The notes under the pieces: generated by a model | Seen by the model: only the letters and a program-made list of their open reading frames with translations | Told to the model about the DNA's origin: nothing | Databases searched by the model: none | DNA from: Mytilus edulis | Lineage: Eukaryota | Direction: 5' to 3' | Assembly: GCF_963676685.1 (NCBI RefSeq) | Contig: NC_092356.1 | Span: 49,662,001-49,726,000 of the forward strand | Length of the DNA: 64,000 nt | In this document: piece after piece, positions 1 through 64,000 of the stretch | How the letters are laid out: each line of letters opens with the position of its first letter | Position numbering within the stretch: position 1 is the stretch's first letter | Translations under genes and position numbers: made by a program

Positions 1-897
1 GATGTGTGAACAAAACAAACAGCCATTTAAAGGTAAAAATATCAAAAATATGTCCACAGCAGTCAACCTTGTATTATAATTATATCTCTATAAATACAAA
101 CAAATAGGTAACAAAGATTCACAAAAAGGCATATAGGCAAAGCACATTTATTTAGCAAAAATGACAAACAAGAATACAAAAATGTATAATAGCACAATAA
201 CACGATGACGAGATGTATAAGTACAGAGCCATGTCATATATGCATCAAAGAAACACAAAAAGACTTGAAGGCAAAGCACATTAGCAAAAATGAAAGATAG
301 GAATTCAAAAATTAATATCACCAAAAAACAGACTAAACAGCAAAAGCAATATTCATAAAGACAAATGACAGAATGTTATAATACGTTTTTAAGATGATAA
401 ACAACGTCATTACTATATTATATTATACTTAGATCATCGTATATTATTTGTGAAGTTGATAGGGAATATTTATTAACAAGGTCTTGGTAGGAGCCGATGA
501 AATCTTTTGGAAAAAAAGACGAAACGTTTAGCATACTCCTGGTTCATCAATTTCTGCTCAGACACTGGGGACGTTTTACAAAGTCTGAGTAGCAGCTGCA
601 TGCTCTTGAATACCGAATAAGTTGGGAAAAGTTTATCCCATATGCAAGTTATCATATCACTTTTAAAGCTTGCCAGGTGTAACACATTCGTGTAGAATTT
701 TGAAAACCATCTGGATTCACATTGTATTGGTAAATGCATTACGATGTCGCTCTCGTCGTGCCAGTTCTTTTTTTATTTTTTATATATATATAAACAGCCA
801 TAAACATTATAAAGGAGTTGGTGAGTATAATATTCACTCCTGATTCTCTCATTTTTCAAAATTGCAAACAAAAGAGAAAAACAATTATAATAGATAT

Positions 898-1300
898 AAG
901 AAGATGTGGTATCAGTGCCAATGAGACAACTCTCCATCCAAGTCACAATTTGTAAAAGTAAACCATTATAGGTCAAAGTACTGTTTTTAACACGGAGCCT
1001 TGGCTCACTCCAAACAACAAACTATTAAGGGCTCCAAAATTACTAGTGTAAAACCATTCAAACGGTAAAAATCAACGGTCTAATCTATATAAATAACGAG
1101 AAACAAGAAACACTGATGAACCACATTAACAAACGACACTTATTGAACATCAGATTTCTGACTGAGGACAGGTGCAAATAAATGCATCTGGTTAAAACGT
1201 TTTAATAGGTACCAACCTACACCTTTAGCTGAAACAATAGTGTTACTTCAAAACAATAGAAAGACACAACTATCATTTCAAATGGCTTTACTCAATCAAA
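898..1300 (+). repeat. Abundant interspersed repeat (head agatgtggtatga(t/g)tgccaatgagacaactctcca); other copies at ~49001, ~49872, 50742-51135 and, inverted, ~33780-34040 and ~40170-40410
   Basis: Long direct match between 898-1300 and 50742-51135. Confidence 0.85.
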
Positions 1301-2351
1301 ACGAACGAATATATTTGATGATTGATTCAATATAAATGCAAATTAAATAGAAGAAGGCGTGAATAAATAAAGGCAACAGTAGCTTTTCGCTGTGTGATGA
1401 AAAACAATAATAAAAAAAACAATAACCTTACAAAAGGCCGCCATAAACAATCATATACTATACTCAACCGACCCCGTGATATAAGATGCTGACATTCTAT
1501 AGAATATAAGAATATGTTATCAGTTGATGTATATATAGATGTACAAAGTGAAGATTCACGATGACAGCACGAAATCGCGATTCATGTACATGTTACACGA
1601 AAATAAATATCCATACATTAGGGTCAAATATAACAAAGGAGATGTGGTATGATTGCTAATGAAACAACTCTTCACAAGATACCAAGCTGTTTACCAAAGG
1701 GCTTTCGTTCGTACTCTTTATGTCACACATATTTATGTATGTATGGTATCAGGAACAATTGCTCTATCAAATATTTTATCACAATGTTTCAAGTTTAAAT
1801 ACATTGTCCATACTTTCCCAAACGGTTCATGGCTTGACCTTTGTTGTCGTATCAAGATGCGCCGAGTGCAGCATTTTATTTAACTTACCTTGAAGGTTGG
1901 TAAATTTGTAAATGTCTGTCTGTCTGTCTGTCNNNNNNNNNNNNNNNNNNNNNNNNNNNNNNNNNNNNNNNNNNNNNNNNNNNNNNNNNNNNNNNNNNNN
2001 NNNNNNNNNNNNNNNNNNNNNNNNNNNNNNNNNNNNNNNNNNNNNNNNNNNNNNNNNNNNNNNNNNNNNNNNNNNNNNNNNNNNNNNNNNNNNNNNNNNN
2101 NNNNNNNNNNNNNNNNNNNNNNNNNNNNNNNNNNNNNNNNNNNNNNNNNNNNNNNNNNNNNNNNNNNNNNNNNNNNNNNNNNNNNNNNNNNNNNNNNNNN
2201 NNNNNNNNNNNNNNNNNNNNNNNNNNNNNNNNNNNNNNNNNNNNNNNNNNNNNNNNNNNNNNNNNNNNNNNNNNNNNNNNNNNNNNNNNNNNNNNNNNNN
2301 NNNNNNNNNNNNNNNNNNNNNNNNNNNNNNNNNNNNNNNNNNNNNNNNNNN

Positions 2352-3973
2352 TGGGGAATGTGTCAAAGCGACAACAACCTTATCATAGAGCAGACAACAG
2401 CCGAAGGCCACCAATGGGTCTTCAATATAGCAAGAAACTCCCGTACGCGAGGCGTCCTTCAGCTGGCCCCTTAAAAAATATGTTTACTAGTATAGTGATA
2501 ATGGACGTCATACTAAACTCCAAATCATACACAAGAAACTAAAATTTAAAATCATACAAGATTAACAAAGGCCAGAGGCTCCTGACTTGGGACAGGCGCA
2601 AAATTGCGGCGGGGTTAAACATGTTTATGAGATCTTAACCCTCATCTATACCTCTAGCCAATGTAGAAAAGTAAACGCATAACAATACGCACATTAAAAT
2701 TCAATTCAAGAGAAGTCCGAGTCAGATGTCAGAGGATGAAATAAAAGAAAATAAACAAAATGACAATAATACATAAATAACAAAAAAGACTACTAGCAGT
2801 TAACTGACATGCCAGCTCCAGAACTCAATTAAACTGATTGAAAGATTATGTCTTCATCATATGAATATAAGGCACAATCCCTCCCGTTAGGGGTTTAGTA
2901 TCATACTATCATAAAATATATAAGAAGAACATAACCCGTGTCATGCCAACAACTGTTTTTTTTAAATAAATGTGTTTAGTTCCGATGCAAAGACCCTATA
3001 AATGAATCAATATTAAAGCCAAAATATGCAATCTTTAATGACCTGACAACAGTATCGTAACTATATCCCTTCTTAATAAGTCTGTTTAAAGGTTTTGTAA
3101 GGTTTTGAGGTAAATACTGACATCTTTGTGCTTTGTAAAGAATATTACCATAAAAGATTGGATGTGAAATACCTGAACGTATAAGATGTCTGCATGTTGA
3201 GTTATATTTACGAATTATTTCCTTATACCGATGATAAAATGTAGTAAATGTTTTGACTAGTTTGTGAGATCGAAAACCCTGGTGTAATAATTTTTCAGTA
3301 ATACATAAATTTCTCTCGTTAAAATCTAATAAGTTGTTACAAACACGAGCGAATCGTACAAGTTGAGATATATAAACACCATAAGATGGTGACAAGGGAA
3401 CGTCACCATCTAAAAATGGATAATTAACGATAGGGAATGAAAAATCATCACTTTTATCATAAATTTTTGTATTAAACTTCCCGTTAATGTTATAGACATC
3501 AAGATCCAGGAAAGGGCAGTGGTCATTGTTAGTATTAGCTTTATTTAAAGTAAGTTCAATAGGATAAATTTCTTTAGTAAACATACTGAAGTCGTCATTA
3601 TTAAGAGCCAATGTATCATCCAAATATTTAAAAGTATTGTTAAATTTTTGTATCAAATGTTGTTTCGATGGGTCTTTGCTAATTTTAGTCATAAATTATA
3701 ACTCATAACAATACAAAAACAGGTCCGCAATAAGTGGTGCACAGTTAGTCCCCATTGGAATTCCAATAACTTGACGATATACGGAATCTCCAAAGCGAAC
3801 AAAGATGTTATCAAGTAAAAATTCAAGCGCATATATAGTATCAAAGCATTGACATAGTTCTTTTGTTTGTTGCTACTAAAAAATGAACTAAAGAGTTTGA
3901 ACATATGTACTCGCATTCTGACTTTTTAAATGCCTAGTTAATTAGGGATGTGATTTTTTTCTTAATGAGAATA
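2352..3973 (-). mobile_element. Penelope-like retroelement fragment: RT C-terminal half plus 3' non-coding tail, bounded by gaps
   Basis: Minus strand reads GIPMGTNCAPLIADLFLYCYE, then an in-frame TAA (3696-3698), then ORF 2976-3692 with FKYLDD, PFLDL and YDKSDDFSFPIVNYPFL..VPLSPSYGVYISQLVRFARVC. The tail 2352-2975 recurs inverted at ~34337-34975 and partly at ~62950-63172. Confidence 0.85.
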
Positions 3974-4239
3974 NNNNNNNNNNNNNNNNNNNNNNNNNNN
4001 NNNNNNNNNNNNNNNNNNNNNNNNNNNNNNNNNNNNNNNNNNNNNNNNNNNNNNNNNNNNNNNNNNNNNNNNNNNNNNNNNNNNNNNNNNNNNNNNNNNN
4101 NNNNNNNNNNNNNNNNNNNNNNNNNNNNNNNNNNNNNNNNNNNNNNNNNNNNNNNNNNNNNNNNNNNNNNNNNNNNNNNNNNNNNNNNNNNNNNNNNNNN
4201 NNNNNNNNNNNNNNNNNNNNNNNNNNNNCAAAAGGGAAA

Positions 4240-4306
4240 ATGTCGATATCGGGTGAAGAAGAAAACTACATGCGTAAAAAGACAAATCCAGGAACTACTC
4301 CTAAAG
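4240..4306 (+). other. Mini-exon copy 1 (MSISGEEENYMRKKTNPGTTPK-G), internally deleted paralog of HEPN-gene coding exon 1
   Basis: 67 bp from ATG to AAAG|gtaag, phase 1; matches MLSGEEENYMR and KKTN of exon 11805-12000. Confidence 0.75.
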
Positions 4307-5289
4307 GTAAGAACATTTTAAACTGAGGTATTCAATGCACACCTAGCTGTACATTATTCAGATAAAAGCACAGTAAGACAAAGAAATTTTACCTATGTCA
4401 TGTGTTTTGAATCTTTATAAACTAATTATAGAAAGAAAGACAAAAAGGAAAGTTTATGAAGAGAGAATTGAAAATTAAATTTTACTTTCTTTGAGACTAC
4501 ACAAAAGTCACATAATAGATTTAATTAACTGACCTAATTACAATTGGTTCATTCATGCGATGACCTCCAACTATTATCAAGGAAAATAACCATTTTGTAA
4601 ATATCAACTTTCATAATACTAATTAAAGTGACAGATCTATTTTAAAATTTTGTGTTTTCTAAGTCTTGGTGGTGATGACCTCATTTTGGAACAAACATCA
4701 TATTGGTGCTATTTTTGAAGATAGATGCAGGATTGGGCCTTGTTTAAATGAAAAATGAAATTTTGAATTTCCCCCCGCAAATTTTGGACAAATTTTTCTA
4801 TTCTTTGACCACATTCATTCACTGTCAGAAATAAATGCTAATCAAATATTTAATCCCAATCCAAATTCAGAAACGTTTCAAGCTTTAATACAGTGTCCAT
4901 ACTTTCCGAAACGGTTCATGCCGTGACCTCTGTGGTCGTATCAAGATGCGCCCAGTGCAGCATTTTATTGAAATTACCTTGAAGTTTGATATTTTTGTAA
5001 TTTTGTTTTGTTTTATATGAGTTATTTCTTACTATTCACAGTTTGTGTGTATGTTTGTATTTATGTATGTATTTACTGATATTTTTTTTGTCAGAAACAA
5101 ATGATCTATTGAATATTTTATCACAATATTTCAAGCTTAAATACATTGTCCATCCTTTCCCAAACGGTTCATGGCTTGACCTTTGTGGTCGTGTCAAGAT
5201 GCGCTCAGTGCAGCTTTTTATTCAACTTACCTTGAAGGTTGGTAAATTAGTAAATACCTACTAATCTTTTTATTTTTTAAAAAGGGAAA

Positions 5290-5356
5290 ATGTCGATGTC
5301 GGGTGAAGAAGAAAACTACATGCGTAAAAAGACAAATCCAGGAACTACTCCTAAAG
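5290..5356 (+). other. Mini-exon copy 2 (MSMSGEEENYMRKKTNPGTTPK-G)
   Basis: Preceded by tactaat, a T-tract and aag|ggaaaATG; followed by gtaag. Confidence 0.75.
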
Positions 5357-6831
5357 GTAAGAAAATTTTAAACCGTACAATATGATGTGGTAGTCAATGC
5401 ACAACTAGCTGTACGTTATTCAGATAAAATCACAGTTAGACAAAGAAAGTTTACCTATGTCATGTGTTAGCATCTTTATAAACTAATAATAGAAAGAAAG
5501 AAAAAAAATGGAAAGTTTATAAGAGAGAAATTGAAAATTAAATTTTACTTTCTTTGAGACTACACAAAAGTCATATAATAGATTTAATTAACTGACTTAA
5601 TTACAATAAGTTCATTCATGCGATGACCTCCAACTATTATCAAGGAAAATAACCATTTTGTAAATATTAACTTTCATAATACTAATTAAAGTGAAAGATC
5701 TATCTTAAAATTTTGTGTTTTCTAAGTCTTGTTGGTGATGACCTCATTTTGGAATACATCATATTGGTGCTATTTTTGAAGAAAGATGCAGGATTGGGCC
5801 TTGTTTAAATGAAAAATGAAATTTTGAATTTTTTCCCGCGAATTTTGGACAAATTTTTCTTTTCTTTGACCACACTCATTCTCTGTCAGAAATAAATGCT
5901 AATCAAATATTTAATCCCAATCCAAATTCAGAAATGTTTAAAGCTTTAATACAGTGTCCATACTTTCCGAAATGGTTCATGGCTTGACCTCTGTGGTCGT
6001 ATCAAGATGCGCCCAGTGCAGCATTTTATTGAAATTACCTTGAAGTTTGATGTTTTTGTAAATACTTTTTTGTCTATTATTTCTTGTGTTTTACATTAAA
6101 AGTTTTTATGTATATTTCTTTTATTAACCAATACGTGTAACAATGTACGAATGTGGTTTTTTTAAAATTTTGCAAGGCGTGTAACTGTTTACCAAAGCGT
6201 GTTTGTTCGTACTATTTATAAAAATAATGCCGTATAATAGATTTAATTGACTGACTTAATTACAATTAATTCATTCATTATCAAGAAAAAAATACATTTT
6301 TGATATCAACATTCATAATACTAATTTAAGTGACAGATTTATCATAAAATTTTGTGTTTCCTAAGTCTTGTTGGCCATGACCTTATTTTGTAGCAAACAT
6401 CATATTAGTGCCATTTTTTGAAGATAGATGCAGGATTGGGCCTTGTTTAAATGGAAAATGATATTTTGAATTTTCCCCTTGATTTTTTTACAATTTTTTC
6501 TATTCTTTGACTACATTCGTTGTCTGTCAGAANNNNNNNNNNNNNNNNNNNNNNNNNNNNNNNNNNNNNNNNNNNNNNNNNNNNNNNNNNNNNNNNNNNN
6601 NNNNNNNNNNNNNNNNNNNNNNNNNNNNNNNNNNNNNNNNNNNNNNNNNNNNNNNNNNNNNNNNNNNNNNNNNNNNNNNNNNNNNNNNNNNNNNNNNNNN
6701 NNNNNNNNNNNNNNNNNNNNNNNNNNNNNNNNNNNNNNNNNNNNNNNNNNNNNNNNNNNNNNNNNNNNNNNNNNNNNNNNNNNNNNNNNNNNNNNNNNNN
6801 NNNNNNNNNNNNNNNNNNNNNAAAAGGGAAA

Positions 6832-6898
6832 ATGTCGATATCGGGTGAAGAAGAAAACTACATGCGTAAAAAGACAAATCCAGGAACTACTCCTAAAG
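6832..6898 (+). other. Mini-exon copy 3 (same as copy 1; possibly allelic)
   Basis: Same 67 bp with gtaag donor. Confidence 0.7.
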
Positions 6899-7881
6899 GT
6901 AAGAACATTTTAAACTGAGGTAGTCAATGCACACCTAGCTGTACATTATTCAGATAAAAGCACAGTAAGACAAAGAAATTTTACCTATGTCATGTGTTTT
7001 GAATCTTTATAAACTAATTATAGAAAGAAAGACAAAAAGGAAAGTTTATGAAGAGAGAATTGAAAATTAAATTTTACTTTCTTTGAGACTACACAAAAGT
7101 CACATAATAGATTTAATTAACTGACCTAATTACAATTGGTTCATTCATGCGATGACCTCCAACTATTATCAAGGAAAATAACCATTTTGTAAATATCAAC
7201 TTTCATAATACTTATTAAAGTGACAGATCTATTTTAAAATTTTGTGTTTTCTAAGTCTTGGTGGTGATGACCTCATTTTGGAACAAACATCATATTGGTG
7301 CTATTTTTGAAGATAGATGCAGGATTGGGCCTTGTTTAAATGAAAAATGAAATTTTGAATTTCCCCCCGCAAATTTTGGACAAATTTTTCTATTCTTTGA
7401 CCACATTCATTCACTGTCAGAAATAAATGCTAATCAAATATTTAATCCCAATCCAAGTTCAGAAACGTTTCAAGCTTTAATACAGTGTCCATACTTTCCG
7501 AAACGGTTCATGCCTTGACCTCTGTGGTCGTATCAAGATGCGCCCAGTGCAGCATTTTATTGAAATTACCTTGAAGTTTGATATTTTTGTAATTTTGTTT
7601 TGTTTTATATGAGTTATTTCTTACTATTCACAGTTTGTGTGTATGTTTATATTTATTTATGTATTTACTGATATTTTTTTTGTCAGAAACAAATGATCTA
7701 TTGAATATTTTATCACAATATTTCAAGCTTAAATACATTGTCCATCCTTTCCCAAACGGTTCATGGCTTGACCTTTGTGGTCGTGTCAAGATGCGCTCAG
7801 TGCAGCTTTTTATTCAACTTACCTTGAAGGTTGGTAAATTAGTAAATACCTACTAATCTTTTTATTTTTTAAAAAGGGAAA

Positions 7882-7948
7882 ATGTCGATGTCGGGTGAAG
7901 AAGAAAACTACATGCGTAAAAAGACAAATCCAGGAACTACTCCTAAAG
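7882..7948 (+). other. Mini-exon copy 4 (same as copy 2), donor site disrupted by MULE insertion
   Basis: The exon ends ctcctaaag directly before the MULE TIR; the array resumes at 9539 with ataag instead of gtaag. Confidence 0.7.
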
Positions 7949-9529
7949 GGTTCATTCTGGCTATTCCTACATTATGAATTTTATAGGTAAAATACTAAAA
8001 TTTTATGTAGGAATAGCCAGAATGTTTATTTAAACAATGGGATTATGTAGGAAAATGTTGTAACAACACTAGACTAATTAATCAAGGTAAATCCAGGTAA
8101 ATCTTGTGGAAAATAAAGAAAAAGAATAGTTTATATTACAATATTTTATTTAATAATTTCATAGCACATATTTTGTAAATAATATTAACAAAACAAAATG
8201 AATTCATTGGCATAATGTTATTTGCAAGAAATTGCAATTATTTAAGTGCACATATTAATTTATGCAAGTAAATAATACCAATTGAAACATAAATTAAATT
8301 TTAATGATTATTCTTTGAATCACAGCACTAAATTTGATTTATACCTAACAGAGCACCAAACATACACAAAATTGACATTAAGCATACACTCACACAGTGA
8401 TGCATTGCACTGTCTTATAAATTGAATATACAAGAGACTACAAAGTCGTAATCGATGTACAGGACATAAAAAGCAACATGCATCTCCATACTCGACTGCA
8501 GTAAGCTCACAGTTTTGTAACCTTGTTTCAGTGTTTGCAGTCTGTAATCTATTGCCTTTTATTTTCTTTTTCTTGTAACACGTTTCCCACCGGCTCTGTA
8601 CTGGATAAGTTTGAGAACATTGAAGGCTTCTTTTTGTCTCAACAACTTGGTCATGCATGCTGAAGATAATTTTGTGAGGTGCCTCAACTAACTTCTTTAG
8701 TTTACTATGTCAGCCGTCTAGATGGTTTGTTGTTCTATGACCTTCTGTTGCGTAGTTAGTTGTTTTCTACCCAGGAGTAGGTTTCAAAGTCTGTAAAAAT
8801 AATGGTTAGGGTTGGTGTTGCTAATATCTGCATCATTGATGTCCCCCAGTGCGTTAAATCAAACATCTTCAACTGTATTGGGTGGTAAAAATGGTAGAAC
8901 TGCAGCTCTTCGAACAAGTTGGTGAATGTCGCCCTTTTCACTGTATTCAGTCTTTAAACCATGCTTCTGTGCAATCCTCCAGATACACTGAGTGTTGTGG
9001 AAAAAGGACCCTTTTCTATTGATTCTTGGAAAGATTGAGGCGACTGTGAAAAAGCTATTTTGTAGTCGAGGAACATCGCGGCTATTTGTAGTAGAATGTT
9101 GAAGGAAATTTTAAACCAGTTCAAAGTTAATAGCTTGGCTTAATCTATTAGGCCAATTTGTATTAATAATAATTATGTACTGTTAGCGTTACTTTTGATA
9201 ATATATTCATTTTAAAAAATCGTATTTTATTAAAAAAAAAAATGGCTTTTACTAATTTTTTATTTCTAGAAATTCTACAGTAATTGAGAAAAAAAAACAC
9301 TTAATTTTAATATTTGATGCATGTTTGCAAACAAACAAATTCCATTTTTTACATATACAAATACTTTTTATTTAATTTTCACATTTAAATTTACCTTTGA
9401 TCCAATTAGACATTCATGACTAAAACAATATATCTTTCAATAACAACATCTATTGTTCTTCCACTAATCCCCCATGTAGGAATAGCCAGAATAGTAAAAT
9501 ACAAAATGTAGGAATAGCCAGAAGACACC
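7949..9529 (-). mobile_element. Mutator-like (MULE) DNA transposon, defective deletion derivative
   Basis: TIRs ggttcattctggctattcctacatt / aatgtaggaatagccagaagacacc; 9-bp TSD ctcctaaag (7940-7948, 9530-9538). Minus-strand relic ~8620-9080 reads GSFFHNTQCIWRIAQKHGL..VRRAAVLPFLP..VEDV*FNAL and RTTNHLDG*HSKLK, matching the MULE CxxH and RTxNxxEGWH motifs with stops. Confidence 0.92.
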
Positions 9530-11804
9530 CTCCTAAAGATAAGAAAATTTTAAACCGTACAATATGATGTGGTAGTCAATGCACAACTAGCTGTACGTTA
9601 TTCAGATAAAATCACAGTTAGGCAAAGAAAGTTTACCTATGTCATGTGTTAGCATCTTTATAAACTAATCATAGAAAGAAAGAAAAAAAGGAAAGTTTAT
9701 AAGAGAGAAATTGAAAATTAAATTTTACTTTCTTTGAGACTACACAAAAGTCACATAATAGATTTAATTAACTGACTTAATTACAATTAGTTAATTCATG
9801 CGATGACCTCCAACTGTTATCAAGGAAAATAACCATTTTGTAAATATTAACTTTCATAATACTAATTAAAGTGAAAGATCTATCTTAAAATTTTGTGTTT
9901 TCTAAGTCTTGTTGGTGATGACCTCATTTTGGAATACATCATATTGGTGCTATTTTTGAAGAAAGATGCAGGATTGGGCCTTGTTTAAATGAAAAATGAA
10001 ATTTTGAATTTTTCCCCGCGAATTTTGGACAAATTTTTCTATTCTTTGACCACACTCATTCTCTGTCAGAAATAAATGCTAATCAAAAATTTAATCCCAA
10101 TCCAAATTCAGAAATGTTTAAAGCTTTAATACAGTGTCCATACTTTCCGAAATGGTTCATGGCTTGACCTCTGTGGTCGTATCAAGATGCGCCCAGTGCA
10201 GCATTTTATTGAAATTACCTTGAAGTTTGATGTTTTTGTAAATACTTTTTTGTCTATTATTTCTTGTGTTTTACATTAAAAGTTTTTATGTATATTTCTT
10301 TTATTAACCAATACGTGTAACTATGTACGAATGTGTTTTTTTTTAAATTTTGCAAGGCGTGTAACTGTTTACCAAAGCGTGCTTGTTCGTACTATTTATA
10401 AAAATAATGCCGTATAATAGATTTAATTGACTGACTTAATTACAATTAATTCATTCATTATCAAGAAAAAAATACATTTTTGATATCAACATTCATAATA
10501 CTAATTTAAGTGACAGATTTATCATAAAATTTTGTGTTTCCTAAGTCTTGTTGGCGATGACCTTATTTTGTAGCAAACATCATATTAGTGCCATTTTTTG
10601 AAGATAGATGCAGGATTGGGCCTTGTTTAAATGGAAAATGATATTTTGAATTTTCCCCTTGATTTTTTTACAAATTTTTCTATTCTTTGACTACATTCGT
10701 TGTCTGTCAGAANNNNNNNNNNNNNNNNNNNNNNNNNNNNNNNNNNNNNNNNNNNNNNNNNNNNNNNNNNNNNNNNNNNNNNNNNNNNNNNNNNNNNNNN
10801 NNNNNNNNNNNNNNNNNNNNNNNNNNNNNNNNNNNNNNNNNNNNNNNNNNNNNNNNNNNNNNNNNNNNNNNNNNNNNNNNNNNNNNNNNNNNNNNNNNNN
10901 NNNNNNNNNNNNNNNNNNNNNNNNNNNNNNNNNNNNNNNNNNNNNNNNNNNNNNNNNNNNNNNNNNNNNNNNNNNNNNNNNNNNNNNNNNNNNNNNNNNN
11001 NNNNNNNNNNNNNNNNNNNNNNNNNNNNNNNNNNNNNNNNNNNNNNNNNNNNNNNNNNNNNNNNNNNNNNNNNNNNNNNNNNNNNNNNNNNNNNNNNNNN
11101 NNNNNNNNNTTGAGCCCGCTCCCTCTTTTTGAAAGTCCGTTATTTTTTTGTTTCTTATTAAATGCCATGATTTTCGCGTTTCTGTATACTATAAAGAGGT
11201 TTGTAAAGGGTTATTTACGTGAAACGTGTTTTGCCTTTTTTATTTGTTATGCAGCCGTGTAATAGGTTCGTAATCCGCCGTGTTTCGTGAAATCCGTAAA
11301 AAGATCAACGTGCAAGGAATTGTTCGTTCATCGTGAAATGGCAATTGTATTTCGCGTTCTACCGATCAAATATCCCCCTTTTTTTACTCCCCTCTATGAA
11401 CATACGTATATTATAAATAAAGTGTATTTGCTATTAACTTTCAATTCCAAGTTTCTTCTCCACGGCGATCACTGGTATAAAATATTTGTATAAAGAGTCT
11501 CTATATATTTTAGGAGTATAATCATAGTACATGTAAACATGCAGAATAACGCGAAAATAATTGTCCTGTCCCCGAGAAACTACTGACGAAAATTATGTTT
11601 AAAAGTTAAAAACCGGAAGTCTTATCTTTGACTTAAAAGACGGTCTGATGACGAAAACAATATCTGGACGCCTTTACATAGTGTCTATACATTTATGTAG
11701 GACACAGAGGTATGATGAATACTTTATTGCGAAAGGTAGAGAAGCGAAACATAAAATGAGATTTTCTCGTTTAATAGTATAGATATATTTGTTTTAAAGG
11801 CAAC

Positions 11805-12000
11805 ATGTTATCGGGAGAAGAAGAAAACTACATGAGACTGTTCATGCTGCTTGATATTTGTAAAAAGGCAGTGAAAATATATTTTGATGAAGAGTTTGAT
11901 CCAAACCATTTGAATCAGACAATAAAGAAAGCAGGGCGCAAATTACTACAGCTGAAAAAGACAAATGTTCTTTCAGAGACACAGTGGATAATATTGCAAG
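11805..12000 (+). CDS. HEPN-STAND-ANK coding exon 1
   Basis: tttgttttaaag|gcaacATG ... CAAG|gtaggc; 196 bp, phase 1; MLSGEEENYMRL..AVKIYFDEEFDP..QW. Confidence 0.85.
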
Positions 12001-15000
12001 GTAGGCTTACTCATAATATTTTTCAATTTCTGTACAAAAATATACTGGCATTCAGAAACAAGGGCGTTTATATATATTAATGAACTATTCATTGTTGATG
12101 TTATTTTGGTTTGTAGAATCTGTCACCCTCGTCTCTTATCACCGGAAGAAAAACCTTATCGGAAATAAAAATTATAATAAATTTTTAACTCGAATCTAAG
12201 CTTTCTGATTTTCGAAAATCATACTGTAATCGTTTTTTTTTTATCTCAGAAATGAGAAGCAGAGAGTGATCAGTTTAAGTCAACCTAAAAAACCTAAGGC
12301 CCTAAGGCCAAAGATGACGACCACTCTGAAATCCCCCATAAAACTAAATATAGATGATATAATCCAATTAAGAATATATGATGTATGACACATTACTAGA
12401 CCAATAGAAAGACTGGACTGCAAAATTACATGACCAAATAAGGATGGGCCAGCGAGGAATTCTCCCCACCCAAAATATAGATAATATAATCCGATTAAAA
12501 ACGTATGACGTATGTCACATTTTTGAACCAATGAATAATCAGTTGCCAAATAAGGATGTTTATCAACCATAAATCAATCCATTTAAGGACATATTTGTTT
12601 TATCATATGATGAAATGCTTTATTATGAAATTAAATATATTTGACCAACTAAATCTATTGAATATTGAATAGTGGTAAAAGGAGCTGGAAATTAGGTAAA
12701 CCAGGTAAACCAGTGGAAAGAGAGCTATCATTTGATTTGTGTTCATTCTCAAAGGAGACTAGAATGGTTCAAACATCAGTAGATAATTCAAGAATTAAGG
12801 CAGCACTAAGGAAATCCATTTCATGGTCCATCTTTCATGCTTAAGCTTTATGGTTATCAGATGGGAACAAACTACCTGCAATGGCTGCCTTTTAATCTCT
12901 TTTTCACTAGCAAGCTTCATTTATTGCAATGAGACGACATTCATTGGACACTTATCAAAGAGCAATAAGGAAGCTAAATTGAGGTCAAACTCCCCTTGCG
13001 GCTTTAGACTAACCACTTTTTAAAGTAGCATCACTAATACAATGGAAGTGGCCTCTGATGAATAAGTGGGCTTGGAGATAGAATTTGTGGATGGACAAGT
13101 GTTTAGTATATAACCATGTTACATAATCCGGTACAGTAGATTCATTATTGAGGACTTCTCATTGTACATAATAATGTAGAGCACATCAAGTTACTGCATG
13201 CACACTTTACCGTTTATTGTCAAACACTTACTGCTGGTACATATATTCCTTGATTAATGGTAAGGTGATTTAAGAATTTGAAAGGTAGTGCTTGGAAAGT
13301 TCTAAAAATCTTTTCATTTTATATTAAAGTATTTTACCATGCGATTTGAATTAACAGTATTGGTATTCGTAAGGTATATGTATGTAATACTACCCTTTTT
13401 GTATATATAGAAGCTCTTGCAAATATTATTCCTTGTTTTTTTGCTTTGAATCACACTATAAACTGTGGGACCATTCATTAACGTGATATGCTTTATTTCT
13501 CGACATCAAATCAAGAAATTCAGATAGCATTCCTTGACTGAAATTGTGTGTTTTACCAAACAGAGAAAAAAATTCTGGCTTTTGACAAAACCAACGAAAA
13601 AAATAAAGCATGTTTTAAAACAGATGGTCGTGATGTTGGATTAAAGCGAAATCCAGGAGCACCTGGATTTCAGTTCATTGATTATGACATGCTCAAGAAA
13701 CATCAAATTATAGAAAGACTTAACATTCTGCAATGCCTTCACTAGTTGTGACATAGTGTCAATTATTTTTCAGAAGGATAAGAAATCAGAACCGGACCCA
13801 ATGTCCATTTATTATGAATCACGAGAAGCATTTTTTCAGATTTCAAAAATTCAGATAAAGTTGAAATATTAAACGTGGAAAAAAAATAAAGCAAGGCATG
13901 TTGTTCTTCTTTGTGGTCGGTCTAGTTTATTTAATAAACTGAGTGAATATAGAAGAAATCATACACACAGAAGACAAAAACAATTGACAATATTTCTCCG
14001 ACGCGACATGCACTACTTTGACACAGGAAACGCTGCGATGTAATGTTAAGAACGAATCCACTGTACTATACGAAATTATAATGATGTTCATGCAAATGCT
14101 TGAAAGCAGCATTATGTAACCGCTCACCAGACTGTGAGAGGGAAACTGTGCTAAATTTGATTTCCTACATTTGAATCTTATTTGATTATCAATAATTTTA
14201 ATGTGTTTCTTAAAGTAGTTATGCCAAATAATTATTTTTGATGCACCCGTTTTTATTTTCGCCCCCATCCAAATATAATACTTGTCTTATATTTTTGTAA
14301 GGTTTAATATATGTTTTTTATCGATACATTTTCGGAAGTCATGTAAATATTTACTAAAACTGAAAAAAAAATACAGCTTGTCAGAAACGCCATTATGTTA
14401 GGTATCGGCAATATGCATTTCATAGTTTATGTCTTCTCTTACATATATATAAAAGATTCGTTGGTATTGGTATCCAAATAAATGTTTTATCATTCATGGA
14501 GATATTTGTGTATAAAATTTACGCCTCATTATTAATGTACAAATTATTGTCGGCATTTTTCACGGCGCTATTATGAATTTTGCCGCCATTTTGAAAGCAT
14601 GTTCCCTGGTATTATTAATACACTGTAAACCTGTGTCTTCATCTCATGATCAGCTTCACAAATCTGTTATCTTTCTATTCATTATTGATAGAGAATATAT
14701 ATAAATTCCCTCAAACTTTGACACGTTGTACTTTGCCATTTTGAATTTAGACGCCATTTCGATTAATTTTATATTTCATGAAGTTTAAAACATATTTATT
14801 GATATGTCTTACATGTATTTCCTTAGTTTTGTGTTATCTTCTGGACTCTTACATATTGGTAGACTTTATCAAATGAGTGATGTTGTAATCTCTGTTCCTT
14901 ATGTCAGCCATCTTTGATTTGGCGGCCATTTTCAACTTCAACTACTGTTTATAAAGGCAACAGTAGTATACCGCTGTTGGAATTCATAAATCGAGAAAGA

Positions 15001-15317
15001 AACAAAAAATCAAGGTAACAGACTAAAACTTAGGGAAACACAGCAAATATAAGAGGAGAACTGATACACAACAGAAACACAACATTACAAACACAGAAAC
15101 GAACTATAATATAACAATGTCCATTTTCGTGACTTGGTACAGGAAATTTAAAAACAAAATGGTTTGTTGAACCTGGTTTTGTGGCATGCCAAACCTCCCG
15201 CTTTAATGGCAATGTAAAAAATAACATTCAAATGACACCATGATATGACTACAAAAAAATAAATGGGAGAACATAAAGGACAGAGAAACATACAAAAAAC
15301 AGCTAACAAAAGGTGCC

Positions 15318-16317
15318 AGGTTTAAAATTTGATACGCAAGACGCGCGTTTCGTCAACACAAGATTAACCCGAAAAGCTCTGATGAAAAAAGTTCCAAAGC
15401 AAAAACAAGTACAAAGTTGAAGAGCATTGAGGACCAAAAGTTCCTATTCGGCTAGGGTTTTCTGCCTGGGATAGAATTGAGGACCAAAAGTTCCTATACG
15501 GTTAGGGATTTCTGCCTGGGATGAGAACATCCTTTTTATTTAGAATATTTCATACTTTTGCAGACAGAATTTTTTTTATAAAATGACTATATAATTGATA
15601 TAAATGATAAAACCGGTGGCTGACTTTAAAATAAAAATGTATAGATGAATAACCTAAACCAGCATATAAAAATTCACAGCCACGTTAGCCAAATCGATAA
15701 ACTCACAAGTTTAAGTGACGTCACATTGAATTTCTAAACATTTCCCAACAATAGGATAGAATTAGGAATTAGGATTAGATTAGTTTTGTAAGGTTGATAT
15801 AGTTATCAAAGGTACCAGGATTATAATTTTGTACGCCAGACGCGCGTTTCGTCTACATCGTCTACATCGCATCAGTGACGTTCATATCAAAATATTTGTA
15901 AAGCCGAACAAGTAAAAAGTTGAAGAGCATTGAGGATCCAAAATTCCAAAAAGTTGTGCACAATACATCTAAGGTTATCTATGCCTGGGATAAGAAAATC
16001 CTTAGTTTTTCGAAAAATTCAAAGTTTTTTTAAAAATGACCACATTATTGATATTCATGTCAACACCGAAATGTTGACTAGTGGGTTAGTGGTACACTCG
16101 GGGACGAAACGTCCACCAGGAGTGGCATCGACCCAGTGGTGTAAATAGTTATCAAAGGTACCAGGATTATAATTTAGTACGCCAAGCGAGGGTTTCGTCT
16201 ACATAAGACTCATCAGTGACGCTCAATATTTATAAAGCAAAACAAGTACAAAGTTGAAGAGCATTGAGGATCCAAAATTCCAAAACGCTGTGCCAAATAC
16301 ATCTAAGGTAATCTATG
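15318..16317 (-). mobile_element. Cluster of retrozyme-like repeats: ~1.5 tandem units with 346-bp period (15801 and 16147) plus a diverged relative at ~15318-15630; hammerhead motifs degenerate
   Basis: agttatcaaaggtaccaggattataattt recurs at 15801 and 16147, each followed by a mutated reverse-complement hammerhead core. Confidence 0.8.
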
Positions 16318-16586
16318 TTATCGCTTTTTTGTTCGTTTTTCCTTTAATCTTTTTTTGTGATAATTTTTCATATCATGCCACTCGCTTGAGATGGAAAATT
16401 ATCGCTAGAAACTAAGAAAGCACAAGGCGTTGCTAACGAAATTGACATGAAATTGAAAACGTCGTCATAGGTAAAATAGCGATAAACAGATTATCATTGG
16501 TCATCTCAACTCGATTGCCTTTTTCGCTTTCGCCGTCCCGGCTCATGCGAGAAAATCAATCTCGTTGAGATGATCAACGATAATCT
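16318..16586. mobile_element. Non-autonomous fold-back element (short IR bracket plus ~100-bp hairpin)
   Basis: ttatcgct (16318) ... agcgataa (16478-16485); hairpin agattatcattggtcatctcaac ... gttgagatgatcaacgataatct (16488-16586). Confidence 0.7.
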
Positions 16587-16990
16587 ATAAATATAACATT
16601 AATTAAAGGGGCACTAGCTACGAGATATATAAAAAAAATAATATCATCCTTATTTGCTCTACAATAATGAAATGCAAATAGTGAAATGATAATTAACATT
16701 TAGCAGCCAGTATGGTTCAATTTTGTTGAATTAAGCTAATAGACAGAAAAAATATTACAGTCATTTCTTATAATTTAATTCTAAATAAACCGTAGAAAAC
16801 CATGAAAAAACGTTGAAGACGTCACGGTCACATGACTAAATTATGGCTATGGGCTCATAACAAAATAACGTCAGCCAATCAGAATACGCGTTACATCCAA
16901 AACTAAATTATATAAAAATAAAAATAAAATTTCTCATTTATATGTAACAATAATTAGTTAAATATTACATGGAAAGGAGACCAAAATTTT

Positions 16991-17948
16991 TCACACACTT
17001 GGACTATTTTTCTCTGCAATATAATGTCCAAGAACTTGGTATTTCTTTATTCTATTCTTTAACCCAACCATATTTGGTTTTATTTCATTTAATTTACATT
17101 TGTATATATAATTCTTTGTAATTATGACTAACAGATTCAGTAATAAACTTTCATGTTTGCAACCAAGAAACACATTCTCTTTGTTAAGAACAAAGTTTAC
17201 AAAAAAAAGATTTACTACATTTGGAAAAGACTGCCACAAATATCACCATTATCAGGCTTATCCAAATCTTACTTTTAACAGTTCTCTTTAAGGCATTTTT
17301 TCATATATCGAGGGATTCTTGAAATCAGACCATGATATTTGATAAAATTGTTGATTTTTACTCTTTCTTGAAAATGCTCAAATTTATAAAAATTCATATT
17401 TTCTTTATTATTTAAGGTCACTTACTGACTGCACATCTCCTTGTTTCCATTGAATATAATATGGGAAATCATCCAAAGAAGAAAAGTTCAAAATATCTAA
17501 TGATAAAATGTCACTGACAGAATTCTCAGTATTAGGTTTTGCTATAGAAAAGCATAGTAAAACAGCCTTCCAGAAAGGATTTTTACATCTTTTAGAAATC
17601 TCAATCAGCTTTTCTTTCTGTAGATGTAAAACCCTTTCACCCCATACTTTGTGAGGTCTGCCAGTAACAACTTCTGCCAGCCACCAAGTGGGTTTGACAT
17701 CAGTCTTTTTATCCAACTAATTTTTAAATAGATGTTAAAGGAATGAAGATGTACCATATTAAGTCCACCTTGTGAAAAATCACAAAGTGTGTTACGCTTA
17801 ATTCTGTCTGGTTTGATCCTTGGATACATGGAAAAGGTCCACAGGTATATGTAATATCCAATTTGGACAGTTTTTGAGGATGTATACCAAACGTTTCGCA
17901 TCCATATTGGAATAGGACATATATCTTTCCATTGAGGCAACACATCAT
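16991..17948 (-). mobile_element. Degenerate LINE (L1/Tx1-like) ORF2 3' relic
   Basis: Frameshifted pieces IKRNTLCDFSQGGLNMVHLHSFNIYLKISWIKRL, NPFWKAVL and LLNLLVIITKNYIYKCK resemble the post-RT region of L1/Tx1 ORF2. Confidence 0.75.
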
Positions 17949-20900
17949 TTTTTTAATAAATGAAATAAAACCCTTATCTTGGGGATATTGTTTCTAATGG
18001 TGGTAACCATGGAAACTAAAAAGTTAAAATTGCACATTTTTCCACTTTCTTGAACAAATACATTTGTAAATGTAATTGAAAGTTGACTTATAATTCATTT
18101 ACTCTTGAATTACCTTTAAATAATTATTTACAAGAGAAATACACTTAATATCATTTAATAGGTATGTTGCTATGGAAACAAGGCTGCCAAAACAATTATT
18201 TTTGTCAAAAAATGTAAACATTTGTAAAATCTGCAAATTTAAAAATTAAACACAAAAATAAAACAAGTTCAGTAACAAAATGGCATCATACTGACTAACG
18301 TTTATAAACGTCTATTTCGTTTTCGACGGATCAGTAACAGTGTATGATGATTTTAACACCATAAATGCCAAGAATCATTATTACTTTCTTTCAGGTGTTT
18401 ATTAGTTTATTTGTTACATAATAAAATAAATAATGATACAGAGTGTAAGGTACGCTAGCACTGTCATTAGTTTATTCTTATAAACAAGTTGCTCATGATA
18501 ATTCTAATTGAAAAATCGAAAAATCTAAATTTCGGTCATTTTCGTAACAAATAAACTGTAATATTTACACAAAGTGACTAAAGTACTGGTATTCTATTGA
18601 TTAACTGTTAGTAACACAATGATTTCACTATAACAATATACACTTAATTTTTGTTTTTAAAGTTTTACTTTAAACTGCAACCATTTCAGTATACGCCGAA
18701 AAGTTTTAATAATTTCGATTAAAAAATACGCCAAAATTAAACCCGCCAAAATTGTTCGTTTACCTTATTGCCCCAAAATCGCTAAATTTTAAGCCAAAGA
18801 AAATAACCCGCTAGACGATAATTCAATATAGTATTGTTTTTATTTGGACTTTGAATAAAACTATCATGGTCGAGTGAGACAACATCTATAAGAATGCAGG
18901 ATGCGAAATCCAAACCTAAAAGAATTTGCATTTAGACTTTGATTTCATAAATCCTATAATAGATAATTGATGAAAAATGGGAATGTGAACTGCTGGGGTT
19001 ATCGTTCGTATCACAATTTGAATTACCAACGAGTTGGGTCTCCCTTTGCTTGGATTTCTTAGACCATACGGAAATCAGAGTAACAACTTTTCCCATACCT
19101 CAATCAGTAGAAGTTTTGAATGAAGATATCGCAGACATCGTATATTAAAAACCAAGTTACCTCAAAGTAACCAGATACGATCTGTATTTAATCAAATTAA
19201 TCTAGAGAGACGCAAACTTCAACTTCCATCACCTGAAATATAACCACCAGTTTTGCTTGCTGCACTTTTGAAAGAAACCTATAAAACATTGAATAAAACA
19301 TGCAGAAAAGGTGAAGATGTTCAGTTTCAACCCTAGCCGTAGCTTTTACTCTTGATCTCACGATCGTAGAAGACATATATGAAAACCAAACATGCCCAAA
19401 AGCAGAAGTACCTCTTTTGAGAGAATACTGCGAAGTACCTATGTAGCAGCAACAACAATACTTTGATTTTAATCATACGTTTACAATGATCGTGTCTGCA
19501 CCGACACGCTACACGTAAAGAGGGTGTGCCAACTATGCACAGAGAGGATCGTGCGGTTGAACATGATATTGCAGCCACTATATAGAGAAATACAGTGCTA
19601 CTGCGAGTGACATCCATTTTGATAGGCTTCGTCTCAATTTCATACTCTATTAGTCAATCAAAAATATTTGTGTTTTGGTCTGTTTCTTAGATACTTTAAG
19701 CAATAGACCTGTATTTTGTGTATTTAATAGTTCTGAAATGTACACGTTTGACTTATATGTTTCATCTGACTTATTGCTTAGTTCATAGTTCAACTGTCAA
19801 AGTTCAGTATGCTTGTTTTGGTTCATTTCTCAGTTACCATATTCAATATTTGAACGATATAAAGTGATGTAATTTATAAGGTACACATATGTCACTTACA
19901 CTTCATTTCCATGGTTCCTTGAACAATCATATTATGTTTACATGGTTAAGTCGGACTTTTGTTTTAAACTTCAAGCAATAGGCAAGGTATAATTCGGGTA
20001 TGGAATGATTGTAATTTGTATATGTTTATCTATAAGGTATTATTTGAACTTGAACATATTTCATTGTTTATTGTTCAATATTGAGTATTTTTGTTATCAT
20101 GTGCGATGAACAATAGAAAAACTATATTTAGTATATTGATTGATTGTTAGTTTTAAACATGTTTTCTCCTTACAGGTAATCTGAACTTAAACTCGTTTCT
20201 ATAGTTCATTGGTCATGTTAAATTAGATGGTTAAGTCTTTTTTCGTAAGAGGTCATTTTCTGTTAGAAGGTTTGAACTGATCTTAAACTCATACCATTGA
20301 TAACGTTGTATGCTCTAATTCATTTGTCAGATACTTTAAGCTACTACATGTAAGTAAACTATATTTTGAATTATTTTTATATGTGCATGTCTGTCTGTGT
20401 GCAATATCTGACCTAAACCGAATTTTCATGTGAAAATTATGAAACAGCTGTACATGTGTAAGGAGAGACATTTTAGGTGTGAGTTCTTGTTATCAGTAAG
20501 TAGGTCAGTGACATACTAATGGTTTAGGGAGGCTAAAGGGTATCACTTCCTAATATCACATCTCCCATTAACAAACCAAATTAAAAAGATACACTTCTAG
20601 ACTACGAATAGCCAATTAATCAACACAATATAAAGACGCCCCTAGATTTTGATCTGTATGTTTTGGCTACATGTATATCACACTACTTATTGTTATCCAT
20701 ATTATTCACTTTTGTAAGATATTTGATCTTCCATACATTTTTCTGGTAACTTTCTGGTAAGGATTTTATTGACCTAAATACAGTTGAATAGCTTATCTTA
20801 TTTGCGGATTGGTGTATATGGTAATTGAATTTTGAGTTTTGGAAGTTTTTAAAATTTGAATTTAGATATGAATCGGTGTGATTTGAATTGAAAACTTTGG

Positions 20901-21027
20901 TCCTTGAATCTAGGCGAACTGATCTGTATGTGTGTTAGTAGCGATATCAGAAAAAAACCAGATGTATCGTTAGATAGCTAATGTTTTCATTGACAACATT
21001 AGATAACTTGCAATTATTGAATTTCAG

Positions 21028-21248
21028 GAAACAAGTTAGATTCATCAGATTTTGACATCCCATTGATGATCTGTCTTCTACGAAATTTGGCTGATCTACC
21101 TATCAGTGATTTAATGCCACTTGAATCTCAGAGGAAACCAACTGACGAATTGACGAGAATAAAATTCTACAGAAATGCCATCGTCAATGGAAACAGAAGT
21201 AATCTTTCAGATGAACGTTTTCTAACAAATTGGAATACTATTTGTAAG
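21028..21248 (+). CDS. HEPN-STAND-ANK coding exon 2 (DZIP3-like HEPN core)
   Basis: tttcag|GA AAC AAG ... TGT AAG|gttagt; GNKLDSSDFDIPLMICLLRNL...RIKFYRNAIVNG...WNTICK. Confidence 0.9.
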
Positions 21249-23317
21249 GTTAGTTGGTTTTCAATTTAAACGAACGCTTGTACATGCTTTATACAATACT
21301 AATCATTGTATTATAAATGCAAAATTGTTAAAATGTATTGTAAAAAAAATTTCAATTTTTCGTATACCTTTGGATTGAGGCGTGGAAAAATAATTAATTT
21401 AATGGAAGTATTTATTTTCACCTTCTTCATTCTCTTAACAGGCCAGAGTTATTCCATTGGTTTTTCAATTGAATTGTCAAATATCTTTCATGTTTGGGCC
21501 ATAAAAACCGCCTAAATAGTATGGGGTTTTGTCATTGTTGAAGGCCGTATGGTTGCATATGATTTCTTTACAAATTCACTGCATTCGTACTTTCACTTAC
21601 AGTTGTCTCAATTATGCCACATCTTCGTATCTCTATACATGATATTTTATTCATAATCGTTTAAAAAATTATTTAAACGTTGCATCAATAATAGCCGGTA
21701 GATAAAATTAAGTATCTTGTAGTAAAATTTAAAGATAGTGTCATTTAAGGTTCAAAAAGTCTTATTGTAGCCTGAGGAGAGAATGCAGGAAGTAAAAAAA
21801 TAATGCTCTCATATATATTTTGAAGGGTTAAAAGCAATTCTTTAGTACATGCCAATAAAAGCTTAATTATAACCGCTAGAAACACTTATGTTCAGTATGT
21901 AACATTAAGGGGGATTTTTCGGGAGTGAACACCATATTAGATCTTCCGATTCTGGCTGGAAATTTTGAAGGTCCAAATATTAGGAAACGTTTTGATAGCA
22001 AAATAAAACTTACTGGACAAACAAAATGACAGGATCTTAAGGACATATAATTTATCCTTACCCTGAGGTCCAGGTAAATTAACCCCTAAAGTAAAAATAA
22101 GGTATGTTTGTTTTTCTCAATATTGTATGCCGTATAGACTTTACTCTGGTCGCCAGTTGTCTTATTGGCAATGCTACTAAATCTTCATATTTTTATCCTT
22201 TAATGTGTCTAACTTATCAGACAGCAAGAAGAGAAATGGTGCTGTTTCATTTTCCAGACTTGAACGAAAATAATGCACATCAAAATTATTTTTGTATTTT
22301 TTACAATGCCTAAACTCTAACAGATTCTAACATTTAATTATATCTAATGTACATTTTTGTTGTGAAAAAACACAGCCTTTATGAATGTCAACACCTGATT
22401 AAATTATGAAGGACCTAAGCAGGGTTCAGAAGTTTCTCATAAATGGGAACTGTCTCCGTCTTTCGTTATTATACCCAATATTGGGTATCAATTAACTATG
22501 TTTAGAGTTCATAATAATTAAGTTCATGACTCAAGCATTCTTAAAAATGGCAATAATTTAAACATTAAGACCAAAATTAAGTTGAGAATGGTATTTAATA
22601 ATAATTGCTTTTCAAAATGTTACTTTTTGAAGTCTATTAATTTTATCCAGGTGATATTTCATTTATAGTGTGTTTGGGTCAAGATGTTGGAATTTACATA
22701 AATCTAACTACCATGGCAGACAATACCTTGAAATTATGTTTTTATCACTGAGTATTGATATCGGTTTTGGGGCATAACCACTGTACATGTACATAGGAAT
22801 AACACACATTTATTCTTTCCAAACCTGTTAAACCAAATCCCTTTTTCAAATGAAATGATCTTTCTCTCATTAAATGTGAAAACGCGGAAATAAATTATGT
22901 GACACTACCTATATGAAATATTTATGGTTTCATATGAAAACTTAATACCCGCTGAAATACTTATAGTATTGAAAGTTTGAGATTCTAAGTCAATTCGATG
23001 GGCATGAATTACACAGCAACTACTGCTAAATTTCCACATGCACTACAACATTATGAATTCACGAGAAGAGTTACTTTAATTATATGTGCGATTTGATTGT
23101 CAATGTGATCATCATCCACCAGAAACAAATATACGTGGATTTAAGCAACTATAAGTTACTGTATAGCCTTCAACAACATAGGAAATAATTAGAGTACAAG
23201 CGATAGCTTCACTCTCAAATGTCTCATTTCACTCACTAATGAAGTTCGAGACATCTGTGATTACTTTTATTGTTAACTCTTTAATAGTTATCAAAGGTAC
23301 CAGGATTATAATTTAGT

Positions 23318-23361
23318 ACGCCAGACGCGCGTTTCGTCTACATAAGACTCATCAGTGACAC
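23318..23361 (-). ncRNA. Minimal type I hammerhead ribozyme inside retrozyme fragment 23283-23409
   Basis: Minus strand reads GUGUCA-CUGAUGA-GUCU(UAUGU)AGAC-GAAA-CGCGCG-UC^UGGCGU: full core, stems I and II, palindromic stem III. Confidence 0.88.
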
Positions 23362-23617
23362 TCAAATCAAAATATTTATAAAACCAAACAAGTACAAAGT
23401 TGAAGAGCAATATCTTTTAGTCTTATTATTTAATCTAAATGTATTTTATCTTTTCCTTATAAAATGCAACAAACATTATTGAATGGGCTGCCTTATAACA
23501 ACGTTGTGGTAATACACAGAAAAAAATTCAGAAGGTAAGGTTCATGGTTATTGCATGAAAATTAATCATAAGTCTTATGATATCGATTTATTCCTCTAAT
23601 GTTACCATTCTTTTAAG

Positions 23618-23825
23618 TCAATACAAGGGCTATCAGATGAGTTATTTGAAGAATGTGAGAGCTTACATGTCACAGGTCTGGATCTTCTAAACAAAGATAT
23701 AAAAATCTGCATCCAAAATGCATTTAAAGAATTGTCAGAATTCAATACGTTGCATGAGAAACTTAAGAAAGAATGGGAAATACAAAAAGAAAGGAAAACC
23801 AATCCAATTCCTCCAAATCTAAGGG
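23618..23825 (+). CDS. HEPN-STAND-ANK coding exon 3 (end of HEPN plus coiled-coil linker); not in the ORF track
   Basis: ttttaag|TCA ATA CAA ... CTA AGG G|gtaagt; open frame SIQGLSDELFEECESL...HEKLKKEWEIQKERKTNPIPPNLR. Confidence 0.85.
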
Positions 23826-24784
23826 GTAAGTTTAGTTGTTTTTAAAATTTGAATTGTGGTTTTCTCATAGAACAGTTTTTTATTCCCAATGTCTTTATCA
23901 AAAGGACTGATATTGTACCCAATGTATGAGTATTTACGATACCAGATGATTTCATGACTTCCTTCTTATCGACTGAACTGTCTTTTTTTTTTTTTTAAAG
24001 ACTTTTATTATTCAAAACAAGATGAAGATTTTTACATTTTTTACCCGAACAAAATCTAGGAAGAACAGAGCAAAGAAACAAATTTAACATATTTAGCTTA
24101 TTCTACCTATTAAGACATTTACACAGCTTATAGTATAGACACTTTTTTTTTTTATCAAACAACGTTAGCGCCCAATAATTAAAAAAAATCATTGTAAGAC
24201 GTTACAAAAGTTGTTCATACTTTCGGAAAAAGTCATGAAAGTAGCCAATTAAAATAATTAAATTAATGTACAACGATATACTATCTAAATCGACGTATGT
24301 CTCCGTATTACATGAGATACCAGGATAGAAATATTGCATTTGCGCAAAATGCACTTTTCTTCTACAAAAGACTATTTAGTGACGCTCGATCGAATCAATA
24401 AAGTTAAAAAGGCCAAAAAAAGAACGAAGTTGAAGTGCATTGAGGACTTCAAATTCCTTAAAGTTTTGCAAAATACTGTCAAGGTTATCTCTTCCTGAGG
24501 TAAGATATACTTTTGTAAACTAAAGAAGTTGCAAAAGTGGTCTGTTTTTAGGTGGAAGGTCAAGTATGTCCGAGGTTCTAATCATGTGGTACTGAGGAAA
24601 GAACTAGCAATTTCTTAGATTTCAGATTATTTTCTTTAGACTAAATATAAGACGAAGTATAATGATATTTTAATTTTATTAGGATTAATTAAGATATTGT
24701 ATTATGCATTGTAGAATAATTGTATACACACTCCTTAATGGTCGTATCTGAAAAAGTTACAATCGTTGAAATCTTCTTTTATAG

Positions 24785-26558
24785 TAAAAATTGATAAGAA
24801 GTTGAAAAGTTGGAAAGAAGAAACTGACAATTTTTTTGTAAGTACTAAAGGATCTAAGGCAGTCATTGAATCGATTAAAGAAGAACCATGTGTAGCTGTT
24901 ACCGGAAGTTTTGGAATTGGCAAAACTGCAGTCATCCGTAACGTAGCTTTATTAATGCGTTCAAATGGTTATATTGTCGTTCCTGTGACAGATCCTTCGG
25001 AAATAAAAAAATACAAACATCCTTTAGAGAAAAATTTATTTGTAGTCGATAACTTTTGCGGTATATGTGATTTAGTGGAGGAAGAACTTGAAGCCTGGAA
25101 CAATTGCGGTGTTGAGTTTGATGAAAAATGTAAACTATTAGTATCGTGCAAACTTCAGGTTTACAGAGCAATACGACATGAATCACTGAATAACATTACT
25201 TTTCATGAATGTAATTTGATTTCAAATGATATATGTCTGTCTCTAGATGAAAGACAATCAATCGCTAGAAAATATGATATCAACATACTTGAAATTATTG
25301 ACTATATCGAATATTTTAACTGTTTTCCCCTTTTGTGTAATAATTTCACTATTGAAAAAATTGATAACGCACAAGATTTTTTTAAACACCCGTTTGAAGT
25401 GTTCGAAACACAGTTTGAAATGTTACAGGCTCTAGGTGCCAATGGTAAAGTTTGTGCATTAATGATCTTATTAATGTTTCCGAAGCTATGATAACGGGAG
25501 ATTTAAATTGGGACGTGAAATATATAATAGCAAATACAAGCAAAGCCTGTAAATTAGGTACGGAGGATTCATGTATCACAATACACAAAGAACTTGATAA
25601 CTTGATCGATACATATGTAGTGAAGAAAGACGGAGTTTATCATGCTCTAAATGAGAGGATATTCAATATAGTACTCCATTATTTTGGTCACGATATGACA
25701 GTACCACTAATAAGTTATGCTTGCCCAACCTTTATAAGAGAAAGGTTTCAGCTATCAAATCCGTTAACGAATAAGGAAGATTACAAGATTTTACGATGTG
25801 CGGATGGGATAGAAAATTCAAATGAGTTATTGTCGTGTAAAACATGGGACAAAATTGGTCTCAATGCAGTTGTTTTATGTAGTATCGAAGATCGTAAACC
25901 TTATGTTAATCGAATGCTTTCGGATTGGTCGAAAGGATTTGTGAATGATACTATTAGAAATCCAAATTTCTATCACTTTTTTTTCTTTCAATTCTTAATT
26001 GGTAAAGGTGAGATTGAAATCGGTCAGTTATTGAAAAAAAAAGACATAATTGATGGCTCGACACCTTTGATTGCAATCTGTGCGCTTATAGACTTTCATT
26101 TTGCAGACAAATGTTACGATATTTATTTGAAATGGTTAATTGACAATGGGTGTCCCATAAATGGAATCAATAAGAAAGGTCAGACGTCCATTTTTTACGC
26201 TGCAATACATGGTAAGAGTAAATTGGTAAATATTCTTATCAATCATAAAGCCGATACTAATATATGCACAACTGAAGGACATTCACCATTATTTATAGCC
26301 TGTCTGAACGGTTATTGTAAAATAGCAGATATTGTACTCATTTCCGGAGCTAACTGCAATGTGAGAACAACTGAAGGAAATACACCATTGCACGCTGCTT
26401 GTTTAAATGGACATATTTCTATTGTGAAAGAATTACTTAAACGCAATGCAGATTTAAGTATAAGAAATAACGTCTGTGTGACAGCACTCGATCTTGCTCG
26501 TCTTAATGGGCATCATGATATTGTGCAAGAGATAATTAAACACTCTTATACAAATTAA
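24785..26558 (+). CDS. HEPN-STAND-ANK terminal exon (nSTAND3-type NTPase, helical region, ankyrins), split by a frameshift
   Basis: tcttcttttatag|TA AAA ATT matches phase 1; ORFs 24766-25491 and 25452-26558 overlap in different frames. Confidence 0.88.
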
Positions 26559-28050
26559 AAGATATGTGTATGAAACTTAAAAACGTTTTTCATTTTTTCA
26601 ACATTTGGAACGAATAAGTTTTTAATATACATATACACAAAAGGGATGGTTTGGTTAAATAGACAGACGAAAACATTTATTGATTGGAATTATTGAAGAA
26701 AGAAATGATCCAAATGATAAAATATCTCACTGCCATTTGTTAATATCATAATATATTTGATTTGCATGCGAGATAGTTGATTGTTAAAAAAACCCAGGCA
26801 ACACACTTTATTTTCTTATTTGTAGTTCACAAGAACCAGCATTTTAAAATTAAAAAGATTCAAACGAATGCCATTAGTGTTTTTTTTCAATAAGATGTAA
26901 TTGATAATGGTAACCATGGAGATATAATTTGCATTAAAAGAGATGTGGAATAATTGACAATGAGATAGCTAACCAACCACACTAATACTTTTGTGTGTAG
27001 CCTCTTTAATCATCCCCCGCTTTACACGTTGTGGGAATTGGGGGAAAATACCAGATGTATATCTGTCTTCCCGGTATCATAGGCGCTCTCACATTTTTTT
27101 CAACTTTTGCCAGATTATTATGAAATTTTATATCAAAGGTTTATATTAGCAATGTCTCGGACAATTTCGAAAACAGTACCGATTAACATTTTTTGTATCA
27201 AAAATATATGCCCCTAGAAAAAATCAATTATATGAACACTTGCAATGCAAGCTATCACGTGTACAATTCTTGCAAGATTTTTATCAAATTTTTATCAAAT
27301 TTTTATCAAACTTATATCTGTAATTTCTCAGACAAGATCGAAAATCAGTACCGATCAACTATATTTTGAATAGTTCTAACCCTTTGAAATATTAAATTAT
27401 ATTGAAAATTGTATTAATACACATGGTCTCATGTAAACTATTTGCTAGATTTTTCTTAAAAGATTTTCAGTTATGTCTCGAACAAGATCATAAAGCAGTG
27501 CCGAACAACTATTTGCCATTTGGAAACATAAATTATACGGAAAATTGCAATGTGAGCGCTCTCATTTGTTCAATTATTGCAAGAAATGACATCGGAGTAT
27601 TAATAGCAATGTATCGGACAAGTTCGAAAAATTCATGTGTGAATTTAAGTAAAGGGTGATTCGAATTGCACTCCAGTGTTTCTGTTGTTCTGTTGTTTTC
27701 CTCTTATAGTTGATGTGTTTCCCTCGGGTTTAGTTTGTAACCCGGATTAGTTTTCTTTCAATACATGTATGACTTTTAAACAGCGGTATATATACCACTG
27801 TTGCCTTTATTCAAGTAACTGCGAGTACTCTCAGATCTGTAATTTGTGTCTTTTTGTTGCTGTGAGGGATGTACAAATTCCCTGCAACGTCCGGTCGTGT
27901 TTTTGTTAGTAGTTGTTTCTGTTTTTCATCGATCTAATGAGTAAAGCCCTTTTCAATTGGTTTTCATAGTTATTTCTGTAGGGTTTTTTTTGTGTATACT
28001 CTATACTTAAATACAGCTAAAATACTCTGTATACGAAAATGATAAACTAA

Positions 28051-31000
28051 GGCCGTGTTCTCATTGAACTAAACTCGGTGTTGTGTTAGTGTAACTCACA
28101 GACGTAAACTAAACACACCTACGTTCCCATTGATTAAACTCAATGTTTACATGTAGTTTAAATCATGTTTTGTCTACATGCAGTCGATAGTCAATGTAGG
28201 CCTTGTGTAGGTTAAGTGTATACAAAACTAGGCATTTAAAACTTTAATTTTACCAAGTATATTTAAGGAAGGAACGATTTTTGAATACAATTGATATTTA
28301 TAACAATTATCAATAAAGTTCTTTACAGAAATATTTGTCTAAACTTGATATATTTATTTGTTATTTACCCCTCATCAAGACTCAAAGCATTATCATTGCC
28401 GAACACATAATTCATTTAAAAAGGTCTTCCCGAATCGACGGGACGTACACGGAAATATTTTACTTTACTCAAACAACTATTCACTCATAAATGCATTACT
28501 AAAAAAATATGAGGTTAATTGTATTGTTTGTCAAGTATCTCAGATCCGTTAAAATACACTTAGAAATTAAAAAACAACAACATTAACATCTCCCTTTGCT
28601 AAATACTCATTGAAGAAGAAATATCATTTAAAAGAAACAGAAAAGATAAAAATGTAGTGATCCTTAACATCTCAATCCTTTTTCTTCGTCTGTAAGCACG
28701 CTGCTGCAGCCTACGTTTTTTAATGCGTAATCGAGACATTTTTAGTATCGTTAAAATACTGCAAATCGTCAATATGGCTTTCCTAAAGGAGCAACTTCAA
28801 AAAAATGGGGGGTATATATTTTTTTTCTGAGTCAGAATTTGTTTTCGCGCGAACGTTTTTATTCAGGTTTTTTTTTCGATGCCAGCAATCAAATATCTGT
28901 TTTTAATATTTAAGACTATAATGTATTGGGAAACTCTGGATTCAGAATATTTTTTTTATAATCTCGATGACCAGAATAATTTTTTTTATCAATTTGGGGA
29001 GCAGAATATTTTTTTATTCAAGAAAAATCCATCCCCTTTTTTTGAAGTCAAATGGTCGTTCCTTTAACTGCTAGAAAAGTCGTCATTCGGTTCTACGTAA
29101 TAAACATTTAAATGACATATACTATATAGTTTACAAGTGTGAACAAATTTTATGTACAGGTAATCAAAAAAAGGTTTATAGATGTGAACAAATTCAATGT
29201 GAAACCAGTGTACATTACATTAAACTTAGGCCGTGTTCCCATTGACCTAAACTCGGTGTTGTGTAAGTGTAACTTACACGTAAACTAAACAAAATTACGT
29301 TCCCATTGATAAAACTCAATGTTTACATGTAGTGTAAATCATGTTTTGTCTACATGCAGTCGATACTCGATGTAGGCCTTGTGTAGATTCAGTGTACATA
29401 AAACTAGGCATTTAAAACATTAGTTTCACCGTGCATATTTAAAGAACAAACGATTTTTGAATAAAATTGATATTTATAGCAATTATTATAATAAAAGTTC
29501 TTTACAGAAATATTTGTCTAAACTTGATATATTTATTTGTTTTGTTTAGAAATAAAACTTAACGTAGCTTTATTAAGCCCTTATCAAGACTCAAAGCAGC
29601 ATCATTGCCGAACACATAATTCATTTAAAAAATTAAGGTATTTCCGAATAAACTTGACTTACACAGAAATATTTGCCACTGGTCTTTACTCAAACAACGA
29701 TTCACTCATAAATGCATTACTTAAAAAGTGTGAGGTAAATGTATTGTTTGTGCAGTATCTCGGATCCGTGAAATTACACTTAAAAAGTAAAAAAAAAAAA
29801 CATACCCCCCCCCCCCCCACCCCCTTTGCCAAATACTTCTTGGAAAAGAGTATCATTTGAACAAACAGAAAAGATAGAAATCTAGTGATCCCTAATATAT
29901 CAATCCTTCTTCGTCTGTAAGCACGCTGTTGCAGCCTACGTTTTCTAATGCTTAATCGAGACATCTTTAGTATCCTTAAACTACTGCAAATCATCAAAAT
30001 GGCTTTCATAAAGAAGCAACCACTTAACTTTAAAAAAGGGGGGTATTTTTTTTATTTATCTGAGTCAGAATTATTTCTGCGCAAACGTTTTACGGGTTTG
30101 TTTGTTTTTTTTGTTTTTTTTTATTTGATGCTGGTAATCAAATTTTTTTTTCTTCAACATTTAACACTATAATGTGTGGGGAAACTCTTGATTCAGAATA
30201 TTTTTTTATCATCTATAGAACCAGAATTGTTTTCTTTATCCAATTGGGGTTTGGAATATTTCCATCCCCCCTATTCAGAGTCAAATGGTCGTTCCCTTAC
30301 TGCTAGCAAAGTTGTCCGAAAACTTTTCATTCGATTCTACGTAATGGAACATTTAAATGACATAGAGTTTACAAGTGTGAACGAATCTTATGTACAGGTA
30401 ATTAAACAAGGTGTATAGATGTGAACAAATTTAATGTGAAACCAATGGCCAGTACGTTAAACTAATTGTAAACAAGTTTACTGTACATGGAGTTTGGTGT
30501 GAACACGGCCTAAGTGTTCACATTGAACTAAACTCGGTGTTGTGTTATTGTAACTCACACGTACAACTAATTACAATTACGTTCCAATTGATAAAACTCA
30601 ATGTTTACATGTAGTTTAAATCATGTTTTGTCTAAATGCTGTCGATAGTCAATGTAGGCCTTGTGTAGGTTAATTGTACAAAAAATTAGGCATGTAGAAC
30701 ATTAATTTTACCATGTATATTTAAGGCAGAAACGATTTTTTGAATAACACTTACATTTATAACAATTACTAATAAAGTTCTTTACAGAAATATTTGTCTA
30801 AACTTGATATATCTATTTGTTATAAACAAAAATTTACGTAGCTTTATTAACTCCTAATCAAGATTCAAAGCATCATCATTGCAAAACACATAATTCCTTT
30901 AAAAAGGTCTTCCCGAATCGACTGGACGTTCACAGAGATATTTGGCACTGGTCTTTACTCAAACAACGATTCACTCATAAATGCATTAATTTTTACTAAC

Positions 31001-31939
31001 AAAAAGTGTGAGGTAAATTGTAGTGTTTGTCTAGTATATCAGATCCGTTAAAATACACTAAGGAAAAAAAAACATTACTCCCTCCCTTTGCCAAATACTC
31101 TTTGGAGAAGAAATACCATTTGAAACAAACAGAAAAGATAGAAATAAAGGGATCCTTAACATCTCAATCCTTTTTATTCGTCTGTAAGCGCTCTGCTGCA
31201 GCCTACATTTTCTAATGCGTAATCGAGACATCAACTACTTCAAATCATCAAAATGGCTTTCAGAATGGAGCAACCACTTAACTTTAAAGAGGGGAGTGGG
31301 GTATGGTTTTTTTCTGAGTCAAATTTTTTTTATGCTAGCAATCAAATATTTTTTATATATATATAACACTATAATGAGGTGTCCTAATCCCGAAATCCTG
31401 GGTTTTAAAGCATGAAATCCCGAGGTCCCGACTCTTAAGAAATTTAAATACCGACATCCCGAAATTCGAAAAAAGAATTTCCGGATGCCGAACGGACCAA
31501 TCCCGAAATCCTGAGATCAAAAACACCCGATCCCGGGGACCCGATAAAGGCCCTATAATGTATGGGAAACACTAGATTCAGAATATTTTCTTTTACCATC
31601 GATATCTGTATGGCCAGAATGTTTTATTTTTTTCATTTTAATACCCCCCCCCCCTTTTCCCCTTTTGAAGCCAGAAGGTCGTCCCCTAACTGCTCCAAAG
31701 GATGTCCGAAAAATTTGCATTCGGTTCTACGTAATAAACATTTAATTAAATGGCATATAGTTTACAAGTGTGAACAAACCTTATGTATGTAGGTAATTAA
31801 ACAAGGTGTATAGATGTGAACAAATTTAATGTGAAACCAGTGTACATTACATTAAACTAATTTTAAACATGTTTATGGTGTGAACACGGCCTAAATGTAA
31901 ACATGTTTACTGTACATGGCGTTTGGTGTAAACATGGCC
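28051..31939 (+). mobile_element. Three nested/tandem copies (~1.2-1.4 kb each) of a PIF/Harbinger-type non-autonomous element
   Basis: TIR ggccgtgttc(t/c)ca ... tgtgaacacggcc flanked by TAA/TTA. Copies start at 28051, 29229 and ~30514; 3' TIRs end at 30510, 31891 and 31939. Confidence 0.85.
31377..31552. mobile_element. Small insertion rich in ATCCCGAAAT motifs, present only in Harbinger copy 3
   Basis: Flanked by direct repeat ctataatg (31369-31376, 31553-31560); absent from copies 1 and 2. Confidence 0.75.
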
Positions 31940-32439
31940 TAAAGACTTGTTAAATATAAACGTTGATTACTAAATTTTACATAATTCATATTGAAAACGT
32001 AGAGCATGAAATTGCTTTATAATCTTCATAATCATAATGTTTGTTCATTTTGCCGTTTTGGTATTTGTTTTTCACAGAATGCAAAAACCCAAATCATTTC
32101 TGTCCCATTAAAGCAGGAATTACCTGTTGTTGTTCCGTTTATATCTTCTCAAAAACGTAATGTCGAGCAGCAGGTGGCCAGTAAGAATTCAAGTAATCAA
32201 GGAATCCTGATAAATGATAAATAGTCTCCCCTTACAGAAATCATAGTGCAACGAGCATGCATTATTTTCTATATAGAAACCGGGTCTTGCTTTCAGCGAA
32301 ATAGGTCGTAGATATATTCAAAACAGGGGCTTTAATTTTTAACATAACTAATTTCTTTCTTTTATGCTTTGAAATACAAATTATGTGGAGAAATAAAAGT
32401 AACTTATCTTGCAATCTCCATGTATTTATCTTTCTTTCC

Positions 32440-32897
32440 GTGGGTTTCTATCCATACAAAGTGCACCGTTTAATGTTAAACCAAGATTTCCAAATAGTGA
32501 AATTGAAATCTTCTCTTCGTACACTTTACTGGCGCCATCACGAGTTGGTTGGTCGTTATGGAATATCAGATGATATCTGATATGTTCCGTATGTCATTAC
32601 TACAATCCTATTCCCTTTTCACGAATGCGACTACCGAATAAGACTATATACCTCGTTTGTAATACCATGAGCAACAATACGGGTGACACATGCAGAACAT
32701 GATCTCCTTACCTATCCGGGGCACCTGTGATCACCACTAGCTTTTATGGGTTCGTGTTGCTTAGTTTTTAGTTTTCTATGATTTGTCGTGTGTACTATTA
32801 TTTGTCTATTTGTCATTTTCGTTTAAAGATATGGCGTTGTCAACTATTTTTGATCTGTGAGTTTGAATGTCCCTCAGGTATCTTTCGTCCCTCTTTT
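32440..32897 (+). mobile_element. Penelope-like 3' relic
   Basis: LLNQ..LKSSLR.Y.RHHELV-like remnant and a tail shared with 38560-39118. Confidence 0.6.
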
Positions 32898-34336
32898 AAT
32901 TGGATATTACACAAATGCGATAAAAGGTTAACTCGATCAATCATTTTGTCGTGTATTTTTTTATTTATTTCTCCATTAATCGAGAACGAATGTCGAAAAT
33001 GTTACATCTCACTATCGAAAATAGCAATATGTGTATTTTAAACAGTAATTCTGACCTTTCTCTGTAAGGTGTCCGTCCCTGTAAGATATCAATTAATCCA
33101 AATATGTTTTTCCGAGATACACTACGAAAATACTCCTATATGCCGATATAATGAAGCAAACTATGTTCAAATGGTTTTACAGATTGTGGTGTGCTGTTTC
33201 ACAAATGTCCGAGGTTTGGGGTACGCTGAACACTTGTACCTGTCTCTTTCTTTATGTGCATGTCCTGCGTAAGGAGCTTTATATTCGATGATTGTCTTTA
33301 GTTGCTGTTTGTCATGTTTATTTTTCTATATGATTTGACATAATTCAAGGCCGTTGTTTATTTTGTTTTTGTTGTTAAAATATTCGTTTAGATAGTGTTG
33401 GGTAGTTGCCTCATAATTATAGCAATCATACATTGTACAATGTACGCTATCTTCCCATTTTTATATTCAAAAATGTAATCCTTGTCTTGTGTAACCTTTT
33501 TATAAACGACCATATGTCTTATTTGGGATACCGAGCTTATCGCCCTTGTTTTTAATCACAACCAGGAAGAATGATGTACGTCATTTTGCATTGTTTAACC
33601 CCAGTCTAGATGTTATATCCTTGAAATGGCCCTAACAATTCTACGTTAGATTTTGATAGTTCTACTTTTAGCCAGGTCTATGGGTGAACTATTTAGAACT
33701 TCTTAAACAGTTTAATGACTGCATATTCTGATAGCGGAGAGGTTGGAACTGATCCCAGGTGTATAAACAGAAACATGGTGTTCAGTGGTTGTCGTTTGTT
33801 AGTGGTGGATAATTGTTTCTCGTTCCACGTTTTTTATAAAGATTATACCGTTGGTTTCCCCGCTTGAATTGTTTTAAACTAGTCATTTTTGGGACCCTTT
33901 ATAGCTTGCGTAGTTGCTGTTCAGTGTGAGACAAGGATTCATGTTCAAGACCGTACTCTCACCTATAAGGGTTAACTTTTTTAAAATTGAAATATGGATA
34001 GACAGTTGCCTCATTGGCACTCATACTACATCTACTTGTATCTAATATGATATTTATATCAAAGGGAAATATTTCCGCTGTATTAGATAGGTGTAAAAAA
34101 TAAGCGCCTTTCAGTTATTTTGAAGGGTCATGTTCTTTTACGTTTTCAATTTGGTGGAATTTTTAATCCAATGTATATCACAGGTTTATTCAAGCAATAT
34201 GCCGGAAGTAAAACGGTTATCAGGAAATCTAAGAGCCAACATTTAGCATCGAAGAGGAAATAGATAAATAACAACAGGTAGAGTAAACTTATGTTTGCAT
34301 AGGAAATAAACTCATCATAAATACATAGAAATAAAC

Positions 34337-34975
34337 ACATTTATTCTAAAACCTATTGCTGTTTGCATGATACGGGTTATGTTCTCATATATTTTATGAT
34401 GGTATAATACTAAAGCCCTAACGGGAGGGATTGTACTTGATATTCATATGATGAAGACATAATCTTTCAATCAGTTTAATTGAGGTCTGGAGCTGGCAGG
34501 TCAGTTAGCTGCTAGTAGTCCTTTGTTAGTTTAAGTATCATTGTCATTTTTGTTTTTTTTTTGTTACCTATTCTGACATCAGATTAAGATTTTTTTTAAC
34601 TGAGTTATACAGTGCATATTGTTGTGTTTGATTTTCACATTGACAAGAGATATAGGGGGAGGGTTGAGATCTAAAAAACAAACATGTTTAACCCCGCTCA
34701 TGTTTGTGCCTTTCCGAAATAAGGAGCCCCTGGGCTTTGTTAGTCTTGTATAATGATTTTTAATTTTAGTTTCTTGTGTATCTTTCGGAGTTTAGTATGA
34801 CGTCCATTATCACTAAACTAGTACACATTTTGGTTTAGGAGTCAGCTGAAGCACACCTCCGGGCGTGGGAGTTTCTCGCTGCATTGAAGACCCATTATTG
34901 GCCCTCGGCTGTTGTCTGCTCTTTGGTCAGGTTGTTGTCTCTTTGACCCATTCTCCATTTCCATTCTCAATTTTA
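34337..34975 (+). mobile_element. Solo 3' tail of the Penelope-like family at 2352-3973
   Basis: Reverse-complement match to 2352-2975, e.g. gatgaagacataatctttcaatcagtttaattgag. Confidence 0.85.
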
Positions 34976-35066
34976 TTAGACGAGAGATCTGAAATTGTTA
35001 CAATTTCTATAAATAGGTCATAAATGAAACAAATGTTCAAATGAATGATTTATTTCATTGTGTAGT

Positions 35067-36374
35067 TTATATGGTTTCCAATAGATGGTCCGTAAAGATA
35101 GATAGAGGTGGGTTTACGCCCACAACGATATCTGCGCTTCCAGCTGTATGCGAAATCCACACATTGTCATCAGTATTCAATTTCAGAATCAAAGTCATAG
35201 ATCCACGGCCATAAATTCCTTTATGATGAATGTCCCCGATAACAGTTGATGCTGGTGTACCATTGTGTTTCAGACTTAACCAAACATTATGCATGTATGT
35301 TGCTACTGTGTGAGAGAAAAGTGGTAGTATCCAGGAACAGTTGGAGTAAAAATTCAAGTGTCTGAATTATATACGTTGTGTGTATTTACCCACGTTTTAT
35401 CGAAAATGATTACCTGTTCAGCATTTGGGTTAGTTACACTCTTGGACAAATAGGCAGAAAACATCATTGCTCCTGAAAAGAATGTTAAAACTTATTGTCG
35501 AATTTCATTTGTGAATGAAAGAAGTCCTAACTTAAAAGAGGGGCGCAAGATACCAACTCATAGATCGAAAATAAATTGACAACGCCTTGGCTAAAAAGAG
35601 AAGACAAACAGACAACTAATAGTACACAAGCACAAGACACATCATAGAAAGCTGAAGACTAAGCAACACGAACCCTGCCAAAAACTGGGAGTGACAGGTA
35701 CAGTGAAAAAAAGAGCAAGGCCAATACCGCAATTTCAAGCAATAAAAGGCCCCGAAATGACAAATGTCAAACAATTCAAACAAGAAAACAAACGGCATAA
35801 TTTATGTACAAAATAATGAACGAAAACCATATATGTAACACAGCAACAAACGACAACCACTGAATTACAGGCTCCAGACTTAAGCTCGGGACAGACACAT
35901 ACATACAGAGTGTGGCATGGTTATATGTCTGTATTCTATTATCAACACGTAAACTTGTCAACTGATAAATGCAGATTCAATACTAAAAAAAATAATTTTC
36001 TGTATTATATCCTTCATATTTTATCTCATAAAATACAAAAAAAAACAGGGAAGTTCAGTGCAGATAACCGAGGAGTCCCTGCTTTTATATATTTTTTTAC
36101 ATTAAATCTTACCTGGTAGGGAAGTATTCTTCAATACCAGGTTTTCCGCTTTTATTTTAAGTAAATCTTGCTGCATTGTGTAGACGGTTGATTGTAGACT
36201 TGTCATATGTTTTTCCAGCTCCATTCTAAGACTTGATTCCTGGTTTAGAATCTGATGTATATATGCTGCTTCAGTATCAGGGAGTGTTGGTGTGGTCGGA
36301 AGTCCTTGTTCCAGTAAGGCATTGGAACATATAAGATATACCGCAAATTGTACCACTGTCAAGACAGTCGCCAT
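35067..36374 (-). pseudogene. C1q-domain-containing gene A (signal peptide, coiled-coil, gC1q); exons 36374-36113 and 35472-35067; pseudogenised
   Basis: Phase-1 junction CCAG|gtaag ... tttcag|GA GCA ATG ATG TTT. Exon 2 has TGA in place of Gly at 35354-35356, a 2-bp CA frameshift at ~35307-35312, and FTDHLL in place of FTGHLL. Confidence 0.9.
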
Positions 36375-36410
36375 GTTGAATTATTTTTATATTGGTTAAT
36401 GTTTAAAATT

Positions 36411-36434
36411 CTATATAAGGTCTTGATAAGAAAG
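36411..36434 (-). promoter_or_regulatory. TATA-like plus GATA block upstream of C1qDC gene A
   Basis: ctatataaggtcttgataagaaag lies 37-60 bp 5' of the ATG; a similar block precedes gene B. Confidence 0.5.
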
Positions 36435-37235
36435 TAAAGAAAGTAAGAGTTTCAAGTACATGACGTCTTATCAAACATACAAATACTAGACGCGCCTTCA
36501 TATCGCCAATTATATTGTACAAACGGATTCTTTGTCGTTTTAACTGTTATCAGCGAGGTTGTACATTTTCATCTTACAAACATGTATATGGAATCATATT
36601 CACGTAATAATGTTTTCTTTCTGTATAAGAAATGAGAAACATTTGCGATATACGTTTCCTTGTCAGTATCGACAATTTTTCTATGTAAGTGACTAAAACC
36701 TATCTATTGTTATTTAAAATTCACCAAGGATTTTTTTTCTGTTGAAGGATTTACTAGTTTGCTAGGCTCATCGCCCAGTAACAACTAAAAAAGTTCTTTA
36801 AGCCGGGGTCATACATTCACAATTTTTACTGCCGTCCTTAATAAGGCAATTCCCGATTAAAAGTAGTCAAAAGCCTGATCAAGATCCTGTGAATCTTTGC
36901 TGGAAGTCCAGACTTTAATTTAGATTTGTAAACATTTATTAAATCCGGACAAAATGATATATTATTATGGAAGCGTTCAAAATTTAGCCGTTTCCAGCCG
37001 AATGTGTCCCGATTATCCCGTTCTCAATCTGATTCTTATCCGATTTGTATCTTTCACATGGTAAACAATACGACCAAATGTATCCCGACAGCCTCCTCCC
37101 ATTGCTATCGAATGCAAGCCGACAGAGATCAAACAATGATAATACAGTGAAGTGACGGAAGATGGCAATGGAATATCAGTAATAAATTTCCCCAGAATAT
37201 ACACGTCCCAGAGAACCGTCTAGATATCTGTATAG

Positions 37236-37555
37236 TGACTCTGAGCTTATGCATCCCATCATAGTTTGAACGACAAAATTATTTTATTTATTTATATTAT
37301 TTTTACTTATGTATCTTGTCATACTTTGAATGACAAATTTATTTTATTAATACTACTTTAACTGTTAAGTCTGTTTTTTTGTTATATCTATTTTACGTGA
37401 CTCTGTACTTATGTATCCCGTCATACTTTGAACCACACTATTATTTTATTTATTATTATTACTTTTACTGTTAAGTCTGTTTTTTTGTTATATCTATTTT
37501 ACGTGACTCTGTATTTATGTATCCCGTCATACTTTTAACGACAAAATTATTTTAT
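37236..37555. repeat. Minisatellite, ~3.5 imperfect units (up to 106 bp)
   Basis: gtgactctgta(c/t)ttatgtatcccgtcatacttt recurs at ~37235, 37397 and 37503. Confidence 0.8.
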
Positions 37556-38559
37556 GTCTACCTGTGCGAATTTCAAACGCGCAATTTTACACCAGTACCT
37601 TCCATCCTTTATGGGTAGATTTTACATAGATAAATAAAATCGTATAACATAAGCAAAATGAGGATGTTGAGTTTGATGTATGCCTTAATTGTGTGCTTCT
37701 TCGTTACATTTGTTGTTTTTATAGTGATTAAGATGATAACAGAATGTCGACTGCTGTACCCCTTATTTTTGACCTTGTTACCTATTGTGTCTGTTTGTTT
37801 TGTTCACGCATCGTTGACAATATAATGAAATTTGATGCGACTGTCATACAAGTGAGCGGTTTAGCTAGCTATAAAACCAGGTTCAATCCACCATTTTCTA
37901 CATAAGAAAATGTTTGTACCAAGTCAGGAATATGACAGTTGTTATCCATTCGTTTGATGTGCTTACGCTTTTGATTTTGCCATTTGATTTGGTTCTTTCC
38001 TTTTTGAATTTTCCTCGGAGTTCAGTATTTTTGTGTTTTTACTTTTTGTTTCAATGACAATTTCCCTGGTAAATAGTTTTCAATCGTGATTCTTGGAGGA
38101 TTTTGTGCATTTTTCGTTGACATCCCGTCGAACAATAGTGTATATGTCAAGGTAAACATACCTTTTGTTCCCCTCATTTCATATTAACAAGTTTTTAATT
38201 ATTCACTTAATAACCAATACCTATTGCTGGCGAATTAAGAGAGACGAATGATTGCATAAGAATTTTTAATCTCACAAGTCGATAATGAATGAAAAACGCC
38301 ATGCCAAATAAAAAAACCGATAGATACAAAACACAACATAAAAAAATAAACCCTACCAATAAAAGATATATTTTCAACGGAACACTGAATACGAATTAAA
38401 TCAGGATATTTCCTCTTCAAAGAAGACAAAACCCCATCATCTGGTTCTGTACAAGTTACAAATATTGTTTATATACATGTAATTATATTTTACATGTTAT
38501 GCACTCAATGTGGTAAAGTTATACCTTTATGTTTGGCATCTTTATCAATTTATCTACGT

Positions 38560-39118
38560 AGATAAAATTACCAACATTCCACCAGCGCCTGCATACGGAG
38601 TATATATCTCCCTATTGATACGATATTTACGGGCTTGTATTTCATTATTTCCTTGATAGAGGGTTGCTCGCAAGGAAGCTATTAAACCATGAGTTTCAAA
38701 TGGCGAAGTTGAAATCACTCCTTCGTAAGTTTTACAGACGCCATCACGAGTTGTTTGACCGTTAAGGAATAACCGTTTCACAGATGATATCGGATATGTT
38801 CCTTTATGTCGTAACTACAATCACGTTCCCTAATCACGAATGTGACCTACCGAATTATTCTATTTACCGGAATTGTAATAACTTGAGCAACACGACGGGT
38901 GCCACATGTGGACCAGGATCTGCTTACCCTTCAGAAGCACTTGCGATCACCCCCAGTTTTTGTTGGGGTTCGTGTTACTTAGTCTTTAGTTTTCTATGTT
39001 GTGCCTTGTGTACTATTATTTGTCTGTTTGTACTTTTGTTTTTTAACTATGGCGTTGTCAGTTTATTTTCGATTTATGAGTTTGATTGTCCCTTTAGTAT
39101 CTTTCGTCCCTCTTTTAA
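38560..39118 (+). mobile_element. Penelope-like 3' relic (RT C-terminus plus tail)
   Basis: aacattccaccagcgcctgcatacggagtatatatctcc encodes NIPPAPAYGVYIS; the tail ends gtatctttcgtccctctttta. Confidence 0.75.
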
Positions 39119-39533
39119 GAATGTAAATTGTCTTTGTTCATTAAAATTTGGCTTTAATGGTTCGATAAACATAAATTGCACTTCGATGTTGAATTTTGTT
39201 ATTTCAATTGTAAAAATATTCAAGTTTTTCCTAGTAGCAATCGTCGTGTTATACCTTATAGATACTTTAACGAATGAAATTTCAGATATGAAGCATATGA
39301 TGAATAGTAAATCAATGTTAATGTCGCTTGTTTAAACCAGATCATAGCGCAGATAAGAAACAGACGAACAGATAATCAACAGTCCACAAAATACTAACGA
39401 TGATGGTGACTACTCCTGCTGGGTCTACACTTCACATCTTTAAAACAGTACGAATTAAATTTTTAATTCTTTTATTAAAAGTTTCAGAAGTTAGTAACTG
39501 ATGGTAAATTTTTAACAATATTCTGATTAGTTT

Positions 39534-42500
39534 TTACATGTCCTGCAGAAGATGACCAGTGAAGAGGGTTAACGGTGGGTTACGGCCAATTATTCCATTT
39601 GTTATCCTATCATCATTACTGGACACCCACATATTGTCGCCGACATTCATTTGATGTATAAGTGTTAAGCTCCCTCGACCAAAATAATTCGCATGATGAA
39701 TATCGGCTATGAGAGTAACCACACCTTTTCCATTGTAGATTAGGTTAACATGTGTATTAAACGACTGACTGGTAACTGTTAAGGAAAACAGATAATGTCC
39801 AGAAACAGGAGCTGTGAATATTCCACTTCTGGTATTGTAAACGTTGTTAGTGTTCGTCCATGTTTTGTCAAATATGATAGTTTGATCAACATGTGGATTA
39901 TTGATAGTTGTAGAAAGATAGGCCGAAAACATAACAGTGTTTCCTGAAATATTCAAAACATTTTTATCCACTTTTACAAAATATATTTCAGGTATTTACC
40001 AGATTAATGCAGTATGTCGTACACAGACATCAATTGATATTTTATAGTGTGTTTTTCTATGTTGTGATGTTACACTATTGTGTCGGTAAGGTTGAAGGTT
40101 GGTATCTATTATAAAGTTACTTTAAACCTGCCGGCATTTGTTTGTAACTGTTCTAAGTAAGGAAACTGAGGTTCAGCCGTTGTCGTTTGTTGATGTGGTT
40201 CATAAATGTTTCTCGTTTCTCATATTTTATATAGATTAGACCGTTGGTTTCCCGTTTGAATGGTTTTACACAAGTCATTTTTGAAGAACCTTTATAGCCT
40301 GCTGTTCGGTGTGAGACAACGTTCCGTGTTGAAGACCTTCTTTGACCTATTATGGTTTACTGTTGTGACTTGGATGGAAAGTTGTCTCATTGGCACTCAT
40401 ACCACATCTTCAAATATCTATGTACATGGTGCACGTAGCCACACTATGTAATATATCATGTATATGCAAAAGAAACTACAATTGCAACATATCGTTTTTT
40501 ACAACAATAGTTCCACGCCTGTTGTCATGCCTCGGTTACTTCAATCTCATAGTTTGTCATTGGCGTATCTTTATTTACGAAACTGTCTTTTTTTAGTTAA
40601 ATAATATTAGTCAAGTATTAAATATAATACTATGGACTTGTTACCAAATTTTAAATTCTTACAGTAGCTGTTGATTCAAAACTAGTAAAATTAGTCGGAG
40701 TAAACAACTTAGCTTTCAGAATGTTCAATGTCCTTTTAATTGAAACAGAGTTTGTCTGTTTCATAATTAAGATTATGTGAAAGTGTAGTGAAGAGAGAAG
40801 GCAATTTTAAACTATCAACAGAACTGAAAAGGCAAGTTAGAGCACGATATATATCTTAAACATCCAAAGAGTTTTTAAACACCAACATAATTAATTCAAC
40901 TATTATAGGTAAATGAATATAAAAAATAATTGTAACACACTTTCTAGAACCCAAAAATAAATTGTATGTGACCCTTTTGTACTTCAGGGTAGCAATACAT
41001 AGTAGTAACCGCAAAGTGATCAGAGCAGCGAATCTGTCCCTAAATAAAATTAAGAGTAAAAATGCTCGTAAGCCATATACATTTCGATGTAACTTACGAT
41101 CATTTTTAATTGTAGGAACTTTGTGAAAAGAGTCGCTGGTCTTTAGATTACATAGGTTACAAATACGTGTATGATTATCTTCTATTTGGCTTGCTTTATA
41201 TTGATTTTGAGTACGTTATTGTATAGAATTGTCTGGGATTTTTTCCCTAAATAGTCCTCTGATTTATTCTTAGCTAGTACACAGCAAAGTGAAGAAAGTT
41301 AAGTTATTACAAGAGAGACTACGTAGAAATACAGTCCCATTAAGCAGCACTGACCGATTTGAACTGGTATGATTCAAAATTTTCAAATTTGCGGAGAGTT
41401 CATTAATTACAACAGAGGCTGCAAATTTACACATTCGAAATAAATAGCACTATAAGATTTGAATTGTTTTTCTCATTTCAAACTTTGACGAAGATTAAGT
41501 AATTAACATCGTGGCTGCGTACTTGTATTTCCCAAATGAATAGCACCTTGCGATTTATACTGCATGGTACACTAAAATCTTTCAGTTATTGATTACAACC
41601 CTAAGGAAAAGCACTGCGCGAATAGAAGAACACCTTTCCATCGTTCTCATTAGGTGCCAACGTTTTAAATTTTCTTATCCAAAATATTTCCTGTGCTAGT
41701 CTACCCTCCCTAGACCAAGCTTAAACTGTGTTATGGTCTGTGATTGTAATGATAAGTCGATTGAGATCTGCCTTAGTGTGACCCAGGTATTTCAAATGCC
41801 GACTTAGAGGGAGGTCTGGTTTGCATTCATAGTCACTACGGTGGCTGTTCGTACGTTAGTGGAATGAGGCTCCGACAGGGTACCCCCTCAGGTCGCAAGG
41901 TCGCTTTTAAAATTCGACGAGAGGTCGTTTTTAAGGGAAATGTACAGGTCGCAGGTCGTTTTTCCCAACACAGAGAACGGAAGTCAGTCGGAGGTCGTTT
42001 TTTTCCAAATTTACAGGTCGCAGGTCGTTTTTGACCCTGCGGTAGCCTCTGGAATGACTGTTCTGGCTAACCAACATTCTCTTTTCCGCATTTACACTGT
42101 AGAAGATACACAGTATTATAGTCTTGCAATTGACGTTGCAAGATATGTTGTATTCCGTACCAGCACAGTGGTTGATAAGAGTCAGAGCATTAAGGATATG
42201 CTTGCAAATAATACATAGTTATACAATTATGAAAGATGTTTTCAAACAAATTCGCTCAACCTACTGCTTTATATATAGTGGTCGTCAAAAACTTGCAGTG
42301 AGGTGACAGTTTCTTTATGCCTCACTGTGACTTTGAAATGAAGAACAGCAATATGAAGGGATTGCTTTTTATATCTTTTATGTCTGAACTGTAGTCTAAG
42401 ACATGTAATTGTGAAATAAAAAGGTGAGAAAATAATAAGTGGGAAACAGTCATACAAATTCAAACCTGCAGAATGGTTTATCGTGGACATATTCCGTAAT

Positions 42501-42811
42501 AAGGCACTATTTTCCAGTTTCAATCTTGACACATCATGTTGAACACTTGAAAGGTTTCCTTTCATAATATTGTTTTCATTTTTCATTGCCAGAAATTCTT
42601 TCTGGAAACTGTATACGCTAGACTGCAGACTGGTTATTTGTTTTTCAAGTTCCATTCTCAATGCAGATTCCTGGTTTATGATCTGATGTAAATAGGATGC
42701 TTCATCAGCTGGCAACTTAGGTGTCGAGGGAATCCCTTGATCTAGTAAAGCTCGAGAATTTCCATGCCATATGGACAGTATTGTAAGTACTATAAGAACG
42801 GACATGTTCAT
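39534..42811 (-). CDS. C1q-domain-containing gene B, intact, 251 aa (signal peptide, coiled-coil, gC1q); exons 42811-42466 and 39943-39534
   Basis: Phase-1 junction GCAG|gtttga ... tttcag|GA AAC ACT; 346+410 = 756 bp. gC1q motifs FSAYL, IIFD, YNTRSGIFTAPVSGHYLF, GDNMWV, FTGHLL. Confidence 0.93.
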
Positions 42812-42857
42812 TATAGGAAAAGTTTACTGTTATGACATGTTTGTAGATATATATTCA

Positions 42858-42876
42858 TATATAGGTGATAAGAAAG
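42858..42876 (-). promoter_or_regulatory. TATA-like plus GATA block upstream of C1qDC gene B
   Basis: tatataggtgataagaaag, similar to the block upstream of gene A. Confidence 0.5.
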
Positions 42877-44050
42877 GGATCCAAGTGCACTATAATACGT
42901 AGCTTAATTTTCGAATTATAGCGGAGTTTTGTTTTTATTTAAGAGGAGAAGGATAACTTTTGTTCTCGTTGATCACATATTTTATAGAAAAGATTTTTTT
43001 AATGGATATTTTTTCCGTTTTATTGTTTTTAGGGTCAATGCACAACTTCTTATAAGTTTATACATTTAACCAAAACGCTGACATGAGATTGTGTAACTTT
43101 TCAGACAAAGTGAAAACCATGACATGGTCTGACGAGTATTACATACATGTCAGTGTATTTGTCTTCAAAGTACTTCGTTGATATAAAAAAGAAAAATATT
43201 CAAAATGGAAATTGTAAATTGTAAGTAACTTACTGGTATACTATTTGATAGTTCTTTGACCCTAGAGTCTCTCTTTTTATCTGAGTTCTTCAACAGAATA
43301 ACCTTCTAGATTCTATTATGTTATGAAAGTACTGCAATATTAATCCATAAAATACAAGAAAGTAGTGGTATATTGATGCACTATTGACAACACAAAGACA
43401 AATAGACACAAAATAAAGACAGATAACTACGGTTATGTTTCAGTTATAGATTGAAATGGATATTGAAAATTGTTTCAACTGAAATACTGGATATTGAAGA
43501 TAGCATGCAGTGTATGGAAAGCATGTATGTAATTTTTCTGTCGTACATTGCATTTTTTTGTACATTTTTGCTAATTGGTATTTAAAATGGATGTTCATCT
43601 TTTGAGTATCACGAAAAGCCGTGAAAATGTCGAATTCCGCTTTCAAATTTTCAAATTTTCAATTTAACAAACTAATTGTAATTTAGATATGTTTAGTCGG
43701 TAAAAATCATTCCATTTTTTTGAGGGAGTTGAATTCGAAGTGTCACGGATTCATTCTTTCGAGGGCACATCTCGTGCATTTTTCATATAAATACGGAGAA
43801 TTTCAACTATATTATTACTGCTTAAAAAAAGGTGTGAAAATGAATCAAATACGAAATTCGAATATATCCTAAAGTTATGACCATCTTAAGACACCTAATT
43901 TGGTATCTTAAAGTTATGACAAAAGTTCCTTGGATTTTCCTAAATTGTGACATGTTTAATAAACCCACTTAGGACTAAGATGTACATGTAACCTAAGTTG
44001 GTCTTAGGACATGTCCTAATCCTAAGAGAGCTTCAATAAACAGGCCCCTG

Positions 44051-44704
44051 GGGTGGTGTTCTCGAAAGTATCCTAAGACACATCTTAGACCAATTTAAGG
44101 ATGGACTTAGGATCAACTTAGGACACTCTTAAGTTGTGTCTCGAAGCTATCTCAGACGAATCTTATGTTAGGACGTCCTAAACATATCCTAAGTAGAAAT
44201 TTTAAATCGTTAAAGACTTTTTTTGATAAAACATTTATTAATGACGAAAAAATTTAATAAAATTGTTTACGAATTTTATAATAACGTGTACAGAATTAAA
44301 TGCATAATTACCAATGTAATTATATAAAAAAAAATGTTATTCAAACTGGAAAACAATTTGTTTTGAAATGAGAATTAAATTTGTAGTGTAATCGTATCGT
44401 GAAACACGAAGTACAAAGTTTAAAATCATGCACAATTTCTTCATATACCGATGATGCGATTCATTTCATGTTCATTTTCAGGCAAAATAATGAGCAAAAA
44501 GCGAAATCCAAACTTTATTATGCTAGGATGAAGATATGATGCTCTTAAGACACCTTATTGGGTGTCCTAAAGTTAGGACGAAAAATGAGATATATCATAA
44601 GTCAAGAGAGCTTCGAGAACACGACTTAGGGTAAAGATTTGTCATAAGATAGACTTACGACACGTCCTACTCCTAAGATACATGTAGCTTCGAGAACACC
44701 ATCC
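44051..44704. mobile_element. MITE with 16-bp TIRs and CTG TSD (Harbinger-like)
   Basis: ctg|gggtggtgttctcgaa ... ttcgagaacaccatcc|ctg; many internal cttaagac/cctaag motifs; abuts the end of a related element (~43850-44047). Confidence 0.8.
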
Positions 44705-46745
44705 CTGGTCACGATGTTTGTGGGATAAAACGTAATGTAAACAATAAAAAAAAATTGTACTTTCAAAAGGGAAAAGTAACCCGAAACTTTATATTTATAC
44801 TTTAAATTGACGTGGATTGAAACTTTCAAAAGCTACAATCCGAAATTCAACTTTTTTATATTCATTACTTGAGAGATCGCTGGAAATCGGGAAATATAGT
44901 TATAAATGATTGTGACCGCTATATGACGGCGTCTTACTGAGGAAAAAAGGCGATAGAACCAAAGGGATATTAGAACTCATTTTGTCAAAAAACAGACAAA
45001 TACATTGTCATAGAGTTTCATAAGATAACATTTTTTTGTACCTATTTCGCGCATTGAACATGGAACCGCCTATAGACACATTTTTATTTCATGTCCTCGG
45101 CAAAAAAATGCTCTGGAAAATAATTTATTTTATTTTGTTTATGCTTTTGTGCAACGAGGAGATTATTGAGAATATAAATATTGATCATTTTAATTTTCTC
45201 TGCAAATAACGACATGAGTAGCCTCCAGTCGTAACAAAAAGATAACAGGTTACTTTTCGCGGCTACCTTCTTTTCCTTACAAAGTGCACGAAATAGATCT
45301 CAAACGGCGGAAGGTCACTGATTAGAGACGGATCACATTTTGCCCTAAAAGGGACTTCCGGTTGTCCGACTGATAGACAACAGTACATAATAAACATAAA
45401 ACTAAAGACTATGCAACACGAACCCTCCATAAACCGAGAATTAACTCGTATGCTTCGGAAGCGTTTGGGTTATCAGATCTGAACTGATTGGTATTCTAAT
45501 ATACAAGACCGGAAAAAAGCATGTCGCTTCCCTTCATACGATGACACTTCGGAAATTAAGTCGTATGATTTCCAAAAAGTTTTTTATTGTCATTTTGGAT
45601 CGTAAAATAGCAAACCACAGTTTCCGAATTTGTCTAGTTGTTAAATCGAGTCAGCAAAGTTCTATTCAACAAAATTTACCAGATTTACATTTAAACTCAT
45701 GAATTTGAATAAACTGACAACGTCGTGGTTAAAAAAGAAAGAAATAACAACCGACAACAATCGTACACAAAACACAACAAAGAAATCTAAAGAATGAGCA
45801 ACACGAACCCCATCAAAAATGGGGGTGATCTCTAGTGCCGTGTTGTATAAGCAGGAAAAGGCGTACTATGACCCCTATTTCAGTTGAAACAAATAGAAAC
45901 TTACTGCTCAATCTATCACATGTTCCTGTACCAAGTCAAAAGATAGTAATTCATTGGTTGTTGTTGGTTGCCTCTTGAATTAGTTCACGTTGATCTATTG
46001 TTGTCGTTGGCAGTTGATTTTCATCTTTAACTGATTCACATTTCGTCATGTCTTGGTCTTTATTAACCTACTGTACATGTATATTATCAAGCTTTTATTT
46101 AGATTGTGACCATGGTTAAAACGACGGGTGGCACAGTCATTGTAGACGCGGCAGGATCTGATTTCCCTTCCGGAGCACATTGGGAGTCGGGATGCTTAGT
46201 CTTGAGTTTTCTATGTTGTGTTTTGTGAACTATAATTGTTTGTTTTCTTGTCGTCTTCTGCTTTAGCCAAGGCGTTGTAAGTTTTATGCAATTCGCGAGT
46301 CTCTAGTATCTCTTTAGCCCCTCTTTACAAGGTCGAACGTTCACATATAGTTGCTTACTTCCTCGTGCTATGACGGTGGTGACACGCTTTTAGATGTTGG
46401 AAAAGGGGATAAAAAGTGCATTGGATTTGGGTAGTAAGTAGTTGTAAAAACAGGGATGGGGGTGGGGGGTGGGGGAGATACCAACAAAAGCATGATTTGT
46501 GATTAATATGCTTCCGCTGTCACCCCTCTTTTTTTGGTTTTGATTGATAGCTGTCTCAGTTGCTATCAATTTATAGTTTCCTTATTTTTCTTATTTTCAT
46601 ATAAGTGCAGGTTGTCTATAACCATTGAACCATGACTATTTTAAAGTAAAACGTAAACTGTTTACAATAACACATTTTTTTCTTTATACAATCTGTGTTG
46701 TCCATCCCGAGTTATCTCTGATAATTTACCTGCACCTGGGGAGCA

Positions 46746-49700
46746 ATGGCGTATAGAACTTTGACATCGTTTCTACTTGTCTGTGTTTCCTATTCATTAT
46801 GCCAAGGTGAGTGATCTTTCATATATATGTAGGTAAATATGTGTCATTTGTAAAAATAATACACATTTTCATATCACTTTACTAAATTCTAATGACTTGT
46901 TGTATTGAGAAAACTATTAAGTTTTTATCATAAGTCTATTCTATGATGTTATAGTTCAAATTATCTGTGCATTGAGGGTTATATTAAAAAAGAATAAGCC
47001 ATTGACTATGCTATAATTTTTTTTTGATTCTTTTCAAAACACTGTTTTTTCCCCTTATATACATATAGATGAATCATGTTATGAATTCAAAACGTTCGCG
47101 AGGGGAAAAACTCTGTCAATATCAAACAGGAGCATTTCTGTTTAAAACTTTAATAAATCGTTGAAGACCTAGATAATCTATGAACAATTTATATGTTAAT
47201 ACTCTTCTGGGGGTATTTTAGTTATTTGCGTCGTTTGGTTACCGGTTTATTCCCAAAACTATGTATAGGAAATGTTATATGTTTTGTCATGGGTAATACC
47301 TATATATGCATTTTAAGTAAAGTAAGTATACCAGCTGATTACTATACAACATAATGTTCGAGAACTGTAGTTAACATAACCATTAAATAATATTGAAATT
47401 GATGCCCCCCCCCCCCTTTCCACCTTTTCCGCCTTTTTAGTTTTTGAAAGCTATCATTTTGTATTAATCATAATATCAAGGTGTAAATAAAATTCACCCA
47501 ATACTGCTAACGCGCTTTGTTTGTGTATACATCTTTTCAGTGACATATTTTTAAAACAAAATTTAGTACTATAAACGTTGATTTGTAGTGTTAACTTGGA
47601 AAGGACATATATAACATTACTTCATAATGTCTTAACAAATACATTCTTGATCGAAATCTTGTAAGAAAGGTAATACATGTACATAAAATTATCACGTAGT
47701 AGTAGGTTGAATAATCTGTCAGTAAATGTGTTCTGAATAAAACCTGGCCAGATTATGTTTATTCCTGATTATCAATTTATAAACAATATATAATAAATGT
47801 TATTCAGATACTTTGTAGGGTGTGCGAAAAACGACACGGAAAGTAAATAAATAAATTCTATCGCATAGCTTGCCTCGTCAAAAAGCAATTAAGTGTTCAA
47901 CTGTAAAAAATGTTTGAGATTGTAGACATGCTTTATATTTATTGACCACGTGATTAGAATGGCGAAGAACAAATTTAAAAGCAAATAAACATGCATGATT
48001 AGATAATAGATCATTAATTTATCAAAATATGTTTATAATCATCAAAGCAAAGCTACCCAAGTACCCTTCAATAATGGATGGTCAATTCAATCAAAGATGG
48101 GATCATACTGTTACACAATAACTTTGAAACAATACCGCTGTCCAAACCAGTGTCCGAACTATTTACACCAAATTTTAGTTTTCCTTCAAACAGACAGGAA
48201 GGTTACCATTATTTGTTTTTGATTAATATTTTGTCAAGGGGGGATGGAATAGGTGTCTCAAATATTTGAACAATATGTATAAACGTCCAAAATAAGCCTT
48301 CTTAAAAAATTATCGGACGGTGTAATCAGTTTATATGTAATAGTAGCAAACTGTGCTAAACATCAAATGTTGTATGTGGCAGCAATTGGGACTTTCAAAG
48401 AAACTTATTCATATTTAAATTGAACTTCCTATATGTTTCTAGTTCATTCCCATACCAAAATTCTCAACAAAAAAAATAGAATGTAAAAAAAAATGTTTGA
48501 TAAGCAATCATATTAAATATTACTATAAAAAAAGTAGAATTAGCGTGTTTCAATCAGCAAATGTCTTTTGTTATGTATAGGACAAATAGATCCTCCCGAG
48601 ACAGACTGGGACAAACTAGCAACTGACAGTTTAAACAAGGCACTCAAACAAACATACAATACTAATTTGGCGAAAAACATTATCTTATTCATCGGAGATG
48701 GAATGGGCGTGTCCACCGTTACTGCAGCTAGAATATATAAAGGTCAGAAACAAGGCCATCCTGGGGAAGAGACGATTCTGAAATTTGAAGAATTTCCTCA
48801 TGTGGCATTGTCAAAGGTAAGAACGTGACCAACCTTGTATTGTTGGTCATGAAGATCAACATTCCTACCATTTATACGAAAGATGAAAATAGTTTTGTTA
48901 ATTCAATTAGTTTTAGAGAATTTTATCGTAGCGGTAAATAAACAAGTCACTATTCAGTATCAAATTATAACACAGCTTTGAGTTATTATATACAAAAATA
49001 AGATGTGGTATGATTGCCAATGAGACAACTCTCAACAAGAGACCAAATGACACAGAATTTAACAACTATAATAGATCACCATACACCTTCAACAATGAGC
49101 AAAGCTCATACCGCATAGTCAGCTAAAAACGCCCAACTTCTGGTAATTCTGCATAAAAAGTGGGGAACAATCATTATGTATGCTACACTTAAAGTTCCTA
49201 GCTTATTTTGTCAGTTATGGTGTATTATTACTACAATAAACATTTAGCTTCGTATAGGTATTGATATCAAACGGGAACATTTTTGACTGGTGTCACAATG
49301 TAAAGGAATTATCAATCTTTATATTCGTAAACATTCTTTTACAAATTAATTCACCATGACCTTAGATGAAAACATTCTCTCTTAAATTGCACTTTTATAC
49401 GCAATATCATTTCATGTGTAAACAACGTAATGAAAACATTTTTGTTGACCCAATTCTTTTCAATATATATTACCATTAAGATCACCTAACATTATATTCG
49501 GTTTAAGTTCAAATTGCCCATGCTTTTTATTTTTATTGTAGTAACTCCTTTACCTCGTGTGCGATTTATTTTTATTTTTAAAATATGCATTACTGATAGA
49601 AAAAAAAATGGGATGATTATCAAGATATTTATTGAAATCTTGAGTAAAAAATATTTTGATTATACATACGTTAAAATTTAAAACCACACACAATGTTTTT

Positions 49701-52700
49701 TTACTTTTTACATATCATTGATAGAATTGCAGCTATTTATCAATTATGGACTTTTACTAGGTCAAAACGTTATACACTAGCTGTTTTGTATAATTTAATT
49801 CAGAAGTCAATATATATACATATATATATAGTATCAAACAATGCATTTGTGTACTTTCAATATAAAAAAAAAGATGTGATATGTTTGCCAATGAGATAAC
49901 TCTCCACAAGAGACCAATATGACACAAAAATTAACAACTATAGGTCACCGTCAAACGAGAAAAATAACGGCCTTATTTATATAAAAAAAATAAACGAAAA
50001 ACAAATATGTAACACATAAACAAACGACAACCACTGAATAACAAGCTCCTGACTTGGGACAGGCACATACATACATAATGTGGCGGGGTTAAACATGTTC
50101 AAACTTTCAAATAAAGTTTTTTTTCTTTCTTGGAAAAATGCAGAAGTTTTTTTTTTGTTATATGGATCTTTTTCTCTTTTTAGTGTGTGTACTTTGTCCT
50201 GAATTCCTAAACATGTACTTTTACTGATATATCGTTTTTTAATATTGTTTTCTTCTTCATCAACAAACTTTAATTTTAATTTTATAAGACATACGGAAAT
50301 GATAGGCAGGTTCCAGACTCTGCACAAACAGCCACGGCGCTGATGAGTGGATATAAAACAAACTTCTACATAGTTGGCTTCAATGACAAGGTCACTGAGG
50401 GGAATTGTTCTGCTGAAACTGAAGAGAACAAACTTAAATCTATTCTTCATCACTTTAATGATGCCGGTAAGTTTTTGTTTGAGTCAGTAAATGTTATATC
50501 TCTAAACGGTAAACCGCTCTTCTGTTAATTCGGCTGCCTTACTATGAAACATTACCTACTTTTTATACATAATATATATTTAAATTCTCATGAACCAAAA
50601 TTCTCGGTACACAGATATAATAAACATTGAAAATATAACAAAAAGTTTGAATAATTACGAATGTGTGATCTACAGGGGTTAAAAAATATAAAAATGAGTC
50701 ATATATACGATATTATATAAATGAAATTTTATAGATATTGGAAGATGTGGTATGAGTGCCAATGAGACAATTCTCCACCCAAGTAACAATTTATAAAAGT
50801 AAACCATTAAAGGTCATGTTACAACCTTCAACACAAAGCGGAGCCTTGGCTCACACCGAACAGCAAGCTATAAAGGGCACCAAAAACTACTAGTGTAAAA
50901 CCATTCAAACGGGAAAACTAACGGTCTAATCTATATAAAAACGAGAAACGAGAAACACTTATGAATCACATAGACAGACGACAACTACTGAACATCAGAT
51001 TCCGGACAGTTACAAACAATTGCAGCAGTTTTAAACGTTTTAATGGTACCAAACCTTCTCCCTTTTCCGAAACAATAGTATCACAACATAGAAAGACACA
51101 CTTTAAAATATCAGTTAGAAGCCTTAATTCAATAAAAAAATGCTTATTTTCATTTTTGTTTTTAATTTATTGTCTTTTATATATTTTGTTGTGTTGTGTC
51201 ATTACACCACTATCCCTGTCATTTTAAAGCTGACTGTGCGGTATTGATTTTGAACATTGTTGAAGGCCGTCCGGTGACTTAAGTTTTAAACCTCTATGTC
51301 ATTTAGTATCTGGTGGAGAGGTGTCTCATTGGTAATCATACCTCTACCTCTACTTCTAATTCTAATAGTTTAAGGTACATGCTATCAAACAATCTTACCT
51401 CTTATAGACCAATAAATTTGCACAAATTGTTTGGCATACCAGTGTTAATGTTTCTAGAATTCCTTTAAGTTAGATTCTAAAATTTCGATATGTTACTTCG
51501 AGTTGATTCACTTGATGAAACATTTTATGACTAAAAACAGATGATGGTGACAAATTTCTCATAAAAAATGTACTCACCTCGTTACCACAAATTAAAAAAA
51601 AAGATAAAGAAATAACAGATTGAAGATACATTTAATCATCATTTTATCAAAATTTATACTTGTCTGAATTTTTGAAAATACTCAGTGGCAGAGAGACGCA
51701 AAATATTTGTCCTTTACACATAATTTACACCTAGTAACATAAATCTGTACATTTCTCAATGTTATCGATGCTTGTCTCAAGTGATGATTATCGACTTTGC
51801 CAAACCAAGACTTAAAGATTGATATTTGCTGCTTTTACGCTAGGCTCACTGTATTGTGATGTATGAGCAAAACCTGGTCGGCCCAGAATCACAGTAATAT
51901 GTCCGGGTAGGAAGACAATTCATCTAGCGGACTATTTATTACCTTGTGAACTAGCTCGTTAAAAATTCGGCTTTAAAGTGTCAATCTAGTGCAAAGCAAG
52001 TTTCATATTAACTACCAAACTAGTATTAGATAAAACAGGGCAAAATTGCATCTTTTTTATTTTACATTGAAATAATTGTAATGTTAAATATGAAAGTCCC
52101 ATCATTTTTCAATTCATTTCTTATAATCCAGACTTAGTTATATGCTTGTCATTGAATAACTATTGGTTGTATTGTGTTCTAGGTAGATCAACAGGTGTGG
52201 TAACGACTGCACGACTGACCCACGCTACCCCTGCCTCGTCCTATGCCAACAGTGCTAACAGAGACTGGGAATACGATGCTATACTCAGAGAAACAAATGT
52301 TGCAGGAGACTGTAAAGATATTGCTTACCAACTTGTTTATGACAATTCGTATATACAGGTACACTACCTTCATCATGGATTTCCTCTATTACATTATTTG
52401 GGAAATTTTTCTCGTCCTGATAATACATGAAATATTTGCCAATGATTGTTAAGCTAACAACATACAATAAATGTTATCATGGTTGAAATATGTAATTTCA
52501 TGAATATTCATAACATCATTTATTTTTATTTTAAAAGAATGCAAAACAAATTGATGTTATGAAGCAAAAGCGAGAAAAAAAAGTGTTAATATTTTTTCTT
52601 GTTCAGCACTATTTTTAAACAGTACGTTTGGTTGTGTGTATTTTTTGCGTGTTTATTTATTCATTTAGTAAAGATCTTGACACCAAATAGCTGCAGTTTG

Positions 52701-55700
52701 ATATATATTTTTTGAAAAGTGATATCTATCCCATTTATTTATCAAATTGCGATGCATCGTTTAAGGTTGCCATGGGCGGCGGAAGAACGAGGTTTTTACC
52801 TAATACCACTACTGATACAGAGGACGGCAGCAAGGGTAAAAGAACTGATGGCTTGAATCTGGTATCTGTAAGTAATGCTCTTTTTTCATAATTTTCCTTT
52901 CAAAAAGTATATTTTCTTCCTCAACTGAATGATTATTTTTGCCGAGTCACTATGAAAATATATTGATAGACTTAGACCAAATAACTTTAAATTTTTGAAA
53001 AAACTAAGGATTTTCTTATTCCAGGCATAGATTACCTTAGCCGTATTTTGCACAACTTTTTGGAATTTTGGATCCTCAATGCTCTTCAACTTTGTACTTG
53101 TTTGGCTTTATAAATATTTTGATATGAGCGTCACTGATGAGTCTAATGTAGACGAAACGCGCGTCTGGTGTACAAAATTATAATCCTGGTACCTTTGATA
53201 ACTTTTTACTTATACAATTGAGCAAGAAAGGCTTTTTGAATTTTCAGGAATGGCAAAAGAAACAAAATGAAAAGGGAAGGCGTAATCAATATGTAACTAA
53301 TAAACTGGAATTTGAAAGGATAGATCCAGCTACCACAGACTCTGTACTAGGTATGTATAAATTATTATGCATACTGAAACCTTTTTTTATTTTACATATA
53401 AGAAAAAATAGATGGGGTAAAATAACCATTCTAATGCAACAACGTTTGTAACGTTCATTTTGATTGGATAACGTCACTTTCAGTTTCTTACACGGCATCA
53501 ATTGACAATTGATGCTATGGGACGTACGCGCAAGCGCAGACGGCATATGACAGATTTTAAATACATGTTTTAACGTTGTTTTCTGTCAGTTTCATTAGAA
53601 TGGAGATAACAATATTGTATTTTAAGCTCCGACGGCATCAATTGGGGATTTGATGGTCGCAAATACCCGTTTACTGTCTCCGCTAACGCGTCGCCAGTAA
53701 ACTTAATGTGCGACCATCAAATGCCCAATTGATGCCGTCGGAGCTTAAAATACAATACAGTTATCTCCTAAATGAGACAACTCTCCACCAGAAATCAAAG
53801 TACAAGGATGTAAACAACAATAAAGCCATTCAACAATGAGCAAAATGTATACTGTATAGTAATCTGTAAAAGATCCCGTCATGTTAAAATGTGAAACAAC
53901 TCAAAAAGGAAAAATAATGGCCTGGTTTACACAAGAAAGGAGAAACGAAAATAGCTCAATCTTTTGTGATAGAAATGGGAAAAAAAAACAAATAAAAAAC
54001 ATATAATTGCAATTACCAAATATGAAAAAAGAAGTCTTTACAAATGAGATGAAATGAAATTTGAGAGACAAAAAATATAAAGATTACACAAGCATGCATT
54101 TGAATTTCCAAAAAATATTTATTATAGCCACGTGTTTGGTTTTTTTGTGTGTGTGGGGTTTTTTTTTTTGTTTGTTTGGGTTTTTTTTTGTTTTTTGGGG
54201 GGGGGGGGGGGGGGTATATATACGTTTATGTATGTGTGAAATAAAATGAATCATATTACTATTTATATAACAAGGCCTATTTGAATCATCACATATGCAG
54301 TATGAAGTGGATAGAAATAAAGCAAACGACGGAGAGCCTAGCTTAGAGGAAATGACTGAAAAAGCAATTAAAATCCTTAAAAAGAACACGAAAGGATTTT
54401 TCTTATTGGTTGAAGGTAAGACAGTTTCGTAATTAATGTATAGCATAGGATCAGATTCCCCTATAATTGTTATACGTCATCTAATGAGATGCAGATTTTA
54501 TAGATTTACTTATCTCTGAAAACCCGGATGTTGAGGACAAACACTCAGCATGATTGTATTACTTTAACTTATAACATGTACAGCAGTAATGCATATCAAT
54601 TTGTAAAATTGGAAAGTAAACATTTACATTGTGTTTAACTATATTAATATATAATAATAAATAAATTAACGAAAAATCTAATAAAATGTACAGTTAAATA
54701 GACTTTTTAGTGTTTTATGTTAAGCGTACTTATATTATCAATCTTAGCAAATTTTTGCTTATTCTAATTTTCTCCTATAGCATGTTTAGAGAACAGATTT
54801 TACTCTATTTTTTGTTGTTTTATTTACACCTGCTGGAAATGTAAACAATTATACAGTCCATACTATAATGAATAAGTTTCACAATAATCCTAATAAAAAG
54901 GATTCTCTGATCAATAATCACTGGCAGATTCAATTTTGAAGTAAATTATCTGACTCAATAGAATATACTTTTTGTATTCTATTTTTGTGTAGATTTTGGC
55001 ATGGAAAGACAAATTTAACTAAAAATGAATTAATTTTAATCTGAAACACAATATAAGAATTAATATTCCAAATATATGATTTTGGTCTTGGTTAAAAGTG
55101 TCTTTGAAATATATATATATATGTATTTGGTTGAATATTTCTGTAACTTAAAAACGAAGTGATTAAAATGTAAGGATGTTTATATTTCAAATTCGGAAAA
55201 CATTCATTTGAATCAGGTATAAACGAAAACGCAGTTAAAAAAGGTAGCAATTATTTTATTTAAAATTCGTATCATAGGAACGAACTGTGTAAATGTTTTG
55301 ATATATTTTACTTGTATTTTAGTGATTGCAGTATGAAGCTACAATACTTGCATTGTTGAAGAACTATCCTGCAATAATATATTCTACAAAGTAAATTAAA
55401 TTGACATTTTTTTGTAAGTAAGAAGGGTTTAAGGTCTCGGAAGAGAGACCCACGTGCTCCAATTCTGGAATTGTGTCAAATTTGATTTCTCCCAGTTTGA
55501 GATTTTCTGCTGTTTTTTTGTGTTGGTGTTGGATTTTTTTCTCCAAAAAATGTTAAAAGGAAAAACCTGGAAAATTTAAAGATGATTATACGTATATATT
55601 TTAGGTGGTCGTATTGACCATGGTCATCATGACAATACTGCAAAGAGAGCATTAGAAGAAGTATTAACATTCGAGAACGCAGTGAGGAAAGCCATTAAAC

Positions 55701-58700
55701 TGACCAATCAGGAAGAGACATTAATAATAGTAACTGCTGACCATTCACACGTATTCAGTATAGGTGGATATCCGTACAGAGGAAATGATATTTTAGGTAA
55801 TGTTCCTGGAAAAGTCTTCGGACGATTTCCCCTGTGATTGTTTCGCTCAAAAGAACAAAGCCTGACGCATTATTGTAATCTACTGGATTGAAATATTGAA
55901 GTGACTTTTATAAATACAGTAAAATTGCATGTATACCCAAAATAACAAAATGTGTTTCGAAGCTGAATATAATTGTTCTAAACAGTTTCAAATTTTACAA
56001 GCTCTGAATGACGGCTTTCAATGCTACGGACTTTTTATGACCCGCAATGAAGTTGTGGATGCCATATACTTTTACCCTTGTCCGTCATTCCGTCATTCTG
56101 TCATTCCGTCATTCCACAACAAACCATTATACGGAGTTTCTTTTCTAAACGCCTTCAGATATTGGGCTGATATTTGGTATGTGAGTTAACCATGAAGTGT
56201 TACAGATCAAGTTTAAATTTTGTTCCGCTCCCCTAATTTTTGTCGAAATTACGCGCTTTGGACTTTGATAAATTGTTGAAAATCACAGTTAAACGGACTT
56301 TTTTTAAAACGCTTTCAGATATTGGGCTGATTTTTGGTATGTGAGTTAACCATAATGAGTTACAGATCAAGTTTAAATTTCGTTCCGCTCCCCTAATTTT
56401 TGTCGAAATTACGCGCTTTGGACTTTGATAAATTGTTGAAAATCACAGTTAAACAGACTTTTTTTTAAACGCTTTCAGATATTGGGCTGATTTTTGGTAT
56501 GTGAGTTAACCATAATGAGTTACAGATCAAGTTTAAGTTTCGTTCTGCTCTGCTAATTTTTGCCGAAATTACGCGCTTTGGACTTTTATAAATTGTTGAA
56601 AATCACAGTTATACAGACTTTTTTCTAAACGCTTTCAGATATTTGGCTGATTTTTGGTATGTGAGTTTACCATGATGAGTTACAGATCAAGTTTAAGTTT
56701 AATTCCGCTCCGCTGATTTTTGCCAAAACTAAGGGTTGACGGCTTTGAAAATTGTTGAAAATCACAGTTATACACTCAGACTTTTTTCTATACACCTTCA
56801 GATTTTGAGCTGCATGATTTTTTATATGTGAGACTACCATCATGTTTGTGTCCACATGTGTTATTGAAATTGCAGATTTTGAAACTTTTTGAGACGTGGC
56901 CATTCGTGTCGTTTTGACACCTCTAGTTTTATTTATATTTGAAATTCTAAAAAAAATCATATATAGTTTGTCAATATTCAACTTAATTTCAAAACTAATT
57001 AATGTTCGGAAGTAACTACATTGTATATTATTACAAGTTTATAAATATATCCAAGTTTTATATTGATACACTAAAGTTAAAGTTTAAGAAACATGAAATG
57101 GACATTTGATTTTAATCAATTATTTTGTACTAAACTAAAAGTAAATACATGAAATTTGTGTTGTTTGAACTCAAAGAACATAACATATGAAGTGACACTG
57201 TATTTAACAAAAAATTATCATTTTTAAAATTGTTTTCAAAAGACTGTAATTTTATGCATTACAGGTCTTGCCAATCCATTATTGTATGAGCCCTCGTTAG
57301 ATAAGTTACCGTATACAACAATATCTTATGGAAATGGACCGGGTATGAATTATACTATTGTAGGCAGAGAGAATATCACAGGAGTTGATACAAGTAAGTA
57401 TGATATGATTGTGTGAATGTCGTTTATGTTTGTTTTCTTTTTACGTCCCATTTATGGGCATTATGTTTTCTGGTCTGTGCGTCCGTCCGTCACTCCGTCT
57501 GTCCCGCTTCAGGTTAAAGTTTTTGGTCGAGGTATTTTTTTGATGAATTTGAAGTCCAATCAATTTGAAACTTAGTACACATGTTTCCTATGAGTATTAT
57601 GATCTTTTTAATTTTAACGCCATATTAAAATTTTACCCCATTTCTCGGTCCACTGAACATACTAGAAAATGATAGTGCGGATGGGGCATCCGTGTACTTG
57701 GGACACATTCTTGTTGTTAATAATTTTAATTATGTAATGACATTTAACCGGTGTTCAAGTGTTTCAAAGTTTCTTTGGTTCTCCCAATCATGTTTTTACT
57801 TCTGATGAGAACACACAAAAAACACCCAAAAAGCTTCAGATCAAACCAAAATATTTGTTTAATAAAAATGCACTGGGAGAATACATGTTCCGTCCATCTA
57901 TGAGACAATATGGTATTAACATATTGAAACAATCGAACAAGACACTAAAAAAAGTAAGATAAATTACCAATAGCAATCAAATCATCAGTATTAACAAAGC
58001 AGATAATAACATTACAAAAAAAAACACATTTAAGACAAACCTCAGTCGACAAAATATTTAGCAGAAAATGAAAGAATCTGCAACACGAATCCTATCAAGA
58101 ACCGTAGTTGAGAGCCGGTGCTTTAAAAGAGTCAGTATCTCCTGATCCACTTGTGATAACTTGTGGCGCACACCTGTATAACCTCTGCATAACAAAAATA
58201 CCTAACTCCAAGGAAAATTAAAAACGCAAAGTCATTTGTCAAATAGCAAAATCAAAAGCTCGATCAAATCAAACCGAATGGAAAACAACTGTCATATTTC
58301 TGACTTGGTACAGGTATTTACTTATGTAGAAAAATGGTATATTTGATATGCGGATTTTATTCTTTTGTTTGCACTTCAGCCAATTGTTTTCTAGAATTTC
58401 ATGCAGTTTGAGTATCAAAAAAAGAAAACAAAATGTCACGATGCCTTTCAGTTACTCAATTTATTTCTCTTCTGAAAGTAATTCTTAGGTTGAAAAGGTT
58501 TTCTGGAATGCTTTTCGAGTACATTGATATTAATTTTCAGATGAATAAAATAATTAGCCTGGGATTGAATGATGATAATTCGTAGTAGATAACCATTAAA
58601 ATGTTGGTTTTTTTGGTCGAGGTATTTTTTTGATGAATTTGAAGTCCAATCAATTTGAAACTTAGTACACATGTTTCCTATGAGTATTATGATCTTTTTA

Positions 58701-60012
58701 ATTTTAACGCCAAATTAAAATTTTACCCCATTTCTCGGTCCACTGAACATTCTAGAAAATGATAGTGCGGATGGGGCATCCGTGTACTTGGGACACATTC
58801 TTGTTGTTTATAATTTTAATTATGTAATGACATTTAACCGGTGTTCAAGTGTTTCAAAGTTTCTTTGGTTCTCCCAATCATGGTTTTACTTCTGATGAGA
58901 ACACACAAAAAACACCCAAAAAGCTTCAGATCAAACCAAAATATTTGTTTAATAAAAATGCACTGGGAGAATACATGTTCCGTCCATCTATGAGACAATA
59001 TGGTATTAACATATTGAAACAATCGAACAAGACACTAAAAAAAGTAAGATAAATTACCAATAGCAATCAAATCATCAGTATTAACAAAGCAGATAATAAC
59101 ATTACAAAAAAAAACACATTTAAGACAAACCTCAGTCGACAAAATATTTAGCAGAAAATGAAAGAATCTGCAACACGAATCCTATCAAGAACTGTAGTTG
59201 AGAGCCGGTGCTTTAAAAGAGTCAGTATCTCCTGATCCACTTGTGATAACTTGTGGCGCACACCTGTATAACCTCTGCATAACAAAAATACCTAACTCCA
59301 AGGAAAATTAAAAACGCAAAGTCATTTGTCAAATAGCAAAATCAAAAGCTCGATCAAATCAAACCGAATGGAAAACAACTGTCATATTTCTGACTTGGTA
59401 CAGGTATTTACTTATGTAGAAAAATGGTATATTTGATATGCGGATTTTATTCTTTTGTTTGCACTTCAGCCAATTGTTTTCTAGAATTTCATGCAGTTTG
59501 AGTATCAAAAAAAGAAAACAAAATGTCACGATGCCTTTCAGTTACTCAATTTATTTCTCTTCTGAAAGTAATTCTTAGGTTGAAAAGGTTTTCTGGAATG
59601 CTTTTCGAGTACATTGATATTAATTTTCAGATGAATAAAATAATTAGCCTGGGATTGAATGATGATAATTCGTAGTAGATAACCATTAAAATGTTGGTTT
59701 TTTTTGTTTACAGCTTCTGATAATTATGTGCAACAGAGTGCTGTTCCCGTCGCATCCGAGTCACATGGCGGAGAGGATGTACCTATATTTGCCATGGGAC
59801 CGATGTCACACCTCATTCATGGTGTTCAAGAACAACATTATGTTGGTCACGTGATGCAATTTGCTGCATGCGTGGGGAAGTATTCTAATAATTGCGACCG
59901 CAAAGTAACAAATCCACATTCGGCTTCTAGTGCAAATGAGATACAATTTTCCTTTTTAAGAATGATAATATATGGAATTTTAGGAGTAATACATTCAATG
60001 TGTCTATTTTAA
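46746..60012 (+). CDS. ALP: Alkaline phosphatase (tissue-nonspecific-like), 538 aa, signal peptide and probable GPI signal; exons 46746-46806, 48581-48816, 50289-50466, 52183-52358, 52766-52867, 53248-53350, 54275-54415, 55605-55796, 57265-57393, 59714-60012
   Basis: Ten GT-AG exons in consistent phase total 1617 bp. Motifs [17 protein letters not shown] (catalytic Ser), [37 protein letters not shown]; hydrophobic C-terminus after SASSA. Confidence 0.96.
53128..53171 (+). ncRNA. Minimal type I hammerhead ribozyme inside retrozyme fragment ~52985-53203, sense strand of ALP intron 5
   Basis: GCGUCA-CUGAUGA-GUCU(AAUGU)AGAC-GAAA-CGCGCG-UC^UGGUGU; predicted cleavage after C53165. Confidence 0.88.
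53426..53768. mobile_element. Non-autonomous fold-back element (15-bp IR bracket plus ~167-bp hairpin) in ALP intron 6
   Basis: ccattctaatgcaac (53426) / gtttcattagaatgg (53589); hairpin ggagataac..ttaagctccgacggcatcaattggg ... cccaattgatgccgtcggagcttaa..gttatctcc. Confidence 0.85.
56031..56929 (+). mobile_element. Helentron/HINE (pearl-like) non-autonomous element with ~4.3 x 160-bp internal tandem repeat
   Basis: T-rich start, (TCATTCCG)n microsatellite, 160-bp units at 56151/56311/56471/56631, 3' hairpin gtgtc-gtttt-gacac, then ctagtttt. Confidence 0.8.
57436..57713 (+). mobile_element. Short HINE-like element
   Basis: ttttacgtcccatttatgggc, (GTCC)n, and 3' ggggcatccgtgtacttgggacacattcttgtt. 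Confidence 0.65.
57520..59699 (+). repeat. Near-perfect 1090-bp tandem duplication in the last ALP intron
   Basis: ttttggtcgaggtatttttt at 57521 and 58611; duplicate ORFs 57759 and 58849; about 5 differences seen. Confidence 0.97.
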
Positions 60013-61661
60013 TATTGTACTGTTGTATTAGTTTTTTTTCTATTCTGATGTGTCATTATCCTGCAGATCATATTGCTATCATGTGTAAATGTTTAGTTAA
60101 TACAAATAGAAATATTTTTTTGTTTACATAGTTATATAAGAAGTTGTTAAAAAAGAAAAATCACAAAAATACTGAACTCCGAGGAAAATTCAAAACCGAA
60201 AGACCTTAATCAAAAGGCAAAATCAAAAGCTTAAACACATTAAACAAATTGATAACAACTTTCATGTTCCTTATTTCGTACAGGCATCTTCTTATGTAGA
60301 AAATGGTGGATTGAACCTGGGTTTAAAGCTAGCTAAACATCTCACTTGTATGACAGTCTTATCAAATTCAAAGAGACTTCTTGGAAGTTTTAAATGTTTA
60401 GAACATCTTTACACGCTTCAGTTTTACATTCTGATCATATTACCTTTTAAACAATACCAGGAATACAATCACCTTGTGGTTTCATTGGAAGTCCATATTA
60501 CGCGAATTTAAGCTCGCCTTGAGTTTTTTTTTCGCATTGTATGGTTCAAAATCAATTTTGAAGCACTAAATGCGCATTTCAATGATTAAAGTCTCACAGG
60601 AAGATACATGCAGATAGAATCTAAGTGAGTGTTCATAAACAACTCTTTAGAAGGATCCGTAGACTACGTTTTGTATCACCCCTTTCTATTGTTACGTGTA
60701 TCCATTAAACTGTTGCTGTAATTCCTTTCCCGATCTAACCCTCTTTAGATTCTACCTACGAATGCATTGTTACAAACTTCTTTTTCTGTTTATGCATGAA
60801 ATATTTTCTACTGTCTCAGCTAATAATATGATAGTTTGTCGGAAAGCTGTGGTACAAGGTTAGATTATCTTTCAAAAGCATAAGGAAACAGCAGTGCTCG
60901 TATTTTAGAAATAAGCTACAGTAGCCGTATGGTAACCTCTTAGTTCTTACATCTATGTAGATTTGGTCTCGGGTGAATAATAGTCTTGTTGAAAATCATA
61001 ACGTTTTCTATAGTCATACTTGTTTCATTTACACTCCCTTCAACAAATTAAATTGGTTTACAAGCAATTAAAAATCAAACAAGTTCTTTAAAGACAACAT
61101 ATGCCCCCTTCCACAAAAGCCGAATAAGTAATGTAAATATCATATTGACGTTTTGATTTGATCAAATGTTTTGCAGGACTTTTTACCGATTGCACCTGAA
61201 TGACGACGTGTAATGGATACTCTTTTGATACCATGGATTTGACATTTCATGATGAAAAACTGACCAGATCATATTTGAGTTCATCTCAATTGACACCTTA
61301 CTATGTTCAAAAGCTTTCTTTCACAGTGAGATTGTTTGATATTAAGTGTAGTTGACCACTCTATACAACATAGTTTGTCTATATGTTCATGATATACATG
61401 CAATTAAATGTTTTAATATAAATACTGCTTTCATTTTTACATGAGAAGTTGTAGAATAAAGGCAACAGTAGTATACCGCTAGCCAACTTAGAGACCTATA
61501 TAATAGTATAAATGCCAACGTTTCGCAAGAAATTCGGAAATGACTTAACTTTTGTTTGTATGTTACAAAACAGCAGAAACGACAAGAATAAGTTGCGCTG
61601 TGTTTTATGAACTAGCAATCAATTAAACTGGACACACATGTTATTCAGTTTACTTATCTCT

Positions 61662-63439
61662 TTAATTGGCAACAATAAGATGTCCTGTGAAAATAGATAC
61701 TGGCAAACCATCAACCGATCCAATAATGACTTGGTTAATCTGTCCATCAGGGTCAACATTCCATACTTCATCTCCAATATCCAGGTGTAGTGCTAAGGTT
61801 AAGGTGGCTCTGCCATACTGGCCATCATGAAAATGATCGGCGTAGAGAAGACCAATTATATTCCCATTGTGACGAATGTTGGCGTGTGTATTGACAACAT
61901 TCCCGCCAATTGTCAGTGTAAACTGGTACACCCCTGCCACTGGTGCTCGGAATATGCCTGTTTTAGTACTGTATCCATTTCCTACATTGACGGACGTTTT
62001 ATCAAAAATGATCACTTGACCATTTGGTACGTTAACCAAGTTGTGTGATAGCAATGCAGAAAACACTACTGCTTTTCCTGAAACGATAGATAGTGGTTTG
62101 GTTATTTGCAACACTACAGCTGTTAAAATATTCACCTGTTTTATCAAATAAAAGACTTATCATGGGAAGCTTCTCTGATTAACCTACACGATGTGTGTGA
62201 TTTAGACCTAATTAAGTCTAATATAAGTTATATGTTATGTATTTGTTTCCCAATTTTCAGTATATTTGTTGCTTTTATTTACAATGATGTAAAATGTCCA
62301 TCAATGACAATACGACATACGCTAGCTTTTAACTTGTAGCTTATTCTGTATGCTTGATTGATTAGTGTTTAACGCCAATCAGTACTACTGCATAATTTGA
62401 GGAGGTCCGTTTTTAATTGATAGTGTGCCAGAACTTCGGCAAGAAAGTTTAAAAAAAATCCAGTCAATTAAATCGAGCCCATCTGCTACGTTCGGATTTA
62501 GTGCTGTAACACCACTGCAATATGTTTCAAAGGGTGGAGTGTGCACAATAAGTGTTGTGAGCCAGTCCGAGCTCAGTACCCTGTAATTCAGTGGTTGTTG
62601 CAGTTATTGTTTTATACTGTTTTTCGTTTATCGTTTTTTAATGAATCAGGTTTTTGTAAGTTTTTCGTTTTTGTTTGCATTTTTTGTTTGAATAGTTTCA
62701 AATTATGTCATGTTGGAGCCTTTTGTTGCTGACTGTATGGTATGGGTTTTTCATATTGTTGATTGACGTACACCTTTCACCTAGTCATTAGGACTCTTGT
62801 GGATAGTTAGTTGTATCATCAACAATCCGGCACATTTCAATGTTTTATGTATTATAACTTCTTTGGTGTACTTTTTTATGTTATTTAACATCTTTTTTGA
62901 ACCACACATTTCGTATGAAAATGAAGAGAAACCGTTTTCCTCTACATACTATGATTTTAATTTTAGTTCATTTATATGTTTTGGAGTAAAGTTTGGTGTC
63001 CATTTTAACTGAACTAGTACACTTTTTTTGTTTAGAGGTCAGCTAAAGCCCGTCTCCGGTTACAGGATTTTCTTGCTGTGTTTAAGATCCAAATAGTGGT
63101 TTACGGCTGTGTGATGCTCTTTGGTAGGGTTGTTGTCTCTTTGACACGTTCCCCATTTCCATTCTCAATTCTATTTTATCTCAAAATTGTTTTGCTCTCT
63201 CTTCAATTTTTGTGTTTAAAGGTTATAAATCAAATATTGAATTAAAATACTTCTAATTAATCATAACCTTCCTTACCTACATTGGATCCCGTATTAGATA
63301 AATTAAACTGCATGACATTGTTGTTTGCCTTCAATTCCGATATCTCCTTGTTCTTTTGTAGAAGGTCTTTCTGTATAGTATAAACACTGTTTTGTAGAGA
63401 TGTAATTTGTTTTTCTAGTTCCATTCTTAAATTCGATTC
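61662..63439 (-). CDS. C1q-domain-containing gene C, 5'-partial; exons 63439-63277 (coiled-coil) and 62077-61662 (gC1q); signal-peptide exon not found in the window
   Basis: gatag|GAA TCG AAT TTA AGA ATG GAA CTA GAA AAA (ESNLRMELEKQITSLQNSVY) ... GTA G|gtaagg; tttcag|GA AAA GCA GTA; gC1q motifs YSTKTGIFRAPVAGVYQF, GDEVW, FTGHLI. Confidence 0.9.
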
Positions 63440-63522
63440 CTATCATAAAAGAAAATAACATTTGTATTTCACGATATTTAAAGTTTTTATTGCATATTGA
63501 ATGAAAAATATGACATACATAT

Positions 63523-63776
63523 AGAATAATAGGTAGTTTCGTTTATGATACTGACTATATCATGTGGAATATCTAGACGAGCCCGTTAGGGCGAGTTAAG
63601 ATATTCCACATGATATAGTCAGTATCAAAACGAAACTACCTATTATTCTGTTTATCGGTAATTATGACGTCACACAATGTATTGCCTAATATTTTCAGTG
63701 ATACAGCCAGTACGTTGATACTCGAAAATATTAGGCAGTAAGATCAAAGGGAAAATATACGAATTACCGATAAACG
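63523..63776. mobile_element. Non-autonomous fold-back element (127-bp hairpin plus IR bracket)
   Basis: agaataataggtagtttcg..atcatgtggaatatct ... agatattccacatgat..cgaaactacctattattct; then gtttatcggtaatt ... aattaccgataaac. Confidence 0.85.
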
Positions 63777-64000
63777 GTTGTTCTCTGGATTTCTAAAAGA
63801 CATATTATGTTTTTAATGCAGGTTATATTTTAACATGGCTCATAACTTTTTAAAATGTGTTTTCTGCATTTATTTTAATCATTCATCATCAATTTCTTAT
63901 CCGGGCGAAACGTTTAAGATTTTTCCTCGACATCGTGCTGATTATATAATTTGATGTAAAATCACTACTAATTAACTGTGTATTATTAAAATAAACCACG

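What the first reader, a model, noticed from the sequence alone, without database searches (positions are those of the whole stretch)
4240..7948. Array of phase-compatible, internally deleted copies of HEPN exon 1: possible alternative N-termini or captured exon
Seen: four 67-bp units read ATG-MS(I/M)SGEEENYMR-KKTN-PGTTPK-G|gtaag. Compared with exon 1 they lack exactly 39 codons between MR and KKTN, yet keep the ATG, the frame and the same phase-1 donor. Where the flank is sequenced they also have a branchpoint-like tactaat, a T-tract and an AG. They could splice in frame to exon 2 at 21028. Inference: either a cassette array making N-terminally trimmed isoforms, or an exon fragment captured and amplified by a rolling-circle-type repeat.
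Basis: partly seen in the sequence, partly recalled or inferred. Interest (0 to 1): 0.75.

Follow-up and report, generated by a model that had tools for sequence, protein, structure and literature searches.

The report
Tandem chimeric mini-exons in mussel gene
A shortened leftover of an immune-type gene's exon has joined a piece of a repeat element and been copied in tandem, and these 72-base copies are spliced to each other, likely adding a variable number of 24-amino-acid spacers inside a predicted fused mussel protein, which is an ordinary kind of exon recycling.

Summary
The four units are real (ATG at 4240, 5290, 6832, 7882) and lack exactly 117 nt of the HEPN exon at 11800-12000. The reading needs correcting. 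Each is a 72-nt phase-1/1 exon. Only its 5' part is HEPN-derived; the PGTTPK end and GT donor come from a dispersed repeat. Three keep a GT donor; the fourth is split by a 1.58-kb TIR element. The chimera occurs only here, so it is a local duplication, not dispersed capture. An RNA contig joins a unit's donor to a unit's acceptor. NCBI models XP_071145704.1/705.1 (Mytilus edulis) use two or one unit as internal exons spliced into 'exon 1', not exon 2, behind a HEPN-like module 25-31 kb upstream. So they likely lengthen a linker rather than trim an N-terminus. The upstream join rests on annotation alone, a circular RNA is not excluded, four copies could be two haplotypes of two, and the last exon is frameshifted before the ankyrins. 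Known processes: tandem exon duplication, repeat exonization, phase-1 shuffling.

The parts
4235..4306 (+). mini-exon u1, 72 nt, phase 1-1, MSIS type, donor GTAAGA; not used in either NCBI model (identical to u3, so reads cannot tell them apart)
5285..5356 (+). mini-exon u2, 72 nt, MSMS type; branch-like TACTAAT, T-tract and AG upstream; donor GTAAGA
   Evidence: RNA joint 5356|5285; first unit of NCBI X1
6827..6898 (+). mini-exon u3, identical to u1; second unit of NCBI X1 by genomic order
7877..7948 (+). mini-exon u4, identical to u2, donor destroyed
7949..9529 (.). 1581-nt TIR DNA transposon relic inserted at the exon-intron border of u4, 9-nt target duplication CTCCTAAAG; young dispersed family (8 other copies at 96-99% over the first 160-162 nt); Mutator-like is a recalled label, Pfam found nothing in two fragments
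5334..5469 (+). terminal ~135 nt of a dispersed ~1.5-1.7 kb non-coding repeat; supplies codons N-P-G-T-T-P-K, the donor and the intron start (also 4284-4406, 6876-6998, and 9530-9651 behind the TIR element)
4230..6532 (+). first A+B block of the local tandem duplication (A 1050 nt; A and B flanks differ at 50 of 751 aligned sites)
6822..10712 (+). second A+B block, period 2592; A1/A2 differ at 6 of 1050, B1/B2 at 16 of 1174 sites, plus the TIR element
   Evidence: RNA contig of run X16 covers 11802-11998 with 14 differences
21028..21248 (+). HEPN_DZIP3 exon (PF18738, E 6e-12); R-N motif reads RNAIVN, without the His of Rx4-6H
23618..23825 (+). next coding exon; joined to the previous one in an RNA contig of run X17 (about 9% diverged)
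24784..26558 (+). last exon: nSTAND3 (PF20720) then ankyrin repeats in another frame; frameshift near 25450-25490, NCBI models stop at 25491

Best explanation
The units are 72-nt phase-1/1 exons that are spliced to one another, and they likely serve as optional internal cassettes that add 24 residues each to the linker of a predicted fused protein (upstream HEPN-like module, linker, HEPN_DZIP3, nSTAND3). Origin, inferred: a sister copy of the HEPN exon (MSIS-type start, with its acceptor) lost 117 nt internally and then its 3' end, joining at a 4-nt AAAT microhomology to the end of a dispersed repeat that already read AAAG|GTAA(A/G)A; the result kept frame and phase, was duplicated locally (A, B, then A+B again), and one copy was later inactivated by a TIR element. 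Shown: anatomy, repeat origin of the donor, local copy number in the assembly, unit-to-unit splicing in one RNA run. From annotation only: unit-to-11800 and the 24-kb join from the upstream module. Inferred: translation, a disordered spacer (from composition), any effect on function.
For:: run X17 holds a 102-nt contig whose joint 5352->5281 with 5 ambiguous letters equals 5356|5285, the exact donor and acceptor; 2 of 2 DNA-type runs laid show no such joint and X4 runs on into the intron (piece 5299-5384). X17 behaves as RNA: it joins 21249 to 23619 without the intron and has no depth at 11979-13697. NCBI X1 (831 aa) has MSMS unit, MSIS unit, then the 11800 exon; X2 (807 aa) has one unit; every exon from the third upstream exon to 11800-12000 is phase 1-1; 7 of 7 dispersed repeat copies read TAAAG|GTAA, 3 of 7 GTAAGA. 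loose ends: full-length sister exons exist (X4, X5...ENYM-RLCML; P0022 starts MSIS and holds LKKTNVLSETQW). Family habit: three older phase-1 linker exons upstream and 17-33-aa cassette differences among 5 NCBI isoforms of the C12 relative. Exon u1/u2 differ at 1 of 72 sites against 6.7% in flanks, binomial p 0.043, a weak hint of constraint or conversion.
Against: One RNA contig (depth 7.7, 3 differences from the window) in 1 of 2 RNA-type runs laid on the unit; X10 gave none, and raw-read run X24 had no depth in the bins 11979-13697 and 20574-21146. The contig is a closed 72-nt cycle with no entry or exit piece, so it does not show a linear mRNA. The upstream join and the unit-to-11800 join were not seen in reads here; the NCBI models may rest on the same public reads, so they are not independent. 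The models skip an intact family exon (CRVEWRL, G000:C13:49648660-49648968) that 12 of 13 relatives keep, and use a cryptic donor 6 nt past an AT-mutated one. None of the 13 relatives of the upstream module carries nSTAND3. The last exon is frameshifted before the ankyrins and the second HEPN lacks its His, so the locus may be decaying.
Confidence: 0.68

Rival explanations
1. Two separate genes: the upstream module is a truncated gene of its own, the fused model is rare read-through or mis-mapping, and the units are spliced behind a nearer untranslated exon, so that their ATGs give N-terminally extended (or, via exon 2, trimmed) HEPN-nSTAND3 proteins.
For: Relatives of the 11800 exon mostly begin there: Met within 12 residues upstream of the EENY-like motif in 73 of 83 proteins with the motif, of 97 hits (many are short ORF calls that start at Met by construction). 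Each unit keeps an ATG 5 nt past its acceptor. Unit-to-exon-2 is in frame.
Against: Both NCBI models are fused; no later exons of the upstream family were found between the CRVEWRL exon and 11800 (best E 0.11), and that exon ends in a phase-1 GTAAGA donor that needs a partner; no unit-to-exon-2 junction seen, though the table was cut.
Confidence: 0.17
2. The RNA cycle is a back-spliced 72-nt circular RNA; being 24 codons with an ATG and no stop, it would be an endless reading frame.
For: The X17 contig is exactly 72+30 nt with its first and last 30 letters the same, and was the only X17 record laid on the stretch.
Against: Two or more identical exons in a linear mRNA give the same cycle in an assembly graph; NCBI X1 is such a linear form; the self-comparison shows only direct repeats around the units, no inverted pair; 72 nt is below the usual size of single-exon circles (recalled).
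Confidence: 0.07
3. Selectively neutral debris: the exons are spliced because their signals survived, inside a decaying pseudogene, and make no working protein.
For: Frameshift in the last exon, His-less second HEPN, one unit killed by a transposon, two upstream linker donors mutated to AT. Not exclusive with the best explanation as to splicing.
Against: Unit shared with a run of another organism label with 0-4 differences over about 105 nt (X4); in-frame deletion and in-frame exon length; exon more alike than flanks (p 0.043).
Confidence: 0.25
4. Exon fragment captured and spread by a Helitron/Helentron.
For: The donor-supplying repeat has a 12-nt inverted pair and a 148-nt terminal palindrome in some copies (both exact 12-mers in 3 of 7), which resembles HINE anatomy (PMC4067079, passages); another high-copy repeat lies in each flank.
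Against: HEPN part at 5 of 5 genomic sites inside this window; only one end of the repeat is present, with no left subterminal repeat in 1-12000; none of the 7 dispersed copies carries HEPN sequence.
Confidence: 0.03

Closest known systems
Tandem exon duplication with alternative splicing (PMC9013439, abstract and outline seen)
   Same: Near-identical exons in tandem, annotated isoforms differing by one copy.
   Different: Copies are included additively, not mutually exclusively, and the duplicated exon is itself a new chimera rather than an old domain exon.
Exonization of repeat sequence (Alu-type exon creation; search listing only; otherwise recalled)
   Same: A dispersed repeat supplies a latent splice site and some codons.
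   Different: Only the donor comes from the repeat; acceptor and 5' codons come from a gene copy.
Phase-1 symmetric exon shuffling and domain grafting in lophotrochozoan immune genes (PMC8998645, passages; PMC3632108, listing)
   Same: An N-terminal module found in front of OTU, Death, RIG-I helicase or HEPN domains in other mussel proteins is here joined to HEPN-nSTAND3 through phase-1/1 exons.
   Different: This pairing was seen in no other protein of the 14 hits; the bridge is made of remnants of the downstream gene's own start exon.
Bivalve DZIP3/hRUL138-like HEPN gene expansion (PMC9646362, passages)
   Same: PF18738 domain, STAND NTPase and repeat C-terminus, at least 148 other exon matches in this genome, copy variation between individuals.
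   Different: The PF18738 domain next to the array lacks the Rx4-6H His; the upstream HEPN-like module keeps RNFLSH.

Membership tests
Tandemly duplicated cassette exons | two or more homologous exons in tandem with their own splice sites | tested here: met
   3 of 4 with GT donor, acceptor tract visible in 2 of 4
Tandemly duplicated cassette exons | splice junctions seen in RNA | tested here: met
   one unit-to-unit joint in run X17; linear versus circular not resolved
Tandemly duplicated cassette exons | alternative inclusion | tested here: inconclusive
   NCBI X1 versus X2 differ by one unit; no reads seen for both forms
Mutually exclusive exons | one and only one copy per transcript | tested here: not met
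   unit-to-unit joint; X1 holds two
Alternative first coding exons | unit ATG is the first start codon of its transcript | tested here: inconclusive
   annotation puts 339 residues upstream; no 5'-end data in the runs
Helitron/Helentron gene capture | fragment lies between both termini of the element | tested here: not met
   only one end present
Helitron/Helentron gene capture | captured fragment dispersed with the element | tested here: not met
   5 of 5 sites in this window
HINE (non-autonomous Helentron), for the donor-supplying repeat | subterminal inverted repeats plus terminal palindrome, TT/T-rich target, no coding | tested here: inconclusive
   12-nt pair exact in 3 of 7 copies, 148-nt palindrome much longer than the 5-10 bp in PMC4067079, longest open frame 103 codons in the one copy translated; no autonomous partner sought
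Mutator-like element, for 7949-9529 | long TIRs and 8-10 bp target duplication | tested here: met
   9 bp here, 8 bp in L035; right end not reached in L034
Mutator-like element, for 7949-9529 | MULE transposase domain | tested here: inconclusive
   no Pfam match for 3 fragments; resemblance is recalled
Active HEPN RNase (PF18738) | Rx4-6H motif | tested here: not met
   RNAIVN in the domain next to the array; RNFLSH present in the upstream module
Circular RNA | RNase R resistance, junction not explained by a linear tandem | not testable with these tools
   contigs only

The most novel reading that the evidence does not exclude
A gene fusion caught in the making: remnants of the downstream gene's own start exon, given a donor by a repeat and multiplied, act as splice stepping stones that graft a roving HEPN-like module onto a HEPN-STAND-ankyrin sensor, with linker length set by exon copy number and skipping and varying between mussels; at the far end, the same exon may also circularize into a 72-nt stop-free reading frame.
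Probability: 0.25. Interest if true: 0.6.

Novelty: new member of a known kind. Interest (0 to 1): 0.36.

Why it matters
It is a readable example of how new in-frame exons arise in the fast-evolving HEPN/STAND immune families of mussels: three parts of different origin, each still traceable, in a locus where every exon is phase 1-1 and so free to be skipped or shuffled. It could be used to test by long reads whether such fusions start as read-through splicing. Two of the exons are already in the public gene models, each step is a known process, and the locus may be a pseudogene, so the general weight is modest.

Tried and rejected
Laying four RNA-type runs on 6822-24000 was swamped by intronic repeats; 109 joints, 1498 loose ends and 5743 pieces were not shown, so absence of a unit-to-exon-2 or unit-to-11800 joint there means nothing. 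Depth arithmetic suggests that the X16 contig on 11802-11998 continues into exon 2 (54 letters x depth 5.48 = 296 against 0.52 x 573 = 298), an indirect hint only; its 28 upstream letters were not shown. X10 gave no contig on 5225-5560, which proves nothing. PGTTPK as the end of a paralog's exon: rejected, it is repeat sequence. Rescue of u4 by the GT at +2 of the TIR would give 73 nt, out of frame (sequence). A hidden genomic 72-bp tandem as source of the RNA cycle: the visible letters before AAAG at u1-u4 are not CCT. A 32-protein alignment for folding misaligned the N-terminal family (15-18% identity), so no structure was predicted. Four 20-30 kb paralog regions were read only in part; no SGEEENY-type unit was found in them. 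Searches of earlier findings by place, words and sequence returned nothing. Paper searches listed no paper on this locus or on HEPN mini-exon arrays; the library lacks most subscription papers and no supplements were read. The motif count left out 14 of 97 proteins without the motif.

Full report
Observation. Four units start at 4240, 5290, 6832 and 7882 and read MS(I/M)SGEEENYMRKKTNPGTTPK. Against the exon at 11800-12000 they lack 11838-11954, 117 nt or 39 codons; the 12-nt match after the gap was reached in 0.055% of 20000 resamples, and its 8-nt core in 1.7%. Three units have a GTAAGA donor. The fourth is followed by a 1581-nt element with terminal inverted repeats and a 9-nt target duplication, and the old donor behind it reads ATAAG; the element belongs to a young dispersed family. 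With the acceptor AG|GGAAAATG each exon is 72 nt, phase 1 at both ends. The array is (A+B) twice with period 2592; A1/A2 differ at 6 of 1050 and B1/B2 at 16 of 1174 sites, A against B at 50 of 751. The two blocks are close enough that they could be two haplotypes laid in tandem; I could not test this.

Origin. A genome search with unit 2 found, besides the 5 local matches, 7 sites on contigs 1, 2, 3, 6 and 14 that match only from the AATCCAGG onward. These are the end of a non-coding repeat of about 1.5-1.7 kb. All 7 read TAAAG|GTAA at the place of the donor, 3 of them GTAAGA. So the PGTTPK codons and the donor are repeat-derived; the exon and the repeat share AAAT at the junction. The HEPN part is at 5 sites in the genome, all in this window. 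Its source was likely a sister exon rather than the present one: DNA-type runs X4 and X5 hold full-length exons that match 5280-5324 and go on as RLCML, and P0022 begins MSIS and contains LKKTNVLSETQW. X4, under another organism label, also holds the chimera with its intron in at least two versions. The repeat has an inverted 12-mer pair and a long palindrome in some copies, like the HINE elements described in PMC4067079 (passages seen), but only one end is in the units, so this is not capture.

Splicing. Run X17 (same organism label as the best DNA holder, another study) is RNA by behaviour: it joins exon 21028-21248 to 23618-23825 and has no depth in the first intronic bins. On 5225-5560 it gave one contig of 102 nt, depth 7.74, with 3 differences, that goes back 72 nt with five ambiguous letters, which places the joint at 5356|5285, donor to acceptor. 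X10 gave nothing and the two DNA-type runs show no such joint. The contig is a closed cycle, so a linear tandem of like exons and a circle fit equally. The protein collection holds two NCBI models of this locus, named Mytilus edulis: XP_071145704.1 (831 aa) with an MSMS unit, an MSIS unit and then the 11800 exon, and XP_071145705.1 (807 aa) with one unit. Both join to 11800, not to exon 2, and both start at G000:C13:49635821 with a HEPN-like exon, two further exons and two linker exons. I did not see what reads these models rest on.

Context. The upstream module is a family of its own. In 12 of 13 relatives it continues into a CRVEWRL domain and then into OTU, Death, RIG-I helicase or HEPN domains, never nSTAND3. 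Here the CRVEWRL exon is intact at G000:C13:49648660-49648968 and ends in a phase-1 donor, the models skip it, and no later exon of that family was found before 11800. Three older linker exons of 60-66 nt lie upstream, two with AT in place of GT and a GT 6 nt further on. The C12 relative has five annotated isoforms differing by 17-33-aa cassettes. Downstream are HEPN_DZIP3, nSTAND3 and, after a frameshift near 25450-25490, ankyrin repeats; the second HEPN lacks the His that PMC9646362 (passages seen) reports in 194 of 202 pearl oyster domains. Relatives of the 11800 exon mostly have a Met just before the motif (73 of 83), so it is likely an ancestral first coding exon now used internally.

How it most likely works. 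A transcript from the upstream module would be spliced through none to three units into the 11800 exon; because all these exons are phase 1-1, any choice keeps frame and changes a Lys/Gly/Thr/Pro-rich spacer by 24 residues (0.68). Shown are anatomy, origin of the donor and one unit-to-unit junction; the fusion comes from annotation; translation and function are inferred. Rivals are a separate promoter using the unit ATGs (0.17), a 72-nt circle (0.07), neutral splicing in a decaying locus (0.25, partly overlapping) and rolling-circle capture (0.03).

Verdict. A real, spliced, chimeric mini-exon array, partly annotated already and built by known processes: tandem exon duplication (PMC9013439, abstract and outline), repeat exonization, and domain grafting as reported for lophotrochozoan RLRs (PMC8998645, passages). 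Six paper searches listed nothing on this locus. New member of a known kind; interest 0.36.

Noticed in passing
G000:C13:49641015-49645612 (L022, L009): Three older tandem linker exons (60-66 nt, phase 1-1, 73-78% alike with flanks); two have AT at the family donor and a GT 6 nt downstream that keeps frame.
   Followed up: partly
window 25449-26558: Ankyrin repeats are in a different frame from nSTAND3; real frameshift or assembly error not tested.
   Followed up: partly
proteins P0009-P0021: A Mytilus N-terminal module (HEPN-like, linker, unnamed CRVEWRL domain with no Pfam match) is grafted onto OTU, Death, RIG-I helicase or HEPN C-termini.
   Followed up: partly
window 57520-59707: 1.09-kb tandem duplicate at 99.5% identity in an intron of a gene that looks like alkaline phosphatase (read by eye, exons about 48590-59900); may be another haplotype artefact.
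   Followed up: no
window 4790-4970 and copies; 1749-1932: High-copy repeat (2171 first-look candidates) in each unit's flank, next to a TGTC microsatellite at 1913-1932.
   Followed up: partly
window 2976-3695 (-): 239-codon open frame in a dispersed element (93% to L004), retroelement-like by recall; no Pfam match.
   Followed up: partly
window 28043-31904: About 1.2-kb units in tandem, 75-80% alike, non-coding as far as seen.
   Followed up: no
L001-L007: Dispersed 1.5-1.7 kb repeat with TTAA-like ends, a 12-nt inverted pair and a 148-nt terminal palindrome; class not settled.
   Followed up: partly

What the first reader, a model, noticed from the sequence alone, without database searches (positions are those of the whole stretch)
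11805..26558. Animal HEPN-STAND-ankyrin gene with an effector/switch/sensor layout like NLR and prokaryotic Avs defence proteins
Seen: four phase-consistent exons join a DZIP3-like HEPN domain, a coiled-coil, a P-loop NTPase and C-terminal ankyrins. Known: STAND NTPases with an N-terminal effector and a C-terminal repeat sensor underlie NLR and Avs immunity, and HEPN domains are RNases activated on dimerisation. Inference: this family may be an uncharacterised bivalve intracellular sensor-RNase system, here lying next to C1qDC pattern-recognition genes.
Basis: partly seen in the sequence, partly recalled or inferred. Interest (0 to 1): 0.8.

Follow-up and report, generated by a model that had tools for sequence, protein, structure and literature searches.

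The report
Disabled allele of mussel NLR-like gene
This spliced mussel gene joins an RNase-type domain, a nucleotide switch and ankyrin repeats like hundreds of relatives that likely act as intracellular immune receptors, but this copy is cut short by a 13-base deletion and lacks the histidine predicted to be needed for cutting RNA.

Summary
The four exons are real and phase-consistent. Pfam confirms HEPN_DZIP3, nSTAND3 and ankyrin, and transcript-like contigs join the exons. This copy is broken, which the finding did not say. A 13-nt deletion at 25479 stops translation after 443 aa, before the ankyrins. It is in read-based contigs of two samples and absent from three other studies, so it is likely a segregating null allele. 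The HEPN motif is RNAIVN, whereas 29 of 29 paralogous exons keep the histidine. The genome holds at least 150 related nSTAND3 exons. The layout is not new: HEPN+nSTAND3+ankyrin is listed for oyster in the supplement of PMC8195603, and HEPN-NACHT receptors are described for pearl oyster and cnidarians. The scan noted this family three times before on other DNA. What is distinctive: the gene is this genome's only member of an 11-sequence subclade with an altered switch (Walker B DD to DN/KN, sensor-1 Arg to Lys/Gln). Its HEPN and stalk exons vary 3-8 times more than the terminal exon. Truncated exon-1 copies upstream may splice it to a second HEPN gene with a TRADD-N-like exon. RNase and immune function remain untested.

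The parts
4235..4306 (+). 72-nt phase 1-1 mini-exon, truncated tandem copy of exon 1 (copy 1 of 4)
   Evidence: peptide present in RefSeq isoform P0014
5285..5356 (+). 72-nt mini-exon, copy 2
   Evidence: peptide present in P0001 and P0014
6827..6898 (+). 72-nt mini-exon, copy 3
7877..7948 (+). 72-nt mini-exon, copy 4, splice donor lost
   Evidence: these four are the only matches in the genome
11800..12000 (+). Exon with ATG at 11805; first helices of the DZIP3-like HEPN domain; preceded by an AG acceptor
   Evidence: covered by contigs of X8 and X16; HEPN_DZIP3 match starts here in P0014
21028..21248 (+). Exon 2, HEPN core
   Evidence: PF18738 E 4.1e-12; joined to exon 3 in X17
21171..21188 (+). 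HEPN motif RNAIVN: Asn in place of the conserved His
   Evidence: His in 29 of 29 paralogous exons
23618..23825 (+). Exon 3: last HEPN helix and long helical stalk (predicted coiled coil)
   Evidence: helix 168-202 in the model of relative P0009
24785..25491 (+). Terminal exon, first frame: nSTAND3 NTPase (Walker A 24904-24927 intact; Walker B 25039-25062 DN; sensor-1 25135-25158 Lys), helical domain, premature TGA at 25489-25491
25479..25480 (+). Site of the 13-nt deletion that shifts the frame
   Evidence: X4 has 13 more letters here; X1 and X2 match the window; X8 and X17 contigs are 13 nt longer across it
25492..26558 (+). Terminal exon, second frame (not translated in this allele): winged-helix-like region, helical region, about five ankyrin repeats, stop 26556-26558
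   Evidence: 94% identical to intact P0003

Best explanation
This is a real, spliced HEPN-nSTAND3-ankyrin gene of a Mytilus mussel, one of at least 150 related loci that likely act as NLR-like intracellular sensors with a built-in predicted RNase, and the allele in this window is truncated by a 13-nt deletion and lacks the HEPN histidine, so it is likely a null allele. Shown: exon structure, domains, splicing in other animals, the deletion and its presence or absence among samples, motif losses, family size. Inferred for intact family members, by analogy to NLRs and Avs5: the ankyrin region holds the NTPase closed; ligand binding allows nucleotide exchange and oligomerisation; the stalk brings HEPN domains together to form an RNase site; RNA is cut and translation stops or the cell dies (about 60%). 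Inferred for this locus: intact alleles belong to a small subclade with an altered Walker B and sensor-1 and probably switch poorly. The locus is likely under relaxed or fluctuating selection, one step in the birth-and-death turnover of the family.
For: Domains. Splicing. Deletion present in contigs of X1 and X2, absent in X4, X8, X17 and in protein P0003. At least 150 nSTAND3 and 150 HEPN exon matches in the genome. 55 of 150 nSTAND3 hits have a HEPN exon within 30 kb upstream on the same strand, against 6 downstream and 0 on the other strand. His kept in 29 of 29 paralogous exons and R-x4-6-H in 36 of 40 HEPN stretches of database relatives. His is essential in tested HEPN RNases (PMC3710099). 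A confident model of intact relative P0009 (pLDDT 90.2, pTM 0.71) shows helical bundle, stalk, five-stranded NTPase, helical and winged-helix-like elements, ankyrins. Avs5, with an nSTAND3 NTPase, is activated by assembly (PMC11897194).
Against: No experiment on any member was found (7 paper searches). The stop lies in the last exon, so the mRNA would likely escape nonsense-mediated decay (recalled rule), and a 443-aa product could be made and have an effect. I could not see whether the intact alleles carry His or Asn: the difference table showed 40 of 488 rows, and one search found no other protein with this exon 2. In this locus the terminal exon is the least variable part (2.0-2.7% against 7-17%), the reverse of the usual fast-evolving sensor. 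One raw RNA run (X23, about 6% read) had no reads on the bins wholly within exon 4. RNA status of X8, X16 and X17 is the tool's guess, though their contigs skip introns. The link to Avs5 rests on a shared Pfam family only.
Confidence: 0.72

Rival explanations
1. Intact alleles of this locus encode a non-catalytic partner or decoy. The altered switch and inactive HEPN let it bind a ligand or pathogen inhibitor and regulate catalytically active paralogs, like sensor NLRs of plant pairs.
For: Subclade of 11 sequences, SH support 100, stem 0.62. Walker B DN/KN in 11 of 11 against DD in 142 of 157 others; sensor-1 K/Q in 11 of 11 against R in 152 of 157. Named members come from four Mytilus species. 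One copy in this genome. HEPN and stalk exons differ most among alleles or orthologs, 14 of 18 changed codons non-synonymous in X8 exon 1.
Against: The nearest full-length subclade members P0009, P0010 and P0020 keep the His. 14 of 18 is about what neutral change gives. A null allele segregates. No partner gene lies within the 20 kb downstream or 80 kb upstream that were read.
Confidence: 0.15
2. The true gene starts 26 kb upstream of the window and encodes two HEPN domains, a zinc-insert one with an intact motif and this inactive one, with an optional TRADD-N-like exon, so the N-terminal HEPN would be the effector.
For: RefSeq models P0001/P0014 join them in frame through 63- and 72-nt phase-1 mini-exons. 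The upstream motif is RNFLSH. A TRADD-N-like exon lies between (Atlas lead 0.87-0.89 on homolog P0023). An X16 contig ends 5' of exon 1 in five letters that match the mini-exon end. Oyster proteins have TRADD-N+HEPN+nSTAND3+ankyrin.
Against: No other protein with both parts among 10 hits. Homologs of the upstream gene end in Death, OTU or HEPN, not nSTAND3. The model uses a cryptic donor and skips the TRADD-N-like exon, as read-through would. P0009 starts at the exon-1 position.
Confidence: 0.2
3. The frameshift is an assembly error and the gene is intact in this animal.
For: Three other runs lack the deletion.
Against: Independently assembled read contigs of X1 (depth 10.7; may be the window's source) and X2 (depth 78.5, another sample) match the window letter for letter across the site.
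Confidence: 0.04
4. The family has a non-immune role, such as an RNA-binding or stress scaffold, and the NLR layout is incidental.
For: No functional data. Some HEPN domains are non-catalytic RNA binders (PMC3710099).
Against: Large tandem expansion, His conservation across paralogs, pseudogene turnover (stops inside 9 of 150 hits) and the published domain contexts fit conflict systems.
Confidence: 0.1

Closest known systems
Bivalve TRADD-N + HEPN + nSTAND3 + ankyrin proteins (Kaur et al. 2021, PMC8195603; C. virginica LOC111112665 and LOC111114647)
   Same: Same HEPN+nSTAND3+ankyrin string (6 of 17 nSTAND3 rows in supplement file 4). nSTAND3 was defined there as the STAND of bivalve TRADD-N proteins. 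Immune/apoptotic role proposed.
   Different: The oyster rows carry TM and cysteine-rich N-termini because that paper searched from TRADD-N. The Mytilus genes mostly start at HEPN. The Mytilus expansion and this subclade are not in its main text ('Mytilus' 0 hits).
DZIP3/hRUL138-like HEPN + NACHT + LRR/TPR/WD40 NLR-like proteins of pearl oyster and cnidarians (PMC9646362, PMC8260672)
   Same: N-terminal DZIP3-like HEPN on a STAND NTPase with C-terminal repeats; lineage expansion; RNase role proposed; 194 of 202 pearl-oyster HEPNs have R-x4-6-H.
   Different: The NTPase here is nSTAND3, not NACHT (no NACHT hit for this gene); the repeats are ankyrins; this allele is broken.
Bacterial Avs5 (SIR2-nSTAND3-repeat sensor; PMC11897194, bioRxiv 10.1101/2025.07.08.663546)
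   Same: NTPase of Pfam family nSTAND3; effector-switch-repeat order.
   Different: SIR2 NADase effector and TPR-like sensor. No AVAST model hit in PADLOC and no Avs5 chain in a profile search of PDB sequences. Avs5 keeps the sensor-1 Arg that this subclade lacks.
RNase L (ankyrin-pseudokinase-KEN/HEPN)
   Same: Ankyrin sensor controlling a HEPN-type RNase in one animal protein (PMC3710099 table; activation by dimerisation recalled).
   Different: Opposite domain order, kinase instead of STAND, KEN family rather than DZIP3.

Membership tests
DZIP3/hRUL138-like HEPN (PF18738) | Profile match above cut-off | tested here: met
   46.6 bits against 27 for exon 2
Active HEPN RNase | R-x4-6-H motif | tested here: not met
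   RNAIVN in this allele; met in 29 of 29 paralogous exons and in P0009, P0010, P0020
Active HEPN RNase | RNA cleavage | not testable with these tools
   needs biochemistry
nSTAND3 (PF20720) | Profile match above cut-off | tested here: met
   60.3 bits against 27.2
STAND NTPase switch | Walker A GK[T/S] | tested here: met
   GSFGIGKT
STAND NTPase switch | Walker B with two acidic residues and sensor-1 arginine | tested here: not met
   DN and Lys here and in the subclade; DD in 142 of 157 and Arg in 152 of 157 other family members. Labelling this column sensor-1 follows the TT/SR motif of PMC11897194 and recalled STAND anatomy.
STAND NTPase switch | Helical domain and winged helix after the NTPase | tested here: inconclusive
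   Secondary structure of the P0009 model fits, but fold searches returned only ankyrin matches; this part is lost in the window's allele
NLR-like tripartite receptor | Effector, STAND and repeat sensor in one reading frame | tested here: not met
   Not in this allele; met in P0009, P0010 and, by length, in the X8 contig
NLR in the strict sense | NACHT or NB-ARC plus LRR | tested here: not met
   No NACHT, NB-ARC or LRR hit at E 0.1
NLR-like tripartite receptor | Ligand-induced oligomerisation | not testable with these tools
   needs experiment
Avs5 / AVAST | SIR2 effector and AVAST profile match | tested here: not met
   PADLOC gave PDC-S73 (E 1.4e-8) and generic ATPase hits, no AVAST model
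Bivalve TRADD-N + HEPN + nSTAND3 + ankyrin proteins | TRADD-N in the same polypeptide | tested here: inconclusive
   TRADD-N-like exon 13 kb upstream of the window: no Pfam hit, Atlas lead under 0.9, skipped by the RefSeq models

The most novel reading that the evidence does not exclude
Mussels carry hundreds of Avs5-type (nSTAND3) receptors that cut RNA when their ankyrins are triggered. This locus marks a conserved Mytilus subclade that has rewired the switch (Walker B DN, no sensor-1 Arg) and diversifies its HEPN and stalk rather than its sensor. It would act as a decoy or brake on the active RNase receptors, with null alleles segregating in populations.
Probability: 0.15. Interest if true: 0.6.

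Novelty: new member of a known kind. Interest (0 to 1): 0.32.

Why it matters
If intact members are ligand-gated RNases, bivalves have a large intracellular receptor family that NACHT-based NLR surveys miss and whose switch belongs to the same Pfam family as bacterial Avs5. That is testable with intact paralogs. This particular copy is a poor entry point, since it is truncated and lacks the catalytic histidine. Its value is as a natural null allele and as a pointer to a subclade with an unusual switch, a built-in comparison for how these receptors are controlled.

Tried and rejected
Single-sequence fold of P0009 failed (pLDDT 36.7); the alignment-based fold worked. Foldseek and VIA searches of that model were filled by ankyrin proteins and did not test the HEPN or NTPase parts. 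A complex prediction of two copies of the HEPN-stalk region gave no verdict. A profile of the NTPase region found only P-loop-level matches in PDB sequences, best E 5e-4, and no relatives in prokaryotic genome contigs (124 pattern matches, 0 confirmed). No ortholog protein with exon 2 was found (1 hit among 24 candidates), and an exon-2 DNA pattern found nothing in metagenome contigs, so the His/Asn state of intact alleles is open. X7 contigs stop around the break and do not bridge it. The C1qDC link was rejected as unsupported. The IQ-TREE run did not finish; the tree is FastTree with SH-like support and a midpoint root only. Scan look-ups by place and by sequence returned nothing.
Full report
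Observation. The four exons are at 11800-12000 (ATG 11805), 21028-21248, 23618-23825 and 24785-26558, with GT..AG introns and consistent phases. Pfam gives HEPN_DZIP3 in exon 2 (E 4.1e-12), nSTAND3 in the first frame of exon 4 (E 2.4e-16) and ankyrins in a second frame (E 4.4e-32). The spliced CDS is 2399 nt and stops after 443 aa; 13 more nt would give 803 aa. RefSeq proteins labelled Mytilus edulis (P0001, P0014) are identical over these exons and end at the same stop.

Splicing and the break. Four of 24 listed runs were laid on the whole gene and four on exon 4. One X8 contig of 2301 nt holds pieces of exons 1, 3 and 4. The spacing is 46 nt at exon 3-4 (46 expected) and 264 nt between exons 1 and 3 (255 expected; no exon-2 piece is listed). 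An X17 contig joins exon 2 to exon 3 directly. X4 has 13 extra letters after 25479; X8 and X17 contigs are 13 nt longer than the window across this site; an X16 contig has 30 gap letters over a longer stretch, not resolved. X1 (may be the window's source) and X2 (another sample, same study) match the window exactly. Protein P0003 reads through the site and is 94% identical downstream. So the deletion is a real allele and other animals have an open frame. RNA status of X8, X16 and X17 is a guess by the tool; raw run X23 gave no reads on the bins wholly within exon 4.

HEPN motif. The motif here is RNAIVN. All 29 other genomic exons fetched have His at this place (30 of 150 hits fetched). Among database relatives, 40 HEPN stretches in 38 proteins were scored: the script counted 35 with His, and one more (P0173) is R-x5-H by eye. 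One of these 36 is the upstream HEPN of P0001. The exceptions are this gene, P0045, P0049 and P0079. PMC3710099 (passages) reports the His essential in RNase L, RloC and PrrC, and notes that some motif-less HEPNs still bind RNA or are toxic. The state of intact alleles of this locus is unknown.

Family. The genome gives 150 scored matches (of 451 candidates) to the nSTAND3 exon, best paralog 44% identical, and 150 (of 272) to exon 2; both lists are capped. 55 of 150 nSTAND3 hits have a HEPN exon within 30 kb upstream on the same strand, 6 downstream, 0 on the opposite strand. 684 representatives at 50% clustering match at E 0.001 or better. An alignment-based model of intact relative P0009 (50% identical region; pLDDT 90.2) shows a helical bundle, a long stalk helix, a five-stranded NTPase, helical and winged-helix-like elements and ankyrins. 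Fold searches tested only the ankyrins.

Subclade. Of 186 NTPase rows, 168 were kept (18 covered under 170 profile positions). Eleven, including this gene, form one branch (FastTree SH 100, stem 0.62, midpoint root). All 11 have DN or KN for the Walker B DD (DD in 142 of 157 others, DN in 7) and Lys or Gln for the sensor-1 Arg (Arg in 152 of 157). Named members are from M. edulis, M. galloprovincialis, M. coruscus and M. trossulus. This genome shows no second member. PMC11897194 (passages) describes the TT/SR Arg as the gamma-phosphate sensor important for activation, so these proteins are inferred to bind nucleotide but switch abnormally. Differences from the window are 7-17% in exons 1-3 and 2.0-2.7% over exon 4 in X8 and X16. 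These runs may be other species or recombined paralogs. 14 of 18 changed codons in X8 exon 1 are non-synonymous (20 of 24 differences listed), which does not separate neutrality from selection.

Upstream. Four 72-nt mini-exons (4235-7948) lie in a local tandem duplication and derive from the start of exon 1. The RefSeq models use one or two of them to join this gene to exons 13-26 kb upstream of the window that encode a Cys/His-rich insert HEPN with an intact RNFLSH motif. That upstream gene has its own TRADD-N-like exon, which the models skip. Its homologs end in Death, OTU or a second HEPN, and none of 10 hits carried both parts. Fusion or read-through is unresolved.

Mechanism. For intact members I infer an NLR/Avs-type cycle: closed nucleotide-bound monomer, ligand binding at the ankyrin region, oligomerisation, HEPN pairing through the stalk, RNA cleavage. 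None of these steps is shown. This allele would give a 443-aa product without sensor and without catalytic His, most likely non-functional.

What is known. PMC3710099 (passages) lists DZIP3-like HEPN fused to ankyrin and NACHT with expansions in oyster. PMC9646362 (passages) describes more than 50 HEPN-NACHT genes in pearl oyster and proposes RNase-based immunity. PMC8260672 (passages) reports 17-83 such genes in anthozoans. PMC8195603 (passages; supplement searches; file 4 was cut when stored and file 13 not searched) defines nSTAND3 from bivalves and lists TRADD-N+HEPN+nSTAND3+ankyrin proteins in C. virginica. Avs5 has an nSTAND3 NTPase (passages). PMC13581612, PMC7653742 and PMC6835236 were seen as passages only. 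Seven searches found no paper that describes the Mytilus expansion or tests a member; the library lacks most subscription journals, and unseen supplements may hold such lists. Three earlier notes of this scan concern the same family; I did not use them as support.

Verdict. Real gene, known kind of architecture, function untested, this allele disabled. The subclade with an altered switch is the one point that I did not find described. Interest 0.32.

Noticed in passing
G000:C13:49635821-49648973 (13-26 kb upstream of the window; L063, L062): Gene with a Cys/His-rich insert HEPN (RNFLSH intact), coiled-coil exons, three 63-nt repeat mini-exons (two with mutated donors) and a TRADD-N-like exon; Mytilus homologs end in Death, OTU or a second HEPN.
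   Followed up: partly
window 4230-10700: Local tandem duplication (alternating spacings of about 1050 and 1540 nt) carrying four truncated exon-1 copies; the fourth is interrupted at its donor by an insertion of about 1.6 kb (7949-9530).
   Followed up: partly
window 35067-42823 (-) and 61662-62156 (-): Two C1qDC genes with signal-peptide/coiled-coil exons (36102-36380, 42269-42823) and C1q exons (35067-35366, 39534-39995), and a third C1q exon at 61662-62156.
   Followed up: partly
window 48544-60012 (+): Multi-exon alkaline phosphatase gene (PF00245 hits at both ends).
   Followed up: no
window 2976-3695 (-): 239-aa ORF that looks like a reverse-transcriptase fragment of a retroelement (recalled resemblance; no Pfam hit).
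   Followed up: no
window 19662-20025 (intron 1): Strongly and strand-specifically covered in raw RNA run X23 (about 1000 reads joining 19685 to 19998 with 37 other letters between), probably a repeat transcribed from another locus.
   Followed up: no
window 15800-16300, 23280-23410, 24390-24480: Copies of a high-copy interspersed repeat in introns 1-3, with very high depth in all runs.
   Followed up: no
L004, L010, L012 and others (alignment A2): Many paralogs have Ala instead of the first Gly of Walker A (AxxGxGK[S/T]): 11 of 19 aligned rows.
   Followed up: no

What the first reader, a model, noticed from the sequence alone, without database searches (positions are those of the whole stretch)
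53128..53171. Intact hammerhead ribozyme on the sense strand of an alkaline phosphatase intron
Seen: complete CUGAUGA/GAAA/GUC core with stems I and II, ~80 nt upstream of the exon 6 acceptor. Stem III is the palindrome ACGCGCGU with only a 2-nt loop. Known: such minimal type I hammerheads cleave mainly as dimers and mark non-LTR retrozymes, a class reported from mussels. Inference: the monomer is probably weak, but abundant retrozyme RNA could complete the dimer in trans and cut ALP pre-mRNA.
Basis: partly seen in the sequence, partly recalled or inferred. Interest (0 to 1): 0.72.

Follow-up and report, generated by a model that had tools for sequence, protein, structure and literature searches.

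The report
Stray retrozyme ribozyme in mussel intron
The hammerhead ribozyme motif in this alkaline phosphatase intron is real, but it is a shortened copy of a repeat with over 8,000 copies, very likely the known mussel retrozyme; other animals lack it at this spot and a point change is predicted to weaken it, so it is likely a passenger, not a regulator.

Summary
The type I hammerhead is really there (Rfam RF00163, E 7e-6, just under the family cut-off), sense to intron 5 of a ten-exon alkaline phosphatase gene, with its cut site 82 nt before exon 6. It lies in a 221-227 nt, 5'-truncated piece of a 355-364 nt tandem repeat whose 32-nt core occurs 8,285 times in the genome, very likely the published mussel non-LTR retrozyme. 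The insertion is polymorphic: contigs of three other runs (two studies) join across the site without it. It is not fully intact: a C>T change found in 221 of 6,540 copies weakens stem I, and in a modelled trans dimer the half that would cut the intron does not form. The published mussel ribozyme cleaves from a one-copy clone, so 'dimer only' is not established. Family copies stop at one point about 38-43 nt past the cut site (25 of 28 loci) and have scattered 5' ends, which fits Penelope-type copying from a circular or multimeric RNA. This scan has noted the family and that fixed end before on other DNA. Verdict: an ordinary passenger copy; trans-cutting of the pre-mRNA is unlikely.

The parts
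53128..53171 (+). Type I hammerhead ribozyme motif: stem I 53128-33/53166-71, core CUGAUGA 53134-40, stem II 53141-44/53150-53, GAAA 53154-57, palindromic stem III 53157-64, predicted cut after C53165
   Evidence: Rfam RF00163 31.4 bits, E 7.2e-6; pairs listed
52983..53203 (+). 5'-truncated retrozyme copy (monomer positions about 173-355 then 1-38; BLAST extends to 53209); lacks the GC-rich stem-loop of the monomer; one hammerhead only
   Evidence: 94-98% identical to most tandem units of 355-364 nt in loci L002-L020; 5 differences from an L018 unit over 227 nt; ends mapped
53169..53169 (+). C>T change (CpG-type) that turns a G-C pair of stem I into G-U
   Evidence: T in 221, C in 6,319 exact 26-nt matches in the genome; stem I duplex -1.1 against -5.9 kcal/mol
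52981..52988 (+). 8-nt direct repeat, left copy (possible microhomology or short duplication; may be chance)
   Evidence: 76 of 506 control pairs reach 8 nt or more; not confirmed by the empty allele, whose alignment stops at 52984
53198..53205 (+). 8-nt direct repeat, right copy, overlapping the family's fixed 3' end
   Evidence: reads and contigs leave the element at 53203 into unrelated flanks
52868..53247 (+). Intron 5 of the alkaline phosphatase gene (380 nt with the insertion, about 165 nt without); branch-point-like words at 53205-53213 lie downstream of the cut site
   Evidence: size without insertion (15 letters in place of 230)
52766..52867 (+). Alkaline phosphatase exon 5
   Evidence: PF00245 E 8.5e-7; exon 4-5 joint in 5 RNA reads of X24
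53248..53350 (+). Alkaline phosphatase exon 6
   Evidence: Keeps the frame; exon 6-7 joint in 5 RNA reads of X24; no Pfam hit alone
46746..60012 (+). Alkaline phosphatase gene, 10 coding exons: 46746-46806, 48581-48816, 50289-50466, 52183-52358, 52766-52867, 53248-53350, 54275-54415, 55605-55796, 57265-57393, 59714-60012
   Evidence: Open frame of 538 aa plus stop; Pfam; exon 5 region single-copy in the assembly
23283..23409 (-). Second fragment of the same family in the window (127 nt, one hammerhead)
15806..16324 (-). Third copy of the same family in the window (519 nt; its upstream hammerhead has a damaged stem III)

Best explanation
This is a shortened, polymorphic copy of a hammerhead-bearing repeat with over 8,000 genomic copies, very likely the mussel non-LTR retrozyme, that landed in intron 5 of an alkaline phosphatase gene and is likely a near-neutral passenger. 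Steps. Shown: tandem arrays of 355-364 nt units exist and family RNA is abundant; this copy runs across the cut site and stops at the family's shared 3' end; other animals lack it here; its stem I carries a minority change. From the literature: multimeric retrozyme RNA self-cleaves and is ligated into circles. Inferred: a Penelope-type reverse transcriptase began copying about 38-43 nt past the cut junction on a circular (or uncut multimeric) RNA, primed on an AT-rich target, ran back through the ribozyme and stopped after about 220 nt. A linear monomer cut at both ends could not give this copy. Predicted: in the pre-mRNA the weakened ribozyme seldom folds before splicing, and a cut intron would often still splice.
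For: 8,285 exact cores, control 0. Tandem periods of 355-365 nt and two related sub-families fit the published 350-390 bp and two ribozyme families (PMC7229834). Empty allele: X18 contig 25 joins 52984 to 53215 with 15 letters between, where the window has 230; X16 contig 16 gives the same 15 by its coordinates and X15 contig 1 fits it. 3' ends at monomer positions 36-48 in 25 of 28 distinct loci, 5' ends spread from 11 to 305; no target duplication above controls in 22 of 23 loci; 276-416 reads per RNA run leave the element at 53203 into mixed flanks. Minority T in 221 of 6,540 copies. Cost of the stems I+II fold 6.7-12.2 kcal/mol here against 4.2-6.5 for a family copy. Introns cut by a hammerhead still spliced in human cells (PMC2995048 passages).
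Against: No cleavage assay and no RNA from an animal known to carry the insertion. The catalytic core and cut triplet are unchanged. ViennaRNA cannot model the 2-nt loop, the core or Mg2+, and also ranks the family's own active fold as rare although the family cleaves in vitro, so only the difference between copies means something. At the family's in vitro 0.1 per min, 39-63% would be cut in a 5-10 min splicing window (hand arithmetic, human splicing times). Identity with the published family could not be checked by sequence (supplement unreadable). No autonomous partner was identified: one Naiad family shares the geometry but not the sequence. Evidence for a filled allele outside this assembly is one contig that enters the element by under 31 letters (X17).
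Confidence: 0.82

Rival explanations
1. Same origin, but the monomer still cuts in cis often enough to lower alkaline phosphatase mRNA from this allele: a slightly harmful or functional expression variant.
For: Core, stem II and cut triplet intact; sense strand; a one-copy mussel clone cleaves at about 0.1 per min; the intronic CPEB3 ribozyme modulates its mRNA (PMC10919898 passages); frog retrozymes are somewhat depleted from introns (bioRxiv 10.64898/2026.07.22.740005).
Against: Stem I weakened by about 4.8 kcal/mol as a duplex; stem I pair probabilities 0.00 in all six window spans folded; mussel motifs lack most loop 1-2 contacts; the exon 6 acceptor is made only 82 nt later and branch-point-like words stay on the 3' piece; slow hammerheads did not block splicing.
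Confidence: 0.12
2. One reading: abundant retrozyme RNA pairs with the intron through the palindrome, completes a double hammerhead in trans and cuts the pre-mRNA, so retrozyme levels regulate the gene.
For: The 8-nt palindrome allows an intermolecular stem III; for two family 44-mers the double hammerhead is the co-fold optimum (-29.5 kcal/mol); family RNA is abundant, 76-84% of depth on one strand in X21-X23, likely the ribozyme strand. Trans cleavage by schistosome repeats is recalled from Ferbeyre 1998 (not read).
Against: With this copy as partner the binding estimate falls from -7.8 to -4.3 kcal/mol for 44-mers and is +4.4 for 81-mers; the optimum keeps only the half in which the intron would cut the partner, not the half that cuts the intron. 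The same target exists in thousands of copies, so no specificity for this gene. The insertion is absent in three other runs. Circles are reported to be stable and probably blocked.
Confidence: 0.04
3. The element spreads as DNA (satellite or rolling-circle type repeat) and the hammerhead merely rides along.
For: Tandem arrays and lack of target duplications are also traits of rolling-circle elements (recalled).
Against: The fixed end sits a set distance from the ribozyme cut in both sub-families; the same layout of fixed 3' end and tandem copies is seen for a reverse-transcriptase-bearing Naiad-like element here; abundant RNA and published circles.
Confidence: 0.05

Closest known systems
Mytilus galloprovincialis non-LTR retrozyme (Cervera and de la Pena 2020, PMC7229834; parts 2-4 of 6 of the text read, supplement not readable)
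   Same: Type I hammerhead in AT-rich tandem repeats of about 350-390 bp, thousands of copies, two similar ribozyme families, no LTR or coding frame, abundant RNA.
   Different: This copy is a 62% fragment with a single ribozyme, so it cannot release a circle; it has a weakened stem I; 8,285 exact cores here against about 5,000 reported; a fixed 3' end is not described in the parts read; sequence identity not checked.
[quoted passage not shown]
   Same: Type I topology, palindromic positions around helix III, possible dimer, dispersed truncated copies.
   Different: Those lack helix III and have longer helix II and shorter helix I; this one has 6-bp I, 4-5-bp II and a short III, and lies in a non-coding repeat; no Penelope frame is attached in the loci examined as part of the unit.
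Vertebrate non-LTR retrozymes as non-autonomous Penelope derivatives (bioRxiv 10.64898/2026.07.22.740005; abstract, results part 1 of 2 and discussion read)
   Same: Proposed Penelope mobilisation; many monomeric and intronic copies (about 43% of frog copies overlap introns).
   Different: There the retrozymes resemble pLTRs in sequence; here no sequence likeness to the one Naiad-like family tested.
Domesticated intronic ribozymes (CPEB3 HDV-like, PMC10919898 passages; conserved amniote intronic hammerheads, seen only as mentions in PMC7761336)
   Same: Self-cleaving motif on the sense strand of an intron of a protein gene.
   Different: Those are conserved single motifs; this is one of thousands of copies, polymorphic, 82 nt rather than about 10 kb from the next exon.

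Membership tests
Type I hammerhead ribozyme (Rfam RF00163) | Core CUGANGA, GAAA and NUH cut triplet with three helices, open at helix I | tested here: met
   whole model matched
Type I hammerhead ribozyme (Rfam RF00163) | Score at or above the Rfam gathering threshold (34 bits) | tested here: not met
   31.4 bits, E 7.2e-6; 0 hits at gathering level. Lowers curated membership, not the likeness
Type I hammerhead ribozyme (Rfam RF00163) | Self-cleavage at the predicted site | not testable with these tools
   No pile-up of read ends at 53165/53166 in 4 of 4 RNA runs, but these are fragmented libraries and reads come from the whole family
Animal non-LTR retrozyme | Type I hammerhead inside short (150-450 bp) tandem repeats, GC under 50% | tested here: met
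   Family units of 355-365 nt in arrays of up to at least 9 within 3 kb loci
Animal non-LTR retrozyme | No coding frame, LTR or short fixed target duplication | tested here: met
   No frame of 180 aa or more within the repeat; flank repeats no longer than controls in 22 of 23 loci
Animal non-LTR retrozyme | Expressed at high level | tested here: met
   Depth about 800-3,800 over the motif in 4 of 4 RNA runs of organism B, with reads running on into the next unit; family level, not this copy
Animal non-LTR retrozyme | RNA is circular | tested here: inconclusive
   Reads cross the cut site without ends, which circles and uncut multimers both give
Animal non-LTR retrozyme | This copy has two ribozymes in tandem and can release a unit-length RNA | tested here: not met
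   One ribozyme, 221-227 of 355 nt: a dead-end fragment of a member family
Published M. galloprovincialis retrozyme family | Sequence identity with the cloned circles | not testable with these tools
   Supplement could not be read; the deposited clones are in no collection here
Minimal PLE hammerhead (min-HHR) | No helix III or loop 3; long helix II; within pLTR of an RT-coding element | tested here: not met
   Short helix III present, helix II 4-5 bp; definition from PMC4209133
Domesticated intronic ribozyme | Fixed and conserved at the orthologous site | tested here: not met
   Absent in contigs of X18, X16 and likely X15

The most novel reading that the evidence does not exclude
Retrozyme insertions are ribozyme landmines in host introns: family-type sense copies do cut mussel pre-mRNAs (alone, or completed by the abundant circles), and selection lets mainly crippled ones persist, such as this copy with its 1-in-30 stem I change. 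This present/absent allele pair in a single-copy gene would then be a natural test of whether a parasitic RNA circle tunes host gene expression.
Probability: 0.12. Interest if true: 0.65.

Novelty: new member of a known kind. Interest (0 to 1): 0.2.

Why it matters
As it stands it matters little: thousands of such copies exist and about 0.08 exact-core copies are expected in any gene of this length, so many genes will carry one. Two points have some value. The insertion is polymorphic in a short intron of a single-copy gene, so allele-specific expression in heterozygotes can ask directly whether a retrozyme hammerhead harms a host pre-mRNA, which is open. And the family's fixed 3' end just past the cut site is a genomic record of where reverse transcription likely starts on the circle; the authors' review says no motif points to the mobilising element (PMC7761336), and I did not see this end described in the sections read after searches. 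The scan has already noted it elsewhere.

Tried and rejected
Rfam at gathering level: 0 hits; the other six weak Rfam matches near the site are far below their cut-offs and taken as chance. Tandem Repeats Finder found no array at the site. No RNA holder was listed as on record for the stretch; no weight given. Molecule ends at 53165/53166: none in 4 runs; uninformative, since libraries are fragmented, reads come from all copies and the carrier status of those animals is unknown. The exon 5-6 joint was not among the rows shown (12 rows hidden; exon depth 2-6 in X24 only, 0 in X21-X23), so splicing over the insertion could not be judged. Target-site duplication: the 8-nt repeat at both ends is matched or exceeded by 76 of 506 control pairs and the empty allele's 15 letters were not shown, so it is not claimed. 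A paralogue or second haplotype with an empty site inside the assembly: none, 1 match only. Pfam did not name the Naiad-like frames; the label rests on tandem layout, an N-terminal GIY-YIG-like word and an in-frame TGA read against PMC8557442 passages. PMC8490949 and PMC3365414 passages gave nothing usable. Ferbeyre 1998 is not held. Earlier findings by sequence and by place: none. A sense versus antisense count in introns was not possible without gene annotation.

Full report
Observation. The motif is as described. Stem I is 53128-53133 with 53166-53171, the core CUGAUGA 53134-53140, stem II 53141-53144 with 53150-53153, GAAA 53154-53157, the palindrome 53157-53164 and the cut falls after C53165. 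Rfam Hammerhead_1 matches the full model at 31.4 bits, E 7.2e-6, under the gathering score of 34; at gathering level the window has no hit. The host gene has ten coding exons with GT-AG introns and an open frame of 538 aa; 7 of 8 exons scanned hit PF00245, exon 6 alone did not. RNA run X24 shows the exon 4-5 and 6-7 joints in 5 reads each. The motif is sense to intron 5, 82 nt before exon 6.

What it is part of. A search of the genome with 53060-53240 gave 2,340 candidates, 40 scored, at 97-100% identity. These lie in tandem arrays with periods mostly of 355-365 nt, and the window shares 52983-53209 with them. The exact 32-nt core occurs 4,257 + 4,028 = 8,285 times, control 0. A second sub-family with nearly the same ribozyme has 1,626 exact matches to a 28-nt tail word. 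Two more fragments lie in this window on the minus strand. Size, copy number and two similar families fit the mussel non-LTR retrozyme of PMC7229834 (parts 2-4 of 6 read); its supplement could not be read, so identity is by traits, not by sequence. That the host is a mussel is inferred from this fit. Family RNA is abundant in 4 of 4 raw-read runs of organism B, depth about 800-3,800 at the motif, 76-84% of it on one strand in X21-X23; these reads come from the whole family.

The copy is a fragment and is polymorphic. It covers monomer positions about 173-355 and then 1-38 (to 44 by BLAST), one ribozyme only, so it cannot release a circle. In contigs of four other runs, X18 record 25 covers 52650-52984 and 53215-53420 with 15 letters between, where the window has 230. 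X16 record 16 gives the same 15 by arithmetic (a piece 52899-52984 at the same depth, then 53215-53356 from record position 102). X15 record 1 leaves the window at 52984 with the same nearby variants and fits the same form. These are three runs of two studies and two organism labels. X17 record 17 instead runs on to 53012, into the element, by fewer than the 31 letters needed to count as a bridge. The library kind of these four runs is not on record; they cover the intron evenly. The 15 letters were not displayed.

How copies end. Among the first 30 exact-core matches on contig C1 plus the three window copies, 5 duplicates were dropped. Of 28 distinct loci, 25 have their 3' end at monomer positions 36-48 (others 23, 152, 342), while 5' ends spread from 11 to 305; 19 have one ribozyme, 8 two, 1 three. 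In the 23 loci with a recognisable end word, agreement with the monomer is 96-100% to position 38 and falls to chance by 44; repeats between flanks are no longer than in 506 control pairs except one locus that sits in a tandem repeat. RNA reads (276-416 per run) and contigs (110-400 per run) also leave the element at 53203 into mixed sequence. In the second sub-family 18 of 25 loci leave the element within about 12 nt after the tail word (read). Inference: reverse transcription starts at a fixed point about 38-43 nt past the cut junction, primed on a partly matching AT-rich target, and runs back through the ribozyme for a variable length. Such copies need a circular or uncut multimeric template. 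Penelope-like elements are the proposed helpers (PMC7229834; bioRxiv 10.64898/2026.07.22.740005) and often show a 30-40 bp tail (PMC8557442 passages). A Naiad-like family in this genome also forms tandems (period 4,031) and 7 of 11 loci stop within a few bases of one point, with no hammerhead core in the three arrays scanned, but an unbiased alignment found no sequence likeness at the junction. The helper is not identified here.

Would it cut the pre-mRNA? The copy differs from an L018 unit at 5 of 227 positions; one, C>T at 53169, makes a third G-U pair in stem I. T occurs in 221 and C in 6,319 exact 26-nt matches, and in 3 of 58 copies in the sampled loci. The stem I duplex drops from -5.9 to -1.1 kcal/mol. 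Forcing stems I and II with an open core costs 6.7, 10.8 and 11.9 kcal/mol for three spans against 4.2, 5.5 and 6.5 for the family copy, and 10.7-12.2 in intron context. These models omit the core, the tight loop and Mg2+, and they also disfavour the family's fold, so only the difference is informative. For the trans dimer, two family 44-mers have the double hammerhead as their optimum (-7.8 kcal/mol net); with this copy the net is -4.3, and +4.4 with 81-nt flanks, and the optimum keeps only the half in which the intron would cut its partner. The premise that the mussel motif needs a dimer is also weak: a one-copy clone cleaved at about 0.1 per min, and the review says most invertebrate motifs cleave as monomers while amphibian ones need dimers. 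Against my reading: at that rate 39-63% of a family-type copy could be cut in 5-10 min (hand arithmetic with human splicing times), so cis cutting by intact copies is a real open question. Yet introns cut by a hammerhead were spliced about as well as intact ones, whereas a fast HDV ribozyme blocked splicing (PMC2995048 passages), and branch-point-like words remain on the 3' piece. No read ends pile up at the cut site, which is uninformative.

Verdict. Observation confirmed; interpretation partly supported. It works like, and very likely is, a dead-end fragment of the mussel non-LTR retrozyme. It fails the tests for a minimal Penelope hammerhead and for a domesticated intronic ribozyme. The scan holds 27 earlier findings with these words, several on the same family with the same fixed end; these are unchecked notes and were not counted as support. 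Interest 0.2.

Noticed in passing
window 2352-3800, minus strand: 3' part of a Naiad-like Penelope retroelement (239-aa frame ending in the RT tail); the genome holds many 92%-identical copies, some in tandems of period 4,031 with two frames split by one TGA, possibly selenocysteine as reported for clam Naiads.
   Followed up: partly
L090:1560-1700: The Naiad-like fixed 3' end and the retrozyme fixed 3' end both fall in an AT-rich word directly before a predicted GC-rich stem-loop; the Naiad junction also looks like a splice acceptor. No significant sequence likeness.
   Followed up: partly
window 53427-53770: A repeat in intron 6 with 63-nt inverted arms (53602-53664, 53706-53768, 94%), covered by RNA reads in all four runs; MITE-like.
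   Followed up: no
window 57520-59700: Near-perfect tandem duplication with period 1,090 nt in intron 9, ending just before the exon 10 acceptor; recent duplication or assembly artefact.
   Followed up: no
window 56081-56812: 160-nt tandem repeat (4.2 copies) preceded by an 8-nt microsatellite in intron 8; layout recalls rolling-circle-derived repeats of bivalves (recalled).
   Followed up: no
window 24739-26558, plus strand: nSTAND3 NTPase frame followed in another frame by an ankyrin-repeat frame, overlapping at 25449-25491: a frameshifted or split immune-type gene.
   Followed up: no
window 39534-39995 and 61662-62156, minus strand: Two C1q-domain exons flank the alkaline phosphatase gene.
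   Followed up: no
L052-L076: Second retrozyme sub-family (1,626 exact tail words) with the same stems, a different loop 2 and its own fixed 3' end.
   Followed up: partly
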